A stretch of 64,000 bases of DNA from Gekko japonicus. Lineage: Eukaryota. The number at the start of each line of letters is the position of its first letter. Within the stretch, counting starts at the first letter, position 1. The notes beneath the pieces were generated by a model that did no database searches, had not been told where the DNA came from, and saw only the letters and a program-made list of their open reading frames with translations. Below are positions 1-64,000 of the stretch, one piece after another. The stretch covers positions 492,885 through 556,884 of the forward strand of contig NW_015161963.1 of NCBI RefSeq assembly GCF_001447785.1. The letters run 5' to 3'. The position numbers and the translations under genes are program-made.

Positions 1-461
1 AGGTGGCAGATTGCTCTGGTTGTTTCTTCTGCTGGGCCTGTCTGGCACAATGCACATGCTAGTGCTGCTGCTACTGTAGAGAGATTCTTTGGTTTGAGCT
101 AAGTTGTAGTTTTGGGGTTTTGGGCACCCAGTTTGGTAGCGCAGGTGGGGGGGGCACTTGTANNNNNNNNNNNNNNNNNNNNNNNNNNNNNNNNNNNNNN
201 NNNNNNNNNNNNNNNNNNNNNNNNNNNNNNNNNNNNNNNNNNNNNNNNNNNNNNNNNNNNNNNNNNNNNNNNNNNNNNNNNNNNNNNNNNNNNNNNNNNN
301 NNNNNNNNNNNNNNNNNNNNNNNNNNNNNNNNNNNNNNNNNNNNNNNNNNNNNNNNNNNNNNNNNNNNNNNNNNNNNNNNNNNNNNNNNNNNNNNNNNNN
401 NNNNNNNNNNNNNNNNNNNNNNNNNNNNNNNNNNNNNNNNNNNNNNNNNNNNNNNNNNNNN

Positions 462-864
462 CAAACCCCCTCCCCCCCAGCCCCCCGCAAAGTTTCAAGA
501 GGATTTTTGCCATTGACTTCAATGGCCCCATTGGTTACAATGGACCCAAATTTTTCGGGATTCCCGAAAATTTTCAGATATCTATGCTTTACCGGTATAG
601 ATATTCGGTTTTTTTCGGGTTTCCCGAAAAAAACAAACCCCCTCCCCCCCAGCCCCCCGCAAAGTTTCAAGAGGATTTTTGCCATTGACTTCAATGGCCC
701 CATTGGTTACAATGGACCCAAATTTTTCGGGATTCCCGAAAATTTTCAGATATCTATGCTTTACCGGTATAGATATTCGGTTTTTTTCGGGTTTCCCGAA
801 AAAATTCGGGTCCAATAAACCCGAATCCGAATTTTACCGAATTTTTTTTTTTTGCACATCCCTA
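462..864. repeat. Tandem ~172-bp unit (2 visible copies, 462-633 and 634-~804) at the end of a probable hAT-type non-autonomous element ending ...TGCACATCCCTA
   Basis: Near-identical units seen directly. The terminus reads TAGGGATGTGCA on the minus strand, resembling hAT TIRs. The left part is lost in gap 163-461. Confidence 0.75.
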
Positions 865-1465
865 TTACCCATGTCCCACAATTTTTGAAATACACAGAAA
901 TCTTAAGATACATCTCAATTATACAATTGTCCTTTACTGTAAGGCTACATCCTCATGTTCAACATAGTACAGAAAAAAAATCTGATTTCCCTTATGTCAG
1001 GCATCACAGTACTAAACTATAACCTATTTTCTTCAGGTCTGCAGCCTGCAATTCACCTCTGGGACCCAACATTCTGAGTGTATAAGACAAGGTCAGATGG
1101 CAGCCTGAAAGGCACAAAGCCATATCCAACTTCTGTAAGCCCCTTTGACATAGCATAAGCCTGCCCCTAAGAGGCTTCTGGCAATTTTTTGCTTCACTGC
1201 TGAGTGTGCCTGCTCTTTAGTTTTGAGGACCAGAGCCTTAGCAGAGCTGCTTGTGCTACAATGTGTTACCTAAGTATTGTTACCCCCCTCCCACCAATTA
1301 CTAAATGAGAGTCTACCCTCCACTAAGATGAAGTTGGCTTTTATTGGTGGAACAACATTCACTTTCTGAGACACCTTTAAGTGAGAGAGAGAGAGAAGGG
1401 TTTTATTGTATTTAGCCATAGGCCATTACAAACCAAAGAAAAACACCTTTATGTGTTGCACTAAC

Positions 1466-1724
1466 CTTGGTAAAAATAGTAGCATGGAGAACTACTTGGG
1501 CGCCCACTGCTGGACACTGAAGGTAACTGCGATTCCTCACAGGCAGCTTCAGGCAGACCAGCCTCACCCAGTTCATTTGGGCCTGCTGTGTCCACAGAAT
1601 CTTCAGTATCATCCACCACTGCCTCCTCTTCAGTCTCAGAGGGGGGCAGGATAGCACTGGCAGAATCTTCAGGAGGAGGTTCCAGGACCTCTTCATCAAA
1701 AGCAGAACGATACTCAAGAACACA
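1466..1724 (-). CDS. RNF10: RNF10 coding exon 9 (CVLEYRSAFDEEVLE...SSSPCYYFYQ)
   Basis: AG/GT boundaries, 259 nt, phase consistent with exon 8. Matches RNF10 VLEYLSAFDEE and SSSPCYYFYQ. Confidence 0.92.
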
Positions 1725-1949
1725 CTGTTATAGAAGAAAGAAGTTGTAACATCCATCTTCTTCCACCCACCCAAACAAGCCGTAAGAACCAGCTGCCACT
1801 ATACTCCTGTCATGTGTCAAAGTGGCACCTCTGCAAACACTAATGGGATTTTATTAGACTCCCCAGGAAATGGCAAGCCCAGTGTACAAATCTTCTCATA
1901 AGCAGTGGAACCCCAGAGATGTTCCCTTAGCACCATTAGAAGTGTTTTA

Positions 1950-2669
1950 GAATTTGAAGGAAGTGAGAAGTTTGGCCTCTTCCTAAACATCAAAAAGACC
2001 AAGTTCATGACCACCAAGAAGAACATAAATGTCAAAACAACAGTTGACAATGAAGAGATCAAATGTGTGGAAGAATTCACTTTCTTAGGCTCACAGATCA
2101 ACCAAAACAGCAAATATAGTCCAGAAATAAAACGTCAAATCACACTACGTTGCATAGCAATGATGAGCATGAATTGAATATGGAAGAGCAAGGACACCAG
2201 CCTAGCAACTGAATGCAGATTAATCTGTGCTATTGTGTTCCCCATAGCAACCTATGGCTGAGAAAGCTGGACCATGAAGATGACAGACAGGAGGAAAATC
2301 AACTAATTTGAGCTGTGATGTTGGAGAAGGCTCCTGTGCATTCCTTGGACAGCAAAGGTGACAAACAAACAAGTATTGGAGCACATAAAACCCGACATGC
2401 CACTGGAGGGGGGGGGAAATCACAAAACTGACTTATTTTGGCCATGTCATGCAGAAGAACTCAGGAGAAAAAGCAATTATGCTTGGATTGAATAGCAGCA
2501 AAAGGAAGCCTGGCTGCCAATGAACATGGTGGCTAGACACCATAAAAGTCAACACCAGCCTGAGTATGGAACAACTCAACAAAACAGTACAAGATCAGAA
2601 AACATGGAGAGAGCTGGCCCACAGAATTGCCAAGAGTCGGACACGACTGAATGGCTAACAACAACAACA
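1950..2669 (+). mobile_element. Decayed RTE-clade LINE 3' fragment
   Basis: GLFLNIKKTKFM...FTFLGSQI...EIKRQI remnant, YGxESW-like motif, 3' end GAGTCGGACACGACTGA followed by (CAA)n tail. Confidence 0.85.
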
Positions 2670-2712
2670 GAAACTGAGAAGGAAAGTGTTATAAGATCAC
2701 ACAAGCTCTCAC

Positions 2713-2841
2713 CTTTCTCTCCAGGGCCCCTGTTGCTTCTTTGTCAGAGGAGTCCATCAGGACTAATTCTTCCACTGCTGCTGTGGTCTCTGCAACATCA
2801 TCATCTCTATTTCTGCCAGAGACCAAGGAGTCCTCTCGATC
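2713..2841 (-). CDS. RNF10: RNF10 coding exon 8 (DREDSLVSG...AAVEELVLMD...ERK)
   Basis: 129 nt, phase 0/0, AG acceptor and GTGAGA donor. Similar to human REEALSG...AALEQLVLM...RK. Confidence 0.88.
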
Positions 2842-3609
2842 CTATATCATGATTTAAGGAAAAATGTTCAATCTTTTACTTGTCTAAGGGTTATGAGAGA
2901 TACAGTCTATTAGTAATGGCTGTATGGCAAAAGGTGAATTTCACCTTTCCATCAACTTTCTGTAAGGACATACTACATTCTTCAGTGGCTACAACACTGT
3001 CTAAGCTTAAACAAGTTTTATGTCTCTGGTCCATACATTATTATTTTGATTATACATCAAAAGCAAAATAGGTCTTTGAAACAACTTTGTTTTGACTCAA
3101 GCTTCCACGAATGTAGGCAGATGTTCCAGCAGAACTTTAAACTTGTCCACAGAACACTATATGAAACTTAGATTTTAAAATGCAAATTTACTTGGCTTCA
3201 AATGTGTTGCTTCTGGTTGCTATGGAGCCCTCAACTGCATTTTGTCCATGAATACCTCATGCACCAGTCCCAAGCCCTGAAGCTAAGCAGAGGATCCAGA
3301 AATAGGCACAGGCAGAAGTGATACTAAACTCATTATTACTTCTTTCCAAACTAACTTAATGCATTCCTACAGGGCTGTCGCCAAGGATGAAATACAAACC
3401 TGAAAATACAGAGTAAACTTGCAAGAGCTACAGAAAATTCACTCCTATTAGTTTAAGTCTCCCCGATCTCCCTCAGAATAGGGGAACATTTTCAATTTTT
3501 TGCAAAGGTAATATAAAGAAACATCTCAAAATACCTATATTAATAGGTATGCTATAAAACACAGAGCCAACAACAACAGCACATTAAGTAATAATTAAAG
3601 GGGTCTTGC

Positions 3610-3770
3610 CTTCAGCTCCTGGATGGCTGCTTCAATGAAACATGCTTCAGGTGTGTACTTGTCCTCCTCATACTGCTGTAGGAGGGCCACCTTCTCCTCT
3701 GCAATTACCTCCTGCAGCACTTGAACCTTGGAAGCTAGAAGGAGCTTTGAATATTGACTGTGTTGCTTAT
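3610..3770 (-). CDS. RNF10: RNF10 coding exon 7 ([15 protein letters not shown]...[11 protein letters not shown]), followed by a GC donor
   Basis: Strong protein match. The exon must end in phase 0 at AAG|GCAAGA to join exon 8. Confidence 0.92.
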
Positions 3771-4294
3771 CTATGTGAAGAGAGAACACATTGGGGTAAA
3801 AAACCATGACCACCTAACCCTGGACACTCAGAAGTTAGCACTCTCTGATATACTCTGCTACTCTGACAAAAAAAACTCAAAGCCTGCTTGTAGATGGGGT
3901 TGAAAGAAGTCTTGTTCCTTCCAATAAGGAATTCTTAATATACATTAGGATCTATAGTAAGAAGCAAGTCTACAAGTATTTATACATATTGATCAGACAG
4001 CTGAAACAAATAAGAAAATTGTACTCAATCCCACATTGTATTTAAGAGGGCATCTCTCTACACCTAATAGGTTTTTACATACTAGCATTAACATGGTATC
4101 AGCTCTGCCATGGCTCTTATGGAGGGTCTCTCCAAGGAGCCATAGTCAAAATACATGCTTTTGTACAGCTTCTCTTATCAACAGGACTTGAACAGGAGAA
4201 CTTCCCAGTAGTTTGTGGCATGCAGTCAGATCTGTCTAGCTCCAATTCACATCTTAATGATGCATGGCTACACACACATGGCTGTCTCATAAAG

Positions 4295-5243
4295 CAGTGT
4301 TTTCTAACATGTAGGACAGGGACTCTTGGGGGTCCACCAATCCATCCAGCTTGGGTGGGTTCCCATCTCCCCCCAGGCTTGCCTCCATGGTGACCATACC
4401 CCCCCTCCTGTTTTTGGTAATCTGGACCTGCTTGCCACAGCATGGCCATGCCTCCCCAACTGGGTCCACCTGTTCCAAGCTCCCATCCAGGCAGTGGCAT
4501 TGGGCCAGCCCCAGCCAGAGGCTCCCAACTGTGCACCAGCCCAGTTAGGGCTGCTTGACTATTCATAAGGAGAACCCTCATGAATGGAAGTGCCATCGCT
4601 AAAGGCATGGGGGAGCAGCCAGGCATCCCTTGATCATGCCTGAATCCAGCATAATTCTCTCCAGAAGAACATTTTGCATTGCCCTTTAATCATTACTTGT
4701 GTTAGATTCCAATACCTGTGAGTTCCTTTGGGAGCCAACTTACCACTGAAAAACAGGGTTCAAAATAAAATAAGTGTTCCCAATTGCTGTCAAGGATGGA
4801 AAGCTCATTGAGAGCTCAAGATCATTCCCAAGAGTACAAACTAATGGCTAGCTATGTTAGCAAAGGGATCGTTCTAGGCAGCTATGCCAGTAACTCCAAA
4901 ATATGCAAACATATGAAGCCTTCTTATACTGTATCAAGTCATCAGCCTGTACGGTCTTATTTTGATAGGCAGTAGTTACTGCAAGAAACCCTTTGTTCCA
5001 AACAACTGGGATGTACCTTAATATGTCTTGCAAATATGTTTTTCCCCAAATGTTGTGATTTTCCCCCAAATGTTGTGATTAATAAAATACAAGTTCATTT
5101 AAAATCATTCCTGAATTTATAGTAGCTTTGTGTCATGTATTTTCTCAATGGATACTAATAGTACAACTATTACCACATGGGGGTCCACAATTTTTTTTTA
5201 TGTTAAAAAGAGGTCTTCATACTTAAAAAGTTGGCAACCACTG
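4295..5243. mobile_element. Old hAT (Charlie-like) non-autonomous element
   Basis: Imperfect TIRs CAGTGTTTTCTAAC / GTTGGCAACCACTG. Flanks TCATAAAG and TTGTAAAG are both derivable from TCGTAAAG. Confidence 0.6.
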
Positions 5244-5335
5244 TTGTAAAGCATCCATGACATCCCAATACAAATATCAACCTCAAATAATTGTGATGGC
5301 AATGGTTCCAAGCATTAATCTTAGAGAGGACTCAC

Positions 5336-5475
5336 CTCCCAGGTGAATAGGCTGCTCCACATTCAGCATCACCTTTGACTTTGGCAATGCCATCAGGGCT
5401 CCCTTCTCCCGCTGCATCAGCTGCATTGTAATTGTATCACCAACTGCATACTGGCGAGTTTCCAGAGCAACCACA
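5336..5475 (-). CDS. RNF10: RNF10 coding exon 6 ([26 protein letters not shown]...PIHLG)
   Basis: 140 nt, AG/GT boundaries, phases fit neighbouring exons. Confidence 0.95.
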
Positions 5476-5560
5476 CTGAGAGAAAAAAGGAAGGGGGGAA
5501 GTGATGAGCAAAAGACAACTCCATCAATAAGAAAAAAAGATTTTCAGAGAACCTCTTTAC

Positions 5561-5745
5561 CTCTTGAGGTCCTTCTTGTGAATAGAGCCGTAACAGATGG
5601 GGCACTTACTCCAAGTCTTCTCACTCAAAGAGAGATAGTGCAAGATACATGGCCAGCAGAAGATGTGCCCACAGCGGGTGATCTTAGCTGCAGCAGGTGG
5701 GTAGAGGCATATTGGACAGGAGGGTACTTCATGGCTGCAGATTCG
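5561..5745 (-). CDS. RNF10: RNF10 coding exon 5, C3HC4 RING finger (CPICLYPP...[14 protein letters not shown]...CPIC)
   Basis: 185 nt, AG/GT boundaries, RING motif near-identical to RNF10. Confidence 0.97.
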
Positions 5746-6323
5746 CTGGAAAAACACAAAAGAATCTAGTTTACTAAGGTACAGAGCACCTATACAAATA
5801 CTTTTCCATTCAAGGAACAACACTTATTTTGGTAGATGTGAAGTGACTATTCTTCTGGAAGGACATTCCTGCCCCATGCCTGTATTCTGTCTAACAGAGA
5901 AACTTTCCCCATATATATATTGATAAAAGAGAATACATCCAGAGGAAAAGAAAACTGCTAGTAAGTAACAGTTCTGATAAAGAAATAAATTCAATTTCCC
6001 CTTTCAATGTTCCCTTCAAATTCAACTGAGTTTTAAGTAGCACACCATATTGAAATACAGTTGGAACAAATCAATTTAGGGACTCATGTTCTAAAAGGCT
6101 GGCCAAGAGATCTTTGCCAAACTACTGTTTCCAACTTGAGTTTACATAGAACTGAGGTTGTCTAATCTCTTGCTTCTGTCACACATTTCCAAAGCTTGCC
6201 ACCCAAGACAGTTGTTCCAGACTGCTATTTAATGAAGTTTAAGTTGAGCAAGTAACAGGTTTAGATGACCAATGATCGAATTCGTACATAGTCACAAGGA
6301 GAGACAAATCTATTGCTACTGAC

Positions 6324-6414
6324 CACTTGTTCCACAAAGTCCCAGTTGACCAAGGTATCTGGGTCAGTGAAGTGAATTGTGTAGTCCTGCTCATCACACA
6401 CCACAAACTGGCAG
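6324..6414 (-). CDS. RNF10: RNF10 coding exon 4 (CQFVVCDEQDYTIHFTDPDTLVNWDFVEQV)
   Basis: 91 nt, AG/GT boundaries, protein match. Confidence 0.95.
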
Positions 6415-7212
6415 CTGGAAGGAATGTACATAACAGATTATAACTCGATGCCATACAGAATGGGATCCAAAAATACAGATTTTCAGGATTACAAGCAATG
6501 CCCGACTAGTAATGGCTGGGATATTATCTGCTACAGGATTAAATGAAAGGATAATCATGCTGCTACACAAATCAATCTCTCACAGGAAACCAATCCACTA
6601 ACTGTTAGCAATTTAATCATGTATTTAATAGCAATCAAGGGGAGGCAATATTGAAAATGCCTCCATTATCTTGTTACTATACAATGTGCCCTAATTTTGG
6701 TTAGAAATGTTATGTATTCCCATGATTAAAAAACCACTGCTGAAGCATTTATTTAGTTTTAGATGAAGCTCTTTTTCTATCTGAATCAGACAGAAATCCT
6801 GAGTACCCAACCAAGAAGTGCACACTGAGGAAACTCAGGGCTTTCTGGCTTCAAAGGCTTCTTAGCAGAATCAACTTCCTAAAAGTTCCAATGTACTGAG
6901 ACAGATTAGACGTGAAATTCAGTATTTCTATAGAAAGATCTTGAATAAGCACCTATAATTCTATAGCGCTATGGTAATAAGCTTTTTAAAAAAGCTTCCA
7001 GTGTTGTGGTGGGGGGAAATGAAGAGAAGATAGCAGCTGCAAGGGTCTGATGGAGGAAAGTGTGCAGAACGCTCCCATGTGGAAGCTCTACTGGTACACG
7101 GCTCTGCATTTGCTGCAGCAGTGAAAATAACACAAAGAATCCTTGCCATGTGAAAGCAGCCTTAGATAGCTGTAGAATACTTTCAGTAAAGCCACAAGCA
7201 TTCCTCACTTAC

Positions 7213-7412
7213 TTGGCCTGCAGAAAGAGCTCCTTGTTGAAAGGTTTGTTCTCCCACTTGTTCCTTCTCCCCCAGCTGCCCCGGCTACTTCCATCAAAGT
7301 GGCTTGCATGGCCACGGGGTTCAAAGGTAAAATTCAGTAAGTGGTTCAGACTAATCTTCTTAGGACCAGAAAACTGGGCAGGGCTAAACTCTGCCCGTTG
7401 AGCCTCTGCTAC
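7213..7412 (-). CDS. RNF10: RNF10 coding exon 3 ([34 protein letters not shown]...FNKELFLQA)
   Basis: 200 nt, AG acceptor and GTAAGT donor, protein match. Confidence 0.96.
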
Positions 7413-8612
7413 CTTAAAAAAAAAAGGATGGGGTAATTTAAACACACCCACAAATCAAACAAAGCAATGCCACATAAATGCCTTTTTGGGCTGCACTAAC
7501 ATGTAGAAAACACAAATCAAGAAGATGTCCAACATGTATTTGCTACTGTAACAAAAGTTTATGTACAAAATTGGAGTTGCTTCTCAAGTTCAGTAAACTG
7601 AATATTGGAGACTCTAAAATATATTGTACTCATTTGGTGGACTCATTTAAAATACAGAAATCAAGACTTTTAATGTCTTTAAATACTTCTAAATCCAAGT
7701 ACATATAGTCTGCTACGAACAGCCCTTATGCAACAAACACCATACACAGCAAGTTTCTAATACATGTTTGTTTTAAAAAGTGCTAAATATAATGCTTATG
7801 TTTAGACGGAGCATGGCCCCAAGTAGGGCCTCTCTTGTAGCATGGAACTATAACAGGTTTTTGTAGAGGGGGCTTGTTGGAATGTACTGCTCTATTCTAG
7901 AGTTCCTTTATGCTTTAGTTTTCTCCTTTATCACAGGAAGCCATCCACCTAGTTGTTTCTGGACAAGATGGGAGCTAGTCCCCTCCCCCCAAGATTCAAC
8001 AAACATTGAAGGGCTTGATCACCCCACCTTTCTCCTTTAATCAATTTTCAACTGCTCTCAAAATTCAATGCCTCCTGGAGCATACTGAGTTCTCATGCTG
8101 AAAATGTCTTGATCTTTTTCTTCTTATTTACAAATTCACATTTCTCTGCAATCTGGAGAGAGACCTCTACTGTGTGAGATCCTGGTTTTGCTATGCTCAT
8201 AATTAGATATATGAAGTCCCAAGGGGGCTATGTGTATGTGGACAATATGGGAAAACATATGCCCCCACCGAAGAACCCCCCATTTCTGCTACAGAAAAAT
8301 TGGAACATTTTAGGGAACTCCAAAATAAAATTCCTATGAAGTATTTTCTCTTTAAGAGGGGGGAATCTTGTCTTAAAAGCATTACACTCCTTCCAACTAT
8401 ATAGTACAAAAAGGTATGAGAACTTTTCCAATTTTCCTTGCCTATGGTCACTAAGTTTGGGGGAGCACTAAAAAACCTTACGACTTTCCCCTCATTTTTG
8501 GAATGAGTGAAATGAAAGCAAGGTTTAATCAAAATCTACAGTATGGAATTTTAATGCGAGACAACGTACAGCACTGGACAATAATTCTTTTGCCTACACA
8601 ATTTCAGCAATG

Positions 8613-8813
8613 CTTATTTCCTTCACTTATACCTTGCCTTTCTTCCTAGTGGGAACTCAAAGCTCTTCTCTACTTTATCCTTGCAACAACTCTGTGAGGT
8701 AGGTTAGGCTAAAGGAGTGAGACTGGACAAAGGTCACTCAGTTTCCACAGCAGAGAGGGTAGTCAAACCTGAGTCTCCCAGATTGTAGTCCAACTCTCTA
8801 ACCACTACACTGG
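8613..8813 (-). mobile_element. Old tRNA-derived SINE (Squam3-like). Related decayed copies at ~9430-9610 (-), ~54565-54710 (+) and ~61605-61815 (-).
   Basis: Minus strand reads GTGTAGTGGTTAGAG A-box-like head and CTAACCTACCTCACAG core. Confidence 0.6.
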
Positions 8814-10551
8814 CTTTTATTAGATGCTATAATGTATTTAACAATAATACATTACTAAAGAGATCAGCATTTTAACTTAATATCCAAATACACTGGCAGT
8901 CCTAACTATTGTGACTGTACGGGAGTGTTCTGTAATGTTTTCCACCTTCAACTTTAATTTTTCCCAACCTCTTAGATGGCAAGTATTAAGATGTGTTATG
9001 GCAGCATATGGTGAAGCAATCTGCAACATTTTCTCAAGTACTTGAGTATACTCATTTTTTTAAAATAGAAAATGAAGTGGTACAAATAGTTAAATGGTTA
9101 TAAATTATGCATTTTATGTTAAATCAGTAAAAGTAGTTCGGGTTGATATTTCAATTTCCCCAAAACTTCTATCCTCCATCCACGGCTTCAAAATTTCTGG
9201 AAGTTTAAAATCTATTAATGATTAGCATGAGGATCAACTACTTTTTAAGGTAAAGACAATTATGCTTTCCTTGCATTTTTAAATAAAACTAAACCTGGAT
9301 GGCACAGATGCAGTGGGAGGGCTTTCACAAGAGTTTGGTGGGCAATTGAAAAGTTGTAATTCAATCAACCTGAGGAGAACACTAAGACATGCACACTGGT
9401 GGAATTCTCCCTTCTGCATGTACACCATGTTTTTTATCCTGCTCTTCTTCCAAGGATTTCAGACTGGCATAAATGATTATCTTCTACTATATCCTCATAA
9501 CAACCCTGTGAGGTAGGCTAGGCCATGAATAACTAGCCAAAGTTTACCCAATGAGTTTCACAGTTAGGTGGGGACGTTAATCCAAGTATTTCCATTTGTA
9601 GTCCATTTATCTAACAATTAGAAAGTAGGTTTTCTACTGGTGAGCATGGACTCCATCTCTAGTTCTTAGCAGAGTCAGGCCTTCCTACCCACTGTTCTCA
9701 AACAATGCATTTAACTATGACCAGAGTACTCATTTGGTCTTCCCACTATATCATCATCTGGGGATGAAGTTGCTAAATAGGATGCCTATATCCCCAAGAG
9801 CAAGTTGGGTTGCTATTTTGGTCAACAATTCCAACATGTCAAGAACTCAAAAGCTACAACAAAGGCAACAGATACTATAACCTAGAGAATGAAGATTTAC
9901 CAACTAAGTAGGGAAAGACCGGAAGCAACAGGTGCATGACAAAGCTGAATAAGATTAAGGCTAGCAACAAACTGCAGCATTTTATATATCAGATTATTCA
10001 AAGCCCAGAAATTTACTGTAATTAAAGGTCAGTGAGATTGCCAAAATGGCTATATTAAGCAGATAATTCAGGCGGCAGCTTTACTATCGTTTGGTGCTAC
10101 CTTACAAGAGATATCAGTGGCAACTGATTTTACCATGATGTGCTACTGTCTACCACTAACAGCACCCAGACCCTCACCCCCATAGTTAGTTGCAGAAAGG
10201 AATTACAAGCAGAAGAGCACATGTCCAGTTATTTCAAAGGTATCTGAATAAACCAAGAATATTCTTCTCAGTACCCTCTTTAATATATTGTCTCATGCAG
10301 CAGCAGAAGAGAAATATATCCCATAAGAAGGAGCATAGACAAGAGACAGGTTTGATCCAACCAGCTTTTTCATGGGTGAAAAAGGGAGGGGACGCCAAAA
10401 AAGGCTACACTGGTGATCATGGGACCTGCATAGACAAAAGCCATGGGGGACGGGGGCTGCAGTGAGGGGAACAGGGAGACAATAATGGCTAGATCCAACC
10501 CAATCATTTTGTCTGAAGAAAACTGGCTGTCCAAGCAGGACAGAGTCTCAC

Positions 10552-10757
10552 CTCTTCTCGTCTTCCACCATTAAAAGAAGCACTAAAAGGTTTGCAACCA
10601 CTGCCATGTCCTCCCCTCTGAGGGGGCATCTTATTAAAAGCTTTGCTTTTCTGTGAAGTGGAGCGACGGGGCTGGCTGGGAAAGCTCTCATTTTTTGGAT
10701 ATGAAGTTTCTCGCTTACGATTATAACGCTGCCTGGAACCATTTGTATTTTTTCCAT
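10552..10757 (-). CDS. RNF10: RNF10 coding exon 2 ([26 protein letters not shown]...FNGGRREE)
   Basis: 206 nt, AG acceptor and GTGAGA donor, protein match. Confidence 0.95.
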
Positions 10758-11627
10758 CTAAAACAATGTAGAAAGGTACATATTTACAATTAATTAATAC
10801 AAATTTAGATTGTCAATAAAAAGCAATGCCTATTTCAGAAATCTTTAAAGCACCACAGAAACCAAATTGGGTAATTTGGGAAAAATGTTGTGCCAAGATG
10901 CATACAGCATACAACTTGAAGAATTACAAAAGGAATAAATGTTACAGCTAGAATGCACTCTAGCAATCTATTATACTATCGTTTCACACTTTGCTTATTT
11001 ATGTACTGACCTCTCTAACAGCAGCCAGCTCAACATATGCTAGGATATTTATAAATAAAATTAATTTTTGCAACCAGTATAGCATGATGTTATTGACAAT
11101 ATGGCTCACTTCTATTTCGCTGATACAAATCTAACAATTGGGGCAAAAAAAGGCCATAGTAGTTACAATACAAAGGAAACATGAGCCTCAAGTGCCCCCT
11201 CTAATCCCCTTTTACTTGTTTGCCAGAGAAACGTTCCTTATATTTATTGTCTCTTTTCAACATGCAATCATGTTATTGTCTCTTTTCAACAAACAATCAT
11301 ATTAAGTCTGTATTCTGTCAACATAGGTACAATCCTCAGGACACCTGGAGTCCCAGTACCTTTCATGTGAAAACAATTAAAACATGCAGAAATTATTTTA
11401 GACCTTTCTGTTTTGTCAAAGAACGGTTCCTGCTTACTTTTAAGAGATTTTGAGCCATGTTACCATTATCAGACCCCATTTGCAGAATAACAGACAGGAA
11501 ATCCAGATACTGTGTACCACATTTCAGCTGTCTGTTGTGGAAGCATCAATATGTTTAATATCACACCTCCCTTGGCCAATAAAGAGAGACTACTCCTTCT
11601 AGACAGATGCCAGAAGCTACTATTAAG

Positions 11628-11883
11628 CAGGCCCGTAGCTAACCAGGGGCCCATGGGGCCCGGCCCCCTGGTGATTTTAATGGGCCCCCTTCCCAATACT
11701 TGGCAAACTAATTTATGTGGCAGCTCTCTCTCTAATTTATTGCTCTCTCACAACTTTAATGGCAGTAGCTCACAAAGTAGAAGTTTTGCTCACAAAACTC
11801 CACAGCTTAGAGGGAACATTGGTGGTGGGCCCCCTGAGAAAAACATGAGCCCCCTGAGCAAAAGGTTGTTAGCTACGGGCCTG
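11628..11883. mobile_element. hAT MITE carrying an internal fragment of a second MITE family
   Basis: TIR CAGGCCCGTAGCTAAC / GTTAGCTACGGGCCTG. Perfect 8-bp TSD CTATTAAG. Confidence 0.9.
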
Positions 11884-12811
11884 CTATTAAGTCTAAAACA
11901 GGAGAGTATCATGACTAAATACACTCCACTTTCATACCAAAAACACTTCCTTGAACTGACTTTAAGTAAAGCAACTAACATGGAGAATGTTATTAGGTTC
12001 CTTTACAATCCATATTAGATGCTTTATGTAACTTAAAATTCCCACCCAAGAAAAATTCTGTAGGTAAAGCTTTCACAGCCATGACATAAACTCCAGACCA
12101 TCAAAAATCATCACCCTTCCACCCAATCATTTGCACCACCAACTGTAGAGATTAGGGCTCTTACTCACATCCCTTAGAAACTAAAAGCAGCACATGCTCC
12201 ACCCAAAGCCTCCTATCACTAACATACATGCTGCAGTAGCACCATCCATGTTATTATTCAGCACAATTATCCAACTACGCAGCATCTACTTGAGTTACAA
12301 TTCTAGCTTATATGCAAAGTATCTCCACAGGAGTGTCAGGGCTGCCTGCCACAGGCACACTCTGTCCATAGCCAGCACAACCCTCAAGCATATAATGAGC
12401 AAACAATACAAGAAGAGTCCTGCTGGATCAGATCAGTGGTCCACATAGTTCAGCCTCTTAGTGGTCAATCAGCTACCCTGGAGGACCAACAAACAGCAGA
12501 AAGAGGTCAAAGCTTTCCTTGGTGTTGCCTCCTGAGACTGGTTTTCAGAGGTTTACTGCCTCTGAATGTGAAGGTGTGCCTCTGAATGTGAAGGACCTGT
12601 CCTCCATGAATCTGTCTAAGCCCTTTTAAACGCCTCCTTCCTCGAGATGTCTAATCCTATTTAAAAATATATGGCCAAGCAAGAAACCATCGCAGACTTC
12701 GAGGGGAGGGGTATAATTTCACTAAGTTATATGACAAAACTGTGTTTCCTTCGACTTTCCTCCGTTCCGAAACACCTCTTGCAAAAGCGGGCAGGCTCTC
12801 CAGTCGCTTAC

Positions 12812-12989
12812 CGCCTTTGGGCTTTGACTCTCCCCCGGCCGGTCCGGCCGAGTTAGAGCGGGGCTGCTGCCCTTTGCCTCCCGCCGCCGAAGAACCGGGG
12901 CCGAGGTTGGAGCCGCAGGGGTTGCTCTTGTCCATCCCGTCGTCGGTGAGAGCCGATGCTGCTACTTGCGCGGGGGAACGCCGGAGCAT
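12812..12989 (-). CDS. RNF10: RNF10 coding exon 1 (MLRRSPAQVAASALTDDGMDKSNPCG...GKGQQPRSNSAGPAGGESKPKG)
   Basis: ATG at 12989, with a second in-frame Met at 12935. GTAAGC donor in phase 1 joins exon 2. Matches RNF10 KGQQP.S.SAGPAGESKPK. Confidence 0.9.
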
Positions 12990-13127
12990 CCACGGGCGCC
13001 GCGGGGGCGCTACTACTGCGGGAGGAAGAAAGGAGGCGGCGGCGGTGGCTGAGGCCAAAGCCCAGGCTCATGGCCCGGCAGCGGGGTCGGCGCAGCTCAG
13101 GAGTCTCGGCCACCTTCATGGCGACAT
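12853..13127 (-). promoter_or_regulatory. RNF10 5' leader uORFs: uORF1 M-S-P-stop (13127-13116) and an overlapping out-of-frame uORF (ATGs 13119 and 13071, stop 12855-12853)
   Basis: Read directly from the minus strand. No other ATG between ~13400 and 13127. Confidence 0.7.
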
Positions 13128-14196
13128 CTTCCTTACAGCTTCACCCTGACAAGAGGAAGAAAAAGGCCTCACCCGTCCAGTTACAGCCTCGCCTGCCGCC
13201 GAGCACGGCCGGGCCTGCGGGGCCCCGGGACCGAGGAACGGCGGAGGGGGGGACGAGGGAGCCCCGCAGGACCAGGCCGGCCCGGCGTTGACCCCGGCCT
13301 AAACGGGCTCGGAGCAGAAGTGCCGCCCAAGGGAACCCTCCCTCGGGCCGCCTCAGTACGACTGCCGACGCCTCAATACTACCGCAGCCCCGTAATGGCG
13401 ACGAGTCGCCGACAGCAGTGCCCCACAAAGGACCCGGATGAGTGTATTTCTACAAGGACTCGGGGGAGGCGGGGCCAACCTTGCCCTCACAGCATGCCGG
13501 GTGTTGTTGTGCTTTTCCTTCTAGTTTGGACGGATTATGAGCAAGAGAAAACTACGGCTCCCAGCGTACTTTGTAGCAAGGCTCGCCTCCGCTTTGATGT
13601 AAACATTGACTTTCTACAGCTGCAGATATAAATGGCAATGTTATAGGAGGGTCAAACCAAAGTGCTTCCTCCGCCCTTCCCTTTTCTTTTGTAGAGCTGC
13701 CACATCGCCCCATGGGAGTTGTAGTTAAGTACTGCTTACTTGTTTCGAGGTGTAAACCAACGGTTGTGGAGGAGAATCTTCCTTCTTTTGAACTTCTCTG
13801 CTATAATAACGTATTTATATAGCACGTTCTATTTTGAAGGCGCTTCACGCACATTATTTATTTATTGGCTTACACTATTTATAGTTCACCATCTTCATCA
13901 CTGAGACTCAAGGCGGGTACAACAGTTCTGTTAGGAAGGTCAGGATTATTTTCCCTACCTCGCAGGTGGTGGACTGAGGCTTCCCCTGCAGAGTTACTCC
14001 AGTCTAAACCCACAGAAATTATAGACTGGAGTAACTCTGGATATGATTGCACTGTAAGCAATTTACCTATGGTCACCAAGTAAGTTCGTGGCAGAGGTAA
14101 TATTTTAATTCTGGGCTTCATGATTCATAGTTCTAGACACCACATTCTTGCAAACTTGCAAGTGACGTTGAGGCAGAACTCTTGAGTTCTGGCTTA

Positions 14197-15012
14197 GGCC
14201 CCGGTCACACGGGCAGGAAACTGTGGGGGGGGAGCATGGCAGTTTGCCCCGGGGCAAACTACTGTGCGGTAAAGTGATCAGACCTCCCGTGGAGGTACCG
14301 TGGAGGTTGATCGCATGACCAGGGGTCTTGTAGAAAAAGAGCTGCCGGAGCTCATTAGCATAACTCATTAGCATAACTTATTTGCATATGCCACGCCCCC
14401 TGACATCACCGGAAGTGACAGAAGGCCACACCCCCTGACATCACCGGAAGTGTGTCAGAAGGCCCGGCTACTTACCCTCCTGCTTCATCCTCATTCCCAA
14501 ACGGAATGAGGATCGAAGCAGAGGGCGGGGTAAAGAAGGGGGCGGGGCTTCACCACGTGACCGCCCCGCCCCCTAGAGGTTCTCTTCCGGAGCTCCGTAC
14601 CTGAGAGCTCCCCCCCGACTAGAGCCCTGCGCATGACAATCCCACGCGCAAAAAAGAAGCGCGCGGTGCGGCAAACTGGATTTTTTTTTTCGTGTACACC
14701 GCGACTGCGCATGCTCCATTGGGTGCTTGTGCGCATCCACGGAGACTTGGAAAAAAACACACCTTTTTTGCAAGGGGACATGGGTGGGCACCGGATGCCT
14801 CCGGAAACGCGATCAGACGCCTGCCCTTGCCCCGCAGTTTTCGGAAACTAGTACCTCCGAGGTACTAGTTTTTTGCTGCGTGTTTTCGGCGGGAAGCCTC
14901 GGTTGCGTCACGGAAGTGCTACGCTTCCCAGATGTGCTGGTGAGATCGCCCCCAGAAACTCCGCTTGACTTCCATCGCTCTAGCGTGGCTAATGCTCCGT
15001 GTGACCGCAGCC
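14197..15012. mobile_element. CpG-rich non-autonomous DNA element, PIF/Harbinger-like TIRs, composite interior
   Basis: TIRs GGCCCCGGTCACACGG vs GGCTGCGGTCACACGG (reverse complement; 14/16). Left flank TTA, right flank AAA, so the TSD is imperfect. Confidence 0.55.
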
Positions 15013-15034
15013 AAAGGACTTTATATCCTCACAA

Positions 15035-15862
15035 AGGACAGGGTAAAAGCCGGAACGGCCAGGAACAGGCACTAAACACACAATAGCACCACAAAAAACA
15101 GTGGCATGCATTACAGGCTCTCCAGAACAATATTCTAGAAGTGAAAACACGGAACTCTCACTCTTTTATTAACCCTTTCTAGGCCAAACTGCCTCCGGAA
15201 AACCCCGGAACGGGCATTAAACAGACGATAGTACTGCAAAAAACAGTGGCATGCATTACAGGCACTCCAGAACAATATTCTAGAAGCGAAAACAGGGAAC
15301 TCTCACACGTTTATTAACCCTTTCCAAGCCAGAATGCCTCCTCAAATGGCCCCGAATGAAAAGGTAGGGATGACCTACGGGATTTTGTGGAAAAGACAAC
15401 TGGCCAGATTATAGGAGAGGAGAACAATAGAGGATTGGATGGGAGTGGTGACAGGCAGCAGGTTTTTCTGCAGTGGGTCAGGGCCAAAAATGCACCAGGC
15501 TTGCTTTTCGCTCGAAACCCCCTGAGCTGTCCAGTAGTAGCTTGGGGCTTTAATCATGTCCTCAACCTAATGGGGATCAACTAGCTGGATGCTACACAGC
15601 ACAGGGCCAGGGGCTGGCAGTGGAAGGGCTCCCCAAGGGTTTGTGCAGGTCTTCCCCCTTGCACATCAGTCAATTTGTTAGACTTCCACAAGACTCGGTG
15701 CAGTATTTAACCAACCAGGGGTCATTTAGTAGAAAAAGTTCAGTGTTTCCACTTCTAGAATATTGTTCTGGAGTGCCTGTAATGCATGCCATCGTTTTTT
15801 GCAGTACTATTGTGTGTTTAGTGCCCATTCCGGCTGGGCCATTCCAGCTTTTACCCTGTCCT
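15035..15862. repeat. Foldback element: ~120-bp inverted arms (15035-15155 vs 15738-15862) plus a second direct copy of part of the arm at ~15210-15301
   Basis: GGCATGCATTACAGGC.CTCCAGAACAATATTCTAGAAG occurs twice forward and once reverse-complemented. Confidence 0.75.
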
Positions 15863-16264
15863 AAGTTTTTCACACTTATACTACTCAAAAATGTCTAAGG
15901 ACCTTCCCAGTTCTCTTGCCCATGGGAAAATTGGAGAATTTTAAGGAGCACTAAAAAAACAAAAAAAACTCTTATACTTTTTTTGTATAAATGTAAGTAA
16001 TTTTTGCACTAATAATGTTTAATGGTAATACATTATTTAGGAGTTCAGTATTTTTAATGTTATAAAGTTTCGCTTAATCTCCAAATATCCTGGTAGTCAT
16101 ACCTATTGTGACTTCAAGAGGTTCTGTCCAAATAATGCACTTTCTTTTGTTTAGAGCAGGATTTGTTTTTGGCTTTCAACTTTTATTTTTTCTACCTCTT
16201 GTTACACTTAAACAAGTGTCTCTTTCTAAAACTAAGACAAATGTGCTTCAGAAAGAAATGGAGT

Positions 16265-18764
16265 CATAAGAACATAAGAACATAAGAGATGCCAATGTTG
16301 GATCAGGCCAAAGGCCCATCCAGTCCAACACTCTGTATCACACAGTGGCCAGAAATACCAGTGCCATCAGGAGGTCCACCAGTGGGGCCAGGACATTAGA
16401 AGCCCTCCCACTGTTGACCCCCCCAAGCACCAAGATGACAGAGCATCACTTGCCCCAGAGGCCCTATCTATACCTTGTGGCTAATAGCCACTGATGGACC
16501 TCTGCTCCATATGCTTATCTAATTCCCTTTTGGAGCCGTCCATGCTTGTAGCCGCCACCACTTCCTGTGGCAGTGAATTCCAAGTGTTAATCACTCTTTG
16601 GGTGAAAAAGTACTTCCTTTTATCCGTTCTAACCCGACTGCTCAGCAATTTCATGGAGTGCCCACGAGTTCTTGTATTGTGAGAAAGGGAGAAAAGTACC
16701 TCTTTCTCTACCTGCTCTTTCCCATGCATAATCTTATAAACCTCAATCATGTCACCCCTCAGTCGTCGTTTCTCCAAGCTAAAGAGACCTAAGCTCCTTA
16801 ACCTTTCCTCATAGGGAAAGTGTTCCAACTCTTTTATCATTCGAGTTGCCCTTTTCTGCACTTTTTCCAAAGCTATAATATCCTTTTTAAGGTGTGGTGA
16901 CCAGAACTGCACAGAGTATTCCAAATGAGGTGTTAAAAAGCAGTGGACCAAGTACTGATCCCTGTGGTACCCCACTGCTTACACCCCTCCACTGGGAGAA
17001 CTGCCCATTTATACTCACTCTCTGTTTTCTATTAATTAGCCAGTTTTTGATCCATAAAAGGACTTGTCCTTTTATCCCATGATTTTTGAGCTTGCTTAGG
17101 AGCCTTTGATGAGGAACTTTATCAAAAGCTTTCTGGAAGTCAAGGTAAACAATATCTATTGGATCCCCCTTGTCCACATGTTTGTTCACCCCCTCAAAGA
17201 ACATTAACAGGTTAGTGAGACAAGATCTTCCCTTACAGAACCCATGTTGAGTCTGCCTCAATAGGTTTTGTTCATCTATGTGCCTACTAATTCTTTCCTT
17301 AATAATGGTTTCCACCAATTTACCCGGTATCGACGTCAGACTGACAGGCCTGTAATTTCCCGGATCTCCTCTGGAACCCTTTTTAAAGATGGGAGTGACA
17401 TTAGCTACCTTCCAGTCCTCAGGAATGGAGGCTGATTTTAAGGAGAGATTACATATTTTTGTCAGGAGATCCACAAGTTCACAATTGAGTTCTTTCAGAA
17501 CTCTTGGATGTATGCCATCTGGGCCTGGTGATTTATCAGTTTTTAAGTTGTTTATCAGTTTTAGGACCTCCTCTCTCGTCACCTCAATCTGACTCAGGTC
17601 TTTCAACACCCCTCCCGAACTCAGCGGCTCTGGAGTGGGCAAGCACCTCTCATCTTCCACAGTGAAGACGGAGGCAAAAAATGCATTTAGCTTCTCAGCC
17701 ATTTCCCTATCATCCTTCAGTACTCCTTTTACCCCTTGGTCATCCAAGGGCCCCACTGCCTCCCTGGCTGGTTTCCTGTTTCTAATGTATTTGAAGAAAG
17801 TTTTATTGTTGGTCTTTACATTTTTTGCTATATGCTCCTCATATTCCCTTTTTGCATGCCTGACCACAGACTTGCATTTTATTTGCCATAGCCTGTGTTC
17901 TGTTTTATCAGCCTCACTGTGACTAGCTTTCCACCGCTTAAAGGAATCCTTTTTACCTTTTACAGCTTCCATTACTTTGTTTGTTAACCATGTAGGCTTT
18001 TTCTTATACCTGTTTGTGCCTTTCCTAACCTGCGGAATATATTTTATTTGAGCTTCTAGAATTGTAGTTTTAAACAGTTTCCAAGCTTCCCCAATGGTTT
18101 TGACCCTTTCTACTTTTCCCTTCAGTTTCCTCCCCACATGTCCCCTCATATCAGAAAAATTACCCCTTTTAAAGTTAAAAGTGGTTGTGTGAGTCTTTTT
18201 GGCCAATTCCCTATTTGTACAAATGTTGAACTCAACAACATTATGATCACGGTCCCCAAGCGGTGCAATCACTTTTACATCTCTCACCAGGTCTTGAGTG
18301 TTACTTAGGACCAAATCAAGGATCGCCTCTCTCCTGATAGGTTTCGTGACCATCTGCTCCATAGCACAGTCATTTAGAATGTCTAGAAACTCAATCTCTT
18401 TTTCTCGACTAGAACACATATTGACCCAATCAATGTGTGGGTAGTTAAAATCACCTATTACGACACAGTGTTTTTGTCTAGCTGCTATCTTTAATTCATT
18501 CATCATTTTATAATCCTCCTCTATCTTTTGATCTGGTGGGCGATAACAAACTCCCAGTGTTAAGTTTCCTTTTGGCCCCCCTATTTCAACCCACAGAACT
18601 TCCAGAAGCGAATCCAATTCTCTTAACCTCTCAATCTTTCTGGACTTCATACCCTCTCTGACATACAGAGCCACCCCACCTCCAACCCTTCCCCCCCATC
18701 CTTCCGATATAATATATAACAGGGAATCACCGTATCCCACTGATTTTCCTCATCCCACCAAGTC
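16265..18764 (-). mobile_element. CR1 LINE, 5'-truncated, ORF2 (C-terminal part of endonuclease plus RT) with an internal deletion
   Basis: 617-aa ORF with GDFNYP, KSPGPDG, NYRPVSLTS, YLDFQKAFDKVPH, GVPQGSVLGP. C-terminal LEKRRLRGD...FFTQRVINTWNSLP. (TTATGTTC)n 3' tail. Confidence 0.96.
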
Positions 18765-19208
18765 TAAATCAGGGATGAGATTTTAAGTACTTTTTATTAT
18801 CTGCACAGATAAGAGAGAACACAACCAGCATTTCAGAGTGCTCTCTGCCTTTCTGGTGGAAGGCAGAAGTTTTTATACAAAGCAAAGTTAAGGCACTGAT
18901 TGGTCATTGTCATTTTACAAGCAAAATATTAATTGGCTGTTACAGATCCCATGGTGTACAGGTCATAGCTATGTTACATGATGACACCTGCCTTTTGCAG
19001 GGCTCAATAGACAGAGAATCTTCCAAGTCTCCTGACTGGAAATTACAAACCTCAGTCTCACCTCTCCCTACAGAATGTTCTCTCAACCTTGTTACTTTAA
19101 CAATAAACCTCCCTGCTATGAACTGTGATAGCTACGTAGAGAGGCCCTCTCAGAGAAATGTTTTGCCATGCAACTTTTTGTCCAGCCTTTAGCAAAATAG
19201 ACGTTACA
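18765..19208 (-). mobile_element. Possible solo LTR fragment
   Basis: Minus strand begins TGTAAC, then two CCAAT, TATAAAA and AATAAA in LTR order. Other end unclear. Confidence 0.4.
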
Positions 19209-19562
19209 CAGGTTTATGATCAAAAAGAAATAATAAAGCCTGAAGTGAAATAAATCACTAATGTACCTACTACACTCTCATATGGCAAAAATTAAACATG
19301 CATGTGTTATAGTAGCGTAGGGTTAAGCAGTTTGCAACTCTCTCAAGTATTGGATATATTTGCAGGTTTTTTCTTATAGAAAATGTAGTTATACTTTTAA
19401 ATTCCATACATATACCAAATAGTAAGCATTTTATATACTTACTAGATTATAAATGTAGTTAAATCTGATAGGGCAGTAAGTGTTGCATATACCTTCAATT
19501 TCCCCCAAAATTTCTGGTTTTTCTCCCCGGGGCTTAAAAATTTCCAGATATTTTACATCTTG

Positions 19563-19645
19563 AAAGGTAAAGAAAGGTAAAGGTTTCCCTTGCTCGAAAG
19601 CCAGTCGAATCCGACTCTAGGGGGCAGTGCTTGTCTCCGTTTCTT
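19563..19645 (-). mobile_element. Sauria SINE 3' fragment
   Basis: (ACCTTT)n-type tail and AAACGGAGA...CCCCCTAGAGTCGG core on the minus strand. Confidence 0.7.
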
Positions 19646-19974
19646 ACTCAGAATTAATTCAGTGGAGCTTCTAAGTAACTGTGCTTGGAATTGCAGCTGT
19701 GTATCGCCATCCGAGACGTATTTGACTGAAGTAAACCCCTCTGAGTTCTAGAGAGACTTCCAATAAATAATAATAATAAGCCCTAACTTGAGGAATCGGC
19801 TTGTTAATAATTTGCCATTTAACAGGTTGCATTGTAGGACATGCGCTGTCTTCAGCACACGTTTGATTCAGAGAGTGGGAAGGCTGTGTGCTCAAACAGA
19901 ACTACCTGGTCAATACTAGTCCCGCAAACTTGTCAGCAGAGGGACTAGCCCTGTAAAACATCCTGTTATCGAAT

Positions 19975-20100
19975 GACTAGTCGTCGATTAAGGTGCGACG
20001 CCGCTATCTAGAGCAAAGCGGGATAACTGCGCATGTGGTGTTCCACCCGTTCAGGAGAGAGCGTCATTGATGCGGCATGAATCAAGATGGCCGCCTCCAT
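19975..20100 (+). promoter_or_regulatory. COQ5 promoter: NRF1-like TGCGCATGTG (20028-20037) and YY1-like AAGATGGCCGCC overlapping the start codon
   Basis: Motif matches in a small CpG-rich region, as is usual for nuclear-encoded mitochondrial genes. Confidence 0.6.
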
Positions 20101-20258
20101 GGCCGTAGCTTCTTGCTGGGTTCTGCGAGGTTGCCGGGACCAGCGGCTGCTGCTTGGGTGGGGGCGTCGGCTGTGCAGTGGAGGGGGGCGCGCGGCAGCT
20201 GACGCGAGGACTCACTTTGGGTTTCAGACTGTGTCTGAGGAGGAGAAAGGAGAGAAGG
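20087..20258 (+). CDS. COQ5: COQ5 exon 1 (mitochondrial targeting peptide, THFGFQTVSEEEKGEK)
   Basis: ATG in strong context, Arg-rich N-terminus, THFGF motif, GTGAG donor in phase 1. Confidence 0.95.
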
Positions 20259-20285
20259 GTGAGAGAGAACTGGGCTGCCTGTGAT

Positions 20286-20792
20286 CAATGTTCCCCCTAA
20301 GCTGAATTAGTGTAAAGTAGCTCACAGTTTTTAGCCTGAGGCTCACACATTTTTGTCTTAGCTCAGGAAGGATGGCACCAGAGCAAACTAATTTATGCAG
20401 TCGCGAAATCGTTCGCTCACAATTTTAATCCCGCAAAGTTAAGAGTCCAATGGCACCTTTAAGACCAACGAATTTTTATTCAAGATGTGAGCTATCATAG
20501 TTGTACATATATAGGGGTGACTTGTTAAAATTAAAGAATGACAAGCTCGGTTTCTGGTTATCATCTGTCGCAGTTCAACTGGGGTGGGGGAAACATAGGT
20601 GATAAATATGTTAGAACTGGAGATTGAGGTGTCCTAATTTGTGGTTTGTTGGTCTTAAAGGTGCCATTGGACTCTAACTTTGTTGTATTGCTTCAGAGCA
20701 ACACGGCTGCCCACCTGAATCTAACTTTAATACCAGTAGCTCAGAAAGTAGAATTTTTGCTCACAAGACTCTACATCTTAGAGGGAGTATTG
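20286..20792. mobile_element. hAT MITE (CAGTGTTCCCTCTAAG family) interrupted by a Penelope-like fragment (~20431-20722)
   Basis: Both MITE halves match the copies at 37016 and 47854. The insert has inverted GAGTCCAATGGCACCTTTAAGACCAAC arms. Confidence 0.8.
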
Positions 20793-20954
20793 GGGAGATG
20801 TCTGCCCCGTCCAAGCTAGGAAAGGTGGTTCTTTAGATGCCTGCTGGCTCCCGTAGGTTTTATATTGCATTTCTTATGTGGTCAAGATGTTACTGGTATT
20901 TTGTGGAGCTGTACAGAATTCCTAAAGCAATAATCTAGCCTCTTGATTTAAGGA

Positions 20955-21184
20955 GATGTAGCGGTTAGATTGCTGGAACTGGATCTGGAAGACCCAGGTT
21001 AGAATCACCATTTTGGAATGGAAGTTTACTGGGTGACCTTGGGCCAGTCACATACACTCAACCTAACCTACCTCACAGGGTTGTTGTGAGGATAAAATAG
21101 AGAAGAGAAGAATGCTGTAACTTAGGGTTCCCATTGGAGAGAAAAGTAGGGTATAAATGAAATAAATAAATACATAAATAAATG
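20955..21184 (+). mobile_element. tRNA-derived SINE (Squam3-like) with (TAAA)n tail
   Basis: A/B-box-like head, GGGTGACCTTGGGCCAGTCAC...CCTAACCTACCTCACAGGGTTGTTGTG core. Confidence 0.75.
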
Positions 21185-21716
21185 TCTGGCAATAGAGGGA
21201 GGATAAATACAGAACTGAGGTTAAGAGAAGAATATGGGCAACTGCAATCATGATATGTAGGCTTTGTTTCAGTAAAGAATGAGGACTGAGGAGCTGGGCC
21301 AGAAATTTCACAGCAAATGTGGTTTTAGTTATCTCAGATGCGGATGAGATGCTGGAAAACTGTGGCAGGCTTCTTACCAAGTTAATGTTTTTATATGAGG
21401 GGAAGAGCTGTGCTTTCTTTGTATTTAGCGGCGTGAGTGGTGGGTTGGATTGTATGCAGCACAGCTGGAAGGTGCTGGCACATGTAGATCTTTCCTGCCA
21501 TTCCCGGAAGCCACGGTGCAGAGTGTTTGGGTCCTACGTGGACCCCATGCAAAATAGGCAGCGGCATTGAAGAAGTGATTGAAATTGCCCCAGTTGGATC
21601 CACAGAGCCTCTTGCTAGCGGAAAAGATAAATGGGATGCAGTGTAACCAGTATGTTAGATAAGAGTGGGACTTGTCTAGTCTACCACTTTATCATTTGAA
21701 AAAAAAATCATTTCAG

Positions 21717-21866
21717 TTTACCAGGTCTTTGAAAATGTGGCTAAGAAGTATGATATAATGAATGATTCAATGAGTCTGGGTATCCATCGAATCTGGAAAG
21801 ACATCTTCTTGCACCAAATGAACCCATGCCCAGGAACCCAGTTGCTTGATGTTGCTGGAGGGACAG
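21717..21866 (+). CDS. COQ5: COQ5 exon 2 ([28 protein letters not shown]...LLDVAGGT)
   Basis: 150 nt, SAM-binding motif I of the UbiE/COQ5 family, AG acceptor and GTAAG donor. Confidence 0.97.
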
Positions 21867-22658
21867 GTAAGCCTAAAACAATTCTAGGCTTATTAGTGAG
21901 CATTGGTTTTAGCTTGAAGCTAAGTGTAAGTTGACTATGCAACTCTATAAATATGCTGTACAGACTATCCCAGTTTAAAAGATCTGATGCATTAGAAAAT
22001 CTTGCATTCCAGTGTTTGTTAGGATAAGACATTTTCATTACATTGAGTGGGTTATCGGATGGTATATGAACGACAGATTATAAGAAGCAAGGAAGAATGC
22101 AATCACAACTGGGAGCCACCTGTGTTAAGGTTAGTTGAATTAGTTTGTAGATCAAATGAAGAGTGTGAGGAACTGAGGAGTTAAGATAGCCATGGAATTT
22201 CCTCATCTAGGATTTTTCATGACTTTGGGAAGAAAAATTAATGCCATAGTCATGAAAATTCACTGGAATCCACTGCTACTGCTGCAATATTGGCTGAACA
22301 TGATATGTTTGAACCAAATTGCAACATTATGAACAATCTGTAGTTTCTGAGTTAGATAGTTGTTTCCCATTCTGATCTTTGGAATAGGGCATAGTGTAAA
22401 TTGGGGTGAATAAGTGTGTAAATGAACAAATACAATATATAAATGTCTAGATTTGTGCTTCTTTGGTAGTTCAGGGTAGGGCAGTCTTCAGGATGAGAAG
22501 TAACTCCTCCCATTAGTGAAGACTGTTCTACCTTAGGACCACCGGGAAGGGAAATTCATGGTAAGTGAACAAGTTTCCATTCTGTGTCCTTAAATGCTTG
22601 AACATTTAATTTCAGGGGAGACCCTACATTGTGAATCTTCCTTTCACAACAAATGCAG

Positions 22659-22883
22659 GTGACATCGCCTTTCGATTTCTCAATTATGTTCGTTCCCAGC
22701 GGGAGCATCAGGTCCGACAGCAGCTGAGAACACATCAGAACTTATCATGGCAGGAAATTACCAAACTTTACCAGGAAGAGGAGCATAAATCATTGGGGGG
22801 CTCCCATGTGGTGGTCTGTGACATTAACAAGGAGATGCTGAAGGTTGGAAAGCAAAAATCACAATGCCTTGGCTATTCTGAAG
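22659..22883 (+). CDS. COQ5: COQ5 exon 3 (GDIAFRFLNYV...VVVCDINKEMLKVGKQK...YSE)
   Basis: 225 nt, AG/GT boundaries, protein match. Confidence 0.96.
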
Positions 22884-23353
22884 GTAATGGACTGTAACTT
22901 CTGCAATGGGGTTTGAACAATGGCAGACCACGTGGGTGCATCACCATATGATTAGATCCTATGAAATGAGCTCCAGGCACTTGTGGAGGTAGACCTTTCC
23001 CTTCCCTTTCTTTCCTCCAGCAGTCCCCTAAGACCTCTGAAAAGCCAGAGGATCATGGGAGCCTCTAGGACAAAATGCAGCAAGACTTGGGAAGCTGCAG
23101 CAAAGAAGGGGAATGCAGCAAACTCACCCCTCCTTTTTGTCCCAGCAGGCAACTTGCTCTTATACGTTAGCTGCCTCAGCAACAGGAGGAGTTGGAAGTG
23201 ATTTCATCTTATTCCCCCTCCTCACTGCGGCAAAAGAGATCTACTGACTAAGTGATGCAGTGCTCTACAAACCTTGAAAGAATGAAATCTGAAATAAAAT
23301 TTATTAAGAATAGTAATACCAAGGGGTTGACCTGGAAAACTGCTGCACTCAGT

Positions 23354-23421
23354 TGTTGTTGTTCAGTCGCACAGTCGAGTCCGACTCTTCGCGACCCCAT
23401 GGACCAGATCATGCCAGGCTG
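23354..23421 (-). mobile_element. Very short 3' end of an RTE-BovB LINE
   Basis: (CAA)n tail, GAAGAGTCGGACTCGACTGTGCGACTGAAC shared with the 58553 copy, 10-bp TSD TGCACTCAGT. Confidence 0.8.
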
Positions 23422-24074
23422 TGCACTCAGTGCACTGTGCATTCAGGCAGGCACAGTAATATTATTAGAAGGTGTAACTCTCTGGAGACCTTTGCAGGAT
23501 ATAAGCAAAGCTCAAGGTGGTATAAAGCTGAAATATTTTGGCTTATGAATGGTGATGTCAGTCACTGGCTGCCATGGTGATTGGATTAACTCTTGAAGCT
23601 TGCCTTCAGGCATGTGCAGAAACTCTCATGATTTGTCTCATAGAAGACTTGAAAAGCAGGTAGCCCTGTTAGTCCATAGCAAACTCCAAACAAACAAAAG
23701 CCATGTAATACTTTTTATTAAGATCTATCCAAAATACAACATGGTATGCAAGCTTTCATGTTCTCCAACACTGTTCGTCATGCTGGATGCGACGAAGCAA
23801 AAATAAAAGGGGGGAGGGGTGCCTCAGGCCCTGCCCTTAAGGCTTCTTCATCAGCATCCTGTAAAAAGAATGCTTTGCAGGCTTTAGGGCACAGGATGTG
23901 CTAATATCAGGTTTTACTATTGACATGCTGGAAACAAGAAGCAAGAGAAGGATGCCAACCAGTAGTTGATCCAGTGTATCTGACAATTCATACAAAACTG
24001 TCTTTGTTGTGAGGGCATTTGTGAGATTACTTGGGAATATGGTACTCAGCAGTTTCTTCTATGTTCTTTCAAAG

Positions 24075-24181
24075 GATTGTCGTGGGTGCTTGGAAATGCG
24101 GAAGAACTGCCATTCAACAATGACAGTTTTGACGTTTACACAATTGCCTTTGGTATTCGGAACGTAACTCATATTGACCAC
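24075..24181 (+). CDS. COQ5: COQ5 exon 4 ([36 protein letters not shown])
   Basis: 107 nt, AG acceptor and GTGAGT donor, AFGIRNV motif. Confidence 0.97.
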
Positions 24182-25390
24182 GTGAGTGTGAATACTAATA
24201 GTTGAAATAAAAAGAGCACTGCTGGATCAGACCAAACTCCATCTAGTTCAGTATTTTGTTTCCAGCAGTTGCCAGACAGATACCCTTGGCAGTTTAATGA
24301 TGCTAGTATTCTCGTTGTTTTTCCTAGTATGTGCTATGAAGAGGTATATTGTTTCTTACCTCAGAGGTTCCATTTAGCTACTAGGGCTTCTGTTGCTAAA
24401 TGACAGTAATAGATAGCGCTGTATTAAATGAAGAAGGAAGATGGATGGATGCACAGTTTGGAAAACAGGTAGACCAAAGATTTCTTCTGCTTGTAGGGTA
24501 ACCTGCATGCTGCAACATACTGGCATTTTGCTTCCACCAACCCTATTTCTTAAAAAAAGTGGTAGTCATTCTGATACTCTGCGAAGACAGCAGGTATATG
24601 CTAGTCAGAAATTCTTAAAGCTAGCCCAAGGATATAGTAAACTGATTAAAATTTGTCCCAAAACATTCATATTATGAGCTCAGAATGAAATCATGTGAAG
24701 TTTTATAGCAGTGTAGTAATGGTTAAGAACCACTGTAGCCCATCAGCTATACCACATCAACGAATGCTAACCAATGCAATTTTTTAAAACCAACCTAAAA
24801 ACAGCACTGCAGACAATATTAATAAAGATTATATTCTTTATATACACATATATTGGCATCCCTAACATGGTGCCCACAGATACCTTTGCTGGTGCTCACC
24901 AAGTATTTTGAGAAAGTGGATATATCAGATAGGGCTTTTGCCCAGCAGGGCTTCTATTGGTCATCGGAGATCCGGCTGGCTGTGCAGATTTCTAAAAACA
25001 TTGCTTTAGCAGCAGCTGTCAGCACAGTACAAGGATCTTTACTCTAAAACAGTATGTTGAAGAGTTACTGTTAGTTATACATACACTCCCTGACATTGTA
25101 TGGTTGGCTCTGCCTTCTGTGGCAGCCATTTTGTGGTTGCACCCACTATCCTGTATCAGATTTTCCAAAGGTGCCTACAGGCTCAAAAAGTTTTGGGGCC
25201 CCTGCACTATGCTGATCTTTTATAGATAATTCAGTAAGACCCTGGTGCCTGATGCTGTTAGCTAATTCTTTAATGCTTGGTTTCGGGGCCCATAGCCAGG
25301 GGGGGGGGTTGTTCAGGGGGCAGTTAAATTGTAGTTCATTAGTTGTTGTAGATTTTCCGGGCTGCGTAGCCATGGTCTCGGCACTGTAGA

Positions 25391-25433
25391 GCCTGATGTT
25401 TCGCCAGCACCTGTGACTGGCATCTTCAGAGGC
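25391..25433 (-). ncRNA. Minimal type I hammerhead ribozyme motif in a Penelope-like repeat (~25336-25468), with stem III mutated
   Basis: GCCT-CTGAAGA-T-GCCAG(loop)CTGGC-GAAAC-ATC-AGGC. Confidence 0.65.
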
Positions 25434-25974
25434 ATAACACAGAAAGATGGAGTACTCTCTGTGTCATGGTGAGTCTTTCAAAAGCATTCCCATGAGGCTT
25501 TGAGAAACATGCAGTTAAAGGCCCTCTGAGCTGTCTTTCCCTGTGTCCCATGATGCCCCCCCCCCCAATTCCACAGTGGGAACGAGAGGGAAACCTGAGG
25601 GAAACCCACGGTGCTCTCACCCTAGGCGCTGCTAGCAGCAGGAAGTGGGGGTTTCTTCTCAAAAATAAGGTTTGGGGCATGGCTATTTGTGGGGCCACTG
25701 TAGCTATGGGCCTGCTTGGTTTGATACCTGTTTGCTGTGTGCCATTCTGTAAGGGCCTTGAAGAGAATTCTGGGATTTTATCTTCAGAGTGGATGAGTAT
25801 TATAAACCTCCTCCTCCCCAAAAAAACCCTCTCCTCCACTGACTTGTTAGATGCTGTTACAAGAGGCTGCCTAAAATTCTAAATGCTCCCTGGGGGAAAG
25901 GCAGCCTTCATCAGGTCCCAGTTAAGAATCGCTGTTATAGAACAAACCTCCTGTGCTTGTCTATCTTGTTTTAG

Positions 25975-26063
25975 GCACTACAGGAGGCCTATCGTGTCTT
26001 GAAACCAGGAGGGCGGTTTCTCTGTCTGGAATTTAGTCATGTCAACAATTCCCTGGTTTCCAG
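25975..26063 (+). CDS. COQ5: COQ5 exon 5 ([29 protein letters not shown])
   Basis: 89 nt, methyltransferase motif III VLKPGG. Confidence 0.97.
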
Positions 26064-26251
26064 GTTGGATTATATTTCCTCTCACCTTTCATTCCCTTGA
26101 ACAAATAATATTCAAATCTAGTGGCACCTTAACAACTATATTTTCCAGGGTATAAACTTTCTTGAGTAGCTTTGACTCACGAAAGCTTATGCCCTGAAAA
26201 TTTTTGTCGGTGGTAATGGCCTCAATTTTTGCTCTACTACTACAGACTTAA

Positions 26252-26551
26252 GGAGCTGCAGTGGCTCAAGTGGTTAAGATGCTGAACTGCAGGCTGGAAG
26301 GTTGGTAGTTCAGCAGTTTGAGACTCAAGTTGCCGCATGACGGAGTGAGCTCCCATCTCTGGTTCCAGCTCCTGCCAACCTAGCAGTTCGAAAGCAAGAA
26401 ATTGCAAGTAGATAAATAGGTACCATTTTGGTGGGAAGGTAACAGCATTCCGTGCACCTTGGCGTTTAGTCATGCCGGCCACATGACCACAGAAACGTCT
26501 TTGGGCAGCGCTGGCTCTTCAGCTTGGAAACGGAGAGGGAAACCTTTACCT
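26252..26551 (+). mobile_element. Sauria SINE, inserted into a Penelope-like remnant (~26115-26583)
   Basis: Typical CCAGCTCCTGCCAACCTAGCAGTTCGAAAGC...AGTAGATAAATAGGTACC body, ACCTTT tail, 14-bp TSD TACTACAGACTTAA. Confidence 0.92.
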
Positions 26552-27072
26552 TACTACAGACTTAATGCAGCTGCCCACCTTGAGCAAAACAGTGTTTGCC
26601 CAACAGAGTAAAATGTTGTAGAAGTCCTACAAAATATATTTCCATTTATTTACTTAATGCGGTTTCTGTTTTGCCCCTTCCCAAAAGTTCAGAAAAGTTA
26701 AAAACAGAACATGCACAGTAAAGTAAAAAAAAAAGGAAACTCCTTGCAGTCAATTATTGTATTCCCCTTGGGTCAGGAAGCAGGGTCTGAACGTCTCTGA
26801 GTGTGGACTCCCTGTATTCCCTGACTGTACTGGAAAAGCAGATCCCTTCTAACTATGGGGAGGGGAGATGCCAAACATAGCAAACGAAGGAAGAAGCCTT
26901 AAAATAAAGTGTTTGCGGCAGTCATGGAGAATCGTAATTCATAGTAAGGAATTTCTTTTTCTCCACTGTTTTCTTCAGGGTATTCTGGATCCTTTGGATC
27001 ATATAAAAGCATTGCCATCTCAGGGTGGACTCCTGGTTAGACCAAAAGTCTAATGTTATCTCCATAGTACCT

Positions 27073-27486
27073 TATTTATTTATTTAATTACATTTGTATC
27101 CCGCCCTCCCCGCACGCGGGCTCAGGGCGGCTTACAGACATAGATGTAAGACAACATCACAATTACAGAATTAGGGCACGCAGTGCAATAAAATACGGTT
27201 AAAACAATGTAAAACAATTAACTACAGTGGGCACTCCCAAGGATCTATCGCGACTCACATACTCGCTCCCTATTGTACATCACATTGAGTCAAAGGGGGA
27301 TGCTATGGCTCCGATGTTCAAATGGCCAGTCAGCCTAACCCAGCAGTATTGCTTTACAGTCACCCGGTGGTGGTGGCGGCGGCTCCTATTCAAAAGCCTG
27401 GCGGAAGAGCTCCGTCTTACAGGCCCTGCGGAACTGTAACAAATCCCGCAGGGCCCTGATCTCCTCTGGGAGCTCATTCCACCAGA
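27073..27486 (-). mobile_element. L2-type LINE 3' fragment
   Basis: (TAAA)n tail on the minus strand, GTAAGCCGCCCTGAG...GGGCGGGATACAAAT end, TGGTGGAATGAGCTCCC (WN.LP) motif. Confidence 0.7.
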
Positions 27487-28702
27487 TACCTTCCTTCAAG
27501 CATCATCATATTATGAACTGTTTATAAACCAAAGCATAATTCACAGCCTTGTAGAGCTCACTGAATGATTAGCTTTACTGAAGACACAGATATGGTTCCC
27601 CCTCCCCCATCAAATGAACCATAATACCCACAGGAGGCTACTTACCTGGATTCTGGTAGGCCAGTATAATGCAGACCCTAAGCCATTCAGACAAAGTAAG
27701 CTTAGATAACTTTTTAACTCTGATCTAGAGAATGACCATTGGACACTTACCGTGAGTGGTCCTTCTCTGAGGACAGGAGGACATCTGCATGGGTTATTCC
27801 CACCGTGCTAGTCATAAGCAGGTCTGCTCAGAATCCTACTGAGTTCCATTTAATGGTGCTTAGTCCCATGAAAGTGTTTGTAGGATGTTACTGCTAGTCT
27901 CTTGGAACAGACTGTTAGTCATCCCATCCAAAAAAACCCCAACAAACTTCTAGTACTGATTGTTTTTGATTAACTAGATTGGGGCTTCTAAATATGCTTT
28001 CAGTGACCTGGAGAAAACAGACTTTTTCTTGGGCATTAAGCTGACTTTGGCCAGAGAACCACCTTGCCCATGAAGAAAATTCACTAATTCTAGTTTAGAA
28101 GAAAACCATTCCAGCACCAAGAGAACTTTGGTAATGGCAATGGTTATCATAACAAATGATTCTTTTAGAAGGCAGGATGTTTACGGGAACTTTAAGAATG
28201 CTCCTTGTCAGGGCTAGTTCAGTTCCAAGTAAAAAATTTGTACTCTGCAGCAAGGTCAAGTCAACCTATTTTATGAATTTGGACATAAAGGGGTTGGAAA
28301 TAGCCCTTTTACCCTGATACCACAGTATACTATTTAAGGCAGCCACTTGCAGCTTCTGGAATACATGTTTATTTAGTGATCAGTCTGTTTCATCTAGCAT
28401 CAGTCAGCTGTCCTGGATGTTTAAATTGTCCTTGTGATCTTTTACGGACAGATGTCTTTCTACCCAGTACAACAGGTTAAATAAATTCTTAAGAAGGGGA
28501 AAAGTACTCTATAGTGATTCAGATATATCTTAAGAGTTGAGAAAGAATGAGACAGCCCTAACCACAAATGTACACCTGCTTGCCTTGTAGCTTGAATTTG
28601 AGGCACTGGTGTTTGGTTAAGAGGTTCAAACATTTTGAAATTATAATAATCAGACTCATGTAGGGAATAGAAGTACTTACATTAACCTACATTTATTTTC
28701 AG

Positions 28703-28814
28703 TCTCTATGATCTGTATAGCTTCCAAGTTATCCCCGTGCTGGGTGAGGTGATTGCTGGTGACTGGAAAGCCTACCAGTACCTTGTAGAAAGCATCAGGT
28801 GTTTTCTGACCCAG
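28703..28814 (+). CDS. COQ5: COQ5 exon 6 ([37 protein letters not shown])
   Basis: 112 nt, AG acceptor and GTAAG donor, protein match. Confidence 0.97.
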
Positions 28815-28897
28815 GTAAGAAAGTACTTTATTGCCTCCCAGATAAGAAAGTCAGGAATTCATATATGATAATTTAAAACTCCACTGCTGCATTTCAG

Positions 28898-28999
28898 GAG
28901 GAACTGAAGGAGCTAATGGAAGATGTGGGCTTCCTGAAGGTGGAATATCGCAACCTGGGTTCAGGCATTGTGGCCATTCACTCTGGCTTCAAGCTGTGA
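28898..28999 (+). CDS. COQ5: COQ5 exon 7, last coding exon ([12 protein letters not shown]...[11 protein letters not shown])
   Basis: 102 nt ending TGA. The seven exons total 957 nt, i.e. 318 aa plus stop. Confidence 0.97.
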
Positions 29000-29846
29000 C
29001 CGTCAGGAAAAGCATTTCCTGATAGAAGATACAAGTGTCATCAAAACAGATTCATGGAAATTAATCTCTTTGAAGAATCAATATTTAAAGTCTGAGTTTT
29101 TTGGGTGCATTTTTTGAAGAAAAGTCAGCTGTACATATTTAAGGCATCTCTCTTCATCCTGTCCAGTAATGACACAATGACTTGCATTACTTACTTGAAC
29201 CAGGGGCTTAATGTTTTTATATCTTTTTTAACCAATTTATAGCACAAAATATTACAAGCCCTGGTTTGTCAGTTCTTCAATCATGTGAAACTGCCTTTAG
29301 TCTAACAGGTGGAGAATGAGATAAAATTAGTGCTCAAATGAAAGGTCTGGATTTCCTGAACCTATGTAGCTCTGGTGTAGTGTGCTGACAGACGTCCCTT
29401 GTAAGGTTGTGGAAGAAAAAGGCACTCCCATCTTGCCTGCTACTCCACAGTAAGTTGTCCCCATTCACTGGAGAACTAGGAGGTTCCAGAGGTGTTCCAC
29501 TGCTGAATGTGGAGTCAGTGGTAGTGAAGAGGCAGCTACAGCTCTTGCGTGTTTCATAGGAATACAGAAAACAGTGTATTGGGTACAGAATTCTTCATCA
29601 GAAAAGTGGACAGCTAATGTTGACTGAACAGGAATTCTTGTGGTTTACAGCAGGGCTTCAACCCCTTTGCCCAGAATTAGCAAAACTAGAATTATGCAAT
29701 ATCAACTTTTTCTTGTTGTGCAGTTTCAGTATAATAACAGAACCACTGTGGAATCCTCGATGGCATAGCTGGTGTACAACCACTTTAGGTGGGATAAAAG
29801 GGCTTTTTATAACGCCCATTAAATCTTTCAAAGCCACAAATATTGA

Positions 29847-29852
29847 AATAAA
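29847..29852 (+). terminator. Candidate COQ5 polyadenylation signal AATAAA
   Basis: AATAAA downstream of the stop, followed by T/GT-rich sequence. Another lies near 30110. Confidence 0.45.
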
Positions 29853-31644
29853 ACTGAAATATTTCATTTTTAGAAGCTGTGTTTCTTTTTCTATTAAATG
29901 ATTCAGTACAGCAAGTAGAAAGAAAGATATTTGTGCAGTTTGGCACATAGAAGCTATCACTGGGAACGTTTAAAGATACGGTCTCAGAGCTCTTAAAACA
30001 TGTATTTTTACTCCCCCCCCCCCCAGAGTCAATTGGTCTTTCAGTGTGGATGGATTCTTTCCATTATGCATATGAGGACTCCCATACTAATTTAGTTTGG
30101 TAAAGAGGAAATAAAATCTGAACGTATACATAGAACAGGTAAGTCTCATCTACATTGCTAAGTGTGCCGGAAGGTAATTTCACATACAAACAGACGTTTT
30201 CCAGGCAGTAGGGCATTATCTATACAAACTTAAAATTTTGCATCAGTTTAACATTGCACAGACAACAACACTACCTCCTTAACACAAACTAGTTTGCAGC
30301 ACCAAATTGCTGACAAATCCATGAAAGATTGTTAGGATGGATCCTGCAGTCTTTCAAGGAAAGGCACTGCTATTCCCTGCTTTCTACCCCCACTCCATTC
30401 CAGTCACAGGAAATTTGTTCTTGGGGGTAAGAGGACCCGGATGGAATAGCCATGTATGTATGAGAAGCATGTAATTAACTCCCTCTTGCATGAACAGAGC
30501 TCTACCTCTCCCCACTGTAGCCTCTCAACCCATGTGGCTATTTGGTACTGGTCCTTCAGCCCCAAGCATAAAGTTTCCAGGGACTAAAAAAGGGCAGGGG
30601 AATGGAAAGCCAGGAACATCAATATTCCTATGGCTTGTTATTTCCATATGCATATGAATTCAGACAACTTCTGTATTTAACATGCAGCTGCTGCACAATG
30701 GAATCTGAAAAGAATTTTCTGTCAGTCTATGTAGTCAGTACAGTCCTGTGCACATGCTGGGAAACAGCCATTGAACACATGTATCAGAGCTATGCAGCCA
30801 TCAGCGTACTTTAAAATTTATTTTCAAGTCAGCATGGTTACAGATAGGGTGTCTGTCTAAAGACCTAGTACAGGATATGGAATTCAGGATCCAATAAGCT
30901 CAGGAGTCAACAGCTTGCAAAGCTGGACCACCAGCTAAAAGCATTCATGTCTCCCTATTTGTGAAGAGACACCAGGATCCTTGTTATACCCAGGTTTGGA
31001 AGAGGGAGAGGAAAATCACCTAGTTCCTTGTGGTATACTGGGACCTGCAGCACAAATCTTTGCAGATGGCACTTTAAAAAACACACTGTTGTAGTTACCT
31101 TGGAAAATCAGTGGCTGATCCAGTCACCAAGGCTGGCAACCAACATACCAGCAGACACAAAAAATTGCATGTACATTACTCAAGAGGCACACCTTTGGTG
31201 GGAGGCCTTATTTAAAGCTGATATTTCAGCTGGCCAGGATAACAGGAATGAAGAAAAGTCAGGACTGCACTTTATTCCATCCCTTGTTTTCACGCCACTG
31301 AGATGCTGGTTTAGCAAACCAGCAGGCCAAGCCCAAAGAAATTAACTACTGTTGGATCTACAGCAAACCCAGTGAAGAAATGTGTGCACAAACTCCTGTT
31401 TGCAGCTCATACCTTCCCCTTTATTTGAGATTAGTATCTATACCTCCATGAAATGAAATGTGGGCCAGAACAACGAAGACACCTGGCCACCCCATGAAAT
31501 TCCAGTATTTGGTAGGTAAAAGCAATAGCTCAGCAACAAGCGCAGGACAAATACAGCTAAAGCTGTTAAATCTGGAGATACAGAAGCTAATGGAAACGTG
31601 AGATGGGCTCTTAATTCTGAAAGGCTGAGTGCACGGCCAATCAT

Positions 31645-31650
31645 TTTATT
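31645..31650 (-). terminator. Candidate DYNLL1 polyadenylation signal AATAAA
   Basis: About 225 nt past the stop codon on the minus strand. A second lies at 31420-31425. Confidence 0.6.
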
Positions 31651-31874
31651 AGAAAAGGAACTTTAAAAAAAAGAAAATACAAGATTATTTTTTGCTATTT
31701 TTTATGGCCACAACAAAAACACAAATTGGTACAGAAGAGTACCTGTCCATTAAAACAACAAAAGGCTTGAAGATCAAGATATGTTCCCTGGGGAAGGCTG
31801 AAGACTTCAGTCTATTTGGAATTAGTGCGCAGTCTTGTAATCAAACGCATGTTTGGGTGGAACGATCCCATGTT

Positions 31875-32075
<201 letters not shown>

Positions 32076-33423
32076 CTAAACATTTCAACTGCAAAAGTTT
32101 ACTGCATTTTAACCTTTTGAAATGTATTTTAACACAGTGTAATCACCACTTTTGTTCTTCCTGTATACTAAGAAATTAAAAGACTGCACCCACAAGGTTC
32201 ATATAGTTCAGCATCCTCACAGTAACCAGTCGGATGCTTTCAGGAATCCAACAGGCAGTGTGTAAAGATAACCACCTTTCCTGTTGCTGCCTCCCAGCAA
32301 CACCGCATCTGATTATCTTCATTCAGCCATCAAGACTAACAAGTGTTAATAGGCATATAATCAGTTTGCCTCATGTTTTAAAGCCATGCAAGATGGTGGC
32401 AATCACATCTTGCAGCAGTGGCCAGACTTTGCACATGGGCAGTAATAGAATACCACTAGTAGTATAGTACTTGTCTATGTAAAATCTGGATTCTTTTTTA
32501 GAGTAGGCAATCATTAAGGATCTACAAAAATAAAATGACTGGTGTAACACTTTAGCCATGGCCACAAAAAATATTATGGAAATTTTGCAATGAGAATATA
32601 GAGAGGCTCTTGTGAACCAAGACTGATTGTCCATTTTTGAAGGTTTAGGGACTACACCATGTAAATTAATAGAATGCAAAAGCATTAAGAATTTAGGCTT
32701 GGCTGAGCTGCTTTCTGAAAGAGGAGAAAAATATCCCTTGTACTGCTTCAGATGCTATTGTTGCAAGAACATTTATTATGATAAAATATGACCACTGATG
32801 CACTGAAGCTGAATATTCCGAACCGAGATTTGGAGTGGCTTACATTCAACATACTTCCAGAACCAGGACATATCAAAACTCACACAAACAGCTTTTCATA
32901 AGTCTTACTGCAGCCAAACTTTAAGCCCTGTGCTAGTCTGAGACTAGTATAACCAGCTTTTAGTCAGTCATGTGTCTCACTGCTAGAACAGCAATCGGTT
33001 CCTCAAGTCACCAACATTGTTGAAATAACCTCAGTATGCTTCTACAGTTATAAAAACACACTAAATTTGTAGTGTGTCCACCTCCTCCCCACACATTTCC
33101 AGTCCTCATGGAAATGTAGCTATGTGTCTTCACACTGACTGACTTCAATTAGTATAGCCCTACCACTTGTGATACAGGGCTTGAATCATCTCATTAGCTA
33201 TACTAAACTACAGATGCTTAGCTAACATTCTAGGAGTCACTCAAAAAGACACACATGCCCAGGCTACAGAAATTATTTTCAGGCAAACCAGAGCACTTTT
33301 AAGTCTCTCAAAACATACCATCTTTACAAATTAAGATATATGTAGGCCTATTCCTATGTATTTAGTTAGAAATGGGTTTCTAAGGAATCTTATGCAGAGT
33401 TACTTCAGCTACCCTGGGCTTCA

Positions 33424-33681
<258 letters not shown>

Positions 33682-35269
33682 CTACAAAGAACAGACAAGA
33701 ATGAGAACTAGCTGGTGCTAGCAGGACTATCCACCCTGCAAGCATTTTTTTTAAAAAACCTTGAATTTCCAAAAGATCTCTAGTTCTTTAGATATTGAAT
33801 ACCATGCATACCAAAATTTGATCTAGTTATTGTAGTTGGTAACATATGAAGATGTAAAACAAAATATTCTGAAGTGCTTATAAATTTTGAAGAGCTCAGA
33901 AAGCTTATTTTATTTCCTTCCATACTGTAAAGCACTTAGAATCTCTCTTGGCACAATAAACCAACACCTGAACCAGAGTACATATGACATGCAAATTTGA
34001 ATGTCTGCTATACTCGCTCAGATTTCAGCAATTCAGTAATCCTAGTCCTAGTACATTGCTCATTTAAAGTCTCTTCATACTGATTTTATCAGCCTACGGT
34101 GTGCCTATCAAATGTCTCTATGCATGGACTGTTAAGAATTTACACTGTGTAATCTGCTTTGTCTCTCTCCAAGGAGGACTATAAACACAGTAAAAATAGG
34201 ATACCTGAGGAAGTTTACAACTACTTAGATTAAAAGTTTGCATGAAATATAGAATCAGAAACACCTTTATGCACAGTAGAAGAGAGCAGAACTCAGCAAC
34301 TCACCACTTCTAATTCCCGACATCAGCTTCTGTTGTGCTTGTCTGTCAACCACTGCAAACCTTAAAAAAACTAAGCCCATAATGCCATATACTCTTCTCA
34401 CATTAACCCTTAACTCACAACTACTACCCCCCTACACTCACACACAAGGATTCACAAGATTTCACATTCATTATTTACCTTCCTCAACACCGCATGCAGT
34501 GTGTCCTCTCCAAAAAGTTTAACATTTTTCATGGGGAAAACTCTTGCACACAACCCCTATTCCTTTTTGCCTTCCATTACAACAGACATTTGGGCAGAAA
34601 GTTCTTTACAGTTAATTCCTTCCCACACATGTCCCCCAAACCCAGCCACCCAGCATTATATTCACCCCCTCCCACTCGTTTTGTGTTTGTGAACTGCACT
34701 GATAAACTAAAAAAACCCACAACTGTACATGAATCAGCACATTTCCTTTCCTTATTACAATATCAAATATATTTCCATCCCTAAACAGTCGAAAGTGATG
34801 CTATGATCCATGTTGTACAGGACAAGTTTTACATCACTGTAAGATGTAGATAGGTCCTTTTAAACTTGACTGATAGCACTTAGCACATTACACATACCGC
34901 CTTCCCCCTTTCCTACCACAACATGAGGCACACCAGAATTCCATCAACCTTTACCTGTCCCTGGTTTACATACGACGCCTAAGAAACACCTTCTTTGTAG
35001 AGGGTCTTGTATAATTAGCAGAGTAACAAGAACGCTATTGCCCACGCCTTAGTCACATTTACACGCAGAAGACTCCAGAGGCAGACCCTGGTACATTCTG
35101 TTAAAATGAATCCAGGCAGCAGGAAAGCCCCTCCTGCGGCCGAAACCCTTGGAGAGCAGCCGCTGCCAGTCAGACGATGCAATCGTGGGTTAGATAGACG
35201 AAGGGGGCCTGAGTCAGCACGAGGCCGCTGCTTCTGCTCGCTTGTGTGCTGCCACTTTAAGGTCCTCCA

Positions 35270-35362
35270 TCTGCCTCGCTTTCCAAGAACACCCACTCCC
35301 CAAACACACCCACGGCTGCCTCGCTTTCCAAGAACACCCACTCCTCCCCAAACACACCCACA
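35270..35362. repeat. Tandem duplication, ~46 bp x2
   Basis: CTGCCTCGCTTTCCAAGAACACCCACTCC...CAAACACACCCAC occurs twice. Confidence 0.85.
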
Positions 35363-35721
35363 GTCAAGGCAGTTGCGCCTTCTTTAATCGTTGCTTCCCC
35401 CTGCTGTTCCTCAGCTGTACCTCGTTCTTTTAGAAATTTGAAGCCGCTTTCTATTTCTGAATATGTATAACATGTAACACAATGCCATTTAAGCAAACGC
35501 TTTTCGTGCTTGCTCTTTAGGAGACTTTTTTAAAAGCACAAAATACGGCGTTGAGCACAATGGTCCATGCAATCGCGCCCGCTCGTCGTTTCCTCAAGTG
35601 CGCTATTAAGCATGAAAAGCAACCTCCCCCCAGCTGCGTAACCTCACGAGGCACGGAACTTTCAAGATGAACCCCCCCCCTTTCCTCCGAGCGTTACCGC
35701 GGAGACAGCCGCATCCCTCAC

Positions 35722-35990
35722 CGTGTGCTGCTGGGCTGCTTCAGAGGACTGCGGGAAGGGATGTTGGTGGAGCGAACGGGCAGGTTGGCAACTCCGCGTT
35801 CCTCCGGCTCCCCGTCGCGTAACGAACTGAGGAGGCGCGCGCGGACACCCGCCCTACACTCCCTCGCCCGCGACAAGCTCTGCCAACCGGGCCACGCCCT
35901 CTCGCCTCCGCTGCCGGCGCCACGCCCACTCCTTCCCCGGCAACAGTCATTGGCTACGACAACAATACTCCTTGCAGCCTATTGGCTCTT
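35722..35990 (-). promoter_or_regulatory. DYNLL1 non-coding exon 1 (~35828-35722, CG|GTGAGG donor) and promoter with Inr-like TCAGTT, GC boxes and two CCAAT boxes 32 bp apart (35949-35953, 35981-35985)
   Basis: CpG island; motifs read directly. TSS position is inferred. Confidence 0.65.
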
Positions 35991-36423
35991 CTCTCTCCGC
36001 CTCCCGTAGAGTTTTATTGTTGCATTTTATTGCAGTCCAGCATGCACCGCAACGGCGTCCGTTGCTATGGTTGGAAGGGGCTGGGCGGGAGACTTCCTGA
36101 GGGCTTGGGAGGGATGCTGAGCTTCGAAATATTTCCGGTTTGGTTGGAGGTTGGCGGGTGTTTATGCGGTACCTACAGAATGTACCAGGGTCGGCCCAAG
36201 AGAAAATTTGCGTCCTTTTAAATCTCACGAAAGGTTTTATACCGTGTATAAAACTTCGTTGGTCTAAAAGGAGCCACTGGACTCGAATTTTGTTTTTTAA
36301 ATTTCAGGATCCGTAGGCAAGTGCCGAGTAGTACTTTTATAAATAACATTTTTACCCTGCCTTCACGGAGCTCAGGCTTTACCCAACCTATTTTACAGTC
36401 AAAACCACCTTGTGAGTAAAAAG

Positions 36424-36628
36424 ATTGGTTGTTGTAGATTTTCCAGGCTGTATGACTGTGGTCTTGGCATTGACACAGAGAGTACTCCCATCAAGAATTG
36501 ACACAGAGAGTACGCCATCTTTCTGTGTTATACCTCTGAGGATGCCAGTCACCAGCTGCTGGCGAAACGTCAGGTCCTACAATGCCAAGACCACGGCCAT
36601 ACAGCCTGGAAAATCTACAACAACCAAT
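36424..36628 (+). mobile_element. Penelope-like pseudo-LTR fragment with an inverted partial copy (49-bp arms 36424-36472 and 36580-36628)
   Basis: Inverted arms seen directly, hammerhead core inside, second copy at ~25336-25468. Confidence 0.75.
36532..36575 (+). ncRNA. Minimal type I hammerhead ribozyme motif (dimer type), predicted cleavage after C36571
   Basis: ACCT-CTGAGGA-T-GCCAG(TCACCAGCTG)CTGGC-GAAAC-GTC-AGGT: stem I 4 bp, stem II 5 bp, loopless palindromic stem III (ACGT), GUC triplet. Confidence 0.78.
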
Positions 36629-37015
36629 GAATTCCGGAGGTAAAAGACTTCACATAAAAAACTTTTTTAAAAAAACCCTAACCCCTACCAGCAGAGAAGG
36701 GATACACAGAATTCCCCAAGTCCAATTCAAACTTTATAACTAGTATAGTAAGCTAGCAGTGCCTCCTAAACAGAATGACACCTTAATCTTTCAATTGAGT
36801 TAGAAGGGTATCACTCTGCTTTGAAATGTACTGTAAACTTCCAAGTAAGTGCAGTCACTATGTGAAGAGTAGTTCCTATAGCTGCTTTGGATGCTGGTAT
36901 CCTGCATCTTCCACTGTGCGTAGGGTGGTGGTGGTGGTGGACTTATGCAGTGAACCTACTGCAGAGAAGGAGCACAAGTTGCTCTGCTGGGCCTCTGGAA
37001 GATATGCACATGCAC

Positions 37016-37221
37016 CAATGTTCCCTCTAAGCTGTGGAGTCCCGTGAGCAAAAATTCCACTTTGTGAGCTACTGGCATTAAAGTTCTGAGCAAGTGATTT
37101 AGCTACTGCATCAATTAGTTTGCTCTGGAGCCATCCTTCCTGAGCTAAAACAAAAATGTGTGATCTGGAGGCTAAAAAACTGTGAGCTAGCTCACACTAA
37201 CTCAGCTTAGAGGGAACACTG
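37016..37221. mobile_element. hAT MITE (CAGTGTTCCCTCTAAGCTG family)
   Basis: 19-bp TIRs, perfect 8-bp TSD ACATGCAC. Confidence 0.92.
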
Positions 37222-37565
37222 ACATGCACTCGTGTGCAGTCTCATTGAACAACTGAAAAATGGTGCTAGCAATCTCCATCAACCTTTCATTAAACATCAG
37301 AGTTCCAGATAGTGGTGTAGTTGATACTTTTTTCATTCACAAATGGGCTGCTTTGGAAGAACAGAGATAACAGCTCAGCAATAATGGCTTTATGGAATTA
37401 CTTTTCCCCCCTCACTGTATTGATTCCACATGGAATGCTATGGCTTTTTTGTATCATGGAATTATGTAGAGCCTCCTTTTTTCCTCGTAGTGAATCCTAC
37501 ACTTGAAAGACTCATGACAGAAATAACCCTCTGCCTTAATCACCCCCACCATTACCTGACCCAGT

Positions 37566-38730
37566 TAGGGATGCCAACCTCCAGGTGGGACCTGAGGATC
37601 CCCCAGCATTACAGTTCATCTCCAGACTACAGAGATCAGTTCTCTTGGAGAAAATGGATGCTTTGGAGGGTAGAATGTATGCCACTGTACCCCATTTAGC
37701 TTTCTGTCAATCCCAAGCTCCACCCCCAAGTCTTCAGGAATTTCTCAGCCAGGATCTTGCAACCCTACCCTCCCATCCCCTGTCGGGGGCGGCGGGGGCT
37801 GGCAACCCTATGTAAGAAGGATTCTCTGTTTGATTTTCATACTTCTCTGAAGAAGTGAGTGGTGACTTATGAAAGGTCAGATAGAAATTAATGTTGTTAG
37901 CGTTTTCGGTGCCACTGGACTTTTGTTTTATCATGGAGCTAGAGGCAACATATGTTGGATTTCCTGGAGGTCTTTTATTTGACCAGACAACAAGGTTGCT
38001 GCACAAACCTTACCCCCTCTTAAACCCTTTGACTAGGGTTGACAACTCTAGCTTGGGAATATTCTGGTGATTTGGGGGTAATGTCTGGGATGGGCAGAGC
38101 TTGGGGAGGGGAGGAAGCTTAATGGGAATGTGGTGGGGTTGCCAACCTTCAGGTAGAGGCTGGAGGTCCAGACAATAAAGATCAGTTCCCCTGGATAAAA
38201 TGGCTGCTTTGGAAGGTGGACTCGTTGGCATTATACTCTGCTGAGGCTTTTCCCCAGACTCCACCCCCAAATCTCCAGGTATTTTGCAAAAGGGAGTTGG
38301 CAGCACTAGTCATGGTTGGTCAAAGGTCAGTTCCTTCAACGCCTTCCCTTTCTGTGAAGTCAATTCCTCCCAAATTAAATCCTTAAATTTTAATTTCTTA
38401 TCTCATAGGACAATCGAACTCTCAGCATTGTCTTCAGTTTTCTTCTCAGTCTTAATGAGAAAAATCTAGTCTGAAGACTGGAAAGACATCCTGTCCCTCT
38501 CTTAATTCCCAACAAGCTTCTTCCCAACAAACATTAGTGTAGAGTTGCCAACCTCTTGGTGGGGCCTGGTGATCTCCCACAATTAGAACTGATCTCTAGA
38601 CTACATAGATTAGTTCTCCTGAAGAAAATGACTGCTTTGTAGGGTGGACTCTGTGGCATTGTAAACCGATGAAGACTCTCCACTCTCCAGGACCCACTAC
38701 TAAATCCCCAAGAAATTCCCAACCCAGAGT
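37566..38730. mobile_element. Cluster of older TAGGGTTGCCA-ended (hAT Blackjack-like) MITEs at ~37566-37810, ~38034-38308 and ~38540-38730, with a Penelope-like remnant at ~37844-37930
   Basis: Degenerate TIRs, shared GATCAGTTCCCCTGGAGAAAATGGCTGCTTTG-like core, no intact TSDs. Confidence 0.65.
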
Positions 38731-39894
38731 TTTCTTTACAGGGGGTAATGATATATCAGTTTCTCATAGTCTCTGTGGTATACCACAAGATACACGGAAG
38801 TCCTAGAACATCTACTCTCTGTAGCTGCTCTAGGACTTCAATTTCTCTCAGAAGCTGGTTCCTCCTGGTAAACTGATCTTTATAGTTTGGAGATCAGTTT
38901 TAACCAGTCTGACTTCTTCAGTTGTGATGGGGTCTCCAGAATTTTGAGGGCAGCAAGAAAGCAGGATGGATCCTGGGCAGCACAGGAATAGGTGTGTGCC
39001 TTTCTGGTTTGCAAGTGCTGCCAGGATCACTTCAAGGAAGGCTATGCAGGCACTTCCTGCCTTGGATGGATCTCAGGTTACACAACAGAAGAAGGATGCT
39101 TTCTTTGCTGCCACCCATCCAGATCTATCCAAGATGCACTGCCAAGGAACTCCTTCTGCCTTGGATGATCCTGGGCAGCATGAGAGGAGTAAACATAAGA
39201 AGGCAGCTAAACTGTTGACAGGGGTTAAGCATCTTAGAAGCATTACCCTAAATTTAAGAGAGTTTCCCTGGTTTACAATTTGCTTCTATGTTCAACTCAA
39301 GGTGCTGGAATTAACTTCTAAAGCATTTCATTACCTGGTTGAGACCCTTGTGTCTGTGGGACCATCTCCACCCATATGTGCCCTCAAGGCAGCTCCAACC
39401 ATCAGATCAGATTATTAGTAGTTTCTCCACTCAAATAAGTGAGACTGCAGTTATCTACTTGGGTGCTGGCATTCTTGGCGGCAACTCCTGAGTTACCGAC
39501 AGGCTTTCTGAGGATGTGAGGAAAGTCCCAACTTGACAGACATTTCAGAGGTTCTGTAAAGTAAAGCTTTTCCACTGTACTTTTGATCGTTTGTGAGAGG
39601 AGGTTACAGTCTGCTTCTTTTAAGGTATATTTCTTTTGAAGTGAGATTGTAGTCAGTGTTAATTTAAACCACATTTAAATCCATTTACTTTTAATTTGCA
39701 GCCACACCCTCATTGACAAGGTTAGGTAATTGTCAGCAATACACATTTCAGAACTGAGTCTGTTACTGTGTATTTCCACCACAAAGATTGTTAGACAAAG
39801 TGGCTGGCTAATGATTCAAAACCAGGACCACAGATTGCCACTACCTTATAAAGACATGTGGTGGCAGCAGAGAACAAGAGGTACTTGAAGTAAA

Positions 39895-39990
39895 GAGAAC
39901 AAAGTTTGAATTCAGTGGCACCTTTAAGACCAACAAAGTTTAATTCAAGGTATAACTTTCATGTGCAAGCACACTTCTTCAGATACAGAC
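39895..39990 (-). mobile_element. Penelope-like pseudo-LTR remnant with a degenerate hammerhead core
   Basis: CAGTGGCACCTTTAAGACCAAC motif. Minus strand reads GTAT-CTGAAGA-A-GTGTGC TT GCACAT-GAAAGTT-ATAC. Confidence 0.65.
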
Positions 39991-40916
39991 AACAGAATCT
40001 CTTCAGACATTACATATAGGGGGTGGGGGGTGGTTGTCAGGAGGACCAGTTAGAGTCAAGATGTATAAGAACTGGGTGATTGTAGCTGAGATTGAATTCA
40101 GGCAAGATTAGTATGCAAATACAAATGTTAATATGTAGATGTAAGAATGATGTTTGAGTCCAGTGGCACCAGCAAGGCAGACAAAGCTCAATACTGGGTA
40201 CGAGCGAGAACTCCTTCGATTCAATGAAACAGATTTCCTCAGATATAACAGGTGTGCGTGGGGGATTTCAGCCATGAAGATGTGAATTGGTTCTTACAGC
40301 AAGTCTGCATGCTAACTGGAATTCTCTGCTGAAGGTTCAGGATTTCATGCTGCAACTATTGAGTGAGGTCCGGCTGCTGTAGAAAATCTTGTAAATATAG
40401 ATCCTACATGACTGTGTGTCAGACTCAGGCCTTTTGAATGGCTATACCTGATGTATTTCAACCGAGTGTAGTCAAAACTGTTATGTTTCTACCCAACATA
40501 ATCATGCCCTGTGTATCCCGTCTACTCCCTGCTCCTAACCATTTGATCTTCTTTGTGGTCTCTGTGCATCACACCCATGGGATTATGCGCCTGTATTGAT
40601 CCGAATCGGTGGTATACAAAGCTCACAACGGGATTTTCGCGCCTCCCTCACTGCGCATGCTCAAAGAGGTGGGGAGGTGACACCCTGCCAGTTCTCTTCT
40701 GACCGCCGCGCTGTTAACAGCTTGTTTCTGCCGGTCGGTGAAGAAGCATTTGTTTATCTCACAAGGGATTTCTAAATCCGTTTTTCTTAACTTTAAAGAC
40801 TTTTTAAAAAATTGAGGGTCGCCGTTACCTCACAGCTTCCCACCCCCCCACCCCGAGGTAAATTTTCTTCACCTCACCTGAGGGCTCCTTTCTTTTTGTG
40901 CCGTTCTGTATTTTTT

Positions 40917-43190
40917 ATGGCCAAAAAGTGGGGGTGTTTTAAACGGTGTGTCGGCTGCGGCAGTAAACTTGCCCTCAGTGACAGCCACACACTGTGTATT
41001 CTCTGCCTTGGAGAAACCCATCGTCTGGAGACTTGTCGCCAGTGCTTGAAGTTCTCCAATCCGACCCATAAAAACAGGGCCACGAGACTTTGGGTGGCAC
41101 TTTGGGAGTCCGCATTGGCTCCGTTGCTGGGCAAAAAGATGTCTGCTGAGACCCCATCAGACTCTTAACCGACGGCGCCTCCATCAACATCGGATGACAC
41201 TTCGACATCAGTCCCACTGCACCATTCTAAATTGGCATCCGATGTGGGGCTGTCTTCATCCAAATGCTCAGCTATGAACGAGGCTTCCTCCTGCCTCAAC
41301 GCTCGCTAAGAAAAAGAAGAGGGATAAGCACAATACAGAGAAGTCTCTGAAGTCTTATCTTAAAAAGACCGCGCATAAGTCTCACGATCAGAGTGGCGTT
41401 GGCGTGCAAATGGGCTCTGCATTACCCCCTCCTACGCGGGCGCAACCCAATATCGATAACCCTCCTGTGCTCGAGCTGCCTGGGATGCAACAACTACCTC
41501 CAACTGAGATGCTGGACTCGCCCATTTGGCAGCCAAACCCCCCAGTATCGGAGGTCTCTATGGACACTAGACCCATTTCCAGAGTTGATTAGGTCATCCC
41601 ACACCGATCTCAGAGAGATCGTTCTCCGTCAGCATCATCGTGGGCTAGCGATCGATCTAGACCGGACTCTTGTTACCATTGTACTCGATCTAGATCCCCT
41701 CGGCATGGGGAACATCGATATCGATCAGAGGAGTGTTCTGAATACGGTTGTTCCAGATCCAGGCTCTCCTATTCGCCCAGGCGGGAGTTAAGACCGCACT
41801 CCCTGACCTACTTTGAACCACTTGTCCCGCCTCCGTGGGGCCATCAGCAGCACATGCCTTATTGGTTCAGCTCATATCCAGTCTCGACATCAATGCCATG
41901 GCTGACACCGAGGCAACAGTCGGACTGGGATCGTGGGTCACGTCGTTCACGTTCTCCCCAATGTAAATCCAAGCCTTCCACGTCTCTCTCTAAACCTCCG
42001 GAAGAACCTCATTGCCTGCCCTCTCCTTTCCATTCCGCCCCTGCTTTACCATCGCAGACCACACCGATATTGGACACGACTACCCGAAGGGCTGATGTAT
42101 CCTTGTTACCGACACTGGAGTCGCCTTCCGGATCCTCCAACTCCAATTCTGGTGCTGAGGACTCAGATGGGCCCAGTTCAACAGGGGGTCCTTCACCCAA
42201 GCCTACGGTGTCTGACGACCTTCCGATCTCACCTTCAGAAGACCTTTCTTCATACGGAGATTTGGTCAAAAGAATGGCACATTCCTTAGGGCTGTCGATC
42301 GTCCAACCCCAACCGTAAGTGTCGGACGCTGTCTTCAATGTCGTGCAACTCGACACCTCTACAGCAGTTGCCATCCCCATATCGACCATCCTTCTCCAGG
42401 CAGCAAAGACACCATGGGATAAACCATCCTCTGCCCCTGTGTCTTCCAGGTGCCTGGATCAAATGTACAAGGTCCAGGAGGCGGCGGCTGAATTTCTCCA
42501 CATCCATCCTAGACCAAATTCCATGGTCGTGTCCTCTTCTGCTAAGAGTAAAAATACCCATGCTACACCTTCTGATAAGGAGGGGGGAAAGTTGGATTCA
42601 TTTGGCCAATGTTTTTATTCAGCTGGAGCTCTAGGAATTAAAATGTCGAATTATATTGCTTGCATGGGCCATTATGAATACTTGCGCTTTACCGATCTCT
42701 TGACCTCAGTACCCGATGACAAATGTCAAGAGGCCAGGAAGTTGCAGAAGGAAGGGTTGTTACTTTCTAAGCAAATTATCAATTCTTCCAAACATGCTTT
42801 GGACACGTTCTCCAAGACGATGTCTTCCACAGTTGCCCTCCATAGGCACTCCTGGCTTAGGACCACCTAACTTCCTACCGACACTAGGGCATACATAGAG
42901 GACTTACCTTTTGATGGACAAGGTCTCTTTCATGCTTCGACAGATTCGGCCTTACAAGACATAGACAAGAGCATTAAAGTGTCGTGGTCGTTGGGGGTCT
43001 CTGCCCCTTCTAAACCTTTCAGACCCCGCTCTTGGTCATGTTACAGCTCTAGGCGCCAGTACACTAACCATCACCAGAGGGAGGCTATAGGCCACATCAG
43101 TCCCCTTCTGGGAATAGACAGCAATATCAATCTAGACAACGATATGGCTCTGAACAGCAACATGTCAGACCGAAACCACCCAAACCCACC
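40917..43190 (+). pseudogene. DIRS ORF1 (gag-like) remnant: Cys/His finger FKRCVGC...DSHTLCILCLGETH...CRQC, plus LAP2alpha-like domain (...VALHRHSWL...IEDLPFDG..LF)
   Basis: Motifs typical of vertebrate DIRS ORF1, broken by stops and frameshifts. Confidence 0.8.
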
Positions 43191-43199
43191 AAACAGGAC

Positions 43200-44115
43200 C
43201 TTTGACTTCCGCCTGTCTACCTCTTCCGACTCTACCCGCCTCCATCCCTATCTACATGCCTGGACCACCATTACGTCGGACCAATGGGTCCTTTCCATCT
43301 TGACCAGTGGTTATTCCATCGAATTTCTGGAATTCACACCTCTCCCTGTAGTCATCATCACGCCCCCATCGTCATTCCTCCTCAAAAAAGTTGCCACGCT
43401 TCTATCGAAGGGTGCCATAGAACCTGTGCCTCTAGACCACCAGGGCCTTGGTTTTTATTCCCGGTACTTCATGGTACCCAAAAGGGATGGTAGGCAGAGG
43501 TCGATCTAAGACCTTTGTGGCCTCAACACCTATATACGATACTGGAAATTCAAGATGACATCTGTACTGGTCATTCCACCTCTCCCATGTCCAAGGGTTT
43601 CTAGATGGTCACTCTCAACCTCGAGGATGCCTATTTCCATTTGACCATCCACCCCTCCCATCAAAAATACCTCCAATTTGCGATAGGAGGCAGCCACTAC
43701 CAATACAGGAGTCTACTGTTTGGCCTCAGCACGGCACTGCGGGTCTTCACTAAGATGATGGTGGTTGTTGTGGCTTCTGGTCGCGCCTTCCAGGGCCCTT
43801 CCCATACAGCATGTATCCCAGGCCCTCGATGTCCTTTGTTGCCTTGGTCTCTGGGTCAACCACAAAAAGTCGCAGTTGGTTCCGTCTCAGAGAGTGCAGT
43901 TCATAGGGGCAATACTCGACTCCATGGAAGGCAAAGCTTTCCTGTCCCGGGACAGAGCCCTCACTCTAGCCGCCCTTGCAGAACAGGTTCGGCTACACGA
44001 CACGTCGTCTGCTTTCCACATTCAGCGCCTTCTGGGCCTCATGGCAGCTACGACTGCAGTCCTTCGCTTCGCAAGACTGCAAATGCATCCACTTCAGCTC
44101 TGGTTCCACGAGGTC
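43200..44115 (+). pseudogene. DIRS reverse transcriptase remnant
   Basis: WVLSILTSGYSIEF, GFYSRYFMVPKRDG, LEDAYFH, YQYRSLLFGLSTALRVFTK, LGLWVNHKKS, LLGLMAA. The YxDD segment appears deleted. Confidence 0.88.
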
Positions 44116-44139
44116 CACAAATTCATACTAACAGCTTAT

Positions 44140-44923
44140 TGTGGTAAGAAATATTGAAAGATGGAAGTGTTTGGGTTTAAAATGAACAAAATAGCTTATG
44201 AAATCCACATATGTATATCTGCCTCTGCTCTTGCTAGCAAAACTGGCTTGACCTTTCTTTCACTGATGATGTAACACATTCAAATTGTCAGGAAGTTCCC
44301 AGGGAAGCTCCACAGATGTGAAACTTGCCAATAACCCCAATTTCCCAGGCCATAAAATATATGACCATTTGGGAAATTGGCAGACTCCAACCCGGCTTTC
44401 ATCTCTCTCTGATAACATCAAAACACAGTGTATTTCCCATGATTGGGAAACACCTGGACAACACGCTGTATTGATCCTTTGGAATGTGACCTTTCGTTGT
44501 GTGAGACCAAGGGAGGGAAACCACTTTCCTCAAAGACAAATTCAATTTCTAAGTGTTAAATTTTAACTGCAATCCAATTATTAAGGGATCCCTTTGATCT
44601 CTGGTATAAATATGGGTGGTTCACAACAGACTTCAGCTGAATCCGAAAGGATTCAGTTAGAGAGGGCCTCTCGAGCGCATGCATGGGGTGGGGAAAACTC
44701 TGCTGAATGTTTATTTCTGTGTGTATTCTATCAATGTTTAGGAAACTAGGGACTCTGAATGTTTTTCTATAATAAAGATAAGTTTTATTTTAAGAAGAGA
44801 CTAGTGAATTCCAAGCTTGCACTTCTGCCTTTGGTAAGGGGCAACACTCAGGAGACACACACGAACTGAGGGGGAGGGAATGTGGGTGACATGGGTAAAC
44901 ACGCTTTTACAAACACGTGCCAC
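44140..44923 (+). mobile_element. Probable LTR inserted in the DIRS element
   Basis: Starts TGTGG, ends ...GCCAC at the gap edge (would give CCACA), TATAAA near 44605, AATAAA near 44771. Confidence 0.55.
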
Positions 44924-46369
44924 NNNNNNNNNNNNNNNNNNNNNNNNNNNNNNNNNNNNNNNNNNNNNNNNNNNNNNNNNNNNNNNNNNNNNNNNNNNNN
45001 NNNNNNNNNNNNNNNNNNNNNNNNNNNNNNNNNNNNNNNNNNNNNNNNNNNNNNNNNNNNNNNNNNNNNNNNNNNNNNNNNNNNNNNNNNNNNNNNNNNN
45101 NNNNNNNNNNNNNNNNNNNNNNNNNNNNNNNNNNNNNNNNNNNNNNNNNNNNNNNNNNNNNNNNNNNNNNNNNNNNNNNNNNNNNNNNNNNNNNNNNNNN
45201 NNNNNNNNNNNNNNNNNNNNNNNNNNNNNNNNNNNNNNNNNNNNNNNNNNNNNNNNNNNNNNNNNNNNNNNNNNNNNNNNNNNNNNNNNNNNNNNNNNNN
45301 NNNNNNNNNNNNNNNNNNNNNNNNNNNNNNNNNNNNNNNNNNNNNNNNNNNNNNNNNNNNNNNNNNNNNNNNNNNNNNNNNNNNNNNNNNNNNNNNNNNN
45401 NNNNNNNNNNNNNNNNNNNNNNNNNNNNNNNNNNNNNNNNNNNNNNNNNNNNNNNNNNNNNNNNNNNNNNNNNNNNNNNNNNNNNNNNNNNNNNNNNNNN
45501 NNNNNNNNNNNNNNNNNNNNNNNNNNNNNNNNNNNNNNNNNNNNNNNNNNNNNNNNNNNNNNNNNNNNNNNNNNNNNNNNNNNNNNNNNNNNNNNNNNNN
45601 NNNNNNNNNNNNNNNNNNNGTGTGATGCACAGAGACCACAAAGAAGATAAACGGGTTGCTTACCTGTAACTGGTGATCTTCGAGTGGTCATCTGTGCAGT
45701 CACACCACCCGCCCTTCCTTCCCCACTGCTGTTGCTTCAGTATTTTATCTGGTTATTGACATGACAGCGGTCAGAAGGAACTGGCGGGATGTCTGCGCCC
45801 CACCTCTTTGGGCATGTGCAGTGGGGTACCTGCGCATGCCTGGGAGGGAGGTACGAAAATCCCGTTGTGAGCTTTGTATACCACCAATTCGGATCAGCAC
45901 AGGCACATAATCCCATGGGTGTGACTGCACAGATGACCACTCGAAGATCACCAGTTACTGGTAAGCAACCTGGTTTTTTTATTCTTCGTTCTTATAACTT
46001 GCCCTCGCCTGCCATTGCATTCATGGGGTGCGGGGAGTGCCTGTAGTTTAAGGAGGCCAGCTTTGGTAATTCTTCCCATGGAGCCTCAAGAGACATCGTT
46101 TCACACGGGAGATGTCCTTGAAGTAGAGTCTGTACTTGGCTAGTGATAGACCGTATATCTCTCATGGTCTTTGTAGTAGCGCTGATGTGTATGAATGGAA
46201 TGTTGGGATTGTGACTATATTCTGTTTTCCCGCCTCTGTGCCCCATCCTGACAAAGAGTTTGAACCCATGAACATTTCAAATCTCCAAATAAACTTTTCC
46301 TTATAGAAAGTGTGTGTGGAGACTGATTTGACTGAGAACCTGACACTGTGCTGTGACCTTTATTACACC

Positions 46370-46541
46370 CAGGGCTCTTTAACTCCTTTGCATATTAGGC
46401 CACACATGCCTGATGTAGCCAGTCCTCCAAGAGCTTACAGTAGCCCCTGTAAGAAGAGCTCTGTAAGCTCCTGGAGGATTGACTACACTAGGGGTGTGTG
46501 TCCTAATATGAAAAGGAGCTCCTGCTACAAAAAGAGCCCTG
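46370..46541. mobile_element. Palindromic CAGGGC-ended MITE
   Basis: The whole element folds back (CAGGGCTCTTT...AAAGAGCCCTG). TSD imperfect. Confidence 0.7.
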
Positions 46542-46609
46542 ATTTACACCCATTATTTTTTTCCCATCAGAATGGCTTTGTAAGACATCTGCTGCTATTT
46601 TAATACACT

Positions 46610-47038
46610 CAGGGCTTTTTTTGTAGAAAAAGCCCAGCAGGAACTCATTAGCATAATAGGCCACACCCAACAACAGAAACTCATTAGCATATCCAGCCAC
46701 ATCCAACAACAGAAACTCATTAGCATATCCAGCCACACCCATGAGAGCATAGCTCATTAGCATATTAGGCTGCACCCCCATGTTACCAGAAGTGTCGACA
46801 TCCAGCCACACCCACCTTTTGCTTCTTATTCTGTTTACCTTGTTTGTTGTCAAAACCTAGGGCTTTTTTTGTAGCAGGAACTCCTTTGCATGTTAGGCCA
46901 CACCCCTAATGTAGCCAATCCTAATGAGTCTCTGATATCGGGTGTGGCCTATTATGCTAATGAGTTCTTGCTGGGTGTGGTCAACTTGGGAGCCAGCCGG
47001 AACTCCGTTCCTGTGCGTTCCTGCCCCAAAATAGCCTG
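46610..47038. mobile_element. hAT MITE rich in CTCATTAGCATA and GCCACACCC motifs
   Basis: CAGGGCTTTTTT...AAAATAGCCTG ends, perfect 8-bp TSD AATACACT. Confidence 0.85.
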
Positions 47039-47853
47039 AATACACTTACAATGCAGTCCTAAACAGAGTGATACTCTTCTAAGACTATCACACTCAATGG
47101 GCTGTCAATTACCAATGGACTGGGGAAATCCCAGTCCTAGACAGAGATCTTTTCTGATGGCCCCCTCACCAATTCTCCTGAGGGATATTTTCAGTGCAAT
47201 TGTGAGGCTAGTGGTGGCCATGGCAGCAGAATACCAGCAGAACTCTAAGATATGCCATCCTAATGCTTTGTCAGCTCCCTGAGCGCTTTCGCCTCCAAGC
47301 CTCAGGATATAACTGAGGCCACAACTCAAGCCACCTTGGTCCAGGAATGTATTAGAGCACTAAACAAGAGTACACAGGCCATTCCCTTAAAGGGTTAATC
47401 ATGTCTGTTGCATTCTGCGGGATATTGCCATCTGCATATGTTTGCAAGACTTTACAAGGTCCACACTTTATGCCAGTAAAGGCTGACTTGAACTAGAACA
47501 AGGTCCACACTTTCTCCTCAGCAGATGATAGCTTTGAAGAACAGTCTTGCAAAGGGTGCTTTACAAATCAGGATTAATGATTCATCCAGAAACCCAGCCA
47601 TTCAGTGTACTATGATTCTATACCTGAATGCCCTACTGTCTCCATGCGATTTAAAAACAACAGACACCATTATTTCTGTGAATTCCTATTCCTAGAGGAG
47701 ACAAGAGAATATTCAACTCGTCCTTTTTAACTTCTACAGGGATCAGTTTTTCCTTCTCAGTGACAGACAATAATGTGAGGAACTAAGGCTGGATAATTGC
47801 AATCAATCCTACTCAACCATTCACTGACTAAACCCATTTTCCACTGTTGTTGG

Positions 47854-48057
47854 CAGTGTTCCCTCTAAGCTGAGTTAGTGTGAGCTAGCTCACAGTTTTT
47901 TAGCCTCCGGCTCACACATTTGTCTTAGCTCAGGAAGGATGGCTCCAGAGCAAATTAAGTTATGCAGCAGCCAAATCGCTCACTCACAGCTTTAATGCCA
48001 GTAGCTCACAAAGTAGAATTTGTGCTCACAAGACTCCACAGCTTAGAGGGAGCACTG
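47854..48057. mobile_element. hAT MITE (CAGTGTTCCCTCTAAGCTG family). Partial copy also at ~55936-56085.
   Basis: TIRs; TSD GTTGTTGG / GTTGCTGG (7/8). Confidence 0.9.
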
Positions 48058-48298
48058 GTTGCTGGTGTACTTAAATTTCCTTTGCCATGTTAATGTGGGT
48101 TCTTTCATTTTTGTCTCCTTATAGTTTGACTGCATCCACATGTTGATGGAGGTTACAACTGTGTTATAGCAATAATTTGCAACTGGATTGTGTTGTCTAC
48201 ATAGGAAAATTCAGTTGTGAATGCACCCTACGTGGGAGCTACCTTTGAAAATACTCCAGAAGCTTCAATTGGTACAAAATGCAGTGACAATCTTGTGG

Positions 48299-48415
48299 AG
48301 GGACCATGGCTCAGTGGTAGACCATCTGTTTGGTGTGCAGAAGGTCCCAGGTTCAATCCCCTGGTATTTCCAGCCGAAATGTCCAGGTAGTAAGTGATGG
48401 GAAAGACCTTCTCAT
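48299..48415 (+). mobile_element. tRNA-derived SINE 5' part. Related copy on the minus strand at ~57960-58135.
   Basis: TGGCTCAGTGGTAGA A box and GGTTCAATCCC B box, followed by non-tRNA sequence. Confidence 0.7.
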
Positions 48416-48715
48416 AAGATCCTAGTGTGGAACACGAACTGTGTCCCTGGTTGTGTTTCCCAACCCAATTTGAGAAAACACATGAAACAGTCCTGTAGAG
48501 AAGAAACACTAAAAAAAAATATTAATTAATAAAGGGAGAGCACAGGTACACAAAGTTTTGGGACCCTTGAATACCCACCAGCTTCTCCGAAGTTACAATG
48601 GGTGACATAGCATTTTATACTCGATATGACATAAACAAGCAAAGCATATCTATTGGTTCCATTATACTTTGTCATAAATTTCTAATTGGGCTCTAACAGT
48701 ATCTATGTTACTGAT

Positions 48716-49090
48716 TAGGGCTGCCAAGTCCCCCCGGGGGGGCCGGGATTCCCCCATTAAAAGGGCCCCCAATCCGTCGGTCCAGGTCCGGCCAGTGGGG
48801 GGAACCCCACCGTCGAAGTGGCCAGATCGGGCCGATGTGCCCGGCATGATGTCGTCGCCCATAAGTGATGTCATCACGCTGGGCACGTTCCTGGGCGATG
48901 CTCTAGCAATCACCCTAAAAACTCTATGGTACCATACAGTTTTCAGGCCAGTTGCTAGAGCGTTGCCCGGCGAGGTGCCCAGCGTGATGATGTCACTTCC
49001 AGGCAACATCATTGCAGTGTGCACGCGCGAATGTCCCAGAATGTGACCAACTCTCCCCTGCTTATTTTGGTGAGTCACTTGGCAACCCTA
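48716..49090. mobile_element. Young hAT (Blackjack-like) MITE with internal palindrome
   Basis: TAGGGCTGCCAAGT / ACTTGGCAACCCTA, perfect TSD TTACTGAT, CpG-rich. Confidence 0.93.
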
Positions 49091-50429
49091 TTACTGATAT
49101 CATTACAGGGTGCTATTGTTCTCCATTTAGCTAGGCTAACTGGCACCAGAAACATCCGCAGTTACAGCCGGCTAGCCAAGGCCATAAGCCTTAGCAGAAT
49201 AACGGCATGTCAGCATTTCTATCCTCCCAGCATGCATTTAAACAATAGCCATAAATGAACCAAAGTTAATATCTGAATACATGTTCATGGTTGATTTCCG
49301 TTTATGTGGTTAGAATAATAAATGGCGCTTAACATATATATTTATATATCATGGAAGTGCTAAGTGTACCTACTAAGTTCACCTGTTAGTCAGTGGCAGA
49401 ATACAAAATGTATACCAGTGCTTCATAAACTGTGTGTACAACACTAGAGAGCCGCTACCAGTCTAAATATACAATGCCAATCTTGATGGACCAGCGGTTT
49501 GATTCAGTATAAAGCAAATTTATGTGTTCAGTATTGCTGACTGATTCAAGTTATAGGGAATGCTGTTTGTTTATCTCTCTCCAGATTGAATGTCAGTCTG
49601 CTTCTGGACCCAATTCAAAATGCCAGTTATTATCTTTTAAAGTCCTAATTGTCCTGGGATCAGGGCAGGTAAAGTATTGGCTGTTGTGTATGGCTGTCTG
49701 CCAGCTGAAGTTATCTTTGGAGCCCTGATTCCAAGTGCTCCTTCCTTTTAAAGTGAGATGGGGAGCCACAAGGGACAGGGCCTAATTCTGCCTTAGTGGA
49801 CTCAACACACCACTTCAGACTGCAAGTGGAGAATCATGGAGGGATTACATTTTGAGATGCTTCCCTATTTTAAACACTCCCTGCAGCAAGAAACCCAGCC
49901 ACATCAACAAGCTGAGGAGGACAGAGTTTTTCCTTCTGCTATTCTATTTGTCTCTCTGCAGTGAGGTTTTTGTGCAAAGAAGCATTCACAGCTGAAATCT
50001 CCTGTCTGCAGTCTGAATTATTGCAGTTCATTTGCTCAGTGTTCTGTCACCTCCTTCTTCTACATTTGTGAAGCAGGTCTTAGGTGCATTTTAAGGCAAT
50101 TAATTTCAATTTTAAGACTGTCTGACTCTACACAGAACGGAATGTGTGTCTCATGGAGTTTAGAGATTATTCCCAAGTAAATATGTACAGAATTGCAGCC
50201 ATGGGCATGCTTAAAATGTACTTATTTCAGTGGGATCTGAGGCCACAATCCGTTTCTTGGTAGCAAGTCTTATAGAACACAGTAAGACTTATCCTGAGTA
50301 AAGAGTAAACATGCCTAACTGCATAGAAGCCACAGTTCCTAACAGAGTGATTGCAGTTTTTCAAACAATGCTTTTGGAGACAGATAAAAGTAATATGTTT
50401 GGAAACCCAAACGTACAGGATTAATGAAA

Positions 50430-51070
50430 AATTCCAGAAGATTAGCCATGTTATTCTAGTGCAGCAAAAACAAGGAAGTGGCACTTCAAAAACTGATTGC
50501 TTGCGTCACAAACTTTTATGGTGCTGAGCCCACTTCATCTGATGTATGAAGGATTGTCCTCTGTTGGCAGAGTTGTTTACAGATCGGGGGGATTGTAAAG
50601 AGGGGGGCAAAAGGGCCAGGAAATGCAACAAGCATAGCTGATGCAAAGCTCAGGTGTGTAGAAGAAATGCCGAATTAACCTTCATAACAGCAGAAACCGG
50701 TGATTACACAATCTTCCAATAATTGCTATACTAATTTAACACCTGTAGCAGGAGGGGGGTAACATAACAAAGCTGGAAAGACTATGTCATCACCAATTAC
50801 TTCTGTTGCTAAGACAGAAAGAAATCTAGTGATACCTTCAAAACCAGCAGAAGCTTTTATGGACTGGATCACTCTTCGTCAGATGTATAACATCGGTCCT
50901 CAGTTGGCAGATATATATCCATAGTAATTAAGGAAAAAATGTAAACATGTGAAGCCAAAAGGCAATGACATGCAAGAGATAAAATGAAATAAAAGTCCAG
51001 TGGCACCTAAATAAATAACATTTATTTCCATGTGAGTTTTGGTGAGTCTCAGCTCACCTCTTCAGATATG
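50430..51070 (-). mobile_element. Three successive decayed Penelope-like pseudo-LTR fragments
   Basis: Repeated GTGGCAC...CTTT...CACTTC.TCAGAT pattern at ~50480, ~50830 and ~51000. Hammerhead cores are broken. Confidence 0.55.
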
Positions 51071-52662
51071 TAACGGGAAGATAATACTGGGAATTCTTCT
51101 TTATGGAGATTACAAGGGGATGATGTAAAATTTAATGTACACCATCACATGCCAACAATGCTCTTCTACTATCTACCCTGGACAGATGTGGTGGTCTCAG
51201 CATTAGAAAATCGATTAAAACAAATAGGACATTAACAATCACAACATTTAGGAACCAGTGGGGGAACATTTTATCTCCCTGAACATATTTATTATAGACC
51301 TGAAAGTCACTGTTGTACAAACCCCCCCCCCCAATTTACAATTTCTAAGTGCTGAATTGGAACTGATCAAGAAACTAAATACTACATATCATCCTGGCTT
51401 AAACCGAGTCTTGGATTCCTTCACTTAAACTTTAGAATGGATCTCCTTGACTAGTTATTTACCCTATTTAACCTATTTAATCACTAGGTGTATCTGTTTG
51501 AACCTCTGACCTCTCATCATCCATTATGTTCAACTGCTAATTCTGTTAATTTATGATGGAATTCACACCTAACCTTTCTACTGCAACTCCTCCCCTTTCC
51601 CCCTGACACAGAGAATTTACTCTTGAAGGATTTGTGATGGAATTCACACAGGACTCTCTCTGCCTCAACTCCCTTCACATATCTGAAGAAGTTAGCTGTG
51701 CAGGAGTGGATGGGGAAAGAAAAATGGCCCTTCTCCAAAAGAGAAAGGTGGGGAGCACTAGCTGGACTTTACCAAGCCTGTTCCATGCACAGTGCATGGC
51801 TTTGCCGGCCCGAGCACCCTCCTCCATGTGTGACCAGGTTGGGTAATCTCTTCTGCATATGGCAAACAGCCATGCGAGGCACCCTCCTCCAGCCAGGCCT
51901 GCAGCTTGGCTGGGTCATGTGCCCTCTCTTCCCCATGCCCAAAGAAGGGAGAACTAGCCAGCAGTCAGTCTTCTGATGAGGACTGCTGGCTCAACAGCTG
52001 CAGATGTGCACCTTGCATGGGGTGAGGGTTGCCCCTCAGCTGGGGCTGGTGGAAGGCTCTGGTGGGATGACCTGGTACCCAGGCCAATAACCAACCAGGA
52101 TCAATAATCCACAACAGCGGTAACAGGTGATAAATTAATAATGGGCAAGAAATGCCTGGTCTTGGTGAAGACAATCAAATTTCCTGATAAATTATAATTC
52201 AGCATTTTTATGATGGACTTTACTTATGAACTTTCAAGAAAAGTGAATTCAGGTCAGAAAACAAATGTCCTGGTAGACTTTCTCCCACTAGTTTCTGAAT
52301 AACTCCATGTTTTATGTAAAATTTATCATCAGTTCCAGCAATCAGTAGTGTCTTTCAAATAAATTGGGCTGCTGGTAGTACAGAGCAGAAAGATAGAGCA
52401 TCTGTAGCCAGACTTCCCCCTACTGTGATCGTGCCAGTGCCTGAAATTAGGGGCATCCAGGGTTGCTTTGTCTGTATATATTGGGAAGCATACTAGTCAC
52501 TGTGCTTATAAGAAAACAGCAGCTGTGCTGGATCAGATCAGTAGACCACCTAGTGCAACAACATCCTTCATGCAGTGTTCCTTTAATGCCCCCAGAAGGA
52601 ATTAAAATAGGGTAGGGAGAGGCCCAAGTGTGCATATATTATCCCAAATGTAGCGGCTCCAT

Positions 52663-53028
52663 TAGGCTTGCCAAGTCCCTCCGGGGGGCGGGGAAACCCC
52701 CGCCCGAGAGACCTGTTACCCGCTGGCGGCGGATCGGGCCCCGGGGAGAACCCCACCCCCAAAGCACGTGACATGCCCGGCGTCAGCACGTCGCCCGGAA
52801 GTGACACAATCACGTCGGGCATGTTGGGGGCGGGGCCACAATCATCCGAGGGAAAACTCTATGGTTTTCCCTCGGATGATTGTGGCCCCGCCCCCAACGT
52901 GCCCGACGTGATTGCGTCACTTCCGGGTGACGTAATTGTGGTGCGCATGCGCAAAGCGCATGCACATAGACTCCCTGAACAAGACTGGACTCCCCCGCTC
53001 TGCAACAGGTAAGGACTTGGCAACCCTA
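52663..53028. mobile_element. Young hAT (Blackjack-like) MITE with a 64-bp-arm internal palindrome
   Basis: TIRs, perfect TSD GGCTCCAT, arms 52794-52857 and 52864-52927. Confidence 0.93.
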
Positions 53029-53148
53029 GGCTCCATACATCAATACAAGGGCATTATGATACAGAATCTTGTTTTCCATGCCTTACCTAAGATTATTCAT
53101 GAACAAATGAAATATAACTGTTCCTAATAGCATTCCTTGAAGTAATCC

Positions 53149-53440
53149 AGAGCCAGTTTGGTGTAGTGGTTAAGTGTGCCGACTCTAATCTGGGAGAACC
53201 GGGTTTGATTCCCCACTCCTCCACTTGCACCTGCTGATGTGACCTTGGGTCAGTCACAAGCTCTGGCACAGCTGTCCTTGAAAAAGAGCAGTTTGTGTCA
53301 GAGTTCTCTCAGCCCCACCCACCGCACAGGGTGTCTGTTGTGGGGAGGGGAAGGGAAAGGAGTTTGTAAGCTGCTCTGAGACACCTTTGGGTAGTGAAGG
53401 GCGGGGTATAAATCCAATCTCTTCTCTTCTTCTTCTTCTT
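53149..53440 (+). mobile_element. Squam3-type SINE, full length, (CTT)n tail
   Basis: GAGCCAGTTTGGTGTAGTGGTTAAG head, GGTTTGATTCCC B box, GGGCGGGGTATAAATCC end. Confidence 0.85.
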
Positions 53441-53575
53441 ACTTCCCTTCACTGTAAGAACTGTTGATTTACTCCTACTCAATAGATGATTGGCATCCAT
53501 GGCCCACCATGTGTAATACCATGTGCAATACATGTGAGAATAACAGTGTGATGTAGTGTGGTGTAGTGATTAGAA

Positions 53576-54017
53576 AAGGGGTGTCGAACTCATTTGTTAT
53601 GAGGGCCGGATCTGACATAAATGAGATCTTGTTGGGCCGGGCCATGTGTGTCATAAAATGTAGTGCCAGGTAGTGGAGATATAAACTTTATAAAGGACAG
53701 CAGGTGGGAAGCTCCAAGTTGGTGTATCCTTACTACACGGCCCCATGGGCTGGGGAAGAAGAAGAAGAAGAGATTGGATTCATACCCCGCCCTGTGTCTG
53801 ATAACTGACACCTCTTGCTCTGAATCATTGCATCAAAATGCCTGTGCTGTTGTAATCCTGAGTATGCTGTTCAGGTGTGTATCTGTAAACTGCAAACCTA
53901 CAATGACATAGCAGCAGCAGAAATGGAAGAAGAAGCAGAAGACAGCCAGTTCCACTCCAGGGGCCTGATCTGGCCCCCAGGCCACATGTTTGACAGGCCG
54001 CATGTTTGACACCCCTG
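53576..54017. mobile_element. hAT (Charlie-like) MITE containing a SINE tail fragment
   Basis: AGGGGTGTCGAAC / GTTTGACACCCCTG, perfect TSD GATTAGAA. Confidence 0.88.
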
Positions 54018-54154
54018 GATTAGAATATGGGATAACAAGACAGGTTCAGGGTCACCAAAAAGGGGTCAACTAGATGGGCCATATTCTGAGATTCTGGGAG
54101 TCAATAAGTCATTTGGATTTGTATAATTTTTTATTTGGAACCGTGGGGTGCAAG

Positions 54155-54441
54155 TAGGGTTGCCAAGTCCCCCCGGGGGGTGGGGAAAACCCCGCCCGAG
54201 AGGCCAATTCCCCACCCCCAAAGCGTGCAACATGCCCGGCGCGAACACATCATCCCAAGGTGACGTAATCGCATCAGGCACGTTGCAGGGGGACGCTCTA
54301 TCATCCGAGAGAAAACTCTGTTTCCCCATCGGATGATTGTGGCCCCGCCCCCAACGTGCGCAACATGATTACGTCACTTCCGGGTGGCGTCATTGCGGCA
54401 AAGCACCCCCACTAAACTGTAAGTGGCACTTGGCAACCCTA
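54155..54441. mobile_element. Young hAT (Blackjack-like) MITE, shorter relative of the 52663 copy
   Basis: TAGGGTTGCCAAGT TIRs, perfect TSD GGTGCAAG. Confidence 0.93.
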
Positions 54442-54805
54442 GGTGCAAGGTGGGGCCCAGAGGTCATCTTCATCTGGGGGCCCAAGGTTGCTCTAAACAG
54501 TAAATCACCTTGAGCTCCAGGTGGCTAATAAATGTCTTAACTAAAATAAATAAACAGTCCTGCTTTAATTCAAATCTCCATTCTGCCATAAAGCTTACTG
54601 GGTAACCTTGGGCCAGCCTCCCATGTCTGCCTAATCAACTTCACAGAATGGGCGTGAAAATAAACTGAATATGGTAGAACCATGTACACCACCCTGCGTT
54701 TCCTTGGAGAAGAGTCCAGTATCAAAAACAGTTTGTCAATAGTAAACACACTTTACGAATCTAATGAAGTGAGCTCTATTCCACAAAAGCTTCTGCCACA
54801 ATAAA

Positions 54806-55705
54806 CTTTATTTATTTACAAAATTCATCTCTCACCTTTCTGCCCTTACAAGGGCCAAGGCTGCTAACAATTTAAAGTAGACATGATAAAATTACATTAT
54901 AAAGCTATTAAAATCAACCCCCCTTCTAAACATAGATTAGTAAAGCAACATTTAAAAGAACTTAATAACAGAGTTAAAATACATACAAAACAGTTAAAAC
55001 ACATTAAAGAGCATAAAAAATATACATACAAAACAGTTAAAACACATTAAAAAGCATTAAAAAAATGGTTAGAAAGGAGGGATCATTGGGGGAATGCCAA
55101 AAGAAACAAAACAGTATTCTTCCACTAGCGGAAAATGGCAATAGAAGAGGACAGATGAATCTCCCTGGGGAGAGAGTTCCAGAGCTACGGTGCCATGACT
55201 AGGACTGGGGGCGGGTGGCGGGTAAACCCCCGCTTTGGAGGCCCGATTTCCGCCGCTGCGGAATTGGGCCCCGGGGGGAACTCCGCCTCCCGAAGCGCAG
55301 AATCAACAGAGTCCGCAGTCCAGAAGAATCAACAGAGTTGCACTCCCTATATCGATCTCTCAGTGCAGGTCATCCACTAAGGTGACCACAGCTGTTTCAG
55401 TTCCATAATGAGGCTTGAAACCAGATTGGAAGGGATCTAAACAATTTGCCTCATCCCGGAAGGCTTGGAGCTGTCCAGTCACCACTGGTTCAGTAACTTT
55501 GATCAAGAACAGAACATTTGAGACTGGTTGATAATTATTTAGATCTCCTGGGTCCAGGGTAGGCTTCTTTAGAAGTGGATGCACCACAGCCAGTTTCAAG
55601 GCTGGGGCAACCACCTCCTCTCTTAAAGAAGCATTAACTACTTCTTGAACCCAGTCAGCCAGCACTCCCCCCCCCCCACGAAGATTTAAGTCACCAGGAA
55701 AAGCA
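54806..55705 (-). mobile_element. L2 LINE fragments (RT portion 55360-55665, 3' end ~54806-55197)
   Basis: VVNASL...AVVHPLLKKPTLDP..LNNYQPVSN...LDPFQSGFKPHYGTETA. Confidence 0.85.
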
Positions 55706-57291
55706 AGGTGAAAAGTACTCAGAACGAAGAGTGATTTCAGCTAGAGTACTTTATTAGGTGAAGAACAAGACAAGAGAACCCAGCTCGCAGGCCGGTTTAT
55801 ATGCGTTCAGAAAACCCGCCACCAAGCACACCTACTCCTGATAGGCTATTTATAGTAACCGGGTGACCATTGGTCTCCCGGCTGGGAAGCTGGCCCTCTG
55901 ATTGGGCCGGCTAGGATCCTTCGGATCCTTTGTCTGCTCACACATTTTTGTCTTAGTTCAGGAATGATGGCTCCAGAGCAAACTAATTTATGCAGTAGCC
56001 AAATTGCTTGCTCACAACTTTAATGCCAGTAGCTCACAAAGTAGAATTTTTGCTCACAAGACTCCACATCTTAGAGGGAGCATTGACTAAAGGGAACTTC
56101 TGTGTTCAGAGGCAGTCAACCTCTGAATCCCAGCACCAGGAGGCAACATCAGGGGAAGGTCTTGCCTCTATGCCATGTTGTTGGCCCTAAAGAAGAACTG
56201 TTTGGCTGCTTTGTGAGTTAGGATGCCGGACTAGATGGCCCACTGGTCTGATCTTATGTTCTTAAACTTCCAAGGATCCTGTCCACATCCTCAGGCTGAA
56301 TAAACTGAAAAGTATTCCACAGCCCAATCCAGTGCATGTTTCTTCTGAAATAAGATCCATAGTGCTCAAACAAGTATATATTAAACAGAGTGCTTTTTAA
56401 CAAGTACATCCTTGAAGTCTTTAATGAATGAAACTTCTGTGTTCAGCAATATCATGATTTGATGCAATTCACGAAGGCAACGCAAGAGTACCTCACCTTG
56501 TCTATCCCTTCACCCCCACCCCCGAAATATAATTCTGGATGGGTAGCAGCAACGAGTCTGTTTTAACAGGAATCCAGCAGCATTTCAAAGACTAAAAGAA
56601 TCGTGTTACTCCATAAACTTTCCTGAGTATGAGCTCACTCCATCGTCTGCATACGATNNNNNNNNNNNNNNNNNNNNNNNNNNNNNNNNNNNNNNNNNNN
56701 NNNNNNNNNNNNNNNNNNNNNNNNNNNNNNNNNNNNNNNNNNNNNNNNNNNNNNNNNNNNNNNNNNNNNNNNNNNNNNNNNNNNNNNNNNNNNNNNNNNN
56801 NNNNNNNNNNNNNNNNNNNNNNNNNNNNNNNNNNNNNNNNNNNNNNNNNNNNNNNNNNNNNNNNNNNNNNNNNNNNNNNNNNNNNNNNNNNNNNNNNNNN
56901 NNNNNNNNNNNNNNNNNNNNNNNNNNNNNNNNNNNNNNNNNNNNNNNNNNNNNNNNNNNNNNNNNNNNNNNNNNNNNNNNNNNNNNNNNNNNNNNNNNNN
57001 NNNNNNNNNNNNNNNNNNNNNNNNNNNNNNNNNNNNNNNNNNNNNNNNNNNNNNNNNNNNNNNNNNNNNNNNNNNNNNNNNNNNNNNNNNNNNNNNNNNN
57101 NNNNNNNNNNNNNNNNNNNNNNNNNNNNNNNNNNNNNNNNNNNNNNNNNNNNNNNNNNNNNNNNNNNNNNNNNNNNNNNNNNNNNNNNNNNNNNNNNNNN
57201 NNNNNNNNNNNNNNNNNNNNNNNNNNNNNNNNNNNNNNNNNNNNNNNNNNNNNNNNNNNNNNNNNNNNNNNNNNNNNNNNNNNNNNNNNNN

Positions 57292-57620
57292 GTCCGCGGT
57301 GGGTGGGAGGGGGGGGGGGGGGGGGGGGTCTCGATCGTCGGGGTACCCCTGTGTGAAAAGGGGGTGGGGGAAATATCTCCCTGGCCTCTCCTGCCCTGAA
57401 TGAGTCTTGGGGCCCACGCCGCTCGCTGCCCGCCTCCCGAGGCGCCGCTTTGCGCGCCCCCTCCATTTTCCCGCCTTTTATGAGGCAAATCTCTTCCACC
57501 CTTCTGAGAGGAAATGTGGGGGCCGAATGGGAGGGACGTTCCTCTGCTTGAGGCCCCGTTCGTATGTGCAGGAGGGATAGGAAGGCAGACGGGACTGCAC
57601 CACCAGGTGCCGCGTGCTTT
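57292..57620 (+). promoter_or_regulatory. 3' edge of a CpG island, probably the start of SRSF9 intron 1
   Basis: GC/CpG-rich sequence abutting the gap, upstream of SRSF9 exon 2. YY1-like CCATTTT at ~57463. Confidence 0.6.
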
Positions 57621-58552
57621 GGAATGGCCCCCAAGCTTCCTGCAAGTGGAAAACTAGACAAAAAAGGATGTGTGAGGGGGATTTTTTTCTCACAAAAATC
57701 TGTTGTGCCAGATGATTTTTAAGAGCAGGATCTTTCACAAAGAATTTCTTGTCTGAAGCCGTAGAAACCCACGCCAAGAGCCATTTCTCCTGCACATGTG
57801 AATTAGGCCTAATATTTACAAATTATACATAGGTTGTATATATTGCTCTAGAATGCTTGAAGAGCATTGCAGACGCTTGTAATCCTTATAGCAACTCTTT
57901 TAGAGTAGGCTAGTATGACTCTTAAGTTCCCAGGCATCATGTCTGAAGTTGTCTTGCACTGAATCAGACCCTTGGTCTATCAGGGTCAGTATTGTCTACT
58001 CAGACTGGCAGCAGCTCTCCAGGGTGACAAGTTCACATTACCTACTACCTGATCTTTAACTGGAGATGCCAGGGGTTGAACCTGGAACCTTCTGCATGCC
58101 AGACAAGAAGATGCTCTAACAATGAGCCATGACCTTTCCCCATATCCTTGGAAGTTTCATGATGCAGTCACCTTGTTAAAGCTAAGCAAATCTGGGTATA
58201 GAAAATACTTTGATAGGAAGACATCTTGGGGACCCTCTCCCCTCATGAGAGCCATCTTGAGTTCCATGAAAGAAAGACCCCACAAACCCATGTAAGAAAC
58301 AGAAAGTGTTCGTTGGCCACTGAAACAGGATGTTAGAGTCCTTGGACTGTGGTCTGGTCAGCAGCCACTTTTCTTATAAAATATTGGGCTGAGACTGATA
58401 GAACAGTAGCTTGCCTAAGTCTACCTAATGAGTTCATGGCAGAAGTGAGTTGTGAACCAGAGATTCCCTGATCTGGAGTACCTGTTACACTGCACAAGCA
58501 TTCAGGTGTGTACATGGTATGGAAAATCATATTGTGGACCCCTAATCTTTGA

Positions 58553-59369
58553 TCATGCGAAATGCTGGCCTGGATGAATCAATCACAAGTGGGAATTAAA
58601 ATTGCTGGGAAAAAGATCAACAACCTCAGATATGCAGACGATACCACTCTAATGGCAGAAAGTGAAGAGGACCTTAAGAGCCTCTTGCTCAGAGTAAAAG
58701 AGGAGAGCGCAAAAGTGGGCTTGAAGCTCAACATCAAAAAAACTCAGATCATGGCATCCGGCCCCATCACTCCTTGGTAAATAGAAGTGGAAGTAGTGTC
58801 AGAATTCATGTTCCTGGGATCCCAGATCACCGCAGACTGTGACAGCAGCCATGAAATTAAAAGACGCCTGCTCCTTGGGAGGAAAGCGATGGCGAACCTA
58901 AATAGCATGATAAAAAGTAGAGACATTACCCTGCCAACAAAAGTCTGCATGGTCAAAGCAATGGTATTCCCAGTAGTCATGTATGGCTGCGAGAGTCGGA
59001 CTATAAGGAAGGCCGAGTGCCGAAGAATAGATTCTTTTGAACTATGGTGCTGGAGAAGACTTTTGAGAGTCCCTTGGACTGCAAGAAGATCAAATCAGTC
59101 AATCCTAAAAGAAATCAACCCTGACTGTTCCCTGGAAAGCCAGATAATGAAACTGAAGCTCAAATACTTAGGCCACCAAATGAGAAGGGAGCACGCACTG
59201 GAGAAGACCCTGATGCTGGGAAAGATCGAAGGTCAAAGAAGACAGGGACGGCAAAGGATGAGATGGTTAGACAGTGTCATCGATGCAACGAACATGAAGT
59301 TGAGCAAACTTCAGAGGATGGCGGATGGGGTCATGAAGAGTCGGTCTCGACTGTGCGACTGAACAACAA
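58553..59369 (+). mobile_element. RTE-BovB LINE, 5'-truncated
   Basis: INNLRYADDTTLMAESEE, EIKRRLLLGRKAM, VFPVVMYGCE, FELWCWRRLLRVPWTARRSN. (CAA) tail. TSD AATCTTTGA. Confidence 0.95.
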
Positions 59370-59546
59370 AATCTTTGACCAACTTGTGGCCATTCGTATA
59401 AACCATTAAATAGAGCTAAGTGCTAAAGGATCTATACCAAAAAACAAAACCTTTTGCTTAGCTTCTCCCCTTCCTCCACAACTCCAAAAATAAATGTTCT
59501 TGAACCTATTGTATAAATCTGTTGTTTAGAAGTATAGTAAACCAAC

Positions 59547-59675
59547 CATAAAGTCTTTAAAATACATTCCACTTGTGCAGTTAAATGGAAGTTGAGGTGA
59601 AAAGTCATGTTCATAAAGTCTTTAAAATACATTCCACTTGCGCAGCCAGATGGAAGTTGAGGTGAAAAGTCATGT
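59547..59675. repeat. Tandem duplication, 65 bp x2
   Basis: CATAAAGTCTTTAAAATACATTCCACTTG...GGTGAAAAGTCATGT occurs twice. Confidence 0.9.
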
Positions 59676-61860
59676 GGTGCCTCATCCACATCAGAAATGA
59701 TTGGGTAGAAAATGTGTAAAAGGCAGATTATGGAATGGGCCATCTGCTGTTAATATTTTGCAGTTGGAACTCAAGGTGTGATGTGAGTTCCCTCTGACAG
59801 TCTTGGCCTAATGACTAATTATAAAAACATTTAGAGGGCTGTCAATCCTTTCTTGAATCTAGCAGTAATACTAGCTTTGTTGTAACAAAGTACTCAAGTT
59901 TATTGAACTGGATTTTGTTTCTCTTGCTTTTACAGCAAAGAACAGCCATCCATGCATGTGTTCAATTTGCTTTAGAAATATGTGACATTTTAATTCAGTC
60001 TTACTGCTCTTGGAATTTTGGGATAATCAGTAATTTTCTTCCAGTATTTCTAGGCAGTACTTGATTCAACATCATTTTTACCCAGTATCATGACTTTGTC
60101 TGACAGTAACTGAAAGACTGTATGCCTGGAATTCCTAGATTGGGGTGGGGGAAATCTTGCAACATGGGATAGCCTTCTTCCATAGTAGCGCCAATCAGTA
60201 AATGGGGCTTGGCATGTTAGAGTTGAAGAGTGATGTAAAAAAAATGAAAACCATTGATTCAATATTGCACCCATGGTCTCCATGGTACCCACCAATGAGT
60301 TTTCTTGATGCACATTTGCTTCTTTGACAAAGCAGTTCTTCCCCAAAAGCAAAGAGCCAGTCTTAATTTTCTTCACCTCACTGGAGTAGGAGATACTTCA
60401 GCAGAATCCAAGAAGCATCTCTTATGTCTTTAGAGAGCATTCATTCCAAAAGAGCTACCCCTATCATAGGAATTGTCTTGCAACCTCCAAAGATTTTGTA
60501 ATTGGCAGTCATTTTGGAGTGGTGTCCATTCTCTATCCTCAAAACTCCAAAACTACCCACAGACTGAACAAGACTGGGGATTCTTGTAGTAGACCGCAGT
60601 TTATGCTCTATTAAAATGAATCTGTGATCTGTTACTAGGTTGCCTTTTAAATAAAACAGCAGTTGCAAAAACAGCATTTGTGTCAGCTAGGCCTCTGTCT
60701 AGTCCTGGCTGCCGTGGGATGACTATGGAATGTTAAGTTTCATTTCAGCTGTGTCTGCTCTGTTTCTTTTATCTCTGCTTGACCTTCAGTGCCTGGTGTA
60801 GTATTTGTCCTGGGAACTGAAGCCTGTTACTTTGGTGGGCTTCTACCTGGCCCATCATTGGCCCTGGGCCATCAGGGGGTCTCTTTGAGTAATGTATAAC
60901 TGCTTGCTTCGCTGGCTTTTATTCAGTTCTAACACGAGATGGTTAAGATATCTGCATACTAGTCTTCTTTGAATGAAAGCTGTTAGGAACTGATTGCTGC
61001 AGGAGTCTGACAATTTGGAGCATTGATTTATAGGTTAGAAAAATGTCATGCTGAATGATTGTTGCAAAGAATTGAATAGTGTACATATTTTTCTCAAAAG
61101 TGAAATCTTTATGGTAGCATGCTTTTGAGTAACTGGTACTGTTTTTTCCTGGTAATTGGAGCAGCAATGCCTCAGGCTTTTAAAACTTTGTTAATCTGTT
61201 GACTCCCTTCTTGATTCTACCCTAGAGAGCACCGCAAGTCAGCATAGTAATTGCTATTTGATGTGATGCCTCTTGTTATGAGCCATTACATCCTCAACTT
61301 CTTTTTGTAAATATTTCAGTCCTAATGGATAATAATTCGCGTAGTCCATATCTCTATATTTTGCTCTTTGTTCAAATGTAAAAGCATTGTTGCCACTTGC
61401 AATACTCAAAACTAAATGATGTTTCTGGGTATGTAAGTACCAGTAGCTGGTCCTTAAGGACCAGAGGAAGAAATGTGTTATATTGTATCTTAGAAATTGT
61501 TAGTAAGGGTTGTCTTGAACACTCGAAATTTCCAGTTCTTTTCGATCTCTGTGTTAATATGCCAACATTAAATCTTCAAGCTGCACTAGTTCATTCAGAT
61601 GGTATTTATTTATACCGCAGTCTTTTCCCTTGTGGGGACCCAAGTGATGTACCACATCATTCTACCCTCTTCCTTTGTATCCTCAAAACAGTTACCCTGT
61701 GAGGGTAGGTTAGGCTGAGAGCAACTAGGCCAAGTGATCTTCCATGTTAAGAATGGGGATTTAAACATGGGTCTCCCAGATTGTAGTCTGATGTTCTAAT
61801 TTTTACACCATGCTGGCTCCTGCTAAACATTTCTAATCACAGATCTATATTTGTTTGCAG

Positions 61861-62030
61861 AGACGCTGAAGATGCAATATATGGGAGGAATGGTTATGAT
61901 TATGGCCAGTGTCGTCTACGTGTTGAGTTTCCTAGACCTTCCAGAGGTCGGGGTGGAGGCTTTGGTGGGGGTCCTCGTGGGAGGAATGGCCCTCCTTTGC
62001 GACGTTCTGAATTCCGAGTCCTTGTTTCAG
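61861..62030 (+). CDS. SRSF9: SRSF9 exon 2 ([25 protein letters not shown]...[17 protein letters not shown])
   Basis: 170 nt, AG acceptor and GTATG donor. [18 protein letters not shown] fits SRSF9 rather than SRSF1; synteny agrees. Confidence 0.96.
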
Positions 62031-63643
62031 GTATGTTGCCTTCGGTACTTCATACTGACTAGGAACTTTCCTGGTGCCACGTTTCACTTATATTTTGTTG
62101 GGGAGGAGTATCCTGCTGCTGTAATCTAAGGTTTCTTCTTTAATATGAAACCTGTGGCTGCGAAGGAGCTTTTTCAGAGCTAAGAGGATCACACACCTTC
62201 CCAGTTAAGCGGAAGTCTGTTTGCTTTTGGACTTCATCTTGGTGAACGAATGGTGAGCAAAAACATCTTCACCCAGTGGGCAGATGTGAACTTGATGGAC
62301 ATGGAAGTGGGCACCTCTGTGGGTAGGTGAAGGGAAGGAAGTCAACCATGGGGACCATTCTTTTGGGGTTGAGGGCCAGAAGGAATAGATCCCAAAACTT
62401 CACATACGCTGACCATAGCATGTGATGCTTGGAGACAAGAACGAATCTGTTAAAAACAGACAGACACATGTGGCAAGTGCTGCATCAGCCACATATTGTT
62501 TGTGATGGGAGAAAGTTAACATGAGTTGGCTCCCTTGATTACTAATCTTGTGGACTCTTGAGGGCAACCTGGAATTTCTGGAATAGGTGTCTATTTAGTG
62601 AGTTAAGGAACCCAGGTGGAAAAGGCCTTTTACTGGAAAAAAATGGAAGTATTTTGGAGATTTTGCAATGGCAATCAAAGCTCTGGAGAAAGCATCATCA
62701 TTTCCTGACCAGATTTATGGAGTGGTACACTAAAAACAAACTTGCTCATAAAAACATGTTTGTTCTCATGTACTTAAAACACACACACCCATACACACAG
62801 CAGGGGGGAAAAATCCTCTCCCCTTCCCAGTGATCTAACTCCTCTGCATGCTACTGTGACATCCTGGCTAGATGGTCACTGTGAGGAAACCACTGAAGTG
62901 CAGTCTCTTCAGCTTTGCAACAGGACCTGACAACAAAAGTGTGGAACCCCAGGTGTACATCTCCCACAGAGAAGCCTAGGAGGGCAGGGAGGCTGTCTGG
63001 AAAATTCTCTTGACTTTTGCCGTGCATGTGAGAAGTTGCATTGGCAGAGGGTAATATGGAGGATTCTTGCAAACTGCCGGGAGCTGCAGTGTACTAGTTT
63101 CTCCAGGAAATGATGTGGAACAGGGAAACCACTTTTGCCTTTTCTTAGTAATCATGCTGATAGTTTAACTCGGGTATCCTTTTTCACTGCCCAAGGATGA
63201 ACTATTGGAATCCAAGGACCCAAACTCATACTGTTAGAAGGGAACTACCATTCTTGGATGGGAATCTGATCCTGAGTAACTAAGTCACACATGGAGTACA
63301 GTCTGTACAGTCAGAGTTAGGGGGTGATGTTAAGTTTCCATTGGACCAACGGAGGATTCCTCTGAATGCCCAGCACTCTGACTCCTAGGGGACTATCCTC
63401 GGGGACCTTGCTGACTTGGAGGGCTCATCTACTCTGGAATGGAACTTAATTGCTGTTCTTTGGATCCTTCTGTTCTTATTGTAGCATTGGCCTTCTGGAA
63501 TAAAAGGAAGTCTGTGGAAACAGTGGAGCCTGTGACATCCTGGAGGAAACCAGTCAAGGCCGTGTAGCCATTCCTGGAGTAGCCTAAGCGCCTAGTGTCC
63601 TCTCTTTACACGGTGTCTTATGTTTTGTGTTCTCACTGCTCAG

Positions 63644-63816
63644 GGCTTCCTCCATCAGGCAGCTGGCAGGACCTGAAGGATCACATGCGTGAGGCTGGTG
63701 ATGTATGTTATGCAGATGTACAGAAAGATGGAATGGGGGTGGTTGAGTTTCTTCGCAAGGAAGACATGGAATACGCACTGCGTAAACTGGATGACACCAA
63801 ATTCCGGTCTCATGAG
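63644..63816 (+). CDS. SRSF9: SRSF9 exon 3, pseudo-RRM ([30 protein letters not shown]...[11 protein letters not shown])
   Basis: 173 nt, SWQDLKD motif, AG acceptor and GTGGG donor. The last exon lies beyond the window. Confidence 0.97.
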
Positions 63817-64000
63817 GTGGGTTCTTGCCTGTGGGTGAAGAGCATGTGCGCGTACCAGTCATGGAAGAACATGCATTAACCAGTCCTGTTGTGATGCTCT
63901 CAAGAGGCCCCAGGGCACAGTCTAGCAGTAGTCTTGGAATTGATGGCTAATGGTAGTCCTTATAGAATGTTAGGGGACCAGCTTAAGGGTTGTCAGGGCT

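Follow-up and report, generated by a model that had tools for sequence, protein, structure and literature searches.

The first exon of RNF10 in the gecko Gekko japonicus carries three upstream AUG codons which, judged from their contexts, order and frames, are the orthologue of the uORF cassette of human RNF10, whose repression and derepression are known from human cells. On balance, and with modest confidence, we favor the reading that this gecko cassette, like the human brake to which it corresponds, would be relaxed by a shortage of 60S subunits, most likely by leaky scanning past AUGs at which joining is slow and not through a fall in ternary complex. The leader cassette itself and the loop that links it to 60S supply have been described before (Ford et al. 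2025, PMC12008924), as has the conservation of the cassette from humans as far as frogs. Hence the feedback loop proposed in an initial annotation of this DNA is not new, and the ATF4 label attached to it there is unsupported by human data.

The RNF10 leader of Gekko japonicus

The window analyzed here, a stretch of 64,000 nucleotides from contig NW_015161963.1, carries RNF10 on its minus strand, with exon 1 and later exons, including that for the RING finger (Table 1). Compared with 129 candidates, the 59-residue coding part of exon 1 matched 27 proteins, of which 25 bear the name RNF10 or RING finger protein 10, and the best two matches are geckos at 97% identity. Exons of COQ5 and DYNLL1 lie upstream of RNF10, and the order DYNLL1-COQ5-RNF10 agrees with the human table. 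The exon 1 peptide match, the RING domain and this synteny assign the leader to the RNF10 orthologue. Two DYNLL1-like (dynein light chain) coding exons at 31878-33681 on the minus strand confirm the synteny with the human locus. COQ5, a plus-strand gene, starts near 20090, at a distance of ~6.7 kb from the RNF10 leader; the interval between the two holds a frame of LINE-type reverse transcriptase/endonuclease (16890-18749, minus strand) and other repeats. The human COQ5 and RNF10 genes are close head-to-head neighbors. The CpG ratio is 0.75-0.95 across 12600-13599, and a further CpG-rich block is present at 14200-15000, ~1 kb upstream of the leader. Because the interval 14290-14400 attracts very many reads from elsewhere, it is taken to be a high-copy repeat, and 11740-11870 in RNF10 intron 1 behaves similarly in read recruitment. 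The forward primer for the human leader maps to 13416-13399 with 13 of 18 nucleotides matching (11 at the runner-up site). In addition, a 323-bp contig (L002:1-323), the first base of which coincides with the mapped position of this primer, is an exact duplicate of window positions 13416-13094 and probably represents assembly redundancy.

Table 1. RNF10 features located in the window, with positions counted from its first nucleotide
Feature	Positions	Strand	Context or basis
3-codon uORF, M-S-P-stop	13116..13127	-	AGGAAG ATG T; in RNF10 frame; orthologue of human uORF3
88-codon uORF, out of frame	12853..13119	-	GTCGCC ATG A; orthologue of human uORF4 and 86-aa AC063943.3
Second ATG of the inhibitory frame, 72 codons	12853..13071	-	CGGGCC ATG A; orthologue of human uORF5
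RNF10 start 1, weak context	12987..12989	-	CCGTGG ATG C; matches human start of the published reporter
RNF10 in-frame Met 19 (MDK), strong context, possible second start	12933..12935	-	GACGGG ATG G
RNF10 exon 1 (leader and first coding part), in CpG island	12812..13420	-	RNA depth and splice joint; 5' end approximate
RNF10 intron 1 (GT..AG)	10758..12811	-	RNA splice joint
Open frame with RNF10 RING-finger exon	5563..5823	-	PF00097, E 1.2e-08

Transcription of the leader was followed in three raw RNA runs of one study, which carry the same species label and of which 3-12% was read. All three upstream ATGs are covered in each of these runs, read depth being ~14-29 at 13080-13213, ~1-4 at 13348-13481 and 0 at 13482-14151. 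Moreover, the splice from 12812 to 10757, which joins the leader to exon 2, is supported by 42, 41 and 29 reads in the three runs. Read cover and splicing therefore place the beginning of the transcript well upstream of 13127, at a position that short reads give approximately. The initial annotation had pointed to a transcription start downstream of 13071 as a danger to its proposal, and none is seen in these reads. A contig-type run (X1) has almost no depth over the leader, and gaps in that run prove nothing. None of nine variants in exon 1 reads creates or destroys an ATG or a stop codon.

When the minus-strand ATGs are listed from 13480 down to the end of the exon, the anatomy described in the initial annotation is recovered. 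The ATG at 13127 opens M-S-P-stop, and that at 13119 overlaps the stop of this uORF as ATGA, exactly as described. The third ATG, at 13071, had been placed ~45 nt beyond the same stop in the frame of 13119, and the measured distance is 44 nt. The frame shared by 13119 and 13071 is shifted relative to RNF10 and stops at 12853, having covered the RNF10 start at 12989 and the in-frame ATG at 12935, which lie 126 and 180 nt from the M-S-P stop; the weak and strong contexts given for these two are likewise as claimed. Because this frame overlaps both RNF10 starts, ribosomes that initiate at 13119 or 13071 cannot make RNF10. The next ATG upstream (13495) is outside the RNA-covered region. The ATG at 13071 is also part of an ATGA, the TGA of which (13070-13068, minus strand) is in the RNF10 frame and blocks N-terminal extension from upstream; beyond it, at 13058, there is a TTG that is in frame and has a strong context.

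The methionine at 12989 is the N-terminus of gecko RNF10 records. All 27 relatives have a methionine equivalent to that at 12935, and it is the first residue in 8 of these records. All five snake RNF10 records and one amphisbaenian record (P0009, P0011-P0014, P0021) begin at this MDK methionine, whereas in most records from lizards, tuatara and birds a methionine lies upstream of it. Taken from annotation, this pattern suggests that snakes may have lost the first RNF10 start, thereby lengthening the run to the RNF10 start.

Among 20000 dinucleotide shuffles of the 429-nt leader, at least three ATGs occur in 3424, a short first uORF with a later overlapping out-of-frame ATG occurs in 342, and the same combination with the ATGA overlap occurs once. 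This pattern was defined after sight, so conservation is better evidence than the shuffle counts. The RNA around the ATGs (13140-12900) folds no better than shuffled sequence (z +1.34; 182 of 200 shuffles fold as well), and a structure resembling ATF4-SL3 is not claimed.

Conservation of the cassette between gecko and human

Ford et al. report that three AUGs in the RNF10 5' UTR are conserved from human to frog, and that two non-AUG uORFs further contribute in the human leader (PMC12008924). Our comparison draws on the text of that paper as far as it was available, its primers and one human microprotein peptide, a row in the supplement of PMC10032668; the human gaps were counted by hand from this peptide, and peptides were compared by eye. 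The human start_3/start_4 primers and the gecko sequence at 13127/13119 have a 15-nt core that is identical save for the engineered base, as is a 13-nt context shared by the start_5 primer and 13071, and the reporter junction primer matches gecko 12989 at 15 of 18 nt. The gecko leader thus has three AUGs in human contexts, the last two being out of frame with RNF10, and corresponds to human uORF3/4/5 in gene, AUG order, frame relation and near-identical contexts as well as in similar spacing.

The distances from the M-S-P stop to the 13071 AUG and to the RNF10 AUG are 44 and 126 nt in gecko, and the human equivalents are 47 and 111 nt. Within the peptide of the overlapping frame, the internal methionine sits at position 17 of the gecko and 18 of the human sequence, and the RNF10 ATG is hidden behind residues 44 and 39, respectively. 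Both changes in spacer length are whole codons, and hence the frames are kept. The overlapping frame has 88 codons in gecko compared to 86 in human, and, measured against RNF10, the gecko frame ends 9 codons sooner. Upstream of the overlap with RNF10, the two peptides have little in common beyond the residues of the start contexts (MK, AMSLG, APVDA), and their later likeness exists because the RNF10 frame imposes it. For this one species pair, frames that are kept while the encoded peptide has diverged suggest that selection acts less on the peptide than on the starts and their frame.

Similarity to human non-AUG uORF1 does not rise above chance. The start_1 primer (human non-AUG uORF1) scores no better on the gecko sequence than on 395 of 1000 shuffles, and a TTG-started frame of 7 codons near the 5' end (13376-13353, minus strand), which lies at approximately the place of human uORF1, was for this reason rejected as its counterpart. 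For start_2 (human non-AUG uORF2) the best site matches at 18 of 30 positions and the next at 17. A two-motif pattern search of metagenome contigs for vertebrate leaders returned 4 matches, none resembling the leader outside the motifs; since these lack a significant RNF10 tblastn match, they are treated as chance.

Responses to 60S loss and to eIF2alpha phosphorylation

What is known of the function of the cassette comes from human cells. Removing all five uORF starts raises a leader reporter >9-fold, and GTPBP4 knockdown raises the wild-type leader reporter approximately as much as endogenous RNF10, the reporter being read as a ratio to IRES-driven luciferase (PMC12008924). Ford et al. term this control feed-forward, with derepression on loss of 60S biogenesis, and state that conditions favoring stalled preinitiation complexes favor RNF10 expression. 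In the sections of their paper used here, the pattern of single-uORF mutants is called 'complex', the mechanism is left unnamed, and the starvation section reports that RIOK3 is up with RNF10 levels unmentioned. Moreover, a second laboratory (Lehmann et al.) independently finds that RPL7 knockdown gives ~2-fold more RNF10 protein with unchanged mRNA, stabilization being judged unlikely (PMC11604940). The repressive uORFs acting in a loop, as suggested in the initial annotation, match this published feed-forward loop. Its further proposal that RNF10 may rise when either ternary complex or 60S joining is limiting holds for the 60S part, based on Ford et al., and is not supported for ternary complex by the human Ribo-seq tables considered below.

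Other sources add little on the leader. PMC11604940 and PMC13075771 do not contain the word 'uORF', and the leader is unmentioned in the uORF passages of 10.1101/2024.07.30.605914, 10.1101/2025.05.22.655611 and 10.1101/2021.04.20.440649 that were available and in the RNF10 passages of PMC12143884. A literature search, mostly at the level of titles and abstracts and with few subscription papers, returned neither an eIF2-stress test of the RNF10 leader nor an assigned mechanism.

The arrangement does invite comparison with ATF4, in which a short 5' uORF is followed by an inhibitory uORF that overlaps the main ORF out of frame (PMC11058473, in the part available). The short gecko uORF, with 3 codons and A at -3, has a usable context, and the inhibitory uORF at 13071-12853 overlaps RNF10 out of frame, as the ATF4 model requires. 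If delayed reinitiation operated, ribosomes that have translated M-S-P would, under eIF2alpha phosphorylation, be slow to acquire a new ternary complex, pass over 13071 and initiate at RNF10. The ATF4-like layout and its conserved spacing favor this possibility, as does the manner in which Ford et al. introduce the RNF10 uORFs, by analogy to the ISR (PMC12008924). The 44-nt spacer may be set against reported preferred distances of 39-42 up to 79-140 nt (PMC10275272, in the part available). A toy scanning model gives a 1- to 3-fold response to loss of ternary complex, and the geometry is to that extent compatible with delayed reinitiation; the size of this response is set by one parameter, and because all parameters are assumed, the model is not used as support. 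It neither separated the mechanisms nor reproduced the strong induction of ATF4.

Human Ribo-seq data argue against delayed reinitiation. For the data of Sidrauski 2015 (PMC4341466), we normalized on 47 of 60 rows of the part of the table that contains RNF10, excluding RNF10 itself and 12 mostly low-count rows. Tunicamycin changes RNF10 log2 TE by +0.06 relative to untreated cells and by +0.02 relative to tunicamycin plus ISRIB, the background SD being 0.36 and 0.23, respectively. In contrast, log2 TE rises with tunicamycin by +2.61 for ATF4, +3.14 for ATF5, +2.01 for DDIT3 and +1.48 for PPP1R15A, and the value for ATF4 relative to tunicamycin plus ISRIB is +2.96. RNF10 is absent from the source table of Fig. 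2A of that paper, which, in the part available, lists ATF4, ATF5, DDIT3 and PPP1R15A. Under arsenite, RNF10 TE falls to 0.12-fold (Z -1.39), the median fall being 5.4-fold (~0.19), whereas ATF4 TE is 1.3-fold (Z 8.16) (Andreev 2015, PMC4383229, as far as its table was available). Both datasets represent acute stress in HEK293-type cells, and part of the CDS counts may stem from ribosomes on the overlapping uORF. Rnf10 was not found in three supplement files of Baird 2014 (PMC4019499), lists of uncertain completeness, and this weak result carries no weight here. Human RNF10 has a basal TE of 0.16 compared to a median of 0.58, only 1 of 47 comparison genes being lower, from counts that are not length-corrected. 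Hence, as far as these tables reach, human RNF10 is neither induced nor spared under acute eIF2alpha phosphorylation, as ATF4 and ATF5 are, and the ATF4-type switch of the initial annotation is not borne out. We regard delayed reinitiation as unlikely for RNF10.

Proposed leaky scanning at 60S shortage and its relation to known systems

The leaky scanning that we favor would work as follows. The 3-codon uORF would take the first share of ribosomes and carry them over 13119, leaving a small route by reinitiation; ribosomes that skip 13127 would meet 13119 eight bases on, and those that reinitiate would be caught at 13071. Basal RNF10 would then come from the few ribosomes that pass all three upstream AUGs. 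When 60S subunits are short, 48S complexes would wait at each AUG, some would resume scanning, and flux would move to 12989, the strong 12935 likely collecting ribosomes that pass 12989 as well. Leaky scanning was chosen because it is normally the only way past a long out-of-frame overlap (PMC10275272) and because the derepression of GCN4 in 60S mutants of yeast proceeds through leaky scanning, both of uORF4 and of an overlapping uORF (PMC9700599), both sources being available in part. The kept human contexts and spacing, the published repression and 60S responses, the low basal TE of RNF10 and its lack of induction under eIF2 stress support this reading. Against leaky scanning stand the observations that slow joining also skips the main start, as for GCN4 (PMC9700599), that the layout also fits delayed reinitiation, and that the functional data are all human, from a leader in which two non-AUG uORFs contribute, the first of them having no gecko match above chance; the available texts on RNF10 contain no test of leaky scanning on its leader.

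It is quite unlikely, in our judgment, that the cassette is mainly an autoregulatory device, in which 40S subunits stalled at the upstream AUGs are substrates of RNF10, so that RNF10 clears its own leader and output rises when the protein is drawn off by surplus 40S. RNF10 does promote dissociation of 40S subunits stalled at initiation (PMC11604940), the favorable effect of stalled-preinitiation conditions on RNF10 expression reported by Ford et al. would agree, and three AUGs within 57 nt might form a natural stall site; however, no leader reporter in RNF10-null cells was found in the available part of PMC12008924.

Very unlikely, too, is the explanation that the uORFs act as a constant brake and that RNF10 goes up on 60S loss mainly by post-translational means (by binding of surplus 40S, or linked to LTN1) or as an artefact of reporter normalization. 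Such an explanation could draw on the degradation of RNF10 by the proteasome when 40S biogenesis fails (PMC11604940), on the increase in RNF10 upon LTN1 loss (PMC13075771) and on the use of an IRES-driven luciferase as denominator. Nevertheless, the increase in the wild-type leader reporter was similar in size to that of endogenous RNF10, and proteasome inhibition does not raise basal RNF10 (PMC11604940).

The overlapping peptide might itself be the conserved entity, as a functional microprotein or a ribosome-stalling nascent chain, with the geometry of the start codons secondary. The human frame is annotated as the 86-aa microprotein AC063943.3/ENSG00000288623, a 261-nt ORF with three Ribo-seq studies, one MS study and a score of 1 in the Chen 2020 CRISPR column (PMC10032668, in the row available), and a 10 kDa product of the RNF10 uORF ('RNF10 uPeptide') is detected in mouse CT26 cells (PMC10654591, in the part available). 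AC063943.3 and the gecko frame have in common a start at the 13119-equivalent AUG, a similar length and the overlap with RNF10. The gecko peptide departs from AC063943.3, however, outside the start contexts and overlap, with a shifted stop; it has no Pfam family, and none of 27 candidates of 48-154 aa, the only lengths compared, is related to it at E<=1. The CRISPR hit at this ORF may simply strike RNF10. We hold a primary role of the peptide to be highly improbable.

A bolder reading, which we offer as rather doubtful, is that the RNF10 leader is a dedicated sensor of 60S joining, a vertebrate uORF switch that has an ATF4-like anatomy and is deaf to eIF2alpha phosphorylation, timing the 48S wait while RNF10 clears its own upstream AUGs in an autoregulatory loop. 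Were this true, the snake RNF10 records that start at the second methionine would represent a natural retuning of the sensor.

The gecko copy is one more orthologue of a published cassette; what is added here is that human Ribo-seq tables contradict the ATF4 label and that the gecko and human spacers differ in length without loss of frame. This sharpens the question of how a uORF cassette answers 60S shortage but not eIF2 stress, and an explanation would be relevant to the balance between ribosomal subunits and to ribosomopathies in which 60S is defective. A caution also follows, in that stress induction is not predicted by ATF4-like anatomy.

With ATF4, ATF5 and yeast GCN4, RNF10 shares a short uORF, an overlapping inhibitory uORF and low basal translation. 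RNF10 differs from ATF4 in having an additional inhibitory AUG inside the stop of the short uORF and in its 44-nt spacer, that of ATF4 being ~87 nt. The stop/start overlap, AUGA, is also found in the stop-start signals of caliciviruses and influenza B (AUGA, UAAUG), although these follow long ORFs and need a TURBS complementary to 18S, whereas the upstream ORF of RNF10 has 3 codons. The closest parallel in behavior is GCN4 in the yeast 60S mutants rpl16b and rpl33a, where 60S shortage relieves uORF repression as it does for RNF10, with the difference that leaky scanning was tested for GCN4 with single-uORF reporters and is inferred for RNF10.

Follow-up and report, generated by a model that had tools for sequence, protein, structure and literature searches.

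Minimal hammerheads of Penelope-like elements

Minimal hammerhead ribozymes (min-HHRs) are carried by the Penelope-like elements (PLEs) of metazoans, and some vertebrate genomes contain thousands of them (Cervera and de la Pena 2014; PMC4209133). In that survey, they are presented mostly as lone, dispersed motifs of truncated elements, reptiles included, and their listed traits comprise a base left unpaired between 9 and 10.1, a G10.1-C11.1 pair and a palindromic 15.2-16.2 segment; in the experiments described there, single motifs gave no cleavage in vitro and dimers showed low activity (PMC4209133). PLE insertions are described as having an inverted, 5'-truncated copy adjoining the 5' end and a one-sided tail of 30-40 bp (Craig et al.; PMC8557442). 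Among individual elements, PAc (Poseidon_Ac) is a PLE of the Penelope/Poseidon clade from Anolis carolinensis (Frangieh et al. 2024; PMC11167929). The ORF of PAc opens where stem II starts, the hammerhead cuts 26 bp past the start codon, and reverse transcription starts within the ORF at two tail-defining sites, one of them at +111-118 (PMC11167929). In that study, the PAc motif cut only once protein was added, insertion in vitro was independent of cleavage, and a cluster of read ends at the cut site was not found (PMC11167929). Non-LTR retrozymes, as described, are tandemly arrayed and contain two or more units with a hammerhead (Li et al. 2026, bioRxiv 10.64898/2026.07.22.740005). Whether the minimal hammerheads of PLEs cut in living cells is treated as a question still open in the field (PMC8557442, PMC11167929).

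The feature at 36424-36651 of the window (the whole stretch of 64,000 nucleotides analysed here) is real and of ordinary origin, a tidy example of this well-described insertion layout. It is very probably a short insertion of the end of a high-copy Penelope/Poseidon-type element, likely produced in a single round of target-primed reverse transcription, with a likely neutral effect on the adjacent gene DYNLL1, and the hammerhead and inverted ends likely arrived with it. With PAc, as described, the locus shares a hammerhead at the pLTR-ORF junction, a putative start codon where stem II begins, with a predicted cut ~26 nt further on, ends near ORF +110, an AC-rich end region and AT-rich flanks (PMC11167929). 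In contrast to PAc, it is a ~230-nt non-coding fragment of a different family in a different host, lacks a reverse transcriptase (RT) or endonuclease, has a somewhat shorter tail and carries an inverted arm and a junction duplication. The motif itself, with its short helix I, longer helix II, unpaired 9/10.1 base and absent loop 3, is no different from the min-HHRs of PLEs as they are described, though here it is enclosed by an inverted arm (PMC4209133). The locus resembles the Non-LTR retrozymes, as outlined in their report, in being non-coding, PLE-derived, intergenic and furnished with a type I hammerhead, but unlike them it has one hammerhead and no tandem unit (Li et al. 2026). PAc geometry is independently echoed here in another host, with the start codon inside the hammerhead and ends near ORF +85 and +110.

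The hammerhead motif and its predicted fold

Descriptor and pattern searches of the window identified a minimal type I hammerhead motif at 36532-36575 on the plus strand, with the following parts:

36532-36535/36572-36575 (+): stem I, 4 bp
36536-36542 (+): CUGAGGA box of the hammerhead core
36543 (+): unpaired U between the core box and stem II
36544-36549/36558-36563 (+): stem II, 6 bp (5 Watson-Crick pairs and U-G)
36564-36567 (+): GAAA box of the hammerhead core
36567-36570 (+): stem III, palindromic ACGU with no loop 3
after C36571, i.e. between 36571 and 36572 (+): predicted cut

The hammerhead pattern at these positions is not due to chance. A strict pattern matched once in the window against 0.02 matches expected (2 of 100 shuffles gave one), and a looser descriptor found three motifs against a shuffled mean of 0.01, a number reached in none of 200 shuffles; the third of these motifs belongs to another family. 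A preliminary description of this DNA had pointed out the CUGAGGA and GAAA cores, stem I, the GUC cleavage triplet and the loopless palindromic stem III, all of which were recovered at the same coordinates. Its stem II (GCCAG/CUGGC) holds for the five Watson-Crick pairs but falls one short of the total, which is six with U-G. It had also called the motif near-intact on account of one extra U. This base, U36543, is present, but an unpaired base at 9/10.1 is conserved in the PLE minimal hammerheads described, and the extra U is therefore no defect (PMC4209133). The motif is canonical and undamaged, and U36543 belongs to the family consensus for this hammerhead type. The CUGANGA and GAAA boxes, the UH triplet, a helix I of 4-5 bp and a helix II of >4 bp are all in place, as are U36543 (9/10.1), the G36544-C36563 pair (G10.1-C11.1) and ACGU 36567-36570 (palindromic 15.2-16.2). 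Together with kinship to PAc, these traits bear out the earlier reading of a minimal type I hammerhead from a PLE. Loop II is one base longer here than in the other common variant of the family.

Rfam hammerhead models, whose use the preliminary description had proposed, gave no match at gathering score in the window and none at E up to 10 within 36300-36750. Three weak matches to Rfam models (E 4.7-8) were dismissed as chance. With no model match and no loop 3, the motif falls outside the canonical type I class that these models describe, in which stem III is capped; the miss probably reflects the absent stem III loop.

Self-cutting of the 36532-36575 motif is a prediction from its structure. 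In a nearest-neighbour model, which has no tertiary or dimer terms, the hammerhead-ready fold lies 5.7 kcal/mol above the ensemble. The pairing probability of stem I is <=0.03 when the motif is folded within the 205-nt RNA 36424-36628, where the 5' strand of stem I is taken up in pairing with the piece duplicated at the inversion junction; the stem is thus predicted to be mostly sequestered in the hairpin context. Cofolding gave a different dimer, formed via loop II, by a method that cannot score dimer topology. Cleavage by dimers is reportedly the subject of a paper by Lunse et al.

Insertion layout, repeat family and origin

The hammerhead lies within a larger arrangement, whose parts, together with a second copy and the corresponding site in a relative, are as follows:

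36424-36472 (-): inverted, 5'-truncated, tail-less copy of 36580-36628, forming the left arm of the hairpin
36469-36496 (+): 28-nt local duplication of the inversion junction, comprising the start of the forward copy and a few filler bases
36498-36651 (+): forward, 5'-truncated end of a probable Penelope/Poseidon-type element, with pLTR end, hammerhead, the first ~110 nt of the ORF and tail
36542-36544 (+): candidate start codon (AUG) of the parent ORF, located where stem II begins and containing the 'extra' U36543
36629-36651 (+): tail end; 5 of the 32 contig pieces listed end at 36650-36651
25335-25466 (-): second family copy, 3' of DYNLL1 (88% over 133 nt, E 4.5e-43)
36417-36688 (no strand assigned): interval in whose place a single organism D contig, joining 36416 to 36689, has 28 other bases

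The near-perfect inverted arms reported in the preliminary description (36424-36472 and 36580-36628) were confirmed as 49 nt each and 96% complementary, differing at 2 of 49 positions, 36595/36457 (G-U in RNA) and 36597/36455 (a mismatch). The 205-nt RNA that they delimit folds at -118.6 kcal/mol (z = -17), with none of 200 shuffles as stable. That description had overlooked where the hairpin comes from, namely the inverted, 5'-truncated copy known from these elements, as well as the dispersed, high-copy nature of the motif, which is apparent from the second copy at 25335-25466 and from the sequencing depth of the family.

The locus combines a 5' truncation, an inverted truncated copy at the 5' end and a tail at one end, as in described PLE insertions. 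Family reads and contigs share a consensus that carries on 5' of 36498, and they appear as loose ends at this position; the forward fragment has only ~37 codons. The AUG at 36542-36544 likely initiated the ORF of the parent element. The family contigs mostly stop at 36621-36631, while some reach 36650-36651, the latter corresponding to ORF +110. In one DNA run (X2), the bin 36634-36663 has a depth of 17,427 against 34-46 on the flanks, a sum for a bin that borders the high-depth part. The tail extends 23 nt past the arm and ~29 nt past the end cluster at 36622, hence 23-29 nt, compared to the 30-40 bp described for PLE insertions (PMC8557442).

The junction preserves further detail. The only local direct repeat at the locus comprises 20 nt at 28-nt spacing, and TTG is common to the 36469-36496 duplication and the end of the inverted arm. 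The duplication retains the T that is in the majority in the family, whereas the forward copy has G at 36514. Both arms carry identical minority letters at 36607 and 36625, which suggests that one template and one event gave rise to both.

Assignment to a family draws on the comparison with PAc. Aligned by eye with the PAc template (Fig. S1B of PMC11167929), 36592-36625 is identical at 27 of 34 bases without gaps. The predicted cut lies 27 nt past the last base of the AUG, or 26 in a common variant that lacks base 36552 (180 of 489, 10 of 26 and 62 of 178 RNA reads in three runs). Kinship to PAc is expressed in the AUG at stem II, in a spacing that is PAc-like under one way of counting and in this 27/34 identity. 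On these sequence grounds, 36424-36651 can with high confidence be considered Penelope/Poseidon-type. The protein searches linked no RT or GIY-YIG domain directly to the family. A homology search with a 43-residue translation of the second copy listed three candidates, none of them scored, which weighs little, and a Pfam scan of 25 of the 71 long ORFs in the window detected an AP-endonuclease/RT LINE as its sole result and no GIY-YIG domain. When phmmer was run with the same translation against representative sequences, its five matches were repetitive proteins (6-9 summed stretches), none with RT or GIY-YIG, and were rejected as chance.

The second copy, 11 kb away, has right-arm sequence only, with no inverted arm and no tail. 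Its outer stem I pair is changed on both sides, from A-U to G-C, and its stem III palindrome is broken. Unlike it, the 36498-36651 copy retains every core base, which was counted against reading it as a plain remnant. Summed DNA-contig depth, which does not equate to copy number, reaches 2.3 million over the element in one run (X1), where the flank has 73 (~30,000-fold), and 4.0 million against 34-46 in X2. Four DNA runs from four organisms yielded 3,783-14,502 contigs per run on a 900-nt stretch that also contains a second repeat. Since thousands of contigs were found in all four runs, the family is large and predates the split of the four organisms; many thousands of copies genome-wide are likely. 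The second copy, the depth ratios and the presence or absence of the insert at the orthologous site are together those of a dispersed, multicopy mobile family.

At this orthologous site, one contig from organism D, at flank depth (78.1) and with 35 nt on its shorter side, joins 36416 to 36689, from which it follows that the insert is absent there. The edges of this empty site are uncertain, given the 35-nt short side and the 28 unrelated bases, and D may have undergone a later deletion. A contig from organism B covers 36330-36454, crossing from the left flank into 31 nt of the inverted arm, and the left junction is therefore common to B. These observations, one contig each, fit a lineage-specific insertion. 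In organism C, none of the contigs listed clearly bridges a junction; X2 has no contig cover at 36334-36393 and is uninformative on this point. The flanks are A/T-rich. No target-site duplication was seen, and the empty site of D differs by 28 bases.

We infer an order of events in which an element protein would have nicked the AT-rich DNA upstream of DYNLL1, and element RNA would have been copied from internal start sites just within the ORF. A tailed cDNA would have begun at ~36651 and run back through the hammerhead to 36498, while a second, tail-less cDNA of 49 nt, begun at 36628, may have been joined to it head-to-head via TTG microhomology to give the hairpin; the 28-nt duplication would have been created at the inversion junction. 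The hammerhead is the standard pLTR motif; in the parent element, cutting is predicted to require a dimer or the element protein, and for this lone, apparently untranscribed copy cutting would be rare if it occurs at all.

In a variant of this explanation, the 3' product of hammerhead cleavage was the template from which the inverted arm was copied as cDNA, and the arm would so record cutting in the cell. The arm ends at the equivalent of 36580, close to the start of that product at 36572, but this leaves it 8 nt short, and the TTG microhomology at the stop is sufficient to explain the junction. The forward copy from the same template runs without a break across the cut site, in the experiments described PAc inserted in vitro without need of cleavage (PMC11167929), and a pile-up of ends is undemonstrable from one locus. 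The variant is consequently judged unlikely. Across thousands of family copies, the inner ends of inverted arms could address in-cell cutting from DNA alone.

DYNLL1, transcription and neighbouring repeats

The gene adjacent to the insertion is DYNLL1, on the minus strand, in which 43 of 44 residues are identical to the best PDB match, dynein light chain 1; PDB chains of DYNLL2 score below this match. Two of its parts are relevant here:

35722-35863 (-): exon 1 (non-coding) and start region, from RNA depth and read ends at 35853 and 35863
33544-33675 (-): first coding stretch, 44 codons, from the PDB match

Splicing is supported by 43 reads joined to exon 2 and by loose ends at 35720 that match the start of exon 2. 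The start of DYNLL1 is ~560 nt from the first arm and ~710 nt from the predicted cut site, and the motif lies on the divergent strand, in agreement with the earlier placement of the motif ~700 bp from the transcription start in divergent orientation.

From this placement, the preliminary description proposed that promoter-divergent RNA might self-cleave or form dsRNA. Under such co-option, the DYNLL1 promoter would give rise to an unstable divergent transcript that crosses the insertion and is cut by the hammerhead or forms dsRNA, with an effect on DYNLL1. Orientation and distance fit, the core bases are all intact, the arms differ at only two positions and the left junction is common to organism B. 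However, RNA depth between promoter and element (35924-36423, 500 nt) is <=0.21 in all three runs, compared to 38, 235 and 67 on exon 1, and depth over 36724-36923 is <=0.02 in all three; in effect these libraries do not resolve strands, the reads used make up 3-12% of each run, and RNA that is unstable and non-polyadenylated would escape them. The same three standard runs, a data type poor at showing such ends, contain no cluster of read ends at 36571, the position at which the preliminary description had suggested looking for them. Reads do cover the element, and 493 of 536, 20 of 21 and 189 of 215 of them have T at 36514, as is usual for the family; since this copy has G at that position, most of them come from other copies. 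A-to-G differences in RNA on the element were considered as editing and rejected, as they are also present in DNA contigs (36617).

Further considerations weigh against co-option. The organism D contig lacks the insert, and the model predicts a largely sequestered stem I and an unfavourable hammerhead-ready fold. In the published experiments, lone motifs were uncut in vitro (PMC4209133) and the PAc motif needed protein (PMC11167929). Moreover, with two family copies and three descriptor motifs in 64 kb, a copy near a promoter is expected by chance. A transcript linking the element to DYNLL1, and with it a regulatory role, is unsupported, and co-option is regarded as highly improbable. The same very low probability attaches to its fuller form, in which a lineage-specific Penelope insertion would serve as a ribozyme-plus-dsRNA module that ends or marks the unstable divergent RNA of a housekeeping promoter and so tunes DYNLL1. 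If true, this reading would amount to host use of a PLE ribozyme. In the literature searched, use of a PLE minimal hammerhead in host regulation is not described; nothing was found that links DYNLL1 to a hammerhead, and only general reviews on promoter-linked, co-opted hammerheads.

That the arms are MITE-like terminal inverted repeats, or two independent head-to-head insertions, is scarcely credible. A near-perfect inverted repeat of 49 bp that encloses a short core does resemble a MITE, but the second copy has right-arm sequence only, family contigs end variably (36621-36651) and continue 5' of 36498 with different shared sequence, minority letters are common to both arms, and the sequence of the arm is matched by the start of the PAc ORF.

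The window also contains a second group of related repeat ends, at 39890-39990 (-), 37840-37930 (+), 36237-36294 (+), 20434-20484 (-), 20645-20684 (+), 50984-51072 (-) and 40144-40200 (-). Some members carry a minimal hammerhead, complete at 39982 (-) and decayed at 37847, and the group likely represents another Penelope-like family or families. The piece at 36213-36294, 130 nt from the hairpin, carries an old inverted arm of its own, and four DNA runs show it at high copy. The inverted pair 20442-20472/20645-20675 (31 nt, 97%) consists of two truncated ends of the second group in a layout like that of 36424-36628. The repeat at 37016-37221 has DNA and RNA depth above that of 36424-36651, inverted ends of 19 nt at 95% and a sharp end at 37221.

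Other repeats are of different kinds. The interval 16890-18749 (-) is a 620-codon open frame in which Pfam identifies AP-endonuclease and RT domains, a LINE fragment, and tRNA-like matches at 48300-48372 (+; 40.8 bits) and 58061-58134 (-; 29.5 bits) are possibly the heads of tRNA-derived SINEs. At 40537-45983 lies an element of ~5.4 kb whose inverted ends measure 81 nt (93%), 49 nt and 38 nt; it also contains a 66-nt internal inverted repeat close to the right end, broken ORFs that are GC-rich and a gap in the assembly. Its layout resembles that of DIRS-type retrotransposons, though Pfam gave no supporting match. Near-palindromes are present at 52788-52933 (70 nt at 96% with a 6-nt spacer, a stronger hairpin than 36424-36628), 48849-49012 (82 nt at 76%) and 46383-46518 (58 nt at 84%). 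Closer to the gene, an inverted pair of 22 nt (35080-35101/36175-36196; 95%), 1,073 nt apart, flanks the CpG island of the DYNLL1 promoter.
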